Below are positions 1-64,000 of a stretch of DNA of 64,000 nucleotides, in pieces. The notes under the pieces are model-generated. The model had not been told where the DNA came from. It saw nothing but the letters and a program-made list of their open reading frames with translations, and searched no databases. The stretch lies in the NCBI GenBank assembly GCA_003427395.1, contig BFEA01000035.1:3805139-3869138 (forward strand), given 5' to 3'. Within the stretch, counting starts at the first letter, position 1; the number at the start of each line of letters is the position of its first letter. Source of the stretch: Chara braunii. Its lineage: Eukaryota > Plantae > Charophyceae. Made by a program: the position numbers and the translations under genes.

Positions 1-77
1 AAAAAAAAAAAAAAAAAAAAAAAAAAGGAAAACAACAATCGGACTACTGCCCCCCAGAATGTAAATTGGCCTTGGGT

Positions 78-134
78 TACTATTATTGTTATTATTATTA
101 TTATTATTATTATGATGATTATTATTAGTATTAT
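78..134. repeat. (TTA)n microsatellite; an A-run also occupies 1-26
   Basis: Read directly from the sequence. Confidence 0.9.
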
Positions 135-906
135 TTTTAAAATGAGGCTAAAGACGAAAGAAGCAAATGCCAATCAAATGGACGCATGTGACAAACTACT
201 TCCCGACCTCGTGCTATCTTTCGTACCCCTTGACTTAATTCCCTCTTTTGTATCATACTGACCCAACAAAGCCCCCGTCACTTTTCTTGATTTTAGGTGC
301 CTTGTTTAGGGCCCCATTTTTCAGAGGGTCTATCGATTCTTGAATTCTGCTTTCTTTTTGTAATTCGGGAAATGCATGGGAAATTGCGTGCGTCTGGGCG
401 AGCGCACTAGGAATCGGGCTCGACAGTTAGGAATTTCGGAATAAGCGGAACCCGACGTGTCCTTTTTTTTGTGCATGAATGTTCTCGGTCACGTCAGAGA
501 AAACTCTAGGAATTTTGTGAGAATACGGATAGGCATAAGACGTTTTTTTCCCGCGTCGACTTTGGCGCGCGAATATGGTGATTTCAATTTTTGAATTAGT
601 TTAGGACGTAGGCAAGCTGTAATTGTTTTGGTGCCTTTTTCTTTTGTTGTCGGCGCCGCTCATGCGAACTTCCTCCCCCTTATTTCTCGTGTCATTCTTC
701 CCCCGTGCTCTCTTCTTTCTCCCTTCCCCCTCCTTTTCTTCTCCTATCGCAACTATTTTCCCTCTTTCTGCTCTTTGCGCGATTGTTTTCCTTTCTTGAT
801 CATCTAAATCTTGGACCCGTCTCGCGCTGCTTCTCGCGCCTCTTTCCTTCTCGCTCTTCAACCTTGGCTCGCGAAGCCCGGTCGATCCTTCGATTACCCC
901 CGCTCA

Positions 907-1088
907 CCAATCAGACGCGTTGAGTTAGAGGATCTTCCTATTGCGCGACGAATCTGATTGGCTGAACATTGGGTTTCGAAGGATCAACATGGCTTCCCTT
1001 GAGCGCCCCCCACTGAACCTTCTCCTCCTACACCTCGATTTCCTCTCCGCCTTCTCTTCCTTCTGTCTTCCTTCTCGCAACTATAAAT
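907..1088 (+). promoter_or_regulatory. Candidate Pol II promoter: inverted pair of CCAAT boxes plus TATA box
   Basis: CCAATCAGA (907-915) and its reverse complement TCTGATTGG (953-961), a CT-rich tract, then CTATAAAT at 1081-1088. No downstream gene could be confirmed. Confidence 0.3.
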
Positions 1089-2928
1089 TTCGCAAGCGCG
1101 CCTACAAATCACTCTCTTACGTTTTCCACTCGCAAGCCAGCTTCCGGGAAGCAGTGGCTAGGTGATGCGTTTGGTGCGAGTCGAAAAGTCCCGACGGGCT
1201 GACTGTAGGCTGACCGGTTGCGTGCTTGATCGCCACTACGGACTGTGGGATCTGAGCGAACCGTGTCCAGCTTGCGTCAGCGGGGTGACGATCGCAGCGG
1301 CGGAAGTTGGCATGCGACGACCGTGATCGTCGGTGCGGGTATGAGGATCGGTAATTGGAGTTGAGTGGATGATTGGCCCAGGGCCATATTGGAATTTCAC
1401 GGCGAATGCACCTTCATTGTTGCGGATCATTTATCTTTGGTGTGAGTTCATGGCTGTGAAGCCGAACGTTCTCTCGTCGGATTCCAGTGTCTCATGTCTC
1501 GACATTTCTCGCCCATCTCTTCCCTTTCTGATCTGAATGACAATGTGTTATGAGTCTGTCTCTCCTGTGAACAGAAGTGAATCCTTGTGATTTCCTGCGA
1601 AGAAGAACTTCTTCCGGAACTCTTCCATTAGTTTCTTGGGTAATCCCCGGATGCAAAGGAAGTTCAACTCAATCATCTTGTCTTGTGAACGGTGGATGCG
1701 TGTGTATAATCCCCCGATTTATTTCTGGTTTATGCACCATTGTCATTTTCGCACCTTCCACAGTGGATGTATGCATAGAAATGCTTGTATGTGAATTTTT
1801 GCGTTGATTAGATCAGAGCTCGACGAGATCTTGTTCGAGAATGCAAGAGTGTTTAGATATGTCACTCTGAATGCACTGCGCATGCCATCTGCCTTACACT
1901 GCACGGCATCTGCAGCCAGTCTGCGAGGCAGCCTTGAAAGAGCAAGGCGCCTCGGGTTTATGACAATCTGGCCTGCTGAACCTGAGTCGCGGGTTGGTCC
2001 CTCGAAACTTTAACCCGATTCCTGCATGGTTGTACAAGTTCTGTAACATGCTTCCCTCGTGTCGAAAGGAAGGAAAATATTAGTTGGTTTTTACGATTGT
2101 GCTTTTTGATGACGTCTCGGGTTTTTTTGCAAACTCATTTCGATTGATTGATATGTGGACTGATGGGCGCACCTCGATTGGGCGCCAGCCTCCCGTGTCT
2201 CCCACGCTAACGCGCCCCTTCCCTTACAACGAGGAAAGGACCTGTGTTTGCAAGTGGGACGTACGAGAAGCCGTCGCAAGGATCGGCGGACGATATTACT
2301 TCCCTCCCGAAAATCGTTGTTCTGGATTCGTGGACGCGGGCTTTGTATTTATCAATACGCACTTCCCGCCTTACTCAGTATTGTTGTCATTTAACGAGGT
2401 GATCATCATTCCATGGACGGTAGTGGCGCCCCATTGGCCTTGAACCCTGTGCACTGAGTGTCAGCGCTTCGACCGCTACGAATCAAAGGGCTTCCACTAG
2501 TGAATACGGAGTGAAGACGAGCACAAGGAAAGAGCCACGCAGCTGAGACCCTCCACGTCGGACTCGGAATTGACCAACGAGTGACGTCGGGACTTGATAC
2601 GAAAATGGGACACGCGGAGTGTACCGAAGCCCTTTTGCTCTAAATGAAGAGCCGTAGCACGGTGGGAAGTTCGACAATACTTTTTGGATTGAATTTGGAT
2701 TTTTCTCTTTTCGCCCCATGCCCGCGCGCACATTCCGCGACGTGCGAAAGCAACCGACTTACTTCATCGGACCAACACGGGGGATTTCAGTTTTGTCTGT
2801 ATCCCCACACTCAATTTTCCAAAAATCCTTGGCACACCCCATCTTGCTGTTTTCCCGGGCCTTCTTTCCGCACCCTTAGCACTCCGAACGGAAGACAGCA
2901 CAGGGCGTGAGGTTGCGCGTCACACACA

Positions 2929-4300
2929 ATGGAGAAGTCAGATCAGGCAGAGTTTGAAAAAGGAGTTGTTGTAATTGAAGCCCAAACCGAGGACATCGAG
3001 GAACTCCACGTGGACTATACGCCGGAGGTCACCTCCCTTGAAGAGGTCGCCGAATGTAAGGCACCTCATGTGCTGGAAACACCAACTAAGGAACATATTG
3101 GGCCTCGTTAGACACTCCTTGGGGACGTGAAATCCACAAGGACGCGCTCGTTCCACCTGTCCTTGGGGACGAAATTGAAAAAGAAATGTGAAAACGCCAC
3201 AAGGAAAATTCCTTGTGGCATCCTTGTGGCCCCAATCATTTCTTCCTTGTGCCCAAGGGACCTCGTGAGGCCCCTTGGGCACAAGGAATCCGCGTTTCAC
3301 AGAGAGGAGAGGGCACACGGGTAAATAGACGTTACAACTGAGAATCTAGATCGTGGCGGCACCCTATTGGCTGAAGGCCTGAAGCACAACTGTTTTTTTT
3401 TTTTTTTTCTTTTTTTTTTCTGACATCAGGCTTAGGANATGTCCTCGGGCGACGTCCCCGACGACAGGTGGAACGAAGAGCCCAAATTCCCTTACGAGCC
3501 ACAAGGAAAATTCCTTGTGGCACAAGGAACTCGTAAGGAGTGTCTAACGAGGCCCATTGTCTTTGATGGGTACTTGTCCATTGATAGCCGCCCGACACAT
3601 TGCAAATCTAGCAGAGTGGCAGGTTGCAACGGACCCCAGAATTGACAAGGGTCAAAATATGGCATTGCTACTTTAGGAGAAGATAACAGGATCCTACGCA
3701 CATGGCATCTACGAAGCACATGGTTCTGATACACTGCCAGATGCGGGCTGCCAACGCACCAATCAATAAAGACCAGAAACACCCCCAGATATTCAAGAGA
3801 GGGTCAGCCCTAGCTCCTTCACCCCCCTGATTGCTGAAATTGCTTGAGGAAATCAAACAGAGAGGTGGGATAAAGTGGAGATCGTGGAGCACTGTGGCGG
3901 CCATTTCCTATAGCGTGTTGTCAGGGCTTGACATCCGAGAGAGCTGCTGGCCGCCACCTCCTTTGAGGACTTTATCAAGGCTAGCACACAGGGGGGGGAT
4001 GCAGATTTCGACTCAGGGCTTTTGCAATTGACCCGGAGAAGAACCATGGAGATGATTTTTCCAAGCAAGAGATGTCAGATTGGCTCGATGAGGATAATGC
4101 CATGATAGATTCCAAGGAAAGCACATCCCCAACAAAAGGGATCAGCGGTAGTACGGGGCTGGATCCCTGAACCCCAACTAACAAGCGCGGTTGCAATCCA
4201 TGTCACTGATGAGGCGAGGCAGTTGACACTCTCGTTATGACGCACAACCTCACGCCCAACGCAACTTGCTGATCGGAGTGAGGGCGGGCCCGAAGTTGCG
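2929..4300 (+). pseudogene. Degenerate ORF, probably TE-derived (LINE ORF1-like), interrupted by a MITE
   Basis: ATG at 2929 follows a pyrimidine-rich leader. Removing the MITE 3100-3555 and one TSD copy rejoins EHI to VFDGYLSIDS in frame. Downstream frames contain stops and frameshifts. No diagnostic motif. Confidence 0.3.
3100..3555. mobile_element. PIF/Harbinger-like (Tourist-type) MITE
   Basis: Perfect 21-bp TIRs GGGCCTCGTTAGACACTCCTT (3100-3120) and AAGGAGTGTCTAACGAGGCCC (3535-3555). 3-bp TSD ATT at 3097-3099 and 3556-3558. Internal palindrome GCCACAAGGAAAATTCCTTGTGGC occurs twice, with many CACAAGG/CCTTGTG motifs. Confidence 0.85.
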
Positions 4301-4632
4301 AAAAGGGGGTGTGCCAAGGATTCTAGGAAAGTGGGGTGGAGTCCCAGGTCGGAACTGGGATCTCCTGTGTCAAGGTTCTAAGGACAGAATTGCAAAGGGG
4401 TTCGGATGAGAGGGGGCTTTCTTAGTTTGCGACTTTCATGGCCAATACTCAGGATGGACGGTTTTGACGCCTAGGACGGGTTCACATGCGGTGTACGGGA
4501 AGAACATAATGGGTATCTAGCTGCCCAACTCATGGCACCTACGAAATTCATAGATCTCAGAGTCTGACATGGACGGTCTCAGTCGAAGGCTGTGTTCTCG
4601 ATGCTCAGACTCGGTACAAGTGCGCCAGCCCG

Positions 4633-4702
4633 ACGTTCGGTAGAGGTAGTTACGATCGGTTAATCGCGACGTTCGGTAGAGGTAGTCGCAATCCATTAAT
4701 CG
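4633..4702. repeat. 36-bp tandem duplication
   Basis: GACGTTCGGTAGAGGTAGT...TTAATCG occurs twice in tandem. Confidence 0.75.
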
Positions 4703-5399
4703 AAAGGGGACACCGAATTCCATGCTACGAATTCACATTAATGTTGTCGTTCCTATCCATGCAAAAGTATACCAGTAGTACAGCCCGGACATGGGCGACT
4801 TATGCGAGCGCACGTATACGTGACGGGTCGTCTTACTGGCTGACTGTAACGTATACACATGGCATGAGATCCGTTCACAAAGCAACTCGAGGCGACCAAC
4901 TTCCAATTGCTCATCACCGGCGGCAGAGTGCTATCGGGAGCGCTCCGCCGCCCAATGTTTTGATGAGACGGTAGGCTCCTTGGTGAGGGTGGGAAACAAA
5001 GAACGGCCGGGGCGCCATGATGGCAGTTTCGATGCGAGGACGAGAGTGCGGGGCGAGAGGACAGCAGGTGGATGATGAGGCGGGAGAGGGATCGTGGGGC
5101 ATAGAGGAGCAGGCTAGTGGTGTCCAGGTGTTGTTGAAGGCTCTCTTGTTTGCTATTTCTGTCACATGATTGCGTGCTTGAGAAGAAGAACATGGGGGCA
5201 GCGTGTCTCATATCATGGTCTCGTTGGAGAGGAGGAATGTTGTGGGGGGGAGTAAGGGAAGGCAGGTAACGTTCCATGGGCTCGAGGGAGAGTATTACAA
5301 GAAGGAATGGAAGGAGGAACGCGGAAGTAAGGATGTTAAAGACATGTCTTCTATAGGCGGGTGACGTCTGCGACACCCTTCATCTCTTTGGGCTACCTG

Positions 5400-7555
5400 C
5401 GAGGGGCGGCTGGCAGGCTCAACGGTTTAGTCTCGTGACGTGGTTTGGATTGCTGTGATGATAATCCTTGTTGCGGTCCTGTTATCTTCATCGTTCGGTC
5501 CCTTGAGATGGTTGAATGGTTATCAACCACAGGCGACCGAGTTGCTTGAAAGCAGATGAAGGAGAAGGTGAGGTTTGGAGAGAGGGGGGGGGGGGTTAGG
5601 GATTGTCGAGGGTAAGCTATGTTCTTCCTCTTCACGTTTTGTGATGATGATTATGTGATGACCCTGATGCGATTCTTAACGATGTGATTCCTAGATAATT
5701 TTGTCTGGTTCAATACCTATTAGTTTTTTTAACCTTGAATTCTATATATGTAACGAAAATATAACTAACAACTCTGATTCTGAGGTTTGAAAATCAAAAT
5801 TAAATCAAGATTTATTTTGACTTATTTTGTTTGACCTAGTTTGTTTGTCTATTTATTTCCAATTTCACATCATTAGCCGTGTCGATTGTCGTATGTTTTG
5901 TTGCTGAATTACTTCCTACTAGTTCCTAGGCAAATACTCTTAGCCTGAGATTCGTAAATCAGAGGTTGGCCATCTCTGATTTCGTAAAAGTAATTTTCAA
6001 ATCTTAACTCAATCTCGTTTGATCTTCTAATTTGTGTCGATGCTTAAATTTATGAGATAGGTAATCTTGATTTCAAAATTCTAGTCATTCTGATGTCTCA
6101 ATAGTCATTCTTATGCATGGTTCTGACTTTTTATCGTATCTTTTTTTGTGTATCCTATTCTATGTACTGGTAGTTCCAAAAGGGTTTCATATGTTGCTGG
6201 AAATTGTTCCTATCTGTTTTTGGTTATTCATTCTGAATGGAACTCTCCTTTAGGGTTGGAGCCCCTCCCTGCGAGGACAGGGTGGGTGGTGTGATCTTTG
6301 AGAGGGAGGGGCATTGTTGAGGGTTTGTCCTTTCCTGGGCCACGCTGATTTTTGGGTCGGATCAGCTATGGCGGTTGGGGAGAGAGGACAAGGGGTGATG
6401 ATGCTAGCATGGTGAGATGTTGAAGGGTTGTTTCACTTGGAGGGGGTGGGTCAGGAGGGAAGGGGGATCTTCGACTCTGCAGGGCATACTTTAGGGGGTA
6501 TTATATGCAGCTGAGGAAGAAGAGTCGTATTTAGGGGGTTGTTCTGAACTGCTGCTAAGAGGTGAGGGGGCGCTTCCCCGCGGAGGCAGTGATCAGAAAG
6601 GGGGTCGTCTTTTGGGGGGAGAGGAATAATTTGTTTTGGTTCTTGCGAGACTTGTACATGCAATCGAGATTTGAATAGGCGTTGGAGTTTCCATGGGAAG
6701 AGAGGGTGTTTTTCTCCCTCCCTTCCCCTCTTCTTGTGGGAATAGTAGACGTTGAAACCCGTATATGGTTTTCTCAAGCTTTTGATTTCTTGATTTATCA
6801 ATATGTTCTTGAATGAGATTGAATTTTCTGATTAAAAGATTATTTATAAATCGGCGTTGGTGGCAGGGGGCTGCGGTTGCGATGGTGGCGCATAATGCGC
6901 TCTGCGGCCATGGGGCTAGCCTGCAGGGTGGAAATAGGGTACAACAACGGTGAAGATGGTGGCTTCATCGCAGTAAGACTTGCCGGAGTAGGGTTGTGAA
7001 GGATTTTATGTGGGATATCTGCAACCAGTGCTTGAAAGAGCTGAATGATCGGAACTACAGTTATGGTGCTGATTGGTGGCTTGTCTGATATTTGTTGTAG
7101 TTTTGGGTCCTCGTGGGTTTGAGAATGGACGAGGCGAGAACGACGCTGGTCGGTGCTGGGGCTTGGTCGCGTTGCCCTGTAACTTGAGCTGTACGAGGGC
7201 AAGAGACCTGGTAGAGGGATCTGGGGAGTTGTCGAGGGTGAAAAACACTCTAGTGCCCTTTGGTAAGCTGGTACTTAGTCGACGCTGGTCGGAGTCAGGG
7301 CGGGTCGTTTTGCCCCGTAGCCTAGCAGGTGGGAGGCTTCTGGGGTGGGTCGTGCCACTATGTAACCTAGCAGTTTGGGGCGTGAGGCCTAGTAGAGACT
7401 AAGTATCGGGATATAGGAATGAGGCGATTAGGGGTGGGCTACTGAAAGACTCTAAGGCAAGTATTTCTTGATCTGAATGTTCTTCCAAAAAACAAAAGGG
7501 CCCTTTGCATTTAGTAATGTATAGATGTCTATTTTCTTCTATTAGCCCCTTTGAG
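5400..7555 (-). pseudogene. Heavily decayed element, possibly LINE ORF1 and endonuclease on the minus strand
   Basis: Weak APE-like remnants on the minus strand near 6850-6700 (FNLIQEH; GFNVYYSHKKRGREG). No RT motif recovered. Confidence 0.25.
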
Positions 7556-8313
7556 GCTGTTTTCATTAGTACTTGGTGCAAGTTGTTCTCATATTTTTCT
7601 CAAAAAAAGACCTATCATCAAAGAGCGTCCCTGCTCAGCTACTCCCCTAGTTCCGGGGCAATCAATGCTGACAGGGGGAGGTCTTCTTAATGTTTTTTTC
7701 TCAATTTTTGTGAAAAAAAAACCTTGAGAATGCCTTAGGATTCTGGATACTCCTTGCAACTTATTTTAGGTATCTTTGATGTTGTTATATTCATGGATCT
7801 GCGGTTTTTCGATGCCAGAACGACGTTGGCCGGTGCTGGGGGGTTGCCCTGTAACCTGTTGATAGCAGGAGCGTACGACCTGGTAGAGAGATCTGGGGAT
7901 GCCTTAGGCCGGGCATTCCAAGGGAAAACCAAGGGTTGCTGTCGGGATAACGCTGGCCGGAGTTGGGGTGAGTCATGTTGCCCTGTAACCTAGCAGGGTG
8001 GGGGCATGAGGCGTGGGAGAGCTCGGCAGGGACTTAGTGTTAGAAAATTTTAGAGTGTTTTGTCGGGGAGTCCAGGGGGTCTGAGCATTTGAAGTACTTT
8101 TGTGGTAATTGCTGCTTGAGTAGCCTAGCAATAGATCAGCTGTTATCCACATTTTTCCTAAATCTTCTTGAACTTTTTTCATAGTTTTCAGATTGTTGTT
8201 AGCCGAAGCCAGGTAATGACCCTGCTATTTCAAATCATTGGTATATTCTACATGGGACGCTAGGCCTGGTTCCTAGCGTGTTGCTCCCCACAAATAGATT
8301 GGAGCATTTGTCC

Positions 8314-8349
<36 letters not shown>

Positions 8350-10206
8350 ACCAACTTCCCTATTTCCCTTCAATTCCAGCGGACTAAGGTTATGCATGGA
8401 TCCACGTGTCCCAATCATTCAATCTTCCGACATAAACAGGAATTATAAATACAAAATTGAGATGACCAAACTGCAATCATCACACATGACGTCATCCATA
8501 AAAGGAAAGAAATACGAGAGGAACTCCGAAGAAAGGAGGGATTCACACAATTGTACAAAAGTCGGAAATTTTGAAGGCAGAAACAACGAAGACCGAGACC
8601 AGAATTTCTAGAAGAGAAGGAGAAAAGTCCGCACACACCCCGGCGCACGCGCACTCTTACTGCTTCACCATCCTCCTTACTCCGATGCATGCAGTCCGTC
8701 CCCTCACACCTACTTTACCGTCCTCCTCCTTCTGTTTTCATTAGTACTTGGTGCAAGTTGTTCTCAGATTTTTCTCAAAAAAAGACCTATCATCAAAGAG
8801 CTTACCTGCTAAGTTACTCCCCTGGTTCCAGGCAATCAATGCTAACAGGGGGAGGTCTTGTTAAAGTTTTTTCTCAATTTTCTGAAAAAAGACCCTTGAG
8901 AATGCCTTAGGATTCTAGGTACTCATTGCAACTCATTTTAGGCATCTTTGATGCTGTTATATTCATGGACCTGCGGTTTTTCGTTGCCAGAACGACGGTG
9001 GCTGGTGCTGGGGGGTTGCCCTATAACCCGTTGATAGCAGGAGCGTGAGGCCTGGTAGAGAGAGCTGGGTATGCCTTGGGTCGGGCATTCCAAGGGAAAA
9101 CCAAGGGTTGCTGTCGGAACGACGCTGGCCGGAGTTGGGGTGAGTCGTGTTGCCCTGTAACCAACGTTGTCACACGCGGATCCAAGGGGCCCAAGCCGGG
9201 GTAGGGGTTTCATCCCCGGACGCCCTCCGCAGGGCTACCCAACCCCCGCCCCCGCCAAAACNNNNNNNNNNNNNNNNNNNNNNNNNNNNNNNNNNNNNNN
9301 NNNNNNNNNNNNNNNNNNNNNNNNNNNNNNNNNNNNNNNNNNNNNNNNNNNNNNNNNNNNNNNNNNNNNNNNNNNNNNNNNNNNNNNNNNNNNNNNNNNN
9401 NNNNNNNNNNNNNNNNNNNNNNNNNNNNNNNNNNNNNNNNNNNNNNNNNNNNNNNNNNNNNNNNNNNNNNNNNNNNNNNNNNNNNNNNNNNNNNNNNNNN
9501 NNNNNNNNNNNNNNNNNNNNNNNNNNNNNNNNNNNNNNNNNNNNNNNNNNNNNNNNNNNNNNNNNNNNNNNNNNNNNNNNNNNNNNNNNNNNNNNNNNNN
9601 NNNNNNNNNNNNNNNNNNNNNNNNNNNNNNNNNNNNNNNNNNNNNNNNNNNNNNNNNNNNNNNNNNNNNNNNNNNNNNNNNNNNNNNNNNNNNNNNNNNN
9701 NNNNNNNNNNNNNNNNNNNNNNNNNNNNNNNNNNNNNNNNNNNNNNNNNNNNNNNNNNNNNNNNNNNNNNNNNNNNNNNNNNNNNNNNNNNNNNNNNNNN
9801 NNNNNNNNNNNNNNNNNNNNNNNNNNNNNNNNNNNNNNNNNNNNNNNNNNNNNNNNNNNNNNNNNNNNNNNNNNNNNNNNNNNNNNNNNNNNNNNNNNNN
9901 NNNNNNNNNNNNNNNNNNNNNNNNNNNNNNNNNNNNNNNNNNNNNNNNNNNNNNNNNNNNNNNNNNNNNNNNNNNNNNNNNNNNNNNNNNNNNNNNNNNN
10001 NNNNNNNNNNNNNNNNNNNNNNNNNNCCAACACTCAACCCTGCCCCTGCCGGCTGTTGGCCCCGCCCCCGGCCCCGCACCCGCAGCTACCCCGCTCCCCC
10101 TAGTGGTGGGTCTGTCCCCGAGGGGGGTCCGGGGTGGGGCACAAAACCCCATTTTCGGGTTTTAGCCCATAGGGTGCGCGCTCTCGCTGCGCACCCTCCA
10201 CTATTT

Positions 10207-10269
<63 letters not shown>

Positions 10270-12290
10270 TTTTTGGGGGGGGGTCCGGAGCTGAAGTTGG
10301 GGGTGGCCACCCTCGGACCCCCCGACCCCCACCGGGGCCTCAGGGTCGGGGCTCGACAACCCTGCCTGTAACCTAGCAGGGTGGGGGCATGAGGTCTGGG
10401 AGAGCTCGGCACGGAATTAGACAGTGTTAGAGAATTTTAGAGTGTTTTGTCGGGGAGTCCAAGGGTTCTGAGCATTTAAGTAGCCTAGCAATAGGTCAAC
10501 TGTTATCCACATTTTTCCTAAATCTTCTTGAATTTTTTTCATAGTTTTCAGATTGTTGTTAGCCGAAGCCAGGTAATGACCCTGCTATTTCAAATCATTT
10601 GTATATTCTACATGGGGCGTTGGGCCCGGTTCCCAGCACGTGTTGCTCCCCACGAATAGACTGGAGCATTTGTCCCAAAAAAAAGAAAAAAAAAAAAGGC
10701 GACCAACTTCCCTATTTCCCTTCAATTCCAGCGGACTAAGGTTATGCATGGATCCACGTGTCCCAATCATTCAATCTTCTGACATAAACAGGAATTATAC
10801 ATACAAAATTGAGATGACCAAACTGCAATCATCACACATGACATCATCCATAAAGGGAAAGAAAGACGAGAGGAACGCCGAAGAAAGGAGGGATCCACAC
10901 AATTGTACAAAAGTCTGAAATTTCGAAGGCAGAAACAACAAAGGCCGAAACCAGAATTTCTAGAAGATAAGGAGAGAAGTCCCCATACACCCCAGCGCAC
11001 GCGCACTCTTACTGCTTCACCATCCTCCTTACTCCGATGCAAGCAGTCCGTCGCCTCACACCTACTTTACCGTTCTCCTCCTTCTGTTTTCATTAGTACT
11101 TGATGCAAGTTGTTCTCAGATTTTTCTCAAAAAAGGACATATCATCAAAGGGCGTCCCTGCTTAGTTACCCCCCTGGTTCCGGGGCAGTCAATGCTAACA
11201 GGGGGAGGTCTTGTTAAAGTTTTTTCTCAATTTTTTTGAAAAAAAAAACTTGAGAATGCCTTAGGATTCTGGGTACTCCTTGCAACTCATTTTAGGCATC
11301 TTTGATGCTGTTATATTCATGGACCTGCAATTTTTCGATGCCAGAACGACGCTGGCCGGTGCTGGGGGGTTGCCCTATAAGCCGTTGATAGCAGGAGCGT
11401 GAGGCCTGGTAGAGAGATCTGAGGATGCCTTGGGCCGGACATTCCAAGGGAAAACCAAGGGTTGCTGTCAGGACGACGCTGGCCGGAGTTGGGGTGAGTC
11501 GTGTTGCCCTGTAACCTAGCAGGGTGGGGGCATGAGGCCTGGGAGAGCTTGACAGGGAATTACACAGTGTTAGAGAATTTTAGAGTGTTTTGTCGGGGAG
11601 TCTAGGGGTTCTGAGCATTTGAAGGACTTTTGTGATAATTGTTGCTTGAGTAGCCTAGCAATAGGTCAACAATTATCTACGTTTTTCCTAAATGTTCTTG
11701 AACTTTTTCATAGTTTTCAGATTGTTGTTAGCCGAAGTCAGGCTATGACCCTGGTATTTCAAATCATTAGTATATTCTACATGGGACGTTGGGCTTGGTT
11801 CCCAGCACGTGTTGCTCCCCACGAAAAGATAAGAGCATTTGTCTCCCCCCCTCCCCCCGAAAAAAAAAAGAGGTGACCAACTTCCCTATTTCCCTTTAAT
11901 TCCAGCGGACTAAGGTTATGCATGGATCCACTTGTCCCAATCATTCAATCTTCCGACATAAACAGGAATTGTACGTACAAAATTAAGACGACCAAGCTGC
12001 AATTATCGCAGATGACATCATCTATAAAAGGAAAGAAATACAAGAGGAACTCCGAAGAAAGAAGGGATCCACACAATCGTACAAAAGTCCGAATTTTCGA
12101 AGGCAGAAACAGCGAAGGCCAAAACCAGAATTTCTAGAAGACAAGGAGAAAAGTCCCCACACACCCCAGCGCACGCGAGCTCTTGCTGCTTCACCAGCCT
12201 CCTTACTCCGATGCGGGCAGTCTGTCGCCTCACACCTACTTTACCATCCTCCTCCTTACTCTGATGCAGGCAGTCCGTCGCCTCGCACCT
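7556..12290. repeat. Tandem array of three units of about 1.18 kb (about 7556-8730; 8731-11083 including an insertion; 11084-12290)
   Basis: The same landmarks recur: TTTTCATTAGTACTT at about 7560, 8735 and 11087; ATGCATGGATCCAC at about 8392, 10744 and 11918. The ORF track repeats MDPRVPIIQSSDINRN three times. Confidence 0.92.
9162..10364. mobile_element. hAT-like DNA element inserted in array unit 2 (spans an N gap)
   Basis: 8-bp TSD CCTGTAAC at 9154-9161 and 10365-10372; the site is empty in units 1 and 3. Imperfect TIRs CAACGTTGTC and GACAACCCTG (reverse complement CAGGGTTGTC). GC-rich CCCG/CGGG subterminal motifs and (TTTA)n at 10204-10270. Confidence 0.78.
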
Positions 12291-12306
12291 ACCAACAACC
12301 CAGAGT

Positions 12307-12814
12307 TGTTATCACGCTTAGCCCGAGTACGCACACCGGGTTCACCCGTGCTCCTTAGTCCGTTGCGGCGACACGTCAACCCCGCACACTCCCCACCCGC
12401 TCGTTGGATCGCCCAACTTCGAACTCACCTCTTCGCATGCTCACACTCGTTAGCCAATTCTCTCAACCGCGCTAACTCTTCCAAGTTTATATTAGAGAGT
12501 GATTTAATCACGCTTGTAAATATAGCAATTAGCATTTGAGCGAGATAGTCGGGATCACGCTTAGGCCGGGAAGAGAGAAAGGAAGGAGGTGGCTACAGTC
12601 GGCATGCCTAGGCCGCGGCACGAGGGACGGAGCCACTCCCCAAGCATCGATTCGGTCATGTACCCTTCTGGCCAATGAGACGAAGGGGGAGGGGCCGCAT
12701 GTTTCGACACGAAGAGAAGCCAAGACGGAGAAGATTACAGTTACGCTCGCATTTGCCAAGAAAGGAACAAGAGGAAATTACAGTTGAGATTATAATTAAG
12801 GTGTGGCGGGAATA
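12307..12814. mobile_element. Possible solo LTR
   Basis: Begins TGTTATCACGC and ends GCGGGAATA (possibly a decayed ACA). Flanked by GAGT on both sides. Non-coding. Confidence 0.25.
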
Positions 12815-12989
12815 GAGTGCACGACAGTGCAACAAAGTGTGCGCGAGTAAGGAGCATCATTCAGTTATAAAAGAAAAGTACGATGGCCCCAAAATCCTAG
12901 TCTAATTAGAGTCCTAATTCCAAATATACGCGCGGTCTCCCGCTTTCTTTCCAAAGAGTTCAAAAATTCAAAAAGATTCCCTCACATGA

Positions 12990-13400
12990 TGATCGCACCA
13001 AAGCTCCGTGTCCAGATGGTTTCAAACTCTCAAGGCGAAACCCGCCAAGTCAGCGTCGGTTGCAGTCCAAGTTTGAGCATTGGTGCCTGCGCACCAATAG
13101 TTGGTTGATTGACATAACGTCCCTTGAACAAAACGGTCTGGCCCTACCTTGGTGTAAACTCTGCAGCACATCCTTTCCGGCACATAAAGTCCCAGAAACA
13201 ATTGTCAATGAGCACATCTTCCTACACTACCAGTTCTCGGGCCCCATCTGGCTCGGGAGGTGGTGGGACTGTACCCTAGAAACTGTTTTCTAGGCCATAT
13301 GGTGGCAACGCTGTATTTTCGAAACGGAAGGTGTTTGCCTAGAGCGGCCCAAATTTGCAGATACAATCAAGCAGCAAACACAAGTATGGGGAAATTTCAT
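12990..13400 (+). pseudogene. LINE ORF2 C-terminal (zf-RVT) fragment
   Basis: EHWCLRTNSWLID...WCKLC...PET...EHIF is homologous to 22120-22270 (EHRCLPMNDRLID...WCVSC...EHIFVQC). Confidence 0.75.
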
Positions 13401-14189
13401 TAAATGTTGACAATTTTTACTACGGGATCTTTGGATTCTCGTTGGTGTGGTACCACCGTGGAGTTATTTCCTGAGTTCCCATGGTGTCGAATTTAATTTC
13501 ATCGTCTCCTGAAGGTTTCGGTCCTTGCCTGAGTAACTTCTCAAGCAATCTAGTGCGGCGTGGATTCTCAAGTCTCGGGCTCGCTGTTGACATCGAGCAC
13601 GAATTCAGCCGTGGCTTACTGTCCATGTATACGCTCGCCGCCTGCTTGAGACGTGGACAGTAACGTATGGCCCAAAATGGGATCTGCTTCACGTATCAAA
13701 CCACAACAACAGAGATGGCCACTGCAAGGTTTGCTTGGGGGAGGTGGCTAAAGAGGCAGCCTAATGTTGGACTGGTAATCCTGTGTTCTCAACCGAAGCC
13801 CGGTAATGGCCCCAGTATCATAGAGAATGAATCATGTCCAATTGGTTCACTGTCTATTTGTTGTATCTGGGACACGGGACCCGATTCCCAACAGGTGCAG
13901 CTCCTTACATCTAGAGTGGAGTGTCCGGGGCCGGCCCACTCGAGAAAGGTGTTCGCACCATTTCCTTTAGCAGATCAGCGCTGATGTTACAAAAAAAAAA
14001 TAAAGAGGGGAGTATAAGTTGGATGAGTCTCTTACCAATTCTCAATTTGATCCGCCGGATGACTTGACCAAGTTTGTGGATGCGATTGACTGGACTACTA
14101 CCTAGTAATCTGGCTACCAAGGCTGCCACTTACCCTTTGATGGCCCAACAATGGATATGATAAGGAAAAAAGAAATGGAATACACAAGG

Positions 14190-14340
14190 AATGATTGTAA
14201 GGTGTTGGAATATCAATGGTCTAGGGAACATTCTAATAAAGAAGAAAAATTCAACGACATCAGTAAAGGCGTAAATGGTTATAGCCGCTCTACAAACGAA
14301 GGGACTGATATTATTTGATTACAAAAAACACACTTCACCA
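14190..14340 (+). pseudogene. LINE APE endonuclease N-terminal fragment
   Basis: Translates as MIVRCWNINGL...TDII*LQKTH, matching the WNxNG and DIxxLQET motifs. Confidence 0.65.
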
Positions 14341-14895
14341 ATTTGGTTGAACATTGAAAAATCAGAACTTCAGAAGAAAATTTGTCCGGAAGTTGAGTGA
14401 AACCAAGGATGAAGTATGGTCATCCAATATTCTCAAGCACGAAAGGGAAAACAATCCTTATACCAAATACCTTCCGATTCTAGATTGCAGGAGTGGTCCT
14501 TGGAATAGTGGTAGATGTTGTCTCATGGACTTAGACCGCCAGTACACTACCTACAATCTTCAACCGAATAAAATGCACGTTTGTTAATTACAAATAGAAT
14601 GCACGGGACGCGTTCTATTTGAATATAATGCACGTGGGTTATATTACGAATACATGATACCAACTTTCGAAAACGAGGCCCCCAAAAAAGATAGTACCCT
14701 GTATTTGTATTTGTCCTTCGAGATTGACATGGTGTTTGTGCAAAAATGACAGGAATGTAAACAAACAAACAAACAAACAAACAATTACATCAGCCTGTTA
14801 AGAAATGGGGCGAGAGTAATTGGGGGGGGCGCAAGTGAGCAGGAGTGATCCTAAGGGAGTGGGTGGGAGAAAGCAAGGAGTGATAGGGCAATTCC

Positions 14896-14897
<2 letters not shown>

Positions 14898-14974
<77 letters not shown>
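14898..14974. repeat. (GA)n microsatellite; (AAAC)n at about 14758-14783
   Basis: Read directly from the sequence. Confidence 0.95.
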
Positions 14975-14977
<3 letters not shown>

Positions 14978-17900
14978 TCATCCATATGTTCTATTTGAAT
15001 ACAACACCCATCTGTTCGAATAGAATATACATACGTTGTCGAGCGCATCGGTCCCGTAAAGAGGACCCTCTCGACCATGTGACGCAGGACTTCTTACTAA
15101 GTTCTTCATAGTGGAGTTTTTGCCGCTCCGACCGAGTGCGCCAACTACACCTCTCACGAACCCTTATAACAGAATAAGAATCACACGAGGCACAACTTTA
15201 CCTCTGCCCAAGAGGTTGTCACCACCCTTGGACAGACGTATCCCCACTAAGCTACCGAACCGTGTGTGAAAGCTGCTCGAGTGCAATCTTAGAGGTGGTC
15301 AAGCCGAGGGCGTTTCTCATACGTTGTAACATAGGGGGTACGAGTGGTTGAACGCCTTAATTAGACTCGTACGCGAACCTACGCTCTGGGGACTGATCTC
15401 CCAAGTGTGGCTCTACACCGGTCAACTAGGTCGGTCTAGCTAGCAACACGATACACTTCACAAAAGTAAACCAAACTTCGTACATAAATCGCGCCTAGTC
15501 CCTTTTTACATCGGACCCACAACCTTTTGACGACAAAATAAGTGAGTGTCACGCGCAACATTACTAAATAAATATCGCGGCGAGGTAGGCTTTGTCATAT
15601 CGACTAGCTATACATGAATATACAAGCAATCGCAAGGATGGCGTACTATGTGGTACCCATAACTATGCAGTCGTCAATAATTTTGAGGTTCGCTGCCGAC
15701 ACTCAAGTGTCGTTTCACACGTGTCCTTAGGGGTTGATCCCTCGACGCTAGACAATCACAAGTGCGATTGCGATACCTACCCTCTTCCGCATACTGCATG
15801 ACACCATCCCAATCTATAGCCAAAATATCGAGAAATCCTAGGCTACCTGAGTGGTCCGGGACCACTTATCTTTGTTATTATTATTTTTATTTGGTAAATA
15901 ATTTTGATGTGACCCTGAGGCAAAAGTTTTCAGTTTATTTTTCTCCACAACATAGTTTCTTTCCAGACTTTTTGGATTTTTTTTATTTTTTTTTGACCGT
16001 CTTTGGCCCTTCCACGACAAGGTTGCCCGGTCAAACAAGGTGACTCCGTCGTCCTGATTGATAGCCCAGGAGCAATCTAATTTCTTCCCCCGCACACATC
16101 ACATGGTAATTATTGTTGTATTGGACTGAAAGATACCCCACATACAACTATAATGACCGTACGATGTATTCAGTGGAAGAAGGTAGCCAATGGTAGAAAA
16201 AATACTACGGAAGCAAGCCCTTAAAGTAGCCCTTAGGACTGCAAGAAACAATCAGCTTCTGATCAACAACCCATATCTATATTATACTAAGAGCTCTTTG
16301 AGAAAGTGGAAAATGAACTTGACATCTAAAGACAATGGGAAGTCAAGGAACTGCAAACCAGAGCCAGAATGATGGAACGAAAAGTAAGCGGATCGATGAC
16401 GAAATATTTTTTTCAAGTTTTTTGCCAGGAGAAAAACAAATAATATATTTAATTTCATAGAATGACTGAAAGAATTGTAAGAAACTCGAAAAACACGAGC
16501 ATATAATAAGGGCACGCTAGAAATAGTGAAACTCCTATCACGAGGTATGTCAAACCAAAACCTCTCATTTTCTACCACACGAGTCTAGGTCCAAGATTTT
16601 ACAATATTTACATCGAATGATTTTTATAGAACAGGAAGAGACATTTAAACAAAACGATCATGGTGGAAGAAGTGCAGTTTCCAACTTCGCAGTCATTACC
16701 GGAAGACTGTTGAAGGACCTGATTAAGGCCACACAATGGAGGACGGTGGACCTGGGCCACGTTGGCTGGATCTACGTTGAAGACCACTCAAAGGATGGCA
16801 GCAGGTAGGGTGGGTGTGGGAAAAGATGGGAGAACCTGATTGGGAAACGCACCCTCCGGATACATGGATCCCCCCATCTCTGTTGGAGGACAAGTTACAC
16901 CAGGAGAATCCCCCGATGGATGCCCCGCGCGAGGAGGGGGTTGAAAAACGGTGGGAAAAATGAGGGGAAAGCGTGCTTGGGTCCCGAAAAACCCCCACGG
17001 AGTGTCGGCCCCTGGGAAGTCAAGCAGGCGCAGGTCGAGCAGCTGCAGGCGGTGCATGAGGGGTCAGGAGAAGAGATAGAGACTGTAATGGGCACAGGGG
17101 CGCACAACATTATCGGCCCCATGCCAGAGGGATATGTCTAGGAGGCAGGAGGTGGTAGACATTGTGGAAGGTAGTGCTAGGGATCGATCGATCGCCGAGA
17201 AGGTCCCTGTGACCCTTGAGGAGATGAAGACGAGTGGACAACAACTACCGGCGGTCCCAAGGAAATGGAGACGGATGACGGTATTCCGTCACGACCAGTT
17301 GCGGCTGTAGATGTGGACCCATTCGATGCGGTGTTCGGTCTGGAGCCAATGGCCGTTGACCTGCTTTCGGACACCGCACGCATGACTCTGGGGGGGCTAC
17401 AACTCAAAATAGACAAGTCTGAAGGAGGGGAGGAGGGGGGCGCACCACTGCATATACCCATGAAAAAGAAACTGGTGGTTGTGGCTGGTTGGCTGATGGC
17501 CAACTCGAAAGCGAAATATGGTCCAGTTTTCGACGGGTTCTGGGATAGCACGTATCTTGAGTTCTTCCCGATGTTGGACATGAGCACCTCCCTCAAAGGC
17601 GTTTTGGAACACGGGATGCAAACCAATATGACATGGGTGGAGGCGTTGCACAGATTAAATTATATTATCTTCTCCTGATTTCGACCACTGGAGACCGCTT
17701 TGCTGAAGACGGCGTCTGCAAGTGAGGAGACCGTGTTACCCGGGGACCCCCCTTCTCTTCCCGCGGATCCGAATCCGCCCGATACCGACGAAGATATACC
17801 AATAGACCAGATGCGAAAGAGAAGGCTCAGACACTTGGTGGAGAGGGGCCAGGACAGGGGGCCTTTATTACTGGACGCGGTGTTGCTGATACTGGTACGT

Positions 17901-18462
17901 AGGAAGGAAGGGAGACGGGAGGTGGGGCTATCCCATGTTGAAGGAGGTAAGCAAGGAGGAATCACCTTGCAGGGGCGGTCCTCCTTTTGTGTAGACCCGT
18001 GTAATCGACATTAAGAGGCTGCGATACAACTTATGAAAATAAATTTATCATCATACATTGCAGAGTCCTTATAGCCGAGTGCGCAGGCCATGTGAATGGC
18101 CGCGTCAGAGCCCACTAGAATCTCGCAAATGGACGTGTTTGTCCCTTTCGATCAGTCCAAAGAAGCGGGTATGCAATGGTTCTCCCATAATCAGTTGTTG
18201 GACCTTCAGACTGTTAGGATTAGACCTAACGAGATGTGGACGAAACTAGACATGTAGAAGGGGTAATGTGCATTGTTGATAAATAACCTGCTGACAGGCG
18301 CAAAGGGCAAGGAGGAGGAGCAACCGAAGTGGGAGAATATATGGGAAACCAACTAAATAGGAACACGAAACAAAATTTTGAAGGGTAGAGATGGATCCAG
18401 TTAAGGCGGTCTATGGTAAAGACAAGATTTGGAATTAGTGTCAAAGGGCAACTGATCTTGAC

Positions 18463-21400
18463 TTATGTTCTCTCAATGTAAATGGGTTGGTCGGCATTAG
18501 ACCGGAGAAAGGACAAACGATTTGTGACCTTATTAATAGAGTGGGAGGAGGAACCGGGTCAGACATAATTTGCGTCCAGGAGACGTTACCAGAACATAAT
18601 CGAATAAATAAATTCCTCTGGACGCATAAAGCCTTTAGAGCATATGCCCCAAGGCCCGGGAGTGCAGGGGTCGCTATCTGGATCCCTTTTGGGTCCTGTG
18701 TGAAACTGATCCACTGGTGGTGGATCAAGAAGGAGGCAGATGGGTGTCAGTTTTGCCAGTGCTTCTGTATAATTTGTATTGATGCCCCCAATGTGGTAGG
18801 GGAGAGGACAACATTTTTTTAAAATATTAAAGCCCAGATCCCAACTGGAATACTAGTTATTATATCGAGTGATTTTCACGCGGCCCAGGACCGATGGATG
18901 GATAGATGGTGGACACCGTGCCCCGCCCTACCCTACATAGAGGAAGACGAGCGAATAATCAAAGATTCGTGTTTTTCCTTCAAGTTCCTTGATACATTCC
19001 ACAACCTCCACCCGGATACGTACTTCTACTCATGTTTGTGGAAAATAGGGACAGAGGGTCACTCAAGATCCAGAATCGATCTCATCCTCATTTCAGAGGA
19101 CTTGCAGGGGACGCTCCTCTTAGCGACTACTCTACCACCACAAAGTCCATACCCAGATCGGGACCACGAAATGAGCTTGATTATTTTATCATTTCACAAA
19201 AAAACAGACCGAGGATCTAGTTTTTACAAGTTAAATGTTTCCCTCCTTCTGCATAAGTCACTTATGAAGTATCTTGAGGATTGTTGTTTTTTTTGGTACA
19301 CAAATCAATAATATATCCCAATTTGAAACAAGATTGACTGGTTTAATAACGTTTTGTTCTTCCTTAATCATCAAAACTGGCTTCCCGAAGACACGAACGA
19401 GAAATTGTAATTCTTCAACAACGACAATAACTTAAACAACAAGAACAATCGGAGGATACACACACGCAGTCTCTGAATCATCTTTACACCACCAACTGAA
19501 GTTCTTCGCCATGCAGTGATGGGAGGGCACGCACATTAAGGGTAGATTAACAGATATCAGGTCGAGGATTCAATGGACAAAAAGTTTTCTGAACTTGTCC
19601 GGGTTCGTACAAGCAGAATGGTCATAGAGACCTTGTATAACCCTCAGTAAGGAAGTGACAATGTTGTTACCACCACCCCCAAATGTGTACAGGTAGCGAG
19701 GTCCTTGAAAATGACCTCTTTACCTCGAGATGCTCCCAACGAAGTATGGCTATTAGGGAGAAGGAGATCGCAATTTTTCCTGAAACCACTCACTAAACGC
19801 TTGTCGGTTCATGAGAAAGAACAATTAGATCACCAACTCTCCCAAGAAGAAATCCAGACAACCTTGAGCCAGGTGAATGAGGAAAAGACACTTGACCTCG
19901 ATGAACTTCCCAAGGAGTTTCGAGAAACGATATGGGATCAGATGACTCTATATCTGATGGAGATTATCTCCATGTGTGGGAGACGGGCGACATGGGGTAA
20001 TTGGTGGGCTAGGGGTCCTTACTTTACTACATAAAAAGAGGGATAAGATAGATATCAGGAATTATCGCCTCATAACTTTTCTTATGATGGTATACAAAAT
20101 GCTCGCATAGGCTTTGGCCAACCGTTTGATCCCGATTTTGGATGACTTGATTCACCCCACAAAAACGAGGCTTATGAAGGGGTGGAGGATCCAGAATAAT
20201 ATCCTTCTGGTAAATGAGGTTTTGCTGCTAACCAGACAGAATAAATGTGATGCAACAGTTATCTTCATAGATTTCAAAAAAACCTACCATCACGTAGACT
20301 GGACATTTTTAGAAAATGCATGGAAAAAATGAATTTTGGCCTAAAGTTACGCACATGGACCGCAATTCTCCACCATAATGCCTCCACATGGATTCAAGTT
20401 AATCGGGTGTTTGCTCAGGAGATCTCTCTCCGAAGATCGGTTTGTCAAGGGGACCCTTTGACCCCCTTCCTATTTGTAACAGTAATAGAAGCGTTGACCG
20501 CAAACCTCCGTGCTAATAAGGACATAAAGAAACTCAGGGTCTCCGTGATCCCCGAGGAAGCAATTCAAGTTAATTTGCTCTATGTTTGCAGACGACTTAA
20601 AAGTCATGGTGGATGTTCCTTCGAGAATATGGGGGAGATCAGGCGGCTAATGGACAAGTTTACGGCGGTGTCTAACATGACAATTAATTGGGGGAGTAAG
20701 ACACTTGGTTGGTGGATTTATCATCAAGGGGTGCACCCTTCTGAGCTACCGCGGATCAAATGGCTATCAGAAACAACCCCAATCAGAGTATTAGGCATCA
20801 TGATGACAACATCAGGAAAACCGACATTTAATGATGATTCTATCTTGAAATCCACACTTAAGAAAATCACTCAATGAAATGATAAATATACATCGCTGAT
20901 AGGCAGAGCGCCGACCATTAACAATTTGGTTTTGGCTTTGGTATGGTACAGGTTGGTGATATGGGCACTGAGCAAGGAAGCAATTAGAGCGTTAAAGAGG
21001 CAGGTGTCGACGATGTTATGGAGAGGGCGTAACAAACTTCCAAACGTTATCAACAGAATGACCTGGTCGACAGTTATTCAACCCAAGGTTAAAAGAGGAT
21101 TAAACATTCTGGACCCCGTTATACAGATCACAACACTAACCATACAATGGATTAAGAGGCCCATATTTCCGTGGAGTGCCATGACTCTGGAATAGATCGC
21201 AAGACTAGCTCCCCAGTCCCCACTGGAGGTGGATCCCTTGTCTTCGTTAGAGGATCACTTTTGGACTATTCCATGACATTCTAAAACTCAAGGGGAATCC
21301 GACCGCGGGAGGGCCAAAATGGACTTAATGAAGGATGATTTTTGTGTCAAAGGCCTACGAGCATGGCGCCAACTTCTGTTGCCTGACAAGGGGACACCGG

Positions 21401-22495
21401 ACATATGGGAAGAGATAGTGAGGCAACCTCTCTTCGGCAATATGAATGTCACTAACCAAAAAGGGAGGGTATACCCCCATGGAACCACTATGTTTAGAGA
21501 GGGGAAACGAGAATTCATGATATATGGGATGGGGACAAAACGAAATGGAAAACATTGACAAGAACCTGGATCAACTTATTTTTTATATTCCTTAAGATTG
21601 GGTGCATATTTTGCGTAGGGGACTAAGACTCCAAAAAAAAGGGGATTGGGTAGGAATGGAGGGGGACAGAGAGAAAATAGGCAGGGTGGTGGAAGCACAA
21701 GAGGGAGAAGTGAAAGTGACCCTGTTCCATCAAAAAACAGATAATCAGCTTATAAGGTATCCACAAAATGAGAGGACAAGGCGGCAGAAGGAGGACGCGT
21801 ACAAAATTAGGGTCCTTAGGGAACAAGAAGAATGGGTGGCTTACCTCCCGGAAACCCCGCTCGCCAAGCTTCCCATTGACCCAGCGGAGTGGCAATGGAA
21901 CCCATAAAGCAAAACAAGATCGGGAGAAATTAAAAAATTATTTGTTGTGTATGTGAAAGCTACATATCGGCTCCTTAGGCCCCGGGTTGACATAAACAGC
22001 ACCGTGCGAGAGCGCAGGATGTCCCATCCTAGTGTAGGAAGGGACAACCTTCGCCCCGTCTGGTGGTTCACTACCACAAGAGTCAGGCCGATAAAGATAA
22101 CCTCCCTACAATTGCAGATAGAGCACCGTTGTCTCCCCATGAATGATCGGCTGATAGATCGATCCTATTTGGAACAAAAAGGTTTAGCAACAACATGGTG
22201 CGTGTCCTGCCCGACAACCTTTCCTGCCCGCAAGATCCCTTAGACCATGGAGCACATTTTCGTACAATGTTATGGGGGGATTCTCACTTGGCATTGGTAG
22301 GATAGGATTTGACGACTGATGGACACAAAGTCTGAGTGGCCATGGGACTAGAGAGCGTTTTTATGTGAAGCATGACTCTCCCCTAAAAATAACACTTTTG
22401 AAGAGAATATGTTCAAGATTGGGAGGCAAGCAGTCATTTGGGCCCTTTGGAGGAAACGGTGGATATTAACTATTGAAAAAGTCAGACTCAAGGGC
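18463..22495 (+). pseudogene. LINE-A ORF2 (APE endonuclease - RT - zf-RVT), with many stops and frameshifts
   Basis: LCSLNVNGL, DIICVQET, SRIDLILIS, DRDH; IDFKKTYHHVDW, RRSVCQGDPLTPFL, FADD (about 20585); RGLNILD; CVSC...EHIFVQC. The C-terminus resumes at 23340. Confidence 0.9.
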
Positions 22496-23334
22496 AACCA
22501 GGGGCGGTACTAATGTGGCGTTGGTGGGACCGCATTTGGTCTCCACTAGGTATTGAGGAGGAGTGGCCATGGGAATGGGAAACAATCCTACTAGGAGAAT
22601 GGGGAAGGCCGCTAGCTTCCAGCTTCACCAACAATCTGTTCGTCACGACCAGAAAGGCGGTGGTCTGGACGTTGTGGACAAGATGTATTTTTTATCAGGA
22701 AGGGGCTAGGATGGGGAAAGGGGAACGACATAAATAGTCAGACAATTCATAGAAACTGAAATAAGAGTGCAATGGAAAAAAGTTTAGGAAAAGATAGCAC
22801 ATTTGACACAGAAAGTAGACATTACAAAAGAAATCAACTTTCATGCAGACTGGCCGGGAGGGGAAAGGGGAGGCAGAATGACACACATCGATTGGCTTGG
22901 GGAAAAAGGGAATGAAAAGGAAGGTAATGAATTCACCAAGGATTACAAACTCAAGTTCCACGAATGACTTCAGGTCAATCTCGACATTCTAATGAAGAGT
23001 TTAGGGGAATTTCCAGATATGTTTCCCCCGACAACCACAACAATCGTAGAACTGCAATGGTTTGGGCAGGAGTAAGGAAAGAGCAAAGTAGTTTTCTGCT
23101 TAAAGGGCACTAGATTTTCAGGGCTGATCAGGCGCCTTCAGTGGGTTGAAGAGGTACCCTAAGGCAGCAGTCATCACAGTGGTTTAGGCTTATCAATAAA
23201 TAAGATCAATGTAATTGGACGCTGGACCCTTTTTTCCGCAGGTGAAGTTCCCCACCAATAGATGGAGCCTCCCGGGGAAATGCTAGAGGGGTCTGCTCTT
23301 ATCATCTCCTCTAGCATCAACCCTGGTGTTCCTG
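22496..23334 (+). mobile_element. 5'-truncated LINE (LINE-C family) nested in LINE-A ORF2
   Basis: Matches the reverse complement of about 37210-38090. Flanked by AGGGC (22491-22495 and 23335-23339). Removing it restores KVRLKG-EVITELIK in frame. Confidence 0.72.
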
Positions 23335-24014
23335 AGGGCGAGGTAATTACGGAACTAATTAAACAATATTTTCAGGAATAACTCGTCATACAATGGCAGG
23401 CAGTGAAAGCTAAATTATATCTGATCACACAGAAGGACATAACAATGACTATTAAGCCGTTCTCATTGGACTGGCTGTGGAATGAGTAGGGGGGCTGGAT
23501 GGGTTATGTTCGTTGGGAAGGAGGCAGTCTCCTGGAATGCGGAGAGGACACCTTGAGACGAGATGATATCATTTGTTTCAAGGACTGGACTAAGGTGGGT
23601 GCAACGCCCCCCTCGGAGTTCCTTGACCCTTTTCCGCCTCATGGCCTTTCAATGGTGGATCTCCATTGGTATGGAGCTTTCGCAAGGAAGTACCAAGGGT
23701 AGATGGCAGCATAGTTCAGGCGTTCGGCAGCAGGGCTGAAGAGGCCCTTTTTTCCTCCCTGCTTACACACTCATCGTTCTGCTCAATCAATTCCCTATCT
23801 TCAGGGTGATCAATGCTTGCAGGTGTTCAGGAACAATGTAGTGAGACCGTAATGAATGTCGTGTAAGGGACGTTGGGCCTGATTTCCAGCAGGTGTTGCT
23901 CCCCACCAATAGATGGAGCCTCGCCGGGGGAGACAGAGGCGTCTGCTCATACTAGCACCCCTAGCTCCCACGGGTAGTTCAAAAAAAAAAAAAAAAAAAA
24001 AAGTATAAACAAGG

Positions 24015-24460
24015 ACAACCACACCAGGAATTGATGGGTTGACCAAACTGTTCTGGAAATTTTATGGCCTTTGATGAGAAACAACCTATTGTAATTCTGC
24101 AAGGACAACCGACTAAGGGAGTTATAGGCTTATAGCACCAGTGTAGTGATTTCCAAAAAGGGAGATCATGAAAACATTAGGAACGACATACCTATCTCAC
24201 AACGCACCATCCTTTACAAAATACTTACCAAAGCTTTAGCCTTCCGAATTCCGGACTGGATTGATAAATGCTTTCCTATAAACCAAACTGGTTTTATTCT
24301 TTGGAGGTTCACGAAGCATTCAAGATGGTTAGGGAAAAAAGGATGAACAGAGCCATTATTTTTTTCAGTTTTGAGAAAGCCTAAGACCGTACGACGGAGT
24401 GAATTGGGGCTTCCTCAATGAAACTATGGAAAAAACTGGAAGTGGGCCCAAACTTCAGGA
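24015..24460 (+). pseudogene. LINE RT N-terminal fragment
   Basis: PGIDGL..., KKGDHENIRN..PIS...YKILTKALAFRI...NQTGFI. Confidence 0.75.
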
Positions 24461-24986
24461 AATGGGCATATATATATGTATACATATATATATAAATATT
24501 TTAAGTCCACGTTGTTGTAGAAGTTGACTACCAGGCATATGACACACCCGTCAACAACTAACCATTTGATCATCCTGATTGCCAAACCGGTCCCCCCTAT
24601 GAGACACCCTCCCACCCTTACTCATCATCACGATCCCCGACGTATCCCTACTCCCAAGGTCCTACCTGAGTATACACGGGATCATCACTAATTCTAGTGA
24701 CCTTTGACCGGAAAGCATCTCATATTGGCACCAAGGCTAAGCAGGTTCTCACCTCCCTTCCCAGCCCTGATTGAAGGACTCTCGAACGAGCCACGTCGTA
24801 CCGGCCACTTTGAGCGCTAGGGGTAAGCATGTCACTATAAGTCATATAGGTGAACCCTAGTTATTTTTCTGTTAGAGAGATCCTGACCTTATCATCATCA
24901 GATCCCCCTGGTTATTCTTTTTGAATTCTTGCGGAGGCTATTCGAACCTAGAGCATCTCGTCAAGTTGCTATTGTCCTCGGTAGGC

Positions 24987-25131
24987 TTACGACCACTATC
25001 CGCTCCCCATACCAGGTCCTCTATCATCAACTGGATGTCTAGGCATTTCGTTATCAATACCCAGAGTAGCTCGAGTTTTCGTCCTGAGTGGGTTTACGAC
25101 CACTATCCGCTCCCCATACCAGGTCCTCTAT
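24987..25131. repeat. 38-bp perfect direct repeat pair
   Basis: TTACGACCACTATCCGCTCCCCATACCAGGTCCTCTAT at 24987-25024 and 25094-25131. Confidence 0.85.
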
Positions 25132-25139
25132 AAGTCTGC

Positions 25140-28100
25140 ATCCCTTTTTCTTTCTCCTTAACAAACAGTCCCTCCAGTGCTAGTGATGTTGTTGTGAGCA
25201 TACATTGCTATCCCTTGGGGAGAGGCTCCATCTACTTGTGGGGAGCAGCACCTGCTGGAAAACGGGTCCAGCGTCTCTTATGAAGTAAGATACAATATGA
25301 TACATAGACGAGTAACATGACGGTGTCTGAAAGGTGTCTGCCAGCATTGATTTCTCTGGAGTCCAGAGGATTGAGTGAGCATGTGTGAGTATGACCCGAC
25401 CAAAAGCAGGTGGTGCCCGTCTCCTTCTTCAACCCCTTGTCTGGTCAGGGTTCCGGGAGGAGCCATTGGGGGGCACCAATAAGACCTTCTTCCGTCACCT
25501 TGCCCATCCCCTAAAAAGTCCCCTTGCTTCGATACTGCCCTCTGTCGGGCGTACCCAGCTGCCACCCGCCCCCACGCTGTCAGTATGCTTGTTACAAACC
25601 AGAGTAAGACAGAGATTGGAAGCTTTTGCAGACTAAAGCAAAATATAACAGCAGATTGGGTTCTGAGAATCCGTGGGTTGCACTGGGCAGGGGTTTACAG
25701 ACGTATTTCTAGAGACCTTGTGGGGGGGGGGAACGAGTCTGGAAACTCCTCTGCAGGTCTCATGGTGATGCTCGAGTCTATCGAGCCACTCCTTGAACCT
25801 CAGGTGGTAGTCCCTTGGGACTTCCTCTCCTTGGCTGCCATCCCTTCCCTCCTCTCCTTCCCAATCCCCTGTCCAGCACACTTCCGCTACCCATCCCTCC
25901 CGGTCCCCGCCCAACCATTCCCTAGAAAACTGTAATAATTGTTCCCGAATGTCTTTGGATCTATGTAAATGATCAAGTGATTACTTAGTTGACTTCCACC
26001 TATGGGAGAGCTCCAGTAGGAAGTGCATTTTGAATTGCTTAACCCTCTCTTCTCCCTCTACCTGGACCTGGTCTAAAGTTAGGACACACCGTTGCCACCA
26101 CAAGACCCACAGGATCGTTCTTAGGGACAGATGAAACATGTTCGACACAAGGTGTTGTCTTGGAAGGCTGGGCAGTGGCCCATTAGGATGGTCCGCCAAT
26201 CCCACGGCCATGGGAAACCCAACAGGCATCGGGAGCACCAAGGGAGCGCACGGCCTTATTGTTCCAACCGCGAGTGATCAATCAACCAGTCATTTGTAGG
26301 TAAGCACCGATGCAAGATCTGCCACTGTAAGGATGTAATTTTCGCAGGTTTGCACTTGGTGTCACAGAACCCTCGTATCGGTGTGAGAAAATGTCTCTCC
26401 ACGTTGAGGTGTTTCTGCCATCTGTCGATCACCGTGTCTTTTAGGCATCGCTTGGCTCTGAGCATTATGTACGTCGCTTTCACCGAGAGACCCGACAACG
26501 TCTTAGGTTTTGGTTGTCATGGGTTATGCCGTGTGTCAGGGTTCCAGACCCACTCCAACGTATCTATTGGGAGATCTTTTGTGAGTATCTCAGGGAGAAC
26601 GGTCCGTCGGTTGTCTCCTTCCTCGATTACCCTGATTCTGGATGTTCCTCTTTCAAAGTCCATTGGAAGGGGTCCCGTCTCCCTTCCAGTCCTCCATTTC
26701 CTTTTATACTGTACCACTCGATCAACACGTTGTCCGGTCGAACTAGATGAACCAGGCCTACCTTATTGACCCTCCCTTCCTTGGACACCCAATCTCCCTC
26801 CTTGAGCACCGAACCTCTGCGACCCTATCGGGGGAGCCTCTGTTATTTCTTCAAGTGTTGACTCAACATTGTGGCAGTATCTCAATTCCTCCCTCATCTT
26901 CTGTGGACCCTTCCAGTCCTTCCTCTCCCTGTCCAAAAGGTCACCCACTCGGATCACACCATTCTTCACCCATCATTTCCATGGGACGTTAGTACTGCAA
27001 AAAATATGACTCCGATCCAACGGTTTCCAAAGAGGGTTTCTCTTGCCACCTCCTCCCACCTGTCTGGGGGTGGGCGATTCGGGGGGGGGAGCCTTCTCCA
27101 GATTTTTAACAAACGGGCTCAGAAATCATCTCTTCGTCCCTCCCCTCCCCGGGGGCGTCGTGACACTCTCCAATAGCGATCGTCTAACCATTGGAGAGGG
27201 TGAACGGACTGAGGGGCCTCGGGGGCCAGACGGGCGATTTGTTCCAGTGCCAACAGCCTCCAGAGTTCATAGTAACTTCATACGATTGGGTTCTCGAAAA
27301 TCAATCGTATCACCTATTGTAAACTAAGGGCTTGGGATTGAGTGAGGAGGTCTAGAATACCGAGGTCTCCTTTTGCCTTGGGTTGGATAACTGAGTCCCA
27401 TGCCACCCGACTGATAGCGTGGGGGTTTTCACTATCCTCTCTCCATAGGTAAGCTGCCACCTTCCTCTTCCCGATCTTCAAGGCCCTTGGGCTCAATGAC
27501 CAATGTACCGATTTGTACCAAAGGGTGGCAAAGACTACATTGTTGATCACCAAAGCACGTTCGAAAAGTGATGTGCGCTGATGGTTCCATTGAGAGAGTT
27601 TGGCAAACGCCGGGGTTGATATCGAACCGTAATTTTCAGGGGATTGACCTAACACTATCATCTTCACCCCCAAAATCCGGATTGGGGATTAAGGGGTCAC
27701 CCAGGTGATGTGGTGTCGTTCCGGGGGACGGCCTCCTTGTTGGTGGAGCCAACATCCTATCATTTTTTTTACGCCTGTTGACGGTCATATCTGAGAGGGT
27801 GTAGAAAAGGTTCATCAACCTATATATCACCTCCATGTTCTGTTGTGTGGCGTCGGCCATAATTGTGAAATCATCTGCGAATAGCAAACAGACCGGAACA
27901 ACTTCCTTAGGGATGTCGACTATCTGAATTCTCTTTAAATCTTTGCTCTGTCGGAGGTTGGTTGCTAACGCTTTCATTATGATAATGAATAAGAAGGGGG
28001 CAATAGGCTGCCCTTGTCTAACTGAACGTTGCAGTCTTATCGACGGGGCCATATAACCGTTTGTCTGAACGCTCATGGTTGCATTGTAGTGCAGAATACG

Positions 28101-31100
28101 CACCCACCTCCGAAAGTTGTTGCCAAAATTCAGTATTTCCAAGCACTTCAAGTTATCGAGGAATGTCCAGTCTACGTGGTCATAAATTTTTTCGAAGTCG
28201 ATGAAGATGAGCGCGATGTTACTTTTGGACTGATGGGCCAAGCTAATCATCTCATTAACTAGGAGTATATTTTCTTGGATGTTCCTATTATGCATGAAAC
28301 CAGTCTGGCCGGATGGATGATGTTTTCCATTACCTCACTCATTCGGTTGGCCAACACTTTTGACATCATTTTGTAAACCACCGTCAGGAGTGTGATGAGT
28401 CGGTAGTTTCAGATGTTCATTTTGTCCCTTTTTTTAGGAAGTAACGATAACACACCTTGCCCTACTACTTCCCCCAACTCTCCGGAATCCCAAACCGCCC
28501 TATATAATTCTATCAGGTCTTCATTTACGAGAGGCCACATGGCCTCCCAAAATTCATTGGGGAAGTCGTCTAAGCCTGGGGTTTTCTCTTCCTCCATTTG
28601 CGTGAGTGCTGCCCAAATTTCCTCTTTGGTGACCTAGCGGTTCAAATGTTCTTTTCTGTATCGAGGAGAGGCAGCTCTCCATCGGGCGTAGAAAATCCTC
28701 CAACTCTCTTAGTCGGTCTACCTCTTGCTGTTGGGGGATGTGGGAGGAAAAAAGGTCTTTGCAAAAGGATCTAGCGATCCTTACGCAATGAGCTGTGGTG
28801 GTAGCTAATTCGTCGGTCACAGGGTCCAAAAAGGCCTCGATAGTGGTGCGGTGTGGTCTCCGAGAAGCCAGGCTGAAAATTTGAGAGTCCATGGTACCCT
28901 CGGTAGTCCATTTCGCTAGTTTGCCTCGAATCCTAATTCCTTGTCATCTGTGTTATGCTAGTTGTAGAAGCTGGTCGTGCAAATTCTAAATGTCTGGGAT
29001 GTGATCATTAGAGTTGTCCTCGTTAACCAGGTTGTGAAGTCTTATGTGAACATCCATTTCGTGTGCATGTCGTCTGCTTGCCAACAACTTCGAATATTCT
29101 TTACATTTCCTGACTATGAAGAAGAGTCCGTTGGTGAACCATTGGACTTTCGAGTCGAAGGAGTGTTTCTGGTCTCTCCAAAAGTTCCAAACATCACAGA
29201 TATATGTGTGGAACGATCTGTCCTTCAGCAGGGATGTATTGAGTTTGTAGTATCCAAGCCCTTCATCCGGCCGTTTGTGGAAGGAGAAGATGGCTCCGCA
29301 TAAGCGGTGGTCTAGGCCAGGGTGGGGACTTTATGGGAAGATAGTAGCTAGTTGCAGGGCATTCTGAATCTCCTGCGAGAGTAAGATCAAGTCAATACGT
29401 GATTTTGAGTGTCTAGCCTAGTCATTGGTGCAATGGCACGTATAGGTTTTTTCTATCGGGTGCAAGTGTCTGTTCATGTCCACCAGGCCCAGAACTTCAC
29501 AAAGATCTGCCAATATTCTTTCATCGTCTTCTACATAGCTTGGGCAGGGGTCTCAAGAGCCCCATCTGTCCATCCATCCATCAGGCACTGCGTGAAAATC
29601 ACCGGCAATAACGAGCGTGACTCCTTGTGGAGCGAGAGTTTGAAGGTGGGTGAAAAAATGTGCCCTTTCTGTGGCTGCATTAGGGGCGCATATGAAAAAA
29701 ATGCTAATTAATTATATCTCCAGCATCCCGAGGATCGATACCCACCTTCCCTGTTCCTCGTCTGCTGCCCAATTTACCACCTCTAACCGGGACCCTTGTG
29801 GGATCCAGATGGCCACCCTGTCGACCCTGGTGATATCGCGTGCGCCCTGTAGGCCTGATAAGGACGAACTGTTTTATGGGCCCAATGGTGTCCTGGTTTA
29901 TCCATTAGATGGGTTTCCTGTACACAGATGACGTCGGGCCATGTCTTGCCGCCCACAGCCTTCAACTGGTCCCAGATCAAGCAATGCTTCCAGTGCGGGT
30001 TCTTGCAGTACAATGTGTCAATTTCGTCCATTAGTATTGTCCTGTCCGCTCCCACTCCAAATCTAGACTTTTGTCAATGGCTTGGCGGACCAATCTATTA
30101 TACATAGCAGCCCGTTATGGACAACCCTCGATAAGCACGTGCATAGATCCTCCTTCGTCTAATATGGGTTGACTTTCACTTGTTGGAGGGGGAGCTTCAT
30201 CAGGGCTCCGTGACTGAACCACTTACAAATTGGAGTCCTTATCCTCATCGAAAAAAACATACAGATCTGTGGTAGCTACCCTCATCCATCCGTCAAATTG
30301 GGGGAGGGTTGCTAGGACTCTGGGCGGGTAGTGTTGGCGCAGAAAAGGATCCGCCCTTTTTTTTAAATCGCAATCTCTCAGGTCGGGGAGGGACCAGATG
30401 TTGTAAATAGCCCCACCCTGGCAGTGTGAACCCCCCTTGCAGTGGAGAGAGCCCAATCTCCATCCTATCGTCCGCATATCTCAGAGGTATGACTGCCACC
30501 CCTTCTTTCTGCAACAGGTTTTTTTCGTATTGACCTGCTTCCACCATATGTCTAAGTTTTTTGTGGCGTGGTTGATCACAGTGGTGATCGGCCAGGACCA
30601 TTGATCGGTTCTCCCCAGGATCTTCCGGGGGTGGTAAGGGTTGCACTGGGGGGTGAAATTGTTGGGTTGTGAGGGGGCGAATCCGCTGAAAGATCTCGGA
30701 CCAAGTGATGTGCGGGGGGCGGTCGACTTCTAGGGCTTTTGCGGGGTCGGACTCTTGTCTAATATGGCAAACAGTTGGGCGTAGGAGCAGTCCCAGAAGT
30801 CCTGTGCCACGCCCGGGTGCTGAGCTCGGAAGCCCTCTATCATCCAATCAACAACAATTCTAAGTTTTTGTTTCGTGTCGATATCTGTCGGTGGTGCACC
30901 TGTGTCCTCTGCCGGTCAATATCCATCGCAGCCACGTCTGGGGGGGGGGGGAAGGGGGACTGGAGGTTCCTTGATCTCCATGGGCTGCGGGCCAAAGGCC
31001 CCTTCGAGGTAATCCTCTGTGGCGGGCTCCGTCTAGGCCGCTTGCTTCTCTTCTTCAAGGATGGTTGTCTATTGTTCTTTGTTCCCCCTAGATCCCATCA

Positions 31101-32240
31101 CCTTTCCTACTATGTTCGTGGCCTCCTCCTCCCTCTCCCCTTGCAGGACCGCGGTCTGCTGGCTGCCTTCGCTTGGCTGTTTGCCGGAAGGCTTGGCTGG
31201 TAGGTGGATCTGTGCAGCTTGCAGCCCCTTTGTCGGTGCCTGGAAATGTGCTGCAGAGATTTTGAAAAGCCTTTGGAGCACCCCATCCCATTGTATATGG
31301 CTCGGAAGGCACTGTTCCAAAATGCACCTCGCCTTTATATTGTCCTCGAGGGCTCCCCTTAACTGAGTGTGTGCCTGGGGCCAGAACTCCATCGGGGTCT
31401 CTGCATAGAGAGACTGTAGACATGTCATGATCTAGTCTGTGATTTGCAGGTTCGAGGGGTTGGGGTTTTGTACGAGTTCGAGGTCTGTCGGGTTGTCCCT
31501 TCCTTCTACACACCGCTCCAGCACGTCACCGTAGGGGTCCCTCATGCCCGCGTTTGACTGTTGGTGGTTGGAGGATTGCATGCCAGTTTCTTTTTGGTTT
31601 TGTTTGGTTCGTTGAGCCTGCTGTCTTTCCTGAGTCACTACTTCTCCTCCATCTGGCCCACCTGATTCCGTGGCCAGCACGACGAATCTGTTGCTTCCCA
31701 CTTCCTCTTCCTTACCCTTTTTCTTTGATTCGGGGTAATGGACCACCTCGTTGCCCCTTTCATGGAGTTTTTGGCTGCAGTTGACTCCCCCGCTCCATCA
31801 GGCATCCCTACAATGTTTATTTGCGAACTCATGTTTTCGGTGGTGTCCCGCCGTGTTTTGCATGATCGAGTATGTTTAGTCTCAAACTCGAACCTCATGC
31901 TTATCAGTGACATGTGTTAACCTACGGAGCTACAACCTCCAATTGTTTGAACGTGTGCTACGCTGAGCTCGAGTAAGGGACACGTGTGCAAGCATCGAGA
32001 CAACCCCATGGACCAAGAACATCAGGCAACCCCTTGACAATGTAGTCTGAATTTGACATACAACAAAGCCCTTGGGTAGTGGGCAAACAGTGCTTGCCAT
32101 ATCCTTACCTCAGTTACATGTGTCAGCCCAAGGGAGTGTGCAAATGGTCGTGCGTAATGTGTAATAATGTGGGAAAAGACAGAGATACCTACAATATATG
32201 AGGGTATTCGAGTAACAAAAGATGGGCAGACCCTCGACGA
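25140..32240 (-). mobile_element. Near full-length decayed L1/Tx1-clade LINE (LINE-B)
   Basis: Minus strand: ORF1-like region at about 32200-30100; EN DVICVQETH (about 29920) and SRIDLILLS; RT KTPGLDD, IDFEKIYDHVDW, RSVRQGQPIAPFL, FADD; KGDLGILD; ITSLQWQILHRCLPTND; conserved 3' motif at about 25176-25380. Confidence 0.88.
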
Positions 32241-32249
32241 CAAAAAAAC

Positions 32250-32820
32250 TGTTGATCAATTAAATCAATAGAATGGCAGGTCAGAGAGCACATTCACTTT
32301 GCTATGGGAAGAAGCTTTGAGCATCAGTGAGTCTACATTTTGAAGTTGTGATATGTAGCCTTAATTTGGACCATACCTAATCATACCATTACGGGATTAA
32401 ATCGCAAACCCAAAGCCTATATTATGGTTTGTGGACCCTTACAAAAAGAAAATACATACAGAAACATATACAGAAGATAGTCTGACATTATGTCATTAGG
32501 AAATCATCCAAGGAAGGCTTAGGAGTAATCGACCCAAGACAGGGAACAAAAGCCCTTCAGGTTACCTTAGAATTTGACTTTAGACAACACAAAATCCGTG
32601 ATCCCTACGGAGAATGCGGCCAACATGTCTGACCGATTTAAGGTAATGAATAAAGAGTGTAGTGCAAAGACAAGTCGTAAAGATACTGAAGAAATGTTAC
32701 TCCCAATGAAGCTGGAATTCCCCTTCCGTACAAGACAGCTGGAAAAACCTTTTGAAAAGAAAATTTACATGCAAACCAGGAAGGTGGGAAATCATCAGTG
32801 GTTTCGTGAACTTTTTTCTT
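32250..32820 (+). pseudogene. LINE ORF2 post-RT fragment
   Basis: ...KSSKEGLGVIDP... (GGLG-x2-D motif), as in the other LINE copies. Confidence 0.45.
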
Positions 32821-33780
32821 ATGTGTAGGTGCTTTATATGACCAACATAAAACTCAACTTGCCAAATATTATGGAGGTTTAGTTAGTAAAATATTTGTAG
32901 TGCTTCTAGAGGATGAGTCTACACGATGCCACGTGCAGATATGGAGCTAAAAATGCAGCTTATTGAACTCATGCAGAAAGGCTAGGTCGAGCCTAGCAAC
33001 TGTCCATGTGGTGCTCCAGTTCCATTTATTCCAAAAAAATATGGATAAGTACAAATGTGGATTGCCTACCAAAGTTTGAATAATATTACAATCATGAACA
33101 TTGAGCCACTGCCTCAAATTCACGATTTGTTGGATAGAGAGTAAGGCTATAGAGCGTCTTCAAAGATTGATTTGAACAGTGGCTACCACCTATGAGAATG
33201 TTTAAGTGCGCTTAAGCGCGCACTCAACCCCCCCGCCCCCCTCAAACACGCTTAAAACCATTTTCATGGCGCACGCTCGTCAAAAAAAGAGTATTCGTGC
33301 CTGGTGGGGATGCACGCGTGCAGGGGATGCCATGGGGGGGTGCACGAAAAAAAGGAATAAGGGGTGGGGGNNNNNNNNNNNNNNNNNNNNNNNNNNNNNN
33401 NNNNNNNNNNNNNNNNNNNNNNNNNNNNNNNNNNNNNNNNNNNNNNNNNNNNNNNNNNNNNNNNNNNNNNNNNNNNNNNNNNNNNNNNNNNNNNNNNNNN
33501 NNNNNNNNNNNNNNNNNNNNNNNNNNNNNNNNNNNNNNNNNNNNNNNNNNNNNNNNNNNNNNNNNNNNNNNNNNNNNNNNNNNNNNNNNNNNNNNNNNNN
33601 NNNNNNNNNNNNNNNNNNNNNNNNNNNNNNNNNNNNNNNNNNNNNNNNNNNNNNNNNNNNNNNNNNNNNNNNNNNNNNNNNNNNNNNNNNNNNNNNNNNN
33701 NGTGTGCGTATGTGTGTGTGTGTGTGTGTGTGCATGTGCGTGCGTGTGCGTGTGCGTGTGCGTGTGCATGTGTGTGTGAG

Positions 33781-34128
33781 CTGCCATTTCGTCAAAATGG
33801 ACATGTTCTATTTTTTGAACGATATTGAAACTGAGTTTTTACAACTTTTTTTGCCGAAAACTCGTCTACATTTGTTGCTCTTGACGATCCAGCATTTTTA
33901 AAACGCTGGACCCCGATCTAGCTTGAGACCAGATACATCCAGCCAGTCCCAACTGGATGTATCTGGTCTCAAGCTTAGTCCTGATACATCCAGGCATTCT
34001 AACATGTTAAAAATGCCTGATCCTTAGGAGCAGCAAAATTTAGACGAGTTTTTGGCCAAAGAAGTTGAAAAAACTCAGTTTCAATTTCCTTCAAAAAATA
34101 AAAAATGTTCATTTTGACAAAATGGTAG
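33781..34128. repeat. Foldback (long inverted repeat) of about 350 bp flanked by (TG)n tracts
   Basis: The arms CTGCCATTTCGTCAAAATGGACAT... and ...ATGTTCATTTTGACAAAATGGTAG pair along their length. Central perfect 23-bp stem 33920-33942 with 33953-33975 and a 10-nt loop. Confidence 0.88.
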
Positions 34129-34471
34129 TTTGTGTGTGTGTGTTTGTGGGGGGAGGTGTCTATGTATGTGTTTTTTTATTTTTGGTTTTTATATTTTTGT
34201 TTTTTTTTAAATAAATATAAACTTAAAAAAATAATAATAATAAATGGGCTTGTAGATCTCCAGAAGATTTACAAGCCTGTAGTTTTATTTTTATTTTTTT
34301 TAACCTGCGAAAAAATCTTTGTGAAAAAGAAAGAAAAACCTACCGATTTCATCTTTTGTTTTTCTTTTTTTTCTTTCCTTTTATGTTTTTGATTTTTTTT
34401 TAAATATAAAAAACTTAAAAAATAAAATAAAAAATAGGGTTGTAGATCCTAAAAAAATCTTCAACCCTATA

Positions 34472-34797
34472 TGCTGCGTAGCACGACGAACGTGTTCACG
34501 CACCTCGAACAGGTCGCGAACATGTTCGGGCAAATGTGATTTTTTTCCGTAAAATATATATGTATATTTGACGATATATATATATATTTGTCGGTTTTTT
34601 AGTTTTAACTCATGATTAACTACGAATTTGAACTTGACACCAAGGCAATCGTTGCTTGTATTAATATTTTACATAACATATATTGTTTTAAGATTTTTTT
34701 GATTAAAAAAAATATATATTTTTTATGTTCGCATTCGGAGGGTTTTGGGCGCTTGTTCGCATTCGCTTCCGAACGGGAAACACGGTGCTACGCAGCC
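34472..34797. mobile_element. Small MITE nested in the 33190-34959 element
   Basis: 12-bp perfect TIR GCTGCGTAGCAC (34473-34484) and GTGCTACGCAGC (34785-34796). Flanked by TATA on both sides. Repeated CGAAC/GTTCG subterminal motifs. Confidence 0.7.
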
Positions 34798-36512
34798 TAT
34801 AAGTTTTATTTTCATTTTTGAATTTTTCTTAATAAATTTAAACAAAAAAAGAAATGCGCGCCCGCTTAAACCCCGCTCGAGGCGCTTCGAGAGCGGAATT
34901 GAGTGGTGCTAAAAAAGTTGAGTGTCGACTGCGAGCTCAATCAGCGTGCGGTTTCACAGGCTACTACAATATTGAGGTGGAGCCAATAGACCAACTCAAG
35001 ATAACGAGTAGGACAATGTTTGGACTTTATAAGTTCAACGCAATGTCGTTTGGTCCCACAAATGGATCGACAACCTTCCATCTGTAATAGTACTTCAACC
35101 GTATTTACTTTGATGACATCCTTATGTTCAACAAATCATACGAGGAACATGAGGAATATTTGAGGCCGATATCCGAAAAGTTAAGGGAAAACAAATACAA
35201 GATTAGTGAGAAAAAGAGTGAGTTTGGAAAGCAACAGACGCTTCTCTCCTTTGGACATATTATTGTTGCAAACAGGATGTGGTTTGAGGCCACGAAAGTG
35301 GAAGCAATTGCAAACTTGTCAAGACCTAGAACAACTATGGACATGTGGTCATTAATGGTGATGGTGACGTATTATAAAAACTATTAAAAACTTCATTGAT
35401 GATGAGTTATTCTAAAAGGCTCATTGAAGGATGCTCTATCATTGACACGCCACTCAAGAATTTGGCCAGAAAAAATGATTCCTTGTTATGGATTGAGGAA
35501 TGTTAGGAGGTTTTTCAAACTCTTAAGAATTGTCTCAGTAACTATACTATCTTGAAGATTCTCAACCCCGTGTTGTCATTTGTGTTGGTAATAAATGTTT
35601 GTGTGTACCAGGATGACAGGCGTGAATTTAAGCTAGTTGAGTACCTCTCCAAGTGTCAAAGAGATTTGTCGTAGTACCTAAGAAAGGAAACTTTTGCGCT
35701 TTACCACGCTCTTTAAACATGGAGGCACGATTTGTTGGGCATATCTTTTGTGGTGTATTCTGATCATCAGACTCTGCAATGGTTGAAGATGTAGCCCAAG
35801 TTTTCAGAGAAGCTTTCGAGGTGGTCGGTTGGCATAGACAATTATGACTTTGAATTGAAGCAAAAGAAAGGCATGTACGATCGAGCGGTTGATCTCAATC
35901 AAGTGTGCAAGTGAGATAACGAGTGGAAACACTTGAAATTTTGAAAATTTGTACCACAATGCTAACATCACCAAGTACTGGTTTAGAGCATTCAACCTAC
36001 AAGTTTTTCAAACTCTTAACAATCGCCTCATTAACTATATTGTTCTGAAGATTGTCAAACCCACATTTCTGTTTGTGTTGGTAACAAATATCAGTCAACA
36101 TGGGATCAGGGCAGTGCTGCGGAAGGATGGTGGGCATGAGTTAAAACCACCGGTACTTCCTAAAGTCGTGTCCGTTAACAAACCACAATTTTAGGAAACA
36201 TATGGGTCACTACAGGAGCGCCCAAATTCATCCGATTAGAAACATGTCTACTTTATTTTTTCCCTGCAGCTGGTAGTTGGGCTACATCTCCAAGCATCAA
36301 AGAGAATTGCCGCTAGTACCAATGAGAGCGCGCTCCCTGCACTTTACTATGCTGTTTGGATGTGGAGGCACTATTTTTGAGGCAGATCCTTTGAGTTGTA
36401 TTCTGATCACTAAACACTGCAATGGTTGAAGATGCAGTCCAAGCTTTTGGATAAACTTGTGAGGTGGTCACTTGTTATAGACAATTGTGACTTCGAGTTG
36501 AAGTATAAGAAA

Positions 36513-36920
36513 GGCATGTACAATCGGGTAGCTGATCTCAATCAAGCGTGTAAGTGAGATAATGAGTAGAAGTGCTTGAGATTTTGAAAATTTGTAACAC
36601 TACCAAGTGCTGGGTTAGAGCGTCCGACCTGTGGAAACATCTATTCCACCCCCCATTCCCTGAACACCTCATCCAAGTCCTGTGGACTTACACCCCCTAT
36701 CACTTTGGCAAACCGGGGCATGTACAATCGAGTGGCTGACCTCAATCAACTATGTAAGTGAGATAATGAGTGAAAGTGCTTGAGATTTTGAAAATTTGTA
36801 ACACTAACAAGGGCTGGGTTAGAGCATCCGACCTGCAGAAACATTTATTCCATCCCTCATTCCCTGAATACCCCATCCAATTCCTATGGACTTGCACCCC
36901 CTCTCACTTTGGCAAGCCGG
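36513..36920. repeat. 204-bp tandem duplication, with a partial third copy at about 35870-36000
   Basis: GGCATGTACAATCG...CACTTTGGCAA.CCGG at 36513 and 36717; GGCATGTACGATCG at about 35870. Confidence 0.85.
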
Positions 36921-37171
36921 AGAGTGTTTAGTTCGGAATGATGCACAAGGTGTCTCTTTGGATCATATGGACGGGAAGATGCAATGCAACTGTGGACAAC
37001 TCCAACAATCCACGTGACAGAGTTTGGGCTTCCACAAATGCACAAATAACGGCAAAAATTCTATCCGAATGACCAAAAGTCAGGCTCGCAATAGAAAGCA
37101 ATCCAGACATACACAAGGGGATTTTAACCGAGTTCAAGAGAGTCTGACTGGCAAGAGGCAAGGTAGCCGAT

Positions 37172-39642
37172 CTTTTTTATTTTTTTTATTTTTTAAATGC
37201 TCCATCCAATGCTAGTGGTGCTGGTAAGAGCAGACACCGCTAGCACCTGAGGAGAGGTTCCATCAATTGGTGGGGAGCATCACCTGATGGAAACAGGTCC
37301 AGCGTCCCATATACATAATGAACTGGAGGATAACTAGACAAGAGTCTTGAGAGGTACCTGCCAGCATGGATTACTCTGGAACACAAAGGAGTGACTGAGC
37401 AGGTTAATAGAGAAAGTGAGATAACCTCTTCGCCCTGTGTCAGGCGCCAGATATCTACTATTACAACCTAATTTCTCCCTCCCCTAGACCTTTACTTATT
37501 CCTACTTCTGACCAAACCATTGTAATTCTACTATTGTTGTGGTTGTCTAGGGAAACATGTCTGGGAATTTATCGGAGCTCTTCATCGGAATGTTGGGCTC
37601 GATCTATAGCCAATCATGAAACCTGAGTTTGTAATCCTTATCGAGGATGCCACCTTCCTTCTTGTCCGCATTTTCCCTAGGCCATTCGATCTTGCGCTAT
37701 CCTGCCACCTCTTTCGCCGCCCAGCCAATCTACATAAAATGTTTGAATTTCATTGGTAATATCTGTTTTTTGTGTGAGGTGTTCCATTTTTTCCTGAATC
37801 CTTTTCCATTGCACCCTTACCTCTGTTTCAATAAATTGCCAAACTATGTCAGCCACTTCCCCATCCCCCATCCTGACTCCTTCCTGGTCGAATACACACC
37901 TCTTGCCCATAGCGTTCATACCACCATTTTTCTGGTAGTGGAAAAAAGGTTATTGGCAAAGCGAGATGCCTGTGGCCTCCTCCAATCTCCTAACAAGATT
38001 GCTTCTCATTTCCATGGTCATTCCTCATCAGTGCCTAGTTGTGACCAAATGCGGTCCCATCATCGCGACATTAGAACAACCCCTGAGCATTGGAGGAAGA
38101 TGTGTTCTAGTGTCTTACATATTTTGCGACTCAGGAACCCCCCATAACAGGATTTGCACCATGGAAGGGCCTACCCCCTCTGTTTCATGTTCGTTCTGTC
38201 GATGATCCATTTGTTTGTGGGAATACATCTATGCCTGTTTTTTCTCTGTAGGGAGGTAAATTTTGTCGGTCTCTCCTTTACCCTTTTGAACCACTGCCGA
38301 CCTCTAACTTGATCGTCACTTAAGTTTAGGTGTCTCTTCCACCTGTCCCCTAGCCCTGCCCGAACATCTACCATGGATCTGATCATTCTGTAGGTGGTCC
38401 CTACTGATAATTTAGCAAGTTGCACTGGTTGCCCAGTTCGGCCCCTCTCCCATTGTCATTCGAGCGAGTCCAGAGCTAGGCAGGAAATGGGGACTTCCGG
38501 TCGGTAAGCTCGCAATTGGGTCCTCCCCTCCTTGTGACTTTGTAGCACCCGGATCCGATATCATGATAGGTTGTTTTTTTCATCATGATGCCACTGGACT
38601 GACAGTATCTAACTAAGGTGTCATCCCCTCTTTTCTCAAATAAATTGATCATCGCTCCTTTCAGCCTGGTCTCCATTACTGCGTCTATTTGCAAGGGGAA
38701 TTCATTTACCCTCATAACCACCCAATCTTGTTCATGTAATAACGGTCCCTTCCTCAGGATTACGACCCAAGCTACGGGTATCGAAAATATTAGTTGTTCT
38801 AGTACGTTGCAAGCGTGGCGTAGGCAGGGCCTTAGTTATTGAGTTGACTTCCAATCATTGGTTACCTCATCCCATATGTCCCCCACCCGAAGAATCCCCT
38901 ATCTGACCCAAGCAGCCCAACGGGAGTCCGAGCTGCAGAAGAGCCGACCTTGCCTGTCCGTAATTGCATTGTTCCCAAACACGGGTTGGCGTAGGATTTC
39001 CCCAATTCGTTCGGGGGGCGGTCTATCAGAGATTGGCAACATCCTCCAGTTGGTGAAGAGGTTGGCCCAAAACTTGTTCCTTGCCAGATCTCGTCCCGCT
39101 GCTCCTCTGTCCCCTTCTGCTCGTGAGTGCGAGTTGGCTCGAGCCATATGAGCGGGTCCACTCTATGTTCGGTTGTTGGTGCAAGTCTACAAATTTGTTC
39201 TCTAGCCAGATCTGGCCATGAGGATTTTAATCCCACAATTAATATTTTAATACATTCGATTGATAAAGCCGTGGCTTGTAGAGAGGGGTCCAACAAGCCC
39301 AATCCTCGCCTGGTTTTAGGCTGGATCATCGTATCCCAAGCCACCCGGTTAATCACAATTTGTAGCTCTTGGTTCCCTCGCCAAAGAAAGCAAGTGTTTT
39401 TTTAGGGGCCTAACACTACTTTTACGAAGATGTCAAATAACCACTTTACACCAGATTAATGCCAACACTACATTGTTGATATCAGCACCCTTCCAAAAGT
39501 AGAGGTGTTTTTGTTTCTCCATTTCTGCATTTTTTGCAGCGTTGCCCTAGTAATTCATTTGTTTTTGCTTATTAATGGTCCTTGAGCAGAGAGTGTCATC
39601 CCCAGGACTCAGATCTCTTCCTCTAGGGGTCTCCAGTCCACT
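37172..39642 (-). mobile_element. 5'-truncated LINE (LINE-C): ORF2 C-terminal half, 3' UTR and poly(A)
   Basis: INRVAWDTMIQPKTRRGLGLLDP; KFTSLQRKNRHRCIPTNKWIID; conserved 3' motif; T-rich tract at 37172-37195. Confidence 0.85.
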
Positions 39643-42600
39643 TTGGGCGCGAGAGGCGAGCGTCAATTGTGAGAAAGAACGCTCTAGGAAGTGAGATTAT
39701 CCCGTTAGAAGAAGTGTTAGAGGCAAGCGTGCTCTGGACGATTGGCTTTTGTCTCCCTCATAGTTTCTGAGGCAGGAAAGGAAGGAACTAAACCTCGGCT
39801 GATGTCATCCAAAGCAGAGAGGGGTACTCGAGGATGTGGGAAAAATTGATTGTGCCAGCTTGCTGCTTCCTGAGAGTGCATGTATACCCACTGCAAGTCT
39901 CTTGTCAGTCCCTGTACCCTTGTGCCCAACTATTCGAACGGGGTTTAATGTTTTATTCGACAAGAAGTCGAGAGAGGGAGAATACCATGCTTGGGAGTAC
40001 AGTTAGCTTCAACTGGTTACGCGACTCGAGTCATAGTGGGAGTCGAGTGTTAACAAAAGCATGTATGCCAAGGTAAGATCATGGGCGTTATAGGTTTGTG
40101 TATCCATAGATCAACAGTGACAGTGAAGATGTTGTCATCGGTCGTCAGGTTCCTTTCCTCTTCGGCAAGCCGTCATTACTTAGTATGAGATAATTACGGC
40201 TTTGGTAGGGGACAACTAGTGGCCAACTCGCCTTGACCATCCAATCTTCAAGGCAATGTCGGACAACCAGGTGGCCTTGCTTTCCTGGCTAATTCCATTG
40301 ACCCAGTCAAGGGTCTGACTCTGGTTGACCGTGACCTGAAGGAGACTACCTAGGGCGTGAATGCCTTTGCCACCTCGATCTTCGATCCTGGTTCAAGTTC
40401 GAGAGCAACTGAATTGACCGAACTAGTTTTCGGTCCGTTTTGTGTCGTACTCGGGTCGGCCAATGATCGTTACAGCGGTGAACGAAAGGCGGTGAAGGTT
40501 TGGCAAAGAAGGGGGCTCAACGGATGATGTGAAGAACGATATAACTAATGCAGATAAGAAACCTGACTTTTTTTTTGCTGTTATTTTTGGATCTCTCCAC
40601 TTGCCTTGTCTACGCCTAATTGGAGTCGATTGCTTGCTAAATTCTATAACCCAATTTGATGAACATGTTGTGTGGAAGTTATGATTCTGCCAGCCCGGTA
40701 AGCTGGTCCGATCAGTTTTGTTGAAGTCACTCAATAAGCACCAGCAGTGGTAAAGTCGCCATAGCTCGACTAAATGAGTCTTGACTATCCACCAGCGGAA
40801 TTGACAAAATCTCAACTCGATGATGCTTTAATCGTTGGTAACTTGGTAGGTTCACTGTTTGAGGCAAGATAAACGAGAGTGCTATAATGATTTCACTTTC
40901 TTCTCTGATCGATGGGGAAAAAAATGGCTTCACTAAAGAGAATTGCTTACCTCCTTGCTAAGTTCCTCATCAACGGTGATTGATTGGTTCTGCTAAAACA
41001 ATTTTGACTTGTAAGTGATTTGAACTGACCACTCATACCGTGCTGAGAATAGAAGGGAGGGAACATGACTCATTCCTTCATGGTTATATAAGTGCATATA
41101 CATACATGTATATGTTTGTACATATGAAAACTTTCGTCAGTACAAAAATCAAAGTGGAAAGGGGGACGAGTACCAAGACTCCACTAGCTAGACAGACATG
41201 CTGCTATTGACAAATGGTTTGTAATTTCACGAAAGCCCTTTTCAGAACGAACCCCTACAATGTTCCTCATTATTAACGATCTTTGGGTCCTGTCACGTAT
41301 AGGGCATGGGCAACAAGTCGACCCGTTATCATCCCGCACACTGCGCACAGTACGCTGACAAAGACTGTTAGCAAAACCCCTGCGCTATGCATGAGTTTTA
41401 CAATCAAGATTCTCAAGTTGAATTTTGGTCAAGGTTGCGATTACTTCTGTCAGCATATAATAACTGCAAGCGACAGGGTCAAGTGACACTTTCGGCTTTC
41501 GCCATGCTATGAGTGGGAAAAGGGACTATGATCGGTATCATTCGTGGCATTACGAGATAAAACAGCGCCAGTGTCAATCTGTTAACTTGGTCTAGGAAAA
41601 CGGGTTCCCAGTAATTGCTCGTACTCGTTGGAAATTAATTGAAGAATGCTCGTGTAACATTTCCATGTTTACTCTGCTTATTCGATTGCTGCTCATTTGC
41701 CCAATCGATTACCCAAGGCTCAGCCCCGCTCGGCAATGTGCAAGGGCACACGCAGTTATGTTCAGTGGGGCTAAGCAGTGAGAGTCTAATCAATAAGTTG
41801 CCTGCAACGAGGGATTGGCGATGAACCAACTATATTGACACCGTCACTGGCGACAGTCTAGGGTAAGTTGAGGGAGTCTACCCCGAGGTTCAAAGGACTT
41901 AGGACGAATACCACCCTACTCTAATCTGCAGGGTCTAAGGGCAGAGTGATTTAGGATGAGAGAAATGGTAGGTAAAGACCTTCTCTCGGTCTCATGTACT
42001 CTTTACCGAGAGAAAGTGGAAGGTTGGGAAGATAATGTCGTTGATAACGTCCAGGGTTGCATAAGACTAATGAGAAAACAGGCACTGAGAATAGTAAAAG
42101 CCTAGGAACTCATTGAGTACGTTGTATACTTCTATGAGTTTGATGAAAAATTACACAGCACGTTCTCATCACTTGAGACCGTTGATCGAGCAAAAAAAAG
42201 TTGTCAGTGATTTGTAATGGGTCTATCATAGCGGTCGTAGCTCAGTTCAGCTTGATCCCCTTGTCTCGGCATCCCTTGGCAATCAGATGAGGGAGTGAGC
42301 ACTCAGCGTCATCAAGAGACAAATTGCTAGCTAAATACCGAGTGCATTGTCAAAAATTGAGGGGAGAAGTAACCAGTACGACTCACCCCTATTTGAGACA
42401 GTTAAATAGGCCAAAGAGAGCGTCAGAAAGTCGACAGTGAAAATGTCATTCTTGTGAAAACTCGATTCAGTCAATTATCAGTCAACAAGTACCCCTTCTT
42501 GACTCATAGTTTTCTTGGTGTTCAGACGCCCAGTGATCAATACTCGGCGGATTAGTGTCTCTGTATGTAATTGGTGAAAGTATTCAAACATCATCCAAAC

Positions 42601-43874
42601 AACATTCAAGCAACATTCAACCTGTTCTCGACAACGTTCATTTGTCCAAGTTACACAAGATTACTAGCCTGAGTCAAACGGTAATCAGTCATTTTTTTTG
42701 TCTTGCTCTAAAGGTCAGTTCTGTTCAGGCAGTTTTCCTACTCAGAGAAAATTGTGCCTGTTCTGACACTCAGCAACAACACATGAGTACAGTTCAGTCA
42801 TTCCTCGTCGGTGAGTCAGTTTTAACCAGTCTCAACAGGATCTCTTCTAAGGATGCCTTCCAATACCAATATGTCAGCGCCATTGGCTTCAGGCGAAGTG
42901 ATCTGTCAGTCTATGCTGTCCTCACTAAGTTTGCAGGCGGAACCATTCACGACCTAAGACTCTATGTGAAAAAGGGAAAGGAGGCTCATGAACACTTCGA
43001 TTCTGTTTGGCTCGCAGCGGCAAGGTATTTTGAGAAGAGGGAAGGAGAACTTGACGAGAGTGGTACGGAGCTGATCCGCAGCTTTGGGCCGAAGCTCTAT
43101 ACAGACTATCCTAAGCCTCTAGTTCCTTTTATTCTCATTGTCGGTTCTTACTGGGGTGACATGGTGGAGCTGGTCAAGAGGTACATTTCACCTGCAGTGA
43201 TCGATTATCAGGCAGTGATTGAACCATCAGACTTCCCGCATCTCGACCGAGAGGTTTTTTCTCGACCATATCTTCCCACACTCTGGGAGAAGTTTTGTGC
43301 TATGGCCGATTTTCGTATCATGGGACTTGGATGGAAGTGCGCGGAACTAGCAGGTTTCAGGTGACTCTACATTTAGTGGCCACAATCTCAAAGAGTACGG
43401 AGACATGGTTCAAGGCACAAGAAGCGCATAACAAAATGAGAGATTGAGTATGAGATTCTAAGGGATGAGTGAGGACTCTCGACTGGTGCTGGTCATGCTT
43501 CCTACATATGTACTTGCTAAGACTATTATGAGTTTTCATTCTTCCCTCATTTAACTTTGTCATTGCCTGAGTCAGTCAGTCTTGCTTTTTTGCTTTGCCT
43601 TGCTTGATGATTGCATTATCTGATGATTCTGCCACAGTTCTCAAAATCAGTAGACTAGAAAATTGATGCATGCATGGCACACCAGCATTTTATGGTTATT
43701 ATCTGTATGATTCCTTGCTGTTCCGAATCAAAATAAAAGATTCCTAAGAACGGGAATCGGCGAAGACTGCAATTGAAGGGTCTCGCTCGAAGCCGGACGC
43801 ACACAACAGGAAGGAATTTACTGTAATTAATTTATTTTATTTATTGCAAACATCATCCAAAACCCTGCGTGACA
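39643..43874 (+). repeat. 5' LTR, left-truncated, ending CCCTGCGTGACA
   Basis: Colinear with 59505-63737. Similarity starts abruptly at the junction with LINE-C. Confidence 0.9.
42783..43439 (+). pseudogene. LTR-encoded accessory ORF (consensus about 218 aa), domain copy 1
   Basis: ATG at 42783; open to 43364 here. The two downstream stops correspond to TGG and CAG in the 3' LTR copy. Homologous to four domains at 44.9-46.6 kb. Confidence 0.65.
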
Positions 43875-44838
43875 GCCTGCCCGAGCCCATGTTGGGGTGG
43901 GTGCCACGTTGTAAGCTTCTGGCCACTGCGGCGCGCCATCTGTCCGAAAGCATGGATATGTGTCCGCGTGTCTTCCTGTACTTGNNNNNNNNNNNNNNNN
44001 NNNNNNNNNNNNNNNNNNNNNNNNNNNNNNNNNNNNNNNNNNNNNNNNNNNNNNNNNNNNNNNNNNNNNNNNNNNNNNNNNNNNNNNNNNNNNNNNNNNN
44101 NNNNNNNNNNNNNNNNNNNNNNNNNNNNNNNNNNNNNNNNNNNNNNNNNNNNNNNNNNNNNNNNNNNNNNNNNNNNNNNNNNNNNNNNNNNNNNNNNNNN
44201 NNNNNNNNNNNNNNNNNNNNNNNNNNNNNNNNNNNNNNNNNNNNNNNNNNNNNNNNNNNNNNNNNNNNNNNNNNNNNNNNNNNNNNNNNNNNNNNNNNNN
44301 NNNNNNNNNNNNNNNNNNNNNNNNNNNNNNNNNNNNNNNNNNNNNNNNNNNNNNNNNNNNNNNNNNNNNNNNNNNNNNNNNNNNNNNNNNNNNNNNNNNN
44401 NNNNNNNNNNNNNNNNNNNNNNNNNNNNNNNNNNNNNNNNNNNNNNNNNNNNNNNNNNNNNNNNNNNNNNNNNNNNNNNNNNNNNNNNNNNNNNNNNNNN
44501 NNNNNNNNNNNNNNNNNNNNNNNNNNNNNNNNNNCTTTCTTTCATGATGAAAACAAAATTCTGAATCTTCTCATTCTGTAGATAAAAGTTTGCTCAAGCA
44601 AGTATTCAATCAATTTAACGGAAGATTTTAGTTAGCATTCTTGATAAAGTTTCTGAGCTCCTCACTTTTTATTTCCCTCCCTAATGTTTCAAGGACATGA
44701 TAAACTCATAAGGCATACTTGAGATCAAGCCTAATTTTCTCCAATCGGTAATATCAATCCCCTTCTCCAGTCCAGTGTGGTACCTCACACAAGGAAAGAT
44801 AAGACTCAGTTAGCAACTTAGGCTTTTTCAAAAGAATA

Positions 44839-47354
44839 ATGACTCAAGAAAAATTGCAAAATCGGTCTGGAAAATTCTGAAATTGTCAACAGTTCTCAAA
44901 GCCTAATCAAAACTATTTGCTGACCCAGGCTCGCTCCGAAACTAACTATTAAAGGGATATTCCCCTATCAGTATGAGCATTGTTGGGTCTATCGTTCTGG
45001 CAATTCGGCGATCACCGTAGTGCTGACTCGCTTCTTGGAGGGAGATATCTATGATATCCGCCCTTATGTCAAAAAGAGAGACTGTGACGATGGTGAGGCG
45101 TTTAACTGGTTATGGGGAATTGCAATCCAATCTCTTTATGATGAGAAGACAGATTTAATCAAGTAGAAGAAGAGGGTGGAATGGGGTCTAATGCAAGTAA
45201 CGTATGAGACTGTTACAATTCCTCCTATTCTTGACAGCTGTTGTGATGGGACTAATTCGCTGCCAATTTTCAGTATGGTACTGAAATGAGAAAGATGAAC
45301 TGGCGGTCATGAGATCTAAAGAGACTTCGGCAGAATAAATCATACAGAGAAGGTCGAAATTTGACAGAGGTTTAGACCCAAGCCAAAAGAAGGTCGAGTG
45401 CCTCCTGAAATCACTGAATGCTCTAAGTAAGAGGGAGGTGTTCTCATATGAGGTTGTCAGATATGAGATGGTCGAGAGTGGATGAGAGCAGGAACGATTA
45501 TATGTAATGACATTTTATTTCATAGACCTGGATACGTATGATGTGAGAATTTATGTCCCAAAAGAAAGAAGTACTGACGCAGTGTATGGAAGATGCTGGG
45601 GATTCGCTGAGGAGATTGTACTGAAAGAGAGAGAGAGAGAGACTTGAGAGGGAAAATAATGTCTCATTGGATCTACTCGATTTACTGTCTTTGGGATTTC
45701 CAACTCCTCCCTTACCTGATATTAACTTGTCAAGAAATAATTGGTTTGCAGTGGTTGAGTTTGCACTAAAGGTGGAAAGAGACCAAAGAACCAAATGAGT
45801 CGGCGCTATGTACCTTCAAGAGAGAAGCCCTGACTTAGACTGGTAAGAGAACATGAGGGGTTGAGTAAGGTTGAATGAGATAAACTATTAAATGCCCTCA
45901 ATTCTATAACGAGGAGAGTCGTAATTCCCTATGAGATCTTGAGGTATGAGGCTCTAAAGAATCCAGGGCGAGAGCAGGACAGTGTGTATGTTCTTACCTG
46001 TTATTTTATTGATCTTGATGAGTATGATATTGAGATTTATGTGCCGAGACAAAGATTTGAAGAGTGTAAAAAAGGTGCGTGCTGGCAGCGAGCATCGGAC
46101 ATTGTGCATGATGAAAAAAATAGGTTAGAACGAGAAGGAGAAACTTCAGCACCTATGTCAGACCTTTCATTAGGATACCATCTCCTCTTGTTGAAGGGCT
46201 TACCTTTTCAAAGGACAATTGGTCAGCCATGATAAATTTTGTATGGAAGGTGAAGAGGGTCCAAGAAGAATACTCTCAGTAGCAAGAATAACTATTGTGA
46301 GAGACAAACTTTATGAGGTAACAGGGTACGATAATCCCTTTGTAATCCTGAGGCATGAGACTTGCGGGAGAGGACATATAACGTTTTATATTCTTGTGGT
46401 TAAATTCCTGAACTCTGACAGTCTGGACGTGAGGGTTTACTCCTCAGCCTGCTTAGAGGAGGAAGTTGACTATTTGGAGTGTTTAAAAGGGGCGCGTATC
46501 AGTCTTGAACGAACAAAAGAGTGGCTAGAGAAGTTAAGAAGAAAAGTGACATGGGGTGTGAGAGTAAGTTAGTTTGAGAGACTCCCTGAGTTCTCAATTG
46601 CTGATGGATTTGAAGACAGTAGAGATTGGATGCCTCTGCTGGAGACTATTGTTGAGGTTGGTAAAGCAAGAGAGAAAGACTCTACTATGATGATAAAATC
46701 CCTGTTTTTGAGTACCTTCGAGCATAGGTTCAAAATTCATGATTATGTCCAACCTGAGATCTACCTTTCAGATGTTGTTTATGATGGTTAACAATGCCCG
46801 GTTTGGTTGAACCACTAACATTTGAGATTGTGTTGGAAGGAAGAATAGTCAAGGTAGAAGGGACTCTTCAGATCTCTGACAGAAACCTCTCTACCTTGGA
46901 TGAGCTTGATTCTTGCAACCTTTCCTTGATCAAATGAGAGATTCTGCCCTGAGAGCTGTCACTGACCAGAGTGAGATCAACTATTTATTAAAGGTGGTGA
47001 AAGTGGGGACAACTGAGAGAGTATCATACCATTCCTCTAGGGAACGAGTTTCTCTTGCTCAACAACGGTGTCAACGGACAGTAAACAATGCAATGTGACT
47101 ATGAGACTATAGACTTGACGCGATACTTTATGATCCGGGGTACTGTAAGAGGATATAATAGCAGATTGAGTAGGGATGATGAAAGAAAGCTGATTGAGGA
47201 TTATATCAGAAGACTGAGAAGGATTGCATTTCCATTGATTACTACCCAGTTTATTATTGCCTATACGCTCTATATACAAAATTCTCAAGGGGTACAGCAA
47301 ACAAGGAAAGAGAGAAACGAACCTGTATCTCTTGCAAGAAGAGTAAGAGACTGA
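44839..47354 (+). pseudogene. Accessory coding region upstream of gag containing four tandem paralogous domains
   Basis: Translated segments at about 44951-45190, 45435-45690, 45920-46190 and 46330-46560 align with each other and with the LTR ORF. Interrupted by stops and frameshifts. Confidence 0.7.
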
Positions 47355-47414
47355 AAGAATAAGAAAAGGGAGGACAAAAGTGACAGATAGAGAAGAAAGC
47401 ACCAATCAGAATCT

Positions 47415-48590
47415 ATGGTCAAGATGGCAGGACGAGGGAGACCGAGTTCTTCTGCAGTGACTAATGAGGAGACTCTGGTAGGTATTATACGAGAACCGGT
47501 AGAGAGAGTTGATACTATAAACGGAGGGTCTGACAGAGGGCCTCAGGTAAATGATTTCTTGGATGAGTATGAATTATTTGGGTTCAGTTATGGCTGTACA
47601 GACAAGCAACGACTTAAGCACGTTCTATCTTATTGTGACACTGACTCGAGGTTGGTTGTTCAAGAGTTGATGGAAGAGGCTACTACATGGGAAGAGGTCA
47701 AGGAAAAAATGAAAAGAGAATTTGGGAAAGACTCTGTTCCAACTACTACCAAGGATCTCCTCAATATCAGAAGAGCTAAGTGTGACACTTTCAATATTTT
47801 TCTCCAGACCTTTATCAGAACGACCAGAAGAATTCCATACTTGGATGAGGCTCAGAGATGTTATATTTTCTTGACTAATTTTACTGATAATGAAAGACAG
47901 ACTGTTCTTAATCAAGCTCAACATTATCCTCTCAGATGGCATGAAATGGTTGCAATTGTCAGAACTCTACCTACGGTTTCTCACAAGAAATGGTCACTGG
48001 ATCAGATCAGTACATTAGCTAAAGACTAGGAGACTGAGAATGGTATGAACAGAGGGAACAATCTGAGTGCTGAAAATATTATTCAACGGGTTATGGCCAA
48101 CTATATGCCTGCCAATCATGCTGTGAATGAGAAAAGGAAGAAAAAGGCAGGAAGGGATGATGATGAGGATGATGATGATGATGATGATGAAAATTATGGT
48201 AAAAGAGGAGATTCTTCCAGATCCAGAAAAAATGGAGGGAATGGTAGAAAAAAGAACAGAGAGAAAAGGAAGAACGACGAGCGACCAAGGAAGAGTTTTG
48301 TTTGTTATTATTGTGGTGAAGGAGGTCACACTACCACTTACTGTAAGCCATTGGAAGATGATGTGAAGAGTGGGGTGACAAAGAAGGATGCAATGAGTCA
48401 TGTTTGTGATAGTTCATGGAACAAATTAGATCCCAGACATCCTCGAGGTATGCGACTTCTTGCCTTTAAGCATGATGAAAAAATGAAGAAAAAAAAGAAA
48501 ATAAAGACTAATGTGAATGTTCGTACTTTCATGGGCGAACTGCCTAAGAGACTCGTACAAGAAACTGATGATTCATTTGCCTTAATTTGA
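47415..48590 (+). pseudogene. gag: gag with CCHC zinc knuckle (one in-frame TAG at 48027)
   Basis: ORFs 47415-48029 and 48045-48590 are in the same frame. Capsid-like segment DFLDEYE...TWEEVKEKMKREF; knuckle CYYCGEGGHTTTYC. Confidence 0.85.
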
Positions 48591-48591
48591 G

Positions 48592-51500
48592 TTGTCTCTA
48601 CGGACTCTCTCTTTAGTAGACGACGTGACTGATGAGATCTTTCCAGGCAGACTTTTGTTAGGAGAAAACTCTACTTCTCAGATTTTCTCTGAGTTGGCAG
48701 TATTTTCTCCTAGCAGGCCTACTTGTTCGGCTAACATGATGTCATTTGAAGGTGATCTACCACAAAAACTCGTTATGGAACCCGATACAGTGATTGAGGA
48801 AGTGAGGAATGTTCATGCACATTTAACACCTCAAATGGTAGAGGAAAAAAAAAATAAAAAAAAATCGATGAGGCTCTGATTGAAATTCTTGATGATAAAG
48901 GACCAGAACCTTTACCAAAGAGAAGTGAGCAAGGGAAGAAGATAAAATTTCTACTCAAGAGTGAACTAGAGGATGAACTGTAATTACTGATGTAATTACT
49001 AAGATGCTGGAAGAAACAGAGGTGACGTTGGCCTTCAAGGAGACAATGACACTAACGCCTAAACTGAGTGAGGAATTGAAGAAATCAATTGAGAAGAAGA
49101 GAAAGTTAATTACTTGGGATCAGTCTTTTCTGGTCAGGTTAACAGAGCCTTGTCTGGATGTAAGATGAGATTCGTAACTATGGGTTGTGACTATTTAACG
49201 ATCTATATTAATCAAGTGAAAATTTGAGCATTAGTGAACTCTGGGGCAGAGATGATACTTATATCTTAGAAGGCAATGGAGGCCTGTGGTCTCACTATTG
49301 ATAGGCCTGCGATGCAAACGCTAAGCAATATTGCTGGAGAGTTCTTCGTGGCTGGATTTATTGACGATCTGTCATTTAGAGTTGGGTTGATGGCAGTCGA
49401 GCTATTGAGATTCGTGATATAAGACTTGGATCATGACTGCATTCTCGGCACTCCGTTGTTACATAGGATGAAGGTTGTCCAGTTCTTCAGTCATGAAGGG
49501 TCATCCAAGATTAGTCTGCAAGACCCGGAAGTTGCACAAGAGCAGACTTTCGTGGTCTGCCCGACTGACCATCACAAGCACCAGATATTAGTCAACTCAA
49601 TTAGAAGGGAAGAGTCCGCTGAGAGGGGAAAAAATAAACAGGAATTTAAGGAGGAAGTCTCAGTTGATATCAATCAGATTTCAAAGATGGTAAAAGCCCT
49701 TAGTAAACTCAAAGACGAAGATTGACAGATTAAGGCATTTAAGAAGGGTGTTGAGACTGCCAAGGGTGAAAAAATGGAATTAAAGTTTGCAAACTCATCA
49801 TTTTTTAAGAAAATAGCCACTGGGTCAAAAAAAAAAAAAAAACCCAAGGGGGTGAAGAAGAACCCAGTGGCAGTCCTATTAGAAAATGATTATGACGAGA
49901 CACTGAAAAAAGAAAGGAGAATTATTAAGGCATTAATGAAGTCTGCAAAGAGGTGGTCCTCGCAAATTCACACAGGATTTTCCGTGTCCCATGCTACTTG
50001 GGTTAGAGCTAAAGCTTGTGTTGCTTTCGACTACTGGAATAGAGTCATCAGGGAAAGGTTTGACACGATGAAGATAGGCTTTGATCAATTTATTCTGCCT
50101 AAAGAGAAGGAATATATCTTCAAGGTTTGTCAAGAGTTCTCTGGTGCATTCTCTTTTAATGATGAAGAAAGTGGGCGGTTGGATGTGGATATGATTAAAA
50201 GACAAAAAAATTGACAATTGATCACATCCCATGGAATGACAGACCAACTAAGTATGCCCTGAAAGAAGAGGCAGAAGTGGTAAAGTACCTTGACCAGAAG
50301 ATTGCATCTAATGTTGTTGAACCTGCTGATGGACCATATGCTAACCACTGGTTTTGCTTTTGGAAACCAAGGGGTGGATTGAGATGGATACAAAATCTTC
50401 AGAAGCTCAACTAAGTAACGGTACGTGATGCAGATAGTCTTCCTAATGCTAATCTCATTTCTAAATCCTTTGTTGGTCGATGCATTTATTCTTTAATTGA
50501 TCTATGATCAGTTTCTCATTGATCCTACTAGTCGACCGATGACTGTCATGCACACGCCAAGGGGTCTCATTCAGATGTGTGTGGTGCCTCAAGGCTGGAC
50601 TGATGGTGTGGCAGTGGTTCAAAGAGATATGATCAAAGTCATGCATGATATCTCGCCAGAGATAACTTGCCCATACATTGATGATAATCCTGTAAAAGGG
50701 TCTATGGTAAGAGATGAGACTTTGGTTAGGGATGACGTCATAAAGTTTGTCTGGGAGCATGCTGAAAAAGTAAAGTTGGTCGTAGAGAGACTTCAGAAGT
50801 ATAATCTGACTGTCAGTGGACCAAAGTCCCTTCTCTTCCAAGCCGAGGTCACTATTTTGGGCTTAAGATATTTCTCCAAGAGTAGGAACCCTAACCCCTA
50901 GAAGATAGACAAAATTTTGAACTGGCGTCTGCCCCTCAAGCGGGTGACAGACGTCAGAAGTATTTTGGGTGGTTGTGGGTTCTGGAGGATTTTCATACCT
51001 CATTTTGCTACCCTTGCGGAGCCACTGAGGGAGATGGTGAGACAATGAGCTGACTTATCTTAGACTGAGAAAAGACAGACTACTACAGAAACTTTACAGG
51101 AAAAATTAAAAGATGGTGGCGTAGTGTTGGGAGTGTCATACTATGACGATGAAGAGGGTAGACCCTTCATAATTGAGGCAGATGCAAGGTCAGTTGTTTT
51201 AGGTGGTGTGCTCATACAGAAAGATGAGAATGGTAGGGAAAACCCCCCTAAGGTTTAAGAGTAGGACTCTCAACTCCACAGAAAGAGGCTACACCCAGTT
51301 TAGGAAAAAACTACTGGTCCTTATCCACTGTCTCAGGTGTTTCAGACACTATATCCTTGGAAGACGATTCATTACGAGAATTGATGCATCTGTTGTTATT
51401 GGTGCAGTAAAAAAACACCAACAAGCAAATCCAACAGTAAGCAGATGGATAACCTTCATTTGGACTTTTGATTTTGTCGTGGAAAAGATTCCAACTTAGA

Positions 51501-53228
51501 AGAACAGGGCAGATGGCCTAAGTCGAATTGAATTGAGGAAATATGAAGAAGAAAAAAATATTGAAGGAACTATTGAAGAATCTTCTTATATTGATAATTT
51601 TCTGGATGAGAAAGATAAAGAAGATTATGAAGTACCAAACTCTTATAAGTGGAGTTTATGGCCTGAAGAAAGAAATAGCTAGGGATAAATCCCTGATGCC
51701 TATGTCTATGAATCAATTATCGAAAAAGAAGAGGAGGAGGAACAAAATGACTGGCATGCAAAAATCAATGCAGCAGTTGTAGCAGTCCATGAGACAAGGG
51801 AAAGTTCGGGCTTAAAGAATAAAGAAAAATGTGAGAAGAAAGAGGAAGAGATATCATTTATCTTTGAAGAGTACGATGAAATTTTACAAGAGATTAGGAA
51901 AAAAATTGAGAAAGAACGGTTAAAGGAATATTATTGCAAGAATTTAAGGAAAAAGTTCAGACTAAAGCGAGGTCACCTCTTCGTGGATGGCAAGGGAGGA
52001 CTACCTCCACTAAGAGTAGTTTGTGGCAAAGAAAGGCAGCTGAAGATAATTGCTGCTTTACACGAGGGGGTTGCTGGTGGCCATAGAGCTGCTGAAGCAA
52101 CCTACTCTAAGACAGTTAAACTTCACTTCTGGTCTGACATAAAAGTTATGATTTATAGATTCTGTAAGTCATGTGTGTTATGTCAGAAGAGGTCCACTAC
52201 AAGGATGATTGAACCTTTGTTTCCTACTATTTTGGTAGAACCGGGAACAGAGTTCATTTGGATCTCGTCACCATGCCACTAGGCAAAGGAGGGATGAGAT
52301 ACATATTGAACATGAAAGATATTTTTTTTTGTTATGTTGAGACAAAGACTCTGAGAAGGAAGACAGCCGAGGAGGTGGTTGACTGGATAGAGGAAGTCTA
52401 TCTCAGGTCCCCCTTCATTAGAGAGTTTGTCTCAGACAGAGAGTTTGAATTCAGAAATGAGATTGTAAGAAGAACCACTCTCAAACTGAAGCTAAAATTC
52501 GATATGTAACTACTTACCATCCTCAAGCAAACGCGCCGATTGAGAGAGGTTACAGTACTCTGAAAGATTCATTGGCCAAGTGATGTGAAGAAAATCTCAG
52601 TAACTGGTCAAAAGTATTAAGAGTTGTTGTTTATGCTGACAACATAACTGTCAAGAGGACTACTGGTTATGCTCCATTCACTCTGTGGTATGGTCGATAT
52701 GCTACTTTGCCTATTGAGAACATAGTCAAGACATGGTCAAGTTAGAAGAGTGACAGAGACTATTCTATTCCAGAGCTCCTTCAGATCAAAATGAGACAAA
52801 TATTAGAAGTTGATCAAGCAGTGATGGATGTTGCAGAGAGAATGACAGTCAGCAGATTATCAGAGGAAGAGAGATGGAACAAGAAAAGATATACAAAAAA
52901 AGAGAAACTGAAAGTTCGTGACGTTGTCCTTCTGTTTGATAGTTCTCTTGAGACTCAATTGACTAAACGATTGTAGCCCAGATGGCTTGATCCCTACAGA
53001 ATTACAGGTGAAGCAGAAGGCAAGGTTTATGAAATATCTAAGATGGATGACTCAAGAGTCCACGACATGATATCAGGGTCAAGACTTCGTAAGTTTATCT
53101 TCAGAGATCCTGACCTAGTTCCCACAATGACCAGGAAGAAAGGAAAGAGAGGACAGTCATCCAGTAAGAGGCAACTCCAGAAAATCGAGAGTAAGTACAA
53201 TGAAACAATGAAAAAGGCTAAAACTTGA
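48592..53228 (+). pseudogene. pol: pol: protease, RT, RNase H and integrase, frameshifted
   Basis: ALVNSGAE (49228); PQGW and PYIDD (50674); FIIEADA...GGVLIQ and FRHYILG; LHEGVAGGH...CKSCVLCQ; HLDLV, SDREFEF, HPQANAPIER; PRWLDPY. Confidence 0.92.
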
Positions 53229-54079
53229 TAGACATTGACTAGCCCTGCATGATCAGTCCAGTGAGTTAATTTTCAGTATGACAGATTTTGACACGAGATA
53301 ATTGAGAAAATCTTCCAGATGATTTATGTTTGTCTGTGCATTGTATTTTTCTCTAGAGACAATGACATTAGAGTTATCGATGCAGAGCCACTGTCGATCT
53401 CTGAGTATCTTACGTCTGAGCAGGGAATAACTTTACAGAGAAAAGAGTGATGATAGATCATCCCTCAGAATATTAATGTGGTATCCAGTCCATCGGATTC
53501 ATGGCTGTGGCATATCAAAAAGTAATCAATATTGATCCCTCACAATTAAGAGAGTCTGACAGGATCAAGAGAGTTCGGCTCTATTTGATCAGAGAGTTAT
53601 CAGTAGAGGGACTTCTTGTCGGCTAAGCTGCCTGTCTGAGAAAGTTATCAGGAAGGTGGGCATAAAGAGGTTCAGCCCTGTCTGACTAGAGAGTTGTCAG
53701 CTGGGGGACCTCGTGCTTTTTGGGTAAGTTGCCTACCTTCAGTTTCAGACGAGGGAAGAGACCTCTCTGGAACCAGTATCTCTATGCTATCTTGAGGCTG
53801 ACGGGAGGTCTCTTGGAAATACTCTCAGATGAGGGAAGGGACCTCGTTGGGGTCAGCACGTTGTGTTCCTTAAGGTTGAAGGGAGGTTTCAAGGGAATAC
53901 ATTGTCGGTTGCTACTTATTGTTGTTCAGTGCCTCTTGAGACTGAAGGGACGTGTTTTAAAAAATGTTTGTTCTGTTATCTGGGGCATGGATTGTCTGAT
54001 TGTGGGCATGAGATGTTTACTTGACCGTCTGTGCTTGGGATTTTTCTTCACTAACTTAAAGATGCATTGATTGTCGGGG

Positions 54080-54380
54080 CTAGCCAGAGCCTTACCGCAG
54101 TAGGTTGCAATCTGGTGGGGTCAGCAGGTCCCCGACGCGAGTGTCGAATTCCGTAGTTGACTGAGGCTAAGACTCCGGGGGTCTAGCCAGTGAGGTCAAA
54201 AGGGGTCAGTTGGAACCCTACCGCAGTCAGAGGATGCAATCCAGTGAGGTTCGCCAGAGCCTGAAACTGTGGTTAGACCGAGTCCCACGTTCAAAAATAT
54301 GGGGAGGGCTGCCAGCGCCCTAGGCCTAAAACTGGTGGGTGAGCCGGTCCCCGACGGCAGTGGTCAAATCCGGGTTCAGG
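54080..54380. repeat. Degenerate short tandem repeats in the element's 3' region
   Basis: Recurring CCAG(A/C)GCC, CTGGTGGG, GGTCCCCGACG, CCAGTGAGGT and TACCGCAGT. Confidence 0.55.
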
Positions 54381-54864
54381 GCAATTTGACTGACGGGAGG
54401 TCTACTGCCATAGGGTGATCAGACCCGCTATAGTCTGGGTGTCCTGGCGATAGTGCCAAAGGGCTGCCATACTCGAGTAGTGGGTATGTTGGTCCTGACC
54501 TGGAGGCAGCTCAAAGAGGCCGTCAAGACAAATGGTCTGAGTGGTCCTGGCCTGAGGCGGGTCGAATAGGGTACGTCAGACGGGCGGGCGGTCTGTCATT
54601 CTTGGCCAGTGGTGGGTCAAAACTAAGGCAATCAATAACTCTGGGCTGTAAAGAACTGTCCTGTAATGTCTCTTAATTTTTTACTTTATCATTTTCGTTA
54701 TTTATTATTTTATTATTTTATTATTTTAATTTGGGTTTTATTTTGTTCACTTATTGCTTGGTTGCTAATTGTCGGGGAACCTGCTTGCTGGAGCACAGTC
54801 TGTTGTCTGTGGGACTCGTTTATTTTGCAGGGACATAAAAATTTACTTGAAGTTCCCGGACCAG

Positions 54865-55035
54865 GAAAAAAAAAAAGGGTTTTGGTATCCCCTTCCCCTT
54901 TTATCTGAGAAGTTGAAGAGATGCGTCACTCATATGAGAGAAAGAAAACAGGGTTTGGTATCCCCTGAGTTGCTTGAGAACTTGAGAAGACGTCTCACTC
55001 TGGCCAGAGAAAAAGAAAAGGGTTTCGTATGCCCT
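54865..55035. repeat. Tandem repeat of about 72 bp, about 2.3 copies
   Basis: AGGGTTT(T)GGTATCCCC...GAGAA.TTGA...CACTC recurs. Confidence 0.65.
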
Positions 55036-55350
55036 ATCCCCAGCATGATAGACAAAGTGAGTTTCATGAGCATTGAGACCAAATTTACAATACCCTCGAC
55101 CATGTTGTCAAGATGAAGGGCAAGGTAATTCGTTTGCTGTAAAAAGTTCAGACTGGGAATAAATTTCAGAATGACAAGAAGGTCAAGCAACAAATCATAA
55201 AGAAAAATATAATATTTCTTAACTTTATTTGGTGGCGGACAAGCGGCCTGGTTCACGAGTAACCTGCATCCCCAGCCTTAACGTATTCAAATTTTCAAGT
55301 CAGGAACGCTATAGAGTGTGACATGAACAGAAGGCTTGAAAGAAGGCAAT

Positions 55351-55821
55351 TCAGAAATTCGAGAGAAAATCGCGCTTATACAGGATGTAAAAGATGATCA
55401 TGAACTCAACTTGAAGTAAGACAAGGAGGAAGAAAATGCAAGAGCGGGTACAATTATTAGTATGAGAAGAGGGAAAGATTGCACATGGGATAGAGGATGG
55501 CAGGACAAGTAATAGGGCTCTACTTATTGTGGGAGAGGTGGGGGCCCTTGGAGTATATTGAGGAGAAGAAGTGTTGGGCGCGCTGTAGCGTGCCTCAAAT
55601 TTCTTCTGAAAATACTTCATCCTCTTTGGGGATGGAGTTCTTTCGTACAACACGGCAAACGGGTGGTGGGGATAAGGCCTTGAGTGTGCGCCATAGCTTC
55701 GTGGCTCATCTTCCTCCTCCTCCGAACTGTATTCACGCCGCGCGTGAACCGGTGTCTCTTCGCGTGCTTTCCCTCCTCTATCACCTCTTCCTCTTCCCTG
55801 TCCCCTACGTGCCTCAGGCAT
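55351..55821 (-). CDS. Putative antisense accessory ORF of the giant element (R/G-rich, acidic, then S/P-rich N-terminus)
   Basis: ATG-initiated 156-aa ORF preceded on the minus strand by a long CT-rich leader (55822-55980). No recognisable domain. Confidence 0.4.
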   Translation of the reverse strand: MPEARRGQGRGRGDRGGKAREETPVHARREYSSEEEEDEPRSYGAHSRPYPHHPFAVLYERTPSPKRMKYFQKKFEARYSAPNTSSPQYTPRAPTSPTISRALLLVLPSSIPCAIFPSSHTNNCTRSCIFFLLVLLQVEFMIIFYILYKRDFLSNF

Positions 55822-57545
55822 AGTGAAAGAAAAATCGAAGAGGGTAACTTGAAGAGACGCTTGGTGATGGGAAAAAAAACTGGGGCACTACTACAAGAGA
55901 AAAAAGAGTGTACTACTAAAGAAGGAAGAAGCGGCTATGGACCATGCAGGAAAAAAACGTTGCAAGAGAAGAAGAAGAATAACGTATATGCTGCGATGAA
56001 CGCGAACTAGTACAGCACATGATTGTCACGTAAGCTTTCTTATGAGTACACTGAGGAAGAATGAGAATCCTAGGCCATGCGCTGTTTCATTCTCTTCAAT
56101 CGACGCATCTCGACCCAACGGGGACGCTGGGTGGGGGTTTGGTATCATGTCGGAGGGCGCGGTGTCCCAACCCTCCTTTGTGTACCCGATTCCTGCTCGG
56201 TGTAAGTACCCTGCCCCAGCTTCTACGGCTCGTTGGACGTGTTCTGAATGTCCACAGGCCTGATACCAGAGCTGTACCTCGATGTGGGCCAGTCCAAGTG
56301 GTGTTTGCCCTGGCAAAAGGGTGCGCCATAGGACTTTCCATTGGTCCACGCAGGCTCGGCACCCTGCTGTACAGCAGAGCACTACCGGCCTGTAACCGTG
56401 GTAACCGTCGGGCTTGCCCTGGGACGCGAAGGTAGAGGGACGGGCGCAGTCTTTTCTACTGCACGCCGAGTGCCCCTCTGCCAGGTTATGGGCTAGATGC
56501 TCAAAGCTATTGTAGCTGTCAGGCAAAATGGGACCAGCTAGGTACCCCAGACACCCACTCCTCTTATGCCGTCTGCATGCTTTCGTTACAGGCCAGATAC
56601 TAGTCTGTAGGGCCTCGCGGAACTGACCCGGTTGCTGGGCTTCCTTGTGGTGCCGCGTAGGCTCGATCCCTTGCCTTTCAGTGGGTCTGCAGCTGAAGTG
56701 ACCGTCGGGCTTGGCAAGGTCCACTCAGCCGTGCACCAAGGCCTGAGGTTCGTGATCTGGGCAAGGTACAGAGGAAAAGAAAAATAAAATAAAAAGGAAA
56801 GAAGAAAAGAGAAGAAACGGGAAAAGGGGAAAGTCGTGTGTCGAGTCTGATTCTCGAGACAGTTCGCTATTTTCGCCTGAAGTGAATACGTGACCTTAAG
56901 TTGTAGTGTCACTGTGACTTTTCCTTTCCCTTTGTTTCGATTTTAGTTTTATCCTTGTTATTATTATTATTATTACTATTATCATTATTACTAAGTTCTT
57001 TTCAGGTATTTTCAGCCCGTCATTTCCCGGGAAGGCTGATAGCTCGAATTTCGAGCTCAGTTACAGTTTGGTCGCCTAGACAAGTCCGATCCCTCGCATG
57101 TCACTCTGTGGCTGAGTCATCTGGTTGAGCTGCGCAGCAGAACCCCAAAATAGGGGCACCCGAGGCCGCTTCGGTAGGAAGCTCATCACCCCCTATAGGA
57201 GGTCATGAAACCCCTCCTTGCCATCGGACGCGGGTACCCGATAATGATAGGCCGATGCTGCGTTTTAAAAGGAGAAATGTGACTGTCAGGATCCCGTTAT
57301 GGGACCGCCTCTTTGAACCGCGGTCACGTCTCAGGGAATTAGTGGCTAAAGGTAGTGTGAGAATTCGATTTGAGGTCTGACCGTTGGATTTCGGCCTCAT
57401 GCTACTAGATTTTCTTTAAAATTTTATCCCTGATTATTCTATGCTTTATTTGTTTGAGTTTTAAAATTACCTATTGAGGAAAATTCGGGAACCCAACTTG
57501 AGTATCTCGTTTAGAAAACAGGTATGTTAGGAGGGCTATTTTTAT

Positions 57546-57562
57546 AAAAGGGGGAGGCAGGC
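57546..57562 (+). other. Polypurine tract
   Basis: AAAAGGGGGAGGCAGGC lies immediately before TATGACTACGGG, which is imperfectly inverted to the LTR end CCCTGCGTGACA. Confidence 0.65.
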
Positions 57563-60500
57563 TATGACTACGGGCCTTGCCTGCGTGCACCTCATGCGCT
57601 GAAAGTCGGAATGCTGCTGGGTGCTAGTGGCTAGAGGGTATCCTGCCCGTGCCTGCGCCCCTGGGTACATGCTATTATGAGCCAGCTGGCCGGTACCATG
57701 TAGAGCCTGTTGAGTGGAGCTTGGCTATGGAGTGTCGAGGTGGGCTATGCGGCTATAGGCCAAGGTACATGAGGTACTCTTGGATGTGGGAGCGTGGGGA
57801 CGAACAACGTGCTCTGGTTGAGACTATACTGACCTATGGGAAATCCACATGAGAAGTGAGACTAAAAATCAATGTCTACGGTCATCGTGAACAGGAAATA
57901 AGGAGAGACCAGGGACTGTAGGAGGCAATTACTGAGGCTCGTAACAGGGTGGAGCGAAGGTGCAGGCGAGACGGGTTGACTGCGAACATGCGGGTAACGG
58001 TCACCTACCATGAGGATGACTCGTCGACTGGCACCACGACTAGGGAGGTGCAACACAACGAGAGGGACTCTAAAGGAGAGTCAGAGATGAGCGATCAGGA
58101 GGCAGATGTCCAGTCCTGGCATGGACAGGATCAGATCCACTGAAACCACCCGCTGGCTGGACCAGTGGAGGACGGGCCTGAGGCCAGTTCGGCCCGACAT
58201 AGAGTGAAGTCAGCTGAGGTTGGACCATCGGGGATGCGGCACTAGTAGAATGCGAGATCGCGCGAGGTGGTTACAGATACTTGGTCTATGCGTGGCACGC
58301 TGAGACCGAGAGGCAAGGGCACGAGACAAAGAGAGAGAGAGAGAGAGAAGGTCGACGCTCAGGCGCAACGCTGGGGGATCAGCTCAACGCTCCAGTGCAT
58401 CGCTTGAGGGACTAGTCCTGTACGCTCGTGCTCATCGTCAGGGCAGTCAGTTATGAGTTCACTCTCGAGCGCGCCCGACGGGGCGAGCCCTTTGGAAGAG
58501 AGTTGACATTATTCTTTCTCCCCTCTCGAACGAGTAACGCCTGGTCATATCACGTGCAATAATGGAGGGCGCCGTCTCGCATAAGCGAGTAGCCGACACA
58601 ACAGTCTTCTCGAGCGAACAGGGGGGGAGGAGTCATCGCGAGGGAACGATGTGTGGGCAATGCATGGTTAGACTGACGGTTTCCTAGTCATGGAGATGGC
58701 GTAATGAAGTGTACGGGGAGAAGCGGTCTAACTAGACTCTTATGGGCGAAGAGAAAGCGTGCAGAGTGATTAACAGATCTGTTCGGAAGCCTTTGTTGGG
58801 CTCATTCGGCTAGCATCTTCCTCATTGACGACTCTCAGCTCATCAGACATAGCTTCAGGTACTAGTTATCTGACAGAAGGCGTGACGAGGGAGGATCGTT
58901 GCGCGTCTTCCATTCAACTCCTCGGCATTCTGGGTCACTTCTTGCTATCATGCCAAGGTTAACAAGGGTGAAATACTTGCCAAGACCAAGTGCGTGTGTA
59001 TTTGTGTGAAGGAGGAAGTGTGCCCGCGGGTGTGCGTGCGGAGCAAAACAACGCAATATCAGTTTGGTGGTGCCACCTACCTGTGCTAGCAAAGGCGGTT
59101 ACTTCTTGCCCTTGTGTCGGAAGACGAAGCATGCACCCTTGGCGGAGCGTACGCGAGGTTTCTTGGTTGATGTAAACAGTAATTTCTTTTGAGTTATGCT
59201 CGCAGCTCTCATAAGGTATTAATTATGTCACAGTTAAGTGGCCATGAGCAGATGGTTGGGGTGCAGCGTGCTGCCTACACGTGGGAAAATTTGGCAGGTA
59301 CCTAACCATAGCGCGATCAGCATAGAAGTAGAGTTTGCAGGGGGGTTACAGACCAAGAGTGGCATGGGCTTAGGAGTGCTCAACGCGTGTGTGCATGACC
59401 TACAAGGGGACTCGCTGCTCAAGCTAACGTTTTTCCCACCTCAAATATGTCACTAGTATCAGTGAGTTGTACTGTTTTCCACATCCGTTAAGGACAGTCG
59501 AGCCTTGGGCGCGAGAGGCGAGCGTCAATTGTGAGAAAGAATGCTCTAGGAAGTGAGATTATTCCGTTAGAAGAAGTATTAGAGGCAAGCGTGCTCTGGA
59601 CGATTGGCTTCTGTCTCCTTCATAGTTTCTGAGGCAGGAAAGGAAGGAATTAAACCTCGGCTGATGTCATCCAAAGCAGAGAGGGGTACTCGAGGATGTG
59701 GGGAGAATTGATTGTGTCAGCTTGCTGCTTCCTGAGAGTGCATGTATGCCCACTGCAAGTCTCTTGTCCGTCCCTGTACCCTTGTGCCCAACTTTTCGAA
59801 CGGGGTTTAATGTTTTAGTCAACAAGAAGTCGAGAGGGGGAGAATACCATGCTTGGGAGTACAGTTAGCTTCAACTGGTTACGAGACTCGAGTCATAGTG
59901 GGAGTCGAGTGTTAACGAAAGCATGTATGCCGAGGTAAGCTCATGGGTGCCATAGGTTTGTGTATCCATAGATCAATAGTGACGGTGAAGATGATGTCAT
60001 CGGTCGTCAGGTTCCTTTCCTCTTCGGTAAGCCGTCATCACTGAGTATGAGACAGTTACGGCTTTGGTGGGGGACAACTAGTGGCCAACTCGCCTTGACC
60101 ATCCAATCTTCAAGGCAACGTCGGACAACCTGGTGGCCTTGCTTTCCTGACTAATTCCATTGACCCAGTCAAGGGTCTGACTCTGGTTGACCGTGACCTC
60201 AATGATGGGTCGTGAAGACTACCTAGGGCGTGAATGCCTTTGCCACCTCGATCTTCGAGCCTGATTCAAGTTGTAGAGCAACTGAATTGGCCGAACTAGT
60301 TTTTGGTCCGTTTTTTGTCGTACTCGGGTCGACCAATGATCGTTACAGCGATGAACGAAAGGCGGTGAAGGTTTGGCAAAGAAGGGGGCTCAATGGATGA
60401 TGTGAAGAACGATATAACTGATGCAGATAAGAAACCTGACTTTTCTTTTGCTGTTATTTTTGGATCTCTCCACTTGCCTTGTCTACGCCTAATTGGAGTC

Positions 60501-63500
60501 GATTGCTTGCTAAATTCTGTAACCCAATTTGATGGACATGCTGTGTGGAAGTTATGATTCTGCCAGCCCGGTAAGCTGGTCCGATCAGTTTTGTTGAAGT
60601 CACTCAATAAGCACCAGCAGTGGTAAAGTACGCCATAGCTCGACTAAATGAGTCTTGACTATCCACCAGTGGAATTAACAAAATCTCAACTCGATGATGT
60701 TCTAATCGTTGGTAACTTGGTAGGTTCACTGTTTGAGGCAAGATAAACGAGAGTGCTATAATGATTTCACTTTATTCTCTGATCGATGGGGGGGAAAATG
60801 GCTTCACTGAAGAGAATTGCTTACCTCCTTGCTAAGTTCCTCCTCAACGATGATTCATTGGTTCGGGTAAGACAATATTGACTTGTAAGTGATTTGAACT
60901 GACCAATCATACCACGCTGAGAAAAAAAGGGAGTGAACATGACTCATTCCTTCATGGTTACATAAGTGCATATACATACATGTATATGTTTGTACATATG
61001 AAAGCTTTCGTCAGTACAAAAATCAGAGTGGAAAGGGGGACAAGTACCAAGACTCCACTAGCTAGACAGACATGCTGCTATTGACAAATGGTTTGTAATT
61101 TCACGAAAGCCCTTTTCAGAACGAACCCCTACAATGTTCCTCATTATTAACAATCTTTGGGTCTTGTCACGTAAAGGGCACGGGTAACAAGTCGACCCGT
61201 CAGCATCCCGCACAGTACGTTGACAAAGATTGTTAGCAAAACCCCTGCGCTATGCATGAGTTGAGTGACAATCAAGATTCTCAAGTTGAATTCTAGTCAA
61301 GGTTGCGATTACTTCTGTCACCATATAATGACTGCACGTGACAGGGTTAAGTGACACTTTCAGCTTTCGCCGTGCTATGAGTGGGGAAAAGGACTATGAT
61401 CGGTATCATTCGTGGCATTACGAGATAAACCATCGCCAGTGTCAATCCGTTAACTTGGTCTAGGAAAACGGGTTCCCAGTAATTGCTCATACTCGCGGGA
61501 AATTAACTGAAGAATGCTCGTGTAACATTTTCATGTTTACTCTGCTTATTCGCTTGCTGCTCATTTGCCCAGTCCATTACCCAAGGCTCAACCCCGCTCA
61601 GCAATGTGCAAGGGCACACACAATTATGTTCAGTGGGGCTCAACAGTAAGAGTCTAATCAATAAGTTGCCTGCAACGAGGGACTGGCAATAGACCAACTA
61701 TATTGAAACAGTCACTGACGACAATTTGGGGTATGTTGAGGGAGTCTACCCCGAGGTTCAGAGGACTGAGGACGAATACCACCCTACTCTAATTTGCAGG
61801 GTCTAAGGGCGGATCGATTTAGGATGAGAGAAATGGTAGGTAAAGACCTACCCTCGGTCTCATGTACTCGTTACCGAGAGAAAGTGGAAGGTTGGGAAGA
61901 GAATACCATTGATAACGTTCAGGGTTGCATAAGACTAATGAGAAAACAGACACTGAGAATAGTAAAAGTCCATGAGCTCATTGAGTACGTCGTATACTTC
62001 TATGGTTTGATGAAAAATTACACAACACGTTCTCATCATTTGAGACTGTTGATCGAGCAAAAAGGAGTTGTCAGTGATTTGTAATGGGTCTATCATAGCG
62101 GTCGTAGCTCAGTTCTGCTTAATCCCCTTGTCTCGGCATCCCTCGGGAATCAGATGAGGGAGTGAGCACTCAGCGTCATCAAGGGACAAATTGCTAACTA
62201 AGTACCCAGTGCATTGTTAGAAATTGAGGAGAGAAGTAACAAGCACGACTCACCCCTATTTGAGACAGTTAAACAGGCCAAAGAGAGCGTCTGAAAGTCG
62301 GCAGTGAAAGTGTCATTCTTGTGAAAACGCAATTCAACCAATTCTCAATCAACAAGTACCCCTTCTTGACTCATAGTTTTCTCGGTGTTCTGACGCCCAG
62401 TGATCAATACTCAGCGGATTAGTGTCTCACTATCTAATTGGTGACAGTATTCAAACATCGTCCAAGCAGCATTCAAGCAACATTCAACCTGTTCTCGACA
62501 ATGTTCATTCTTCCAAGTTACACAGGATTACTACCCAGAGTCAAATGGTAATCAATTATTTTTTTGGTCTTGCTCTAAAGGTTAGTTCTGTTCAGACAAT
62601 TTTCCTACTCAGAGAAAATTGTGCCTGTTCCGACACTCAGCAACACATGAGTACAGTTCAGTCATTCCTCGTCGGTGAGTCAGTTTTAACCAGTCTCAAC
62701 AGGATCTTTTCTAAGGATGCCTTCCAATACCAATATGTCGGCGTCATTGGCTTCAGGCGAAGTGACCTGTTAGTCTATGTTGTCCTTACTAAGTTTGCAG
62801 GCGGAACCATTCACGACCTAGGACTCTATGTGAAAAAGGGGAAGGAGACTCATGAGCACTTCGATTCTGTTTGACTCGCAACGACAAGGTGTCTTGAGGA
62901 AAGGGAAGGAGAACTTGACGAGAGTGGTACGAAGCTGATCCGCAGCTTTGAGCCGAAGCTCTATAGAGAAATGCTAAGCCTCCGATTCCTTTTATTCTCA
63001 TTGACGGTTCTTACTAGAGTGACCTGGTGGAGCTGGCCAAGAGGTACATTTCACCTACAATGATCGATCATCAGGCAGTGACTGAACTATGGGACTTCCT
63101 GCATCTCAGACGAGGGGTTTTCTCTCGACCATATCTTCCCACACTCTGGGAGCAGTTTTGTGCTATGGTCGATTTCCGTATCATGGGATTTGGATGGAAG
63201 TGCTCGGAACTAGCAGGTTTCAGGTGGCTCTACATTCAGAGGCCACAACCTCAAAGAGTACGGAGATATGGTTTATGGCACAAGAAGCGCACAACAAAAT
63301 GAGAGATTGAGTATGAGATTTTGAGGGATGAGTGAGGACTCTCGACTGGTGCTGCCCATGCTTCCTACATGTGCACTTCCTGAGACTATTATGAGATATC
63401 ATTCTTCCCTTATTTAACTTTGTCATTGTCTGAGTCAATCAGTCTTGCTTCTTTGCTTTGCCTTGCTTGATGATTGTATTCTCTGATGATTCTGCCACAG

Positions 63501-63737
63501 TTCTCAAAATTAGTAGACTAGAAAATTGATGCATGCATGACACACCAACATTTTATGGTTATTATTTGTATGATTCTCTGTTGTTCCGAATCAAAATAAA
63601 AGATTCTTAAGACCAGGGACCGACAAAGACTGCAATTGAAGGGTCTCGCTCGAAGCCAGACGCACACAACAGGAAGGGATTTGCTGTAATTAATTTATTT
63701 TATGTATTTCAAACATCATCTAAAACCCTGCGTGATA
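57563..63737 (+). repeat. 3' LTR (about 6.2 kb if it starts at the PPT; 59505-63737 is confirmed by duplication)
   Basis: Right 4.2 kb is colinear with the 5' LTR and ends CCCTGCGTGATA. Left 1.9 kb is inferred from the PPT and terminal motif only. Confidence 0.75.
62647..63302 (+). pseudogene. 3' LTR copy of the accessory ORF
   Basis: MSTVQSFLVGESVL... Disabled at different positions from the 5' copy (for example TGG to TGA at 62872, plus a frameshift). Confidence 0.65.
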
Positions 63738-63979
63738 ACCTATTGGCTTTCTGGTCGCCTGAGGAGGCCCGACTAGAAAAAGTGCGACAAAAATGGTGCC
63801 GCCCAAATGGTAGCCTTGACTCATTTCAACGAACACATGGGTTGCTTACCATCTGGCCCTTGAATGGATACTGACATATCATGCTCACATACATAGTTTA
63901 CATCGTACAGACCACAGAACACTAGGACGAGCTTTAGAATGGTAATAAACACCACGGGTATTTGGGAGGGACAGAATAA

Positions 63980-64000
63980 GGGTCTCGTTAGACACTCCTA
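63980..64000. mobile_element. Left TIR of a second copy of the Harbinger-like MITE family
   Basis: GGGTCTCGTTAGACACTCCTA is 19/21 identical to 3100-3120 and is preceded by TAA. Confidence 0.7.

Follow-up and report, generated by a model that had tools for sequence, protein, structure and literature searches.

An array of five small paralogous genes in a giant Ty3/Gypsy retrotransposon of Chara braunii

A giant Ty3/Gypsy retrotransposon of Chara braunii carries five paralogous units (c1 to c5), which are separate small genes of a single unclassified family; we tentatively propose that their products are accessory proteins without enzymatic activity, which by binding host factors would protect the element from silencing or restriction. 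The units lie on the + strand of the window, meaning the whole stretch of 64,000 nucleotides of contig BFEA01000035.1 that was analysed (positions 3,805,139 to 3,869,138). Unit c1 is present in both terminal repeats of the element, and c2 to c5 are internal and precede gag, which bears out the proposal of an earlier sequence-only reading that an accessory cassette is common to the LTR and the internal region.

All five units were confirmed where that reading had placed them. The motif F-x6-D-[ILV]-[RE]-x-Y occurs five times in the six frames of the 64-kb window, once in each unit (at 42930, 45032, 45519, 46005 and 46405) and never outside them; in the c1 copy of the right-hand repeat, one residue of the motif is gone. 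When pairwise local scores were set against 2000 shuffles, six of the ten unit pairs were matched by none, and the scores of the other four were reached by 1, 2, 11 and 30 shuffles. Profiles built with one unit left out recovered the omitted unit every time (E 6e-6, 2e-9, 2e-18, 2e-16 and 6e-4). Across 13 aligned members of the family, F, D and Y are the only invariant residues. Three candidate extra units were rejected, since shuffled sequences often scored as well: at 43428 (10 of 25 shuffles), in the tail of c5 (24 of 25) and in ORF6 (13 of 25).

The units had been described as old duplications under protein-level selection, with DNA that is barely alignable. The latter holds for most pairs, between which no DNA match was found, but not for c3 and c4, whose DNA aligns at 71-74% over 86 nt. 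These two units share 50% amino-acid identity, with pS 0.81, pN 0.30 and pN/pS 0.37 (bootstrap 0.27-0.50), a contrast that the protein-guided codon alignment somewhat exaggerates; a frame-blind DNA alignment gives identities of 0.57, 0.70 and 0.43 at codon positions 1, 2 and 3. Since their silent sites are saturated and half of their residues are kept, c3 and c4 have diverged under protein-level selection. In the paralogue grouping, c1 joins c2 (support 98/96) and c3 joins c4 (92/91), and each pair is joined by outside relatives. The paralogue classes look old and stable, in line with the earlier description, and are compatible with fixed replication roles and with an arms race alike.

Relatives outside the array define the domain more fully. 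A search with the five-unit profile among 1.84 billion representatives returned nine proteins at E ≤ 0.001, eight of which are true family members; P0009, a laminin-G protein at E 1e-3, was dropped as a chance match. A full-domain profile gave five matches among 951 candidates, two of them new, and one among 7997 longer candidates, and a single-sequence search with c1 matched none of 70 candidates. A metagenome locus (L001) was also dropped, as its match is short and in a frame unlike that of the family. Those homologues that carry a name are gene models of Chara braunii, and six outside homologues (P0003, P0005, P0006, P0010, P0011 and P0012) each cover the domain as a stand-alone protein (121-164 aa). 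The full domain comprises about 125-135 aa, in place of the 70-90 aa estimated at first, and continues past the motif through a proline-rich stretch and a conserved tryptophan to a last helix. Because the homologues stand alone and their ends map onto the array's own start and stop codons, we take the units to be separate, tightly packed ORFs, a point that the sequence-only reading had missed, and reject a polyprotein.

Within the left LTR, c1 (42783..43364) is an uninterrupted ORF of 193 aa, with the paralogue domain in residues 1-135 and a poorly modelled tail beyond; parts of two Chara braunii gene models match it at 62-69% identity. Its second, decayed copy in the right repeat runs from 62647, with a stop at 62872 and a frameshift near 62970. 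An assembly gap of 550 N (43985..44534) separates the left repeat from the rest of the array, where c2 to c5 are all interrupted by stops in the present copy, c3 and c4 each being frameshifted as well. Unit c2 (44939..45298; outside-profile E 5.8e-28) probably starts slightly upstream, has P0005 (38%) as its closest outside relative, and contains an internal stop at 45164 that is absent from 354/377 of the contig depth (16 contigs). Unit c3 (45309..45798) has stops at 45336 and 45483 and a frameshift near a GA run at about 45640; Met 1 of P0003 aligns to the ATG at 45309, and the end of this protein lies at most one codon from the c3 stop at 45796. That stop overlaps the ATG of c4 (45795..46282) as ATGA; c4 itself has two stops near its start and a frameshift near 46145. 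Unit c5 (46279..46791; outside-profile E 2.2e-16) has a C-terminal extension and an internal stop at 46570; its mapped start, 46279, has no ATG, is where residue 1 of P0010 aligns, and overlaps the c4 stop (46280). Beginning 2 nt past the c5 stop, ORF6 (46794..47354) is a decayed frame of 186 codons with five stops, for which no Pfam match and no significant PDB sequence match were found; it is unrelated to c1-c5 by profile comparison and was rejected as a family paralogue. All of these ORFs lie on the + strand, and c2 to c5 and ORF6 are packed head to tail upstream of gag, c2 to c5 being packed in a manner similar to a viral operon. A clean ATGA is present at one of the four junctions, and ATGA is frequent locally (59 in 5.1 kb).

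Judged by its sequence, the carrier of the array is a giant Ty3/Gypsy LTR retrotransposon whose present genomic copy is dead. A decayed gag-pol (47415..53229, + strand) holds gag, zinc knuckle, protease, RT, RNase H and integrase, with Pfam matches in the order PF03732 (below cut-off), PF13650, PF00078, PF17917 and PF17921; this gag-PR-RT-RH-INT order and the long direct repeats flanking gag-pol are features of Ty3/Gypsy elements. The spacer between RH and INT is E/K-rich. The left repeat (39634..43873, + strand) ends in TGACA and apparently lacks its 5′ part, and the right repeat (59495..63737, alignment to 63741, + strand) is 92.3% identical to it over 4261 columns (about 4.25 kb; K2P 0.073). 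Searches for a TG start of the left repeat, a target-site duplication, a tRNA-type primer site, a self-primer and a tRNA gene found none; the assembly gap begins 111 nt past the left repeat. A purine tract followed by TGTCA (57264..57290, + strand), near which a widely shared segment ends and contig depth drops from 3711 to 8, may mark where the 3′ LTR really begins, in which case this LTR would measure about 6.45 kb. The Chara braunii genome paper reportedly describes a Gypsy family of 20-30 kb.

The family appears to be undescribed so far, as the sequence-only reading had supposed. No significant match was found in Pfam, PHROGs (best E 0.044) or PDB sequences, nor any match to enzyme profiles; no member was found in the viral contigs and phage genomes searched, and among the papers listed by literature searches none has a title or abstract that describes it. 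Its proteins are soluble and near-neutral, with net charges of -4 to +3 and no transmembrane segment (highest 19-residue hydropathy 1.55). The two AlphaFold models converge on a single small alpha/beta fold, which is predicted to be shared by the paralogues; the first reached pLDDT 81.5 and pTM 0.77, and in the c1 model strands and helices succeed one another as in the first. Foldseek searches of PDB and viral libraries gave no match at E ≤ 0.001, and the best score of the wide fold searches, Z 5.0, falls under the 7-8 that is typical of the best score of unmatched models. An Atlas structure search with c1 returned no usable match.

Three known folds show a partial likeness to the family in motif spacing or fold topology, and none has profile or significant structural support. 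The earlier PC4/Sub1 lead, taken here as binders of ssDNA or RNA that would chaperone a very long genome through reverse transcription, has become very improbable. The motif spacing equals that of PC4 as given in the sequence-only reading, and the models show a three-stranded meander and then a long helix. However, PC4, an ssDNA-binding homodimer, has an additional strand that comes after the hairpin and before the C-terminal helix, and both models lack it, passing from strand 49-57 to helix 64-86 (first model) and from strand 55-63 to helix 72-92 (c1 model). None of the 13 aligned members scores on Pfam PC4 (PF02229), where the control phage T5.115 reaches 32.1 bits, and there is no PDB sequence match; comparison with seven phage PC4 proteins, which represent one distant subfamily, gave P=0.4%, out of register, with 12 of 60 shuffles as good. 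Nor do the net charges, as calculated from sequence, favour nucleic-acid binding. Neither wide fold search has a PC4, Whirly or EEP (exonuclease-endonuclease-phosphatase) chain among its best 50 matches listed. GNAT chains come first in both (Z 5.0, rmsd 3.5, 82 aligned; Z 5.0, rmsd 5.0, 93 aligned) and make up about half of the best 50 matches listed, and strands and helices succeed one another in a GNAT-like order. It is nevertheless unlikely that the family is a very divergent GNAT acetyltransferase (PF00583), active or dead, which would hold the element open by acetylating or binding chromatin or proteins of the host, as Z 5 lies below the usual best score of unmatched models and is tied with gelsolin and Crl. 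The acetyl-CoA motif A of GNATs, [QR]xxGx[GA], follows strand 4; it occurs inside the domain in 0 of 12 sequences, one match lying in the c1 tail outside the domain, and comparison with 22 E. coli GNAT domains gave P=0.1%, with 18 of 60 shuffles as good. Finally, nine of the ten Atlas structure matches listed for P0006 (feature score 0.75) are EEP-carrying clusters (TM by query 0.52-0.59), and TDP2 is among the weak Foldseek matches, but it is highly improbable that the units are a catalytically dead EEP nuclease fragment (PF03372), for example one derived from a LINE and retained for binding nucleic acid or protein. All of these Atlas matches fall under the naming bar and come from a P0006 model of pLDDT 0.56, and the wide searches with better models had no such chain among the best 50 matches listed; the unit domain has about half the EEP family length, and a shallow hhalign comparison with three E. 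coli EEP domains gave P=0.1%.

Two further explanations concern the role of the array rather than its fold. The units could belong to the replication machinery of the element, as factors associated with particles or involved in trafficking, with Gag, integrase or one another as binding partners, held at a fixed ratio by coupled translation and serving, for instance, in particle transport through very large cells. The tight same-strand packing directly ahead of gag, the old and stable paralogue classes and the gelsolin/villin-like domains among the top fold matches listed (Z 4.7-5.0) would suit such a role; the fold scores are at background level, however, the proteins have no transmembrane segment and gag-pol already has the full standard domain set, and we consider it rather unlikely. 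The array could also be cargo, in the form of a nested element or of captured DNA that is of no use to the retrotransposon, but this is hardly probable either. Because of the assembly gap and the lack of a primer site, the left repeat is not securely linked to the array, and no stranded transcript was detected over c2-c5 in three of three RNA runs (one study, 6-13% of each run read), a result that also counts against the accessory-gene reading: X5 and X7 are near zero, and X6 shows both strands nearly equally (42.4 vs 35.5), its signal following DNA depth on a neighbouring stretch (Spearman 0.91). A listing of RNA data sets containing 44540-47400 named none, which speaks neither for nor against transcription. 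Yet the array continues without a gap into gag-pol and the c1-bearing right repeat, is not bounded by terminal repeats, has a contig depth of the same order as gag-pol (16-75 contigs at the listed positions) and shows protein-level selection (c3/c4).

For the reading as accessory genes, the non-enzymatic character of the products is suggested by the invariance of F, D and Y only, the lack of enzyme profile matches and the soluble, near-neutral proteins. The array would have arisen, very probably, by tandem duplication of an ancestral gene, one copy of which ended up in the LTR and was carried to both ends by reverse transcription. It is possible, though somewhat doubtful, that c2-c5 and ORF6 would be translated not as a polyprotein but from a single long leader RNA, through termination-reinitiation or leaky scanning, the alternative being spliced subgenomic RNAs. 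There is a nearly even chance that the paralogues would act as binding modules for different partners, a varied set being kept because a changing host defence favours variety, as proposed by analogy with viral accessory gene families. Since the present copy is dead, function would reside in active relatives. A more elaborate, virus-like version is speculative: a polycistronic accessory region in which a gene accordion, made up of five to seven paralogues without a close known fold, variable in number between copies and expressed by serial stop-start reinitiation ahead of gag, would supply decoys or suppressors against the charophyte silencing machinery.

Comparable layouts are described in plant retrotransposons, where Ogre, Retand, Athila and the ORF0 of Tekay/Retrosat2 provide accessory ORFs of unassigned function before gag, in large elements with long LTRs (PMC6317226, PMC11728184, PMC3485330). 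Ogre is credited with one or two extra ORFs (PMC6431247). As far as these accounts go, the plant eORFs/aORFs are mostly one or two unrelated ORFs per element, whereas the Chara element has five paralogues, one of them inside the LTR. The parallel with Ogre/Tat, drawn earlier, holds for this layout but not for domain content: the Tat clade (Ogre, Retand) is described as having an additional RNase H between RH and INT (PMC6317226, PMC4408406), and in three-frame Pfam scans of the decayed Chara copy only the RT-linked RNase H scored. Neither a plant mobile domain nor Transposase_28 was matched by Pfam in the 13 aligned members or the scanned frames. Burro, a giant Gypsy element of planarians, also exceeds 24 kb and has a standard gag-pol, and its description in that source mentions no array of small paralogous ORFs (PMC6431247).

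For function, the VANC proteins of VANDAL elements may serve by analogy as a working model, being described as transposon-encoded proteins that counteract silencing (PMC10398659, PMC13547354). They are MAIN-related and come from DNA transposons with tandem-repeat targets, which VANC-type systems demethylate in a sequence-specific way; no such domain was found in the Chara element, nor a long tandem array within 38000-64000. For expression, stop-start overlaps such as AUGA are reported to drive reinitiation in caliciviruses, and SART1 also uses reinitiation (PMC10275272). Overlapping stop and start codons are shared with the c3/c4 junction; as described there, however, these systems couple two ORFs, and the Chara element has up to five before gag and one clean ATGA.

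The question of extra ORFs in plant retrotransposons goes back a long way, and ORFs of fewer than 250 codons were, as described, left out of the main survey, a cut-off above the 130-190 codons of the Chara units. The family is short, soluble and confidently modelled, with intact natural members open to expression and assay. If the proposed reading is true, a retrotransposon would have expanded its accessory genes like large viruses do, with several expressed from a single eukaryotic RNA; the partners that the proteins bind would then indicate host defences of a lineage near land plants.

Downstream of pol, two stretches on the + strand are weak candidates for further paralogues. One lies directly after pol (53268..53381; in-register hhalign match at E 0.009, equalled by none of 25 shuffles) and was chosen by eye from five candidates. 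The other, possibly a very distant paralogue, is a conserved but decayed ORF (57742..58197; hhalign E 0.06, also in register and equalled by none of 25 shuffles), which is 52% identical to the N-terminus of P0004 and has a contig depth of 430-1070 vs 0-58 in its flanks. Between them, near 54861-55041, a 38-nt motif is present in three copies at a spacing of about 70 nt.

The array is a real feature of the window and, on sequence comparison, its five units (c1 in the LTR, c2 to c5 ahead of gag) make up what appears to be a new protein family. The motif F-x6-D-[ILV]-[RE]-x-Y occurs five times in the six frames of the window, once per unit, and pairwise scores lie above all 2000 shuffles in six of ten pairs, the weakest pair (c1/c4) being matched by 30 of 2000. 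Leave-one-out profiles recover each omitted unit, bearing out the earlier proposal of at least five alignable paralogues. A five-unit profile matched nine proteins among 1.84 billion representatives, eight of them relatives, and a cluster look-up and second search supplied three further relatives. A profile of eight short outside proteins matched the window units in alignments of as many as 125 residues, with E values from 2e-16 to 6e-28; these proteins having been found with the units, it fixes the extent of the domain, first put at 70-90 aa and here longer, more than it proves paralogy anew.

All three named homologues (P0001, P0002 and P0004) are gene models of Chara braunii with 62-69% identity across the domain, which makes Chara the likely host. 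These models fuse the domain with RT and further fragments of repeat origin and seem to be chimeric predictions, a possible explanation for the lack of annotation of the domain family. Two weak candidates for further units (53268-53381 and 57742-58050), both picked by eye and among five tested, would bring the count to seven. In single contigs of run X1, one joint (45725-46214) skips 488 nt, or one c3/c4 period, and at another (46282-44961) the end of c4 is followed by c2-like sequence; these joints hint that copies differ in the number or order of their units, or that the family has additional paralogues.

The units are separate genes, not parts of one polyprotein. Six relatives (P0003, P0005, P0006, P0010, P0011 and P0012), each 131-164 aa long and from a contig of 0.5-1.5 kb, stand alone as proteins; P0007 (121 aa) and P0008 (81 aa) are incomplete. 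Met 1 of P0003 maps onto the ATG of c3 at 45309, and its end falls at most one codon from the stop at 45796; P0003 also sets the start of c4 no more than a codon away from the ATG at 45795, and this ATG overlaps the c3 stop as ATGA. The c4 stop (46280) overlaps 46279, where residue 1 of P0010 maps in a distant alignment, with no ATG there now. The c2 stop lies no more than ~10-20 nt from the c3 start, and ORF6, an unrelated decayed frame, starts 2 nt past the c5 stop, so that c2, c3, c4, c5, ORF6 and gag follow one another with almost no spacers. Because a clean ATGA is found at only one of the leader junctions and the tetramer is common here, translational coupling of these ORFs is something that we infer only. 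Reinitiation is driven by AUGA-type overlaps in caliciviruses and is also used by the SART1 retrotransposon (PMC10275272).

Old duplications under protein-level selection, as previously claimed, are upheld by the divergence of the units. The c3/c4 pair keeps 50% of 78 aligned residues at pS 0.81 and pN 0.30, and a frame-blind DNA alignment of the two gives identities of 0.57, 0.70 and 0.43 by codon position. pS exceeds pN in 10 of 10 unit pairs, an outcome favoured by protein-guided alignment. Compared between the left and right repeats, c1 gives pS 0.070 and pN 0.057, the pattern that decay after insertion should produce. In a 16-row tree, c1 groups with c2 (98/96) and c3 with c4 (92/91), with outside relatives in each group, and c5 is a long, unplaced branch. 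The array family is abundant and the c2 stop of the window copy is private, since the contigs from a single DNA run give many-fold coverage of the array and mostly lack that stop.

No assignment for the family was obtained in Pfam, PHROG or the PDB; its proteins are near-neutral, with no membrane segment. An AlphaFold model of P0006 from a 13-row alignment (pLDDT 81.5, pTM 0.77) predicts a strand, a helix, a three-stranded meander, a long helix, a strand, a Pro-rich linker and two short helices, and the c1 model repeats this order, its tail being of low confidence. Foldseek, proposed in the sequence-only reading, was run with these models and gave no match at E<=0.001. In a wide fold search the best Z was 5.0 for both models, below the 7-8 at which unmatched models typically peak, with GNAT, gelsolin/villin and Crl tied; such scores are evidence of neither kinship nor a new fold. 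A degenerate GNAT is improbable, and direct profile comparison with 22 GNAT domains failed. The PC4/Sub1 lead drawn from motif spacing is not supported: profile comparison with seven phage PC4 proteins failed, and a hairpin-only profile was matched by 2 of 60 shuffles but aligned out of register. A PC4-like binder is highly improbable. An EEP remnant, suggested by EEP clusters in an Atlas structure search, all under the naming bar, seems the most improbable of these; the comparison with three EEP domains also failed.

No catalytic constellation is evident in the family. Outside a gag-pol that already supplies every standard function, the element retains a number of diverged versions of a single small soluble domain, and these are under selection; the most economical reading is a set of binding proteins with different partners. 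That the array is passive cargo seems as improbable as a PC4-like binder, and roles in the particle or in particle trafficking are unlikely. We tentatively prefer roles aimed at the host, because of the analogy with VANC proteins (PMC10398659, PMC13547354) and viral accessory families; the host-directed set as a whole is plausible, if short of probable.

Extra ORFs upstream of gag are already known in such elements (PMC6317226, PMC11728184, PMC3485330, PMC4408406, PMC6431247). To this extent the suggested Ogre/Tat parallel holds, but the Ogre/Tat features tested were not found in this element. Literature searches yielded no array of paralogous short ORFs with one member inside the LTR and the other four close together ahead of gag, although the Chara genome paper, supplements and repeat libraries may mention such ORFs.

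Window comparison places direct repeats at 39634-43878 and 59495-63741, the latter with a c1 copy; they are 92.3% identical (K2P 0.073; 215 transitions, 77 transversions). They enclose a 550-N gap, the array and a decayed gag-pol whose domains follow the Ty3/Gypsy order. Owing to the gap, the left repeat may be other than the element's own 5′ LTR; the link of c1 to c2-c5 is unaffected, since array, gag-pol and right repeat are contiguous. The left repeat terminates in TGACA but does not begin with TG, and a search for a TSD, a primer site or a self-primer found none. A purine tract and TGTCA at 57284 coincide with the end of a widely shared segment, which suggests that the real LTR is ~6.45 kb long and that the left copy is truncated. 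The Chara genome paper reportedly describes Gypsy elements 20-30 kb in length. The c1 segment of the LTR is bracketed by an exact 15-nt direct repeat (42585-42599 and 43847-43861), whose first copy lies within a CA-rich tract before c1 begins; this repeat may mark how c1 entered the LTR. Beyond pol, the segments 53988-54569 and 56122-56509 recur in a great many other copies, at a contig depth of 9,000-35,000 against about 1,000, and are possibly conserved cis elements.

RNA-seq, also proposed earlier, gave no sign of a sense transcript of the array in three raw runs of one study (X5, X6 and X7) mapped to 44535-53600. The libraries are stranded (830 against 3 for an rRNA-like piece in X6). X5 and X7 give next to no signal over the array, where X6 is almost equal on both strands. 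Since the X6 signal is strand-symmetric there and follows DNA depth across 53600-59400 (Spearman 0.91 over 30 bins), DNA carry-over is its best explanation. At 44535-44629 the window shares sequence with a repeat of far higher abundance, the contig depth in this bin being 154,581. Reads of that repeat extend past the segment into other sequence, and those of X5 and X7 in the segment are stranded.

The rRNA-like piece (49950-50038, 89 nt) lies antisense in an open frame within pol, between protease and RT, with 75% identity to E. coli 23S rRNA and no match in Rfam. Stranded RNA reads align to it in their thousands and extend beyond it into other sequence; it is probably an organellar fragment, presumably of plastid origin. 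Elsewhere, 34869-35468 holds a second decayed Gypsy-type RT fragment, unlike the RT of the array-bearing element and of the kind fused into the Chara gene models, and 7557-12257 holds three to four tandem copies of a ~1175-nt unit, 86-91% identical, in a run broken by a gap.
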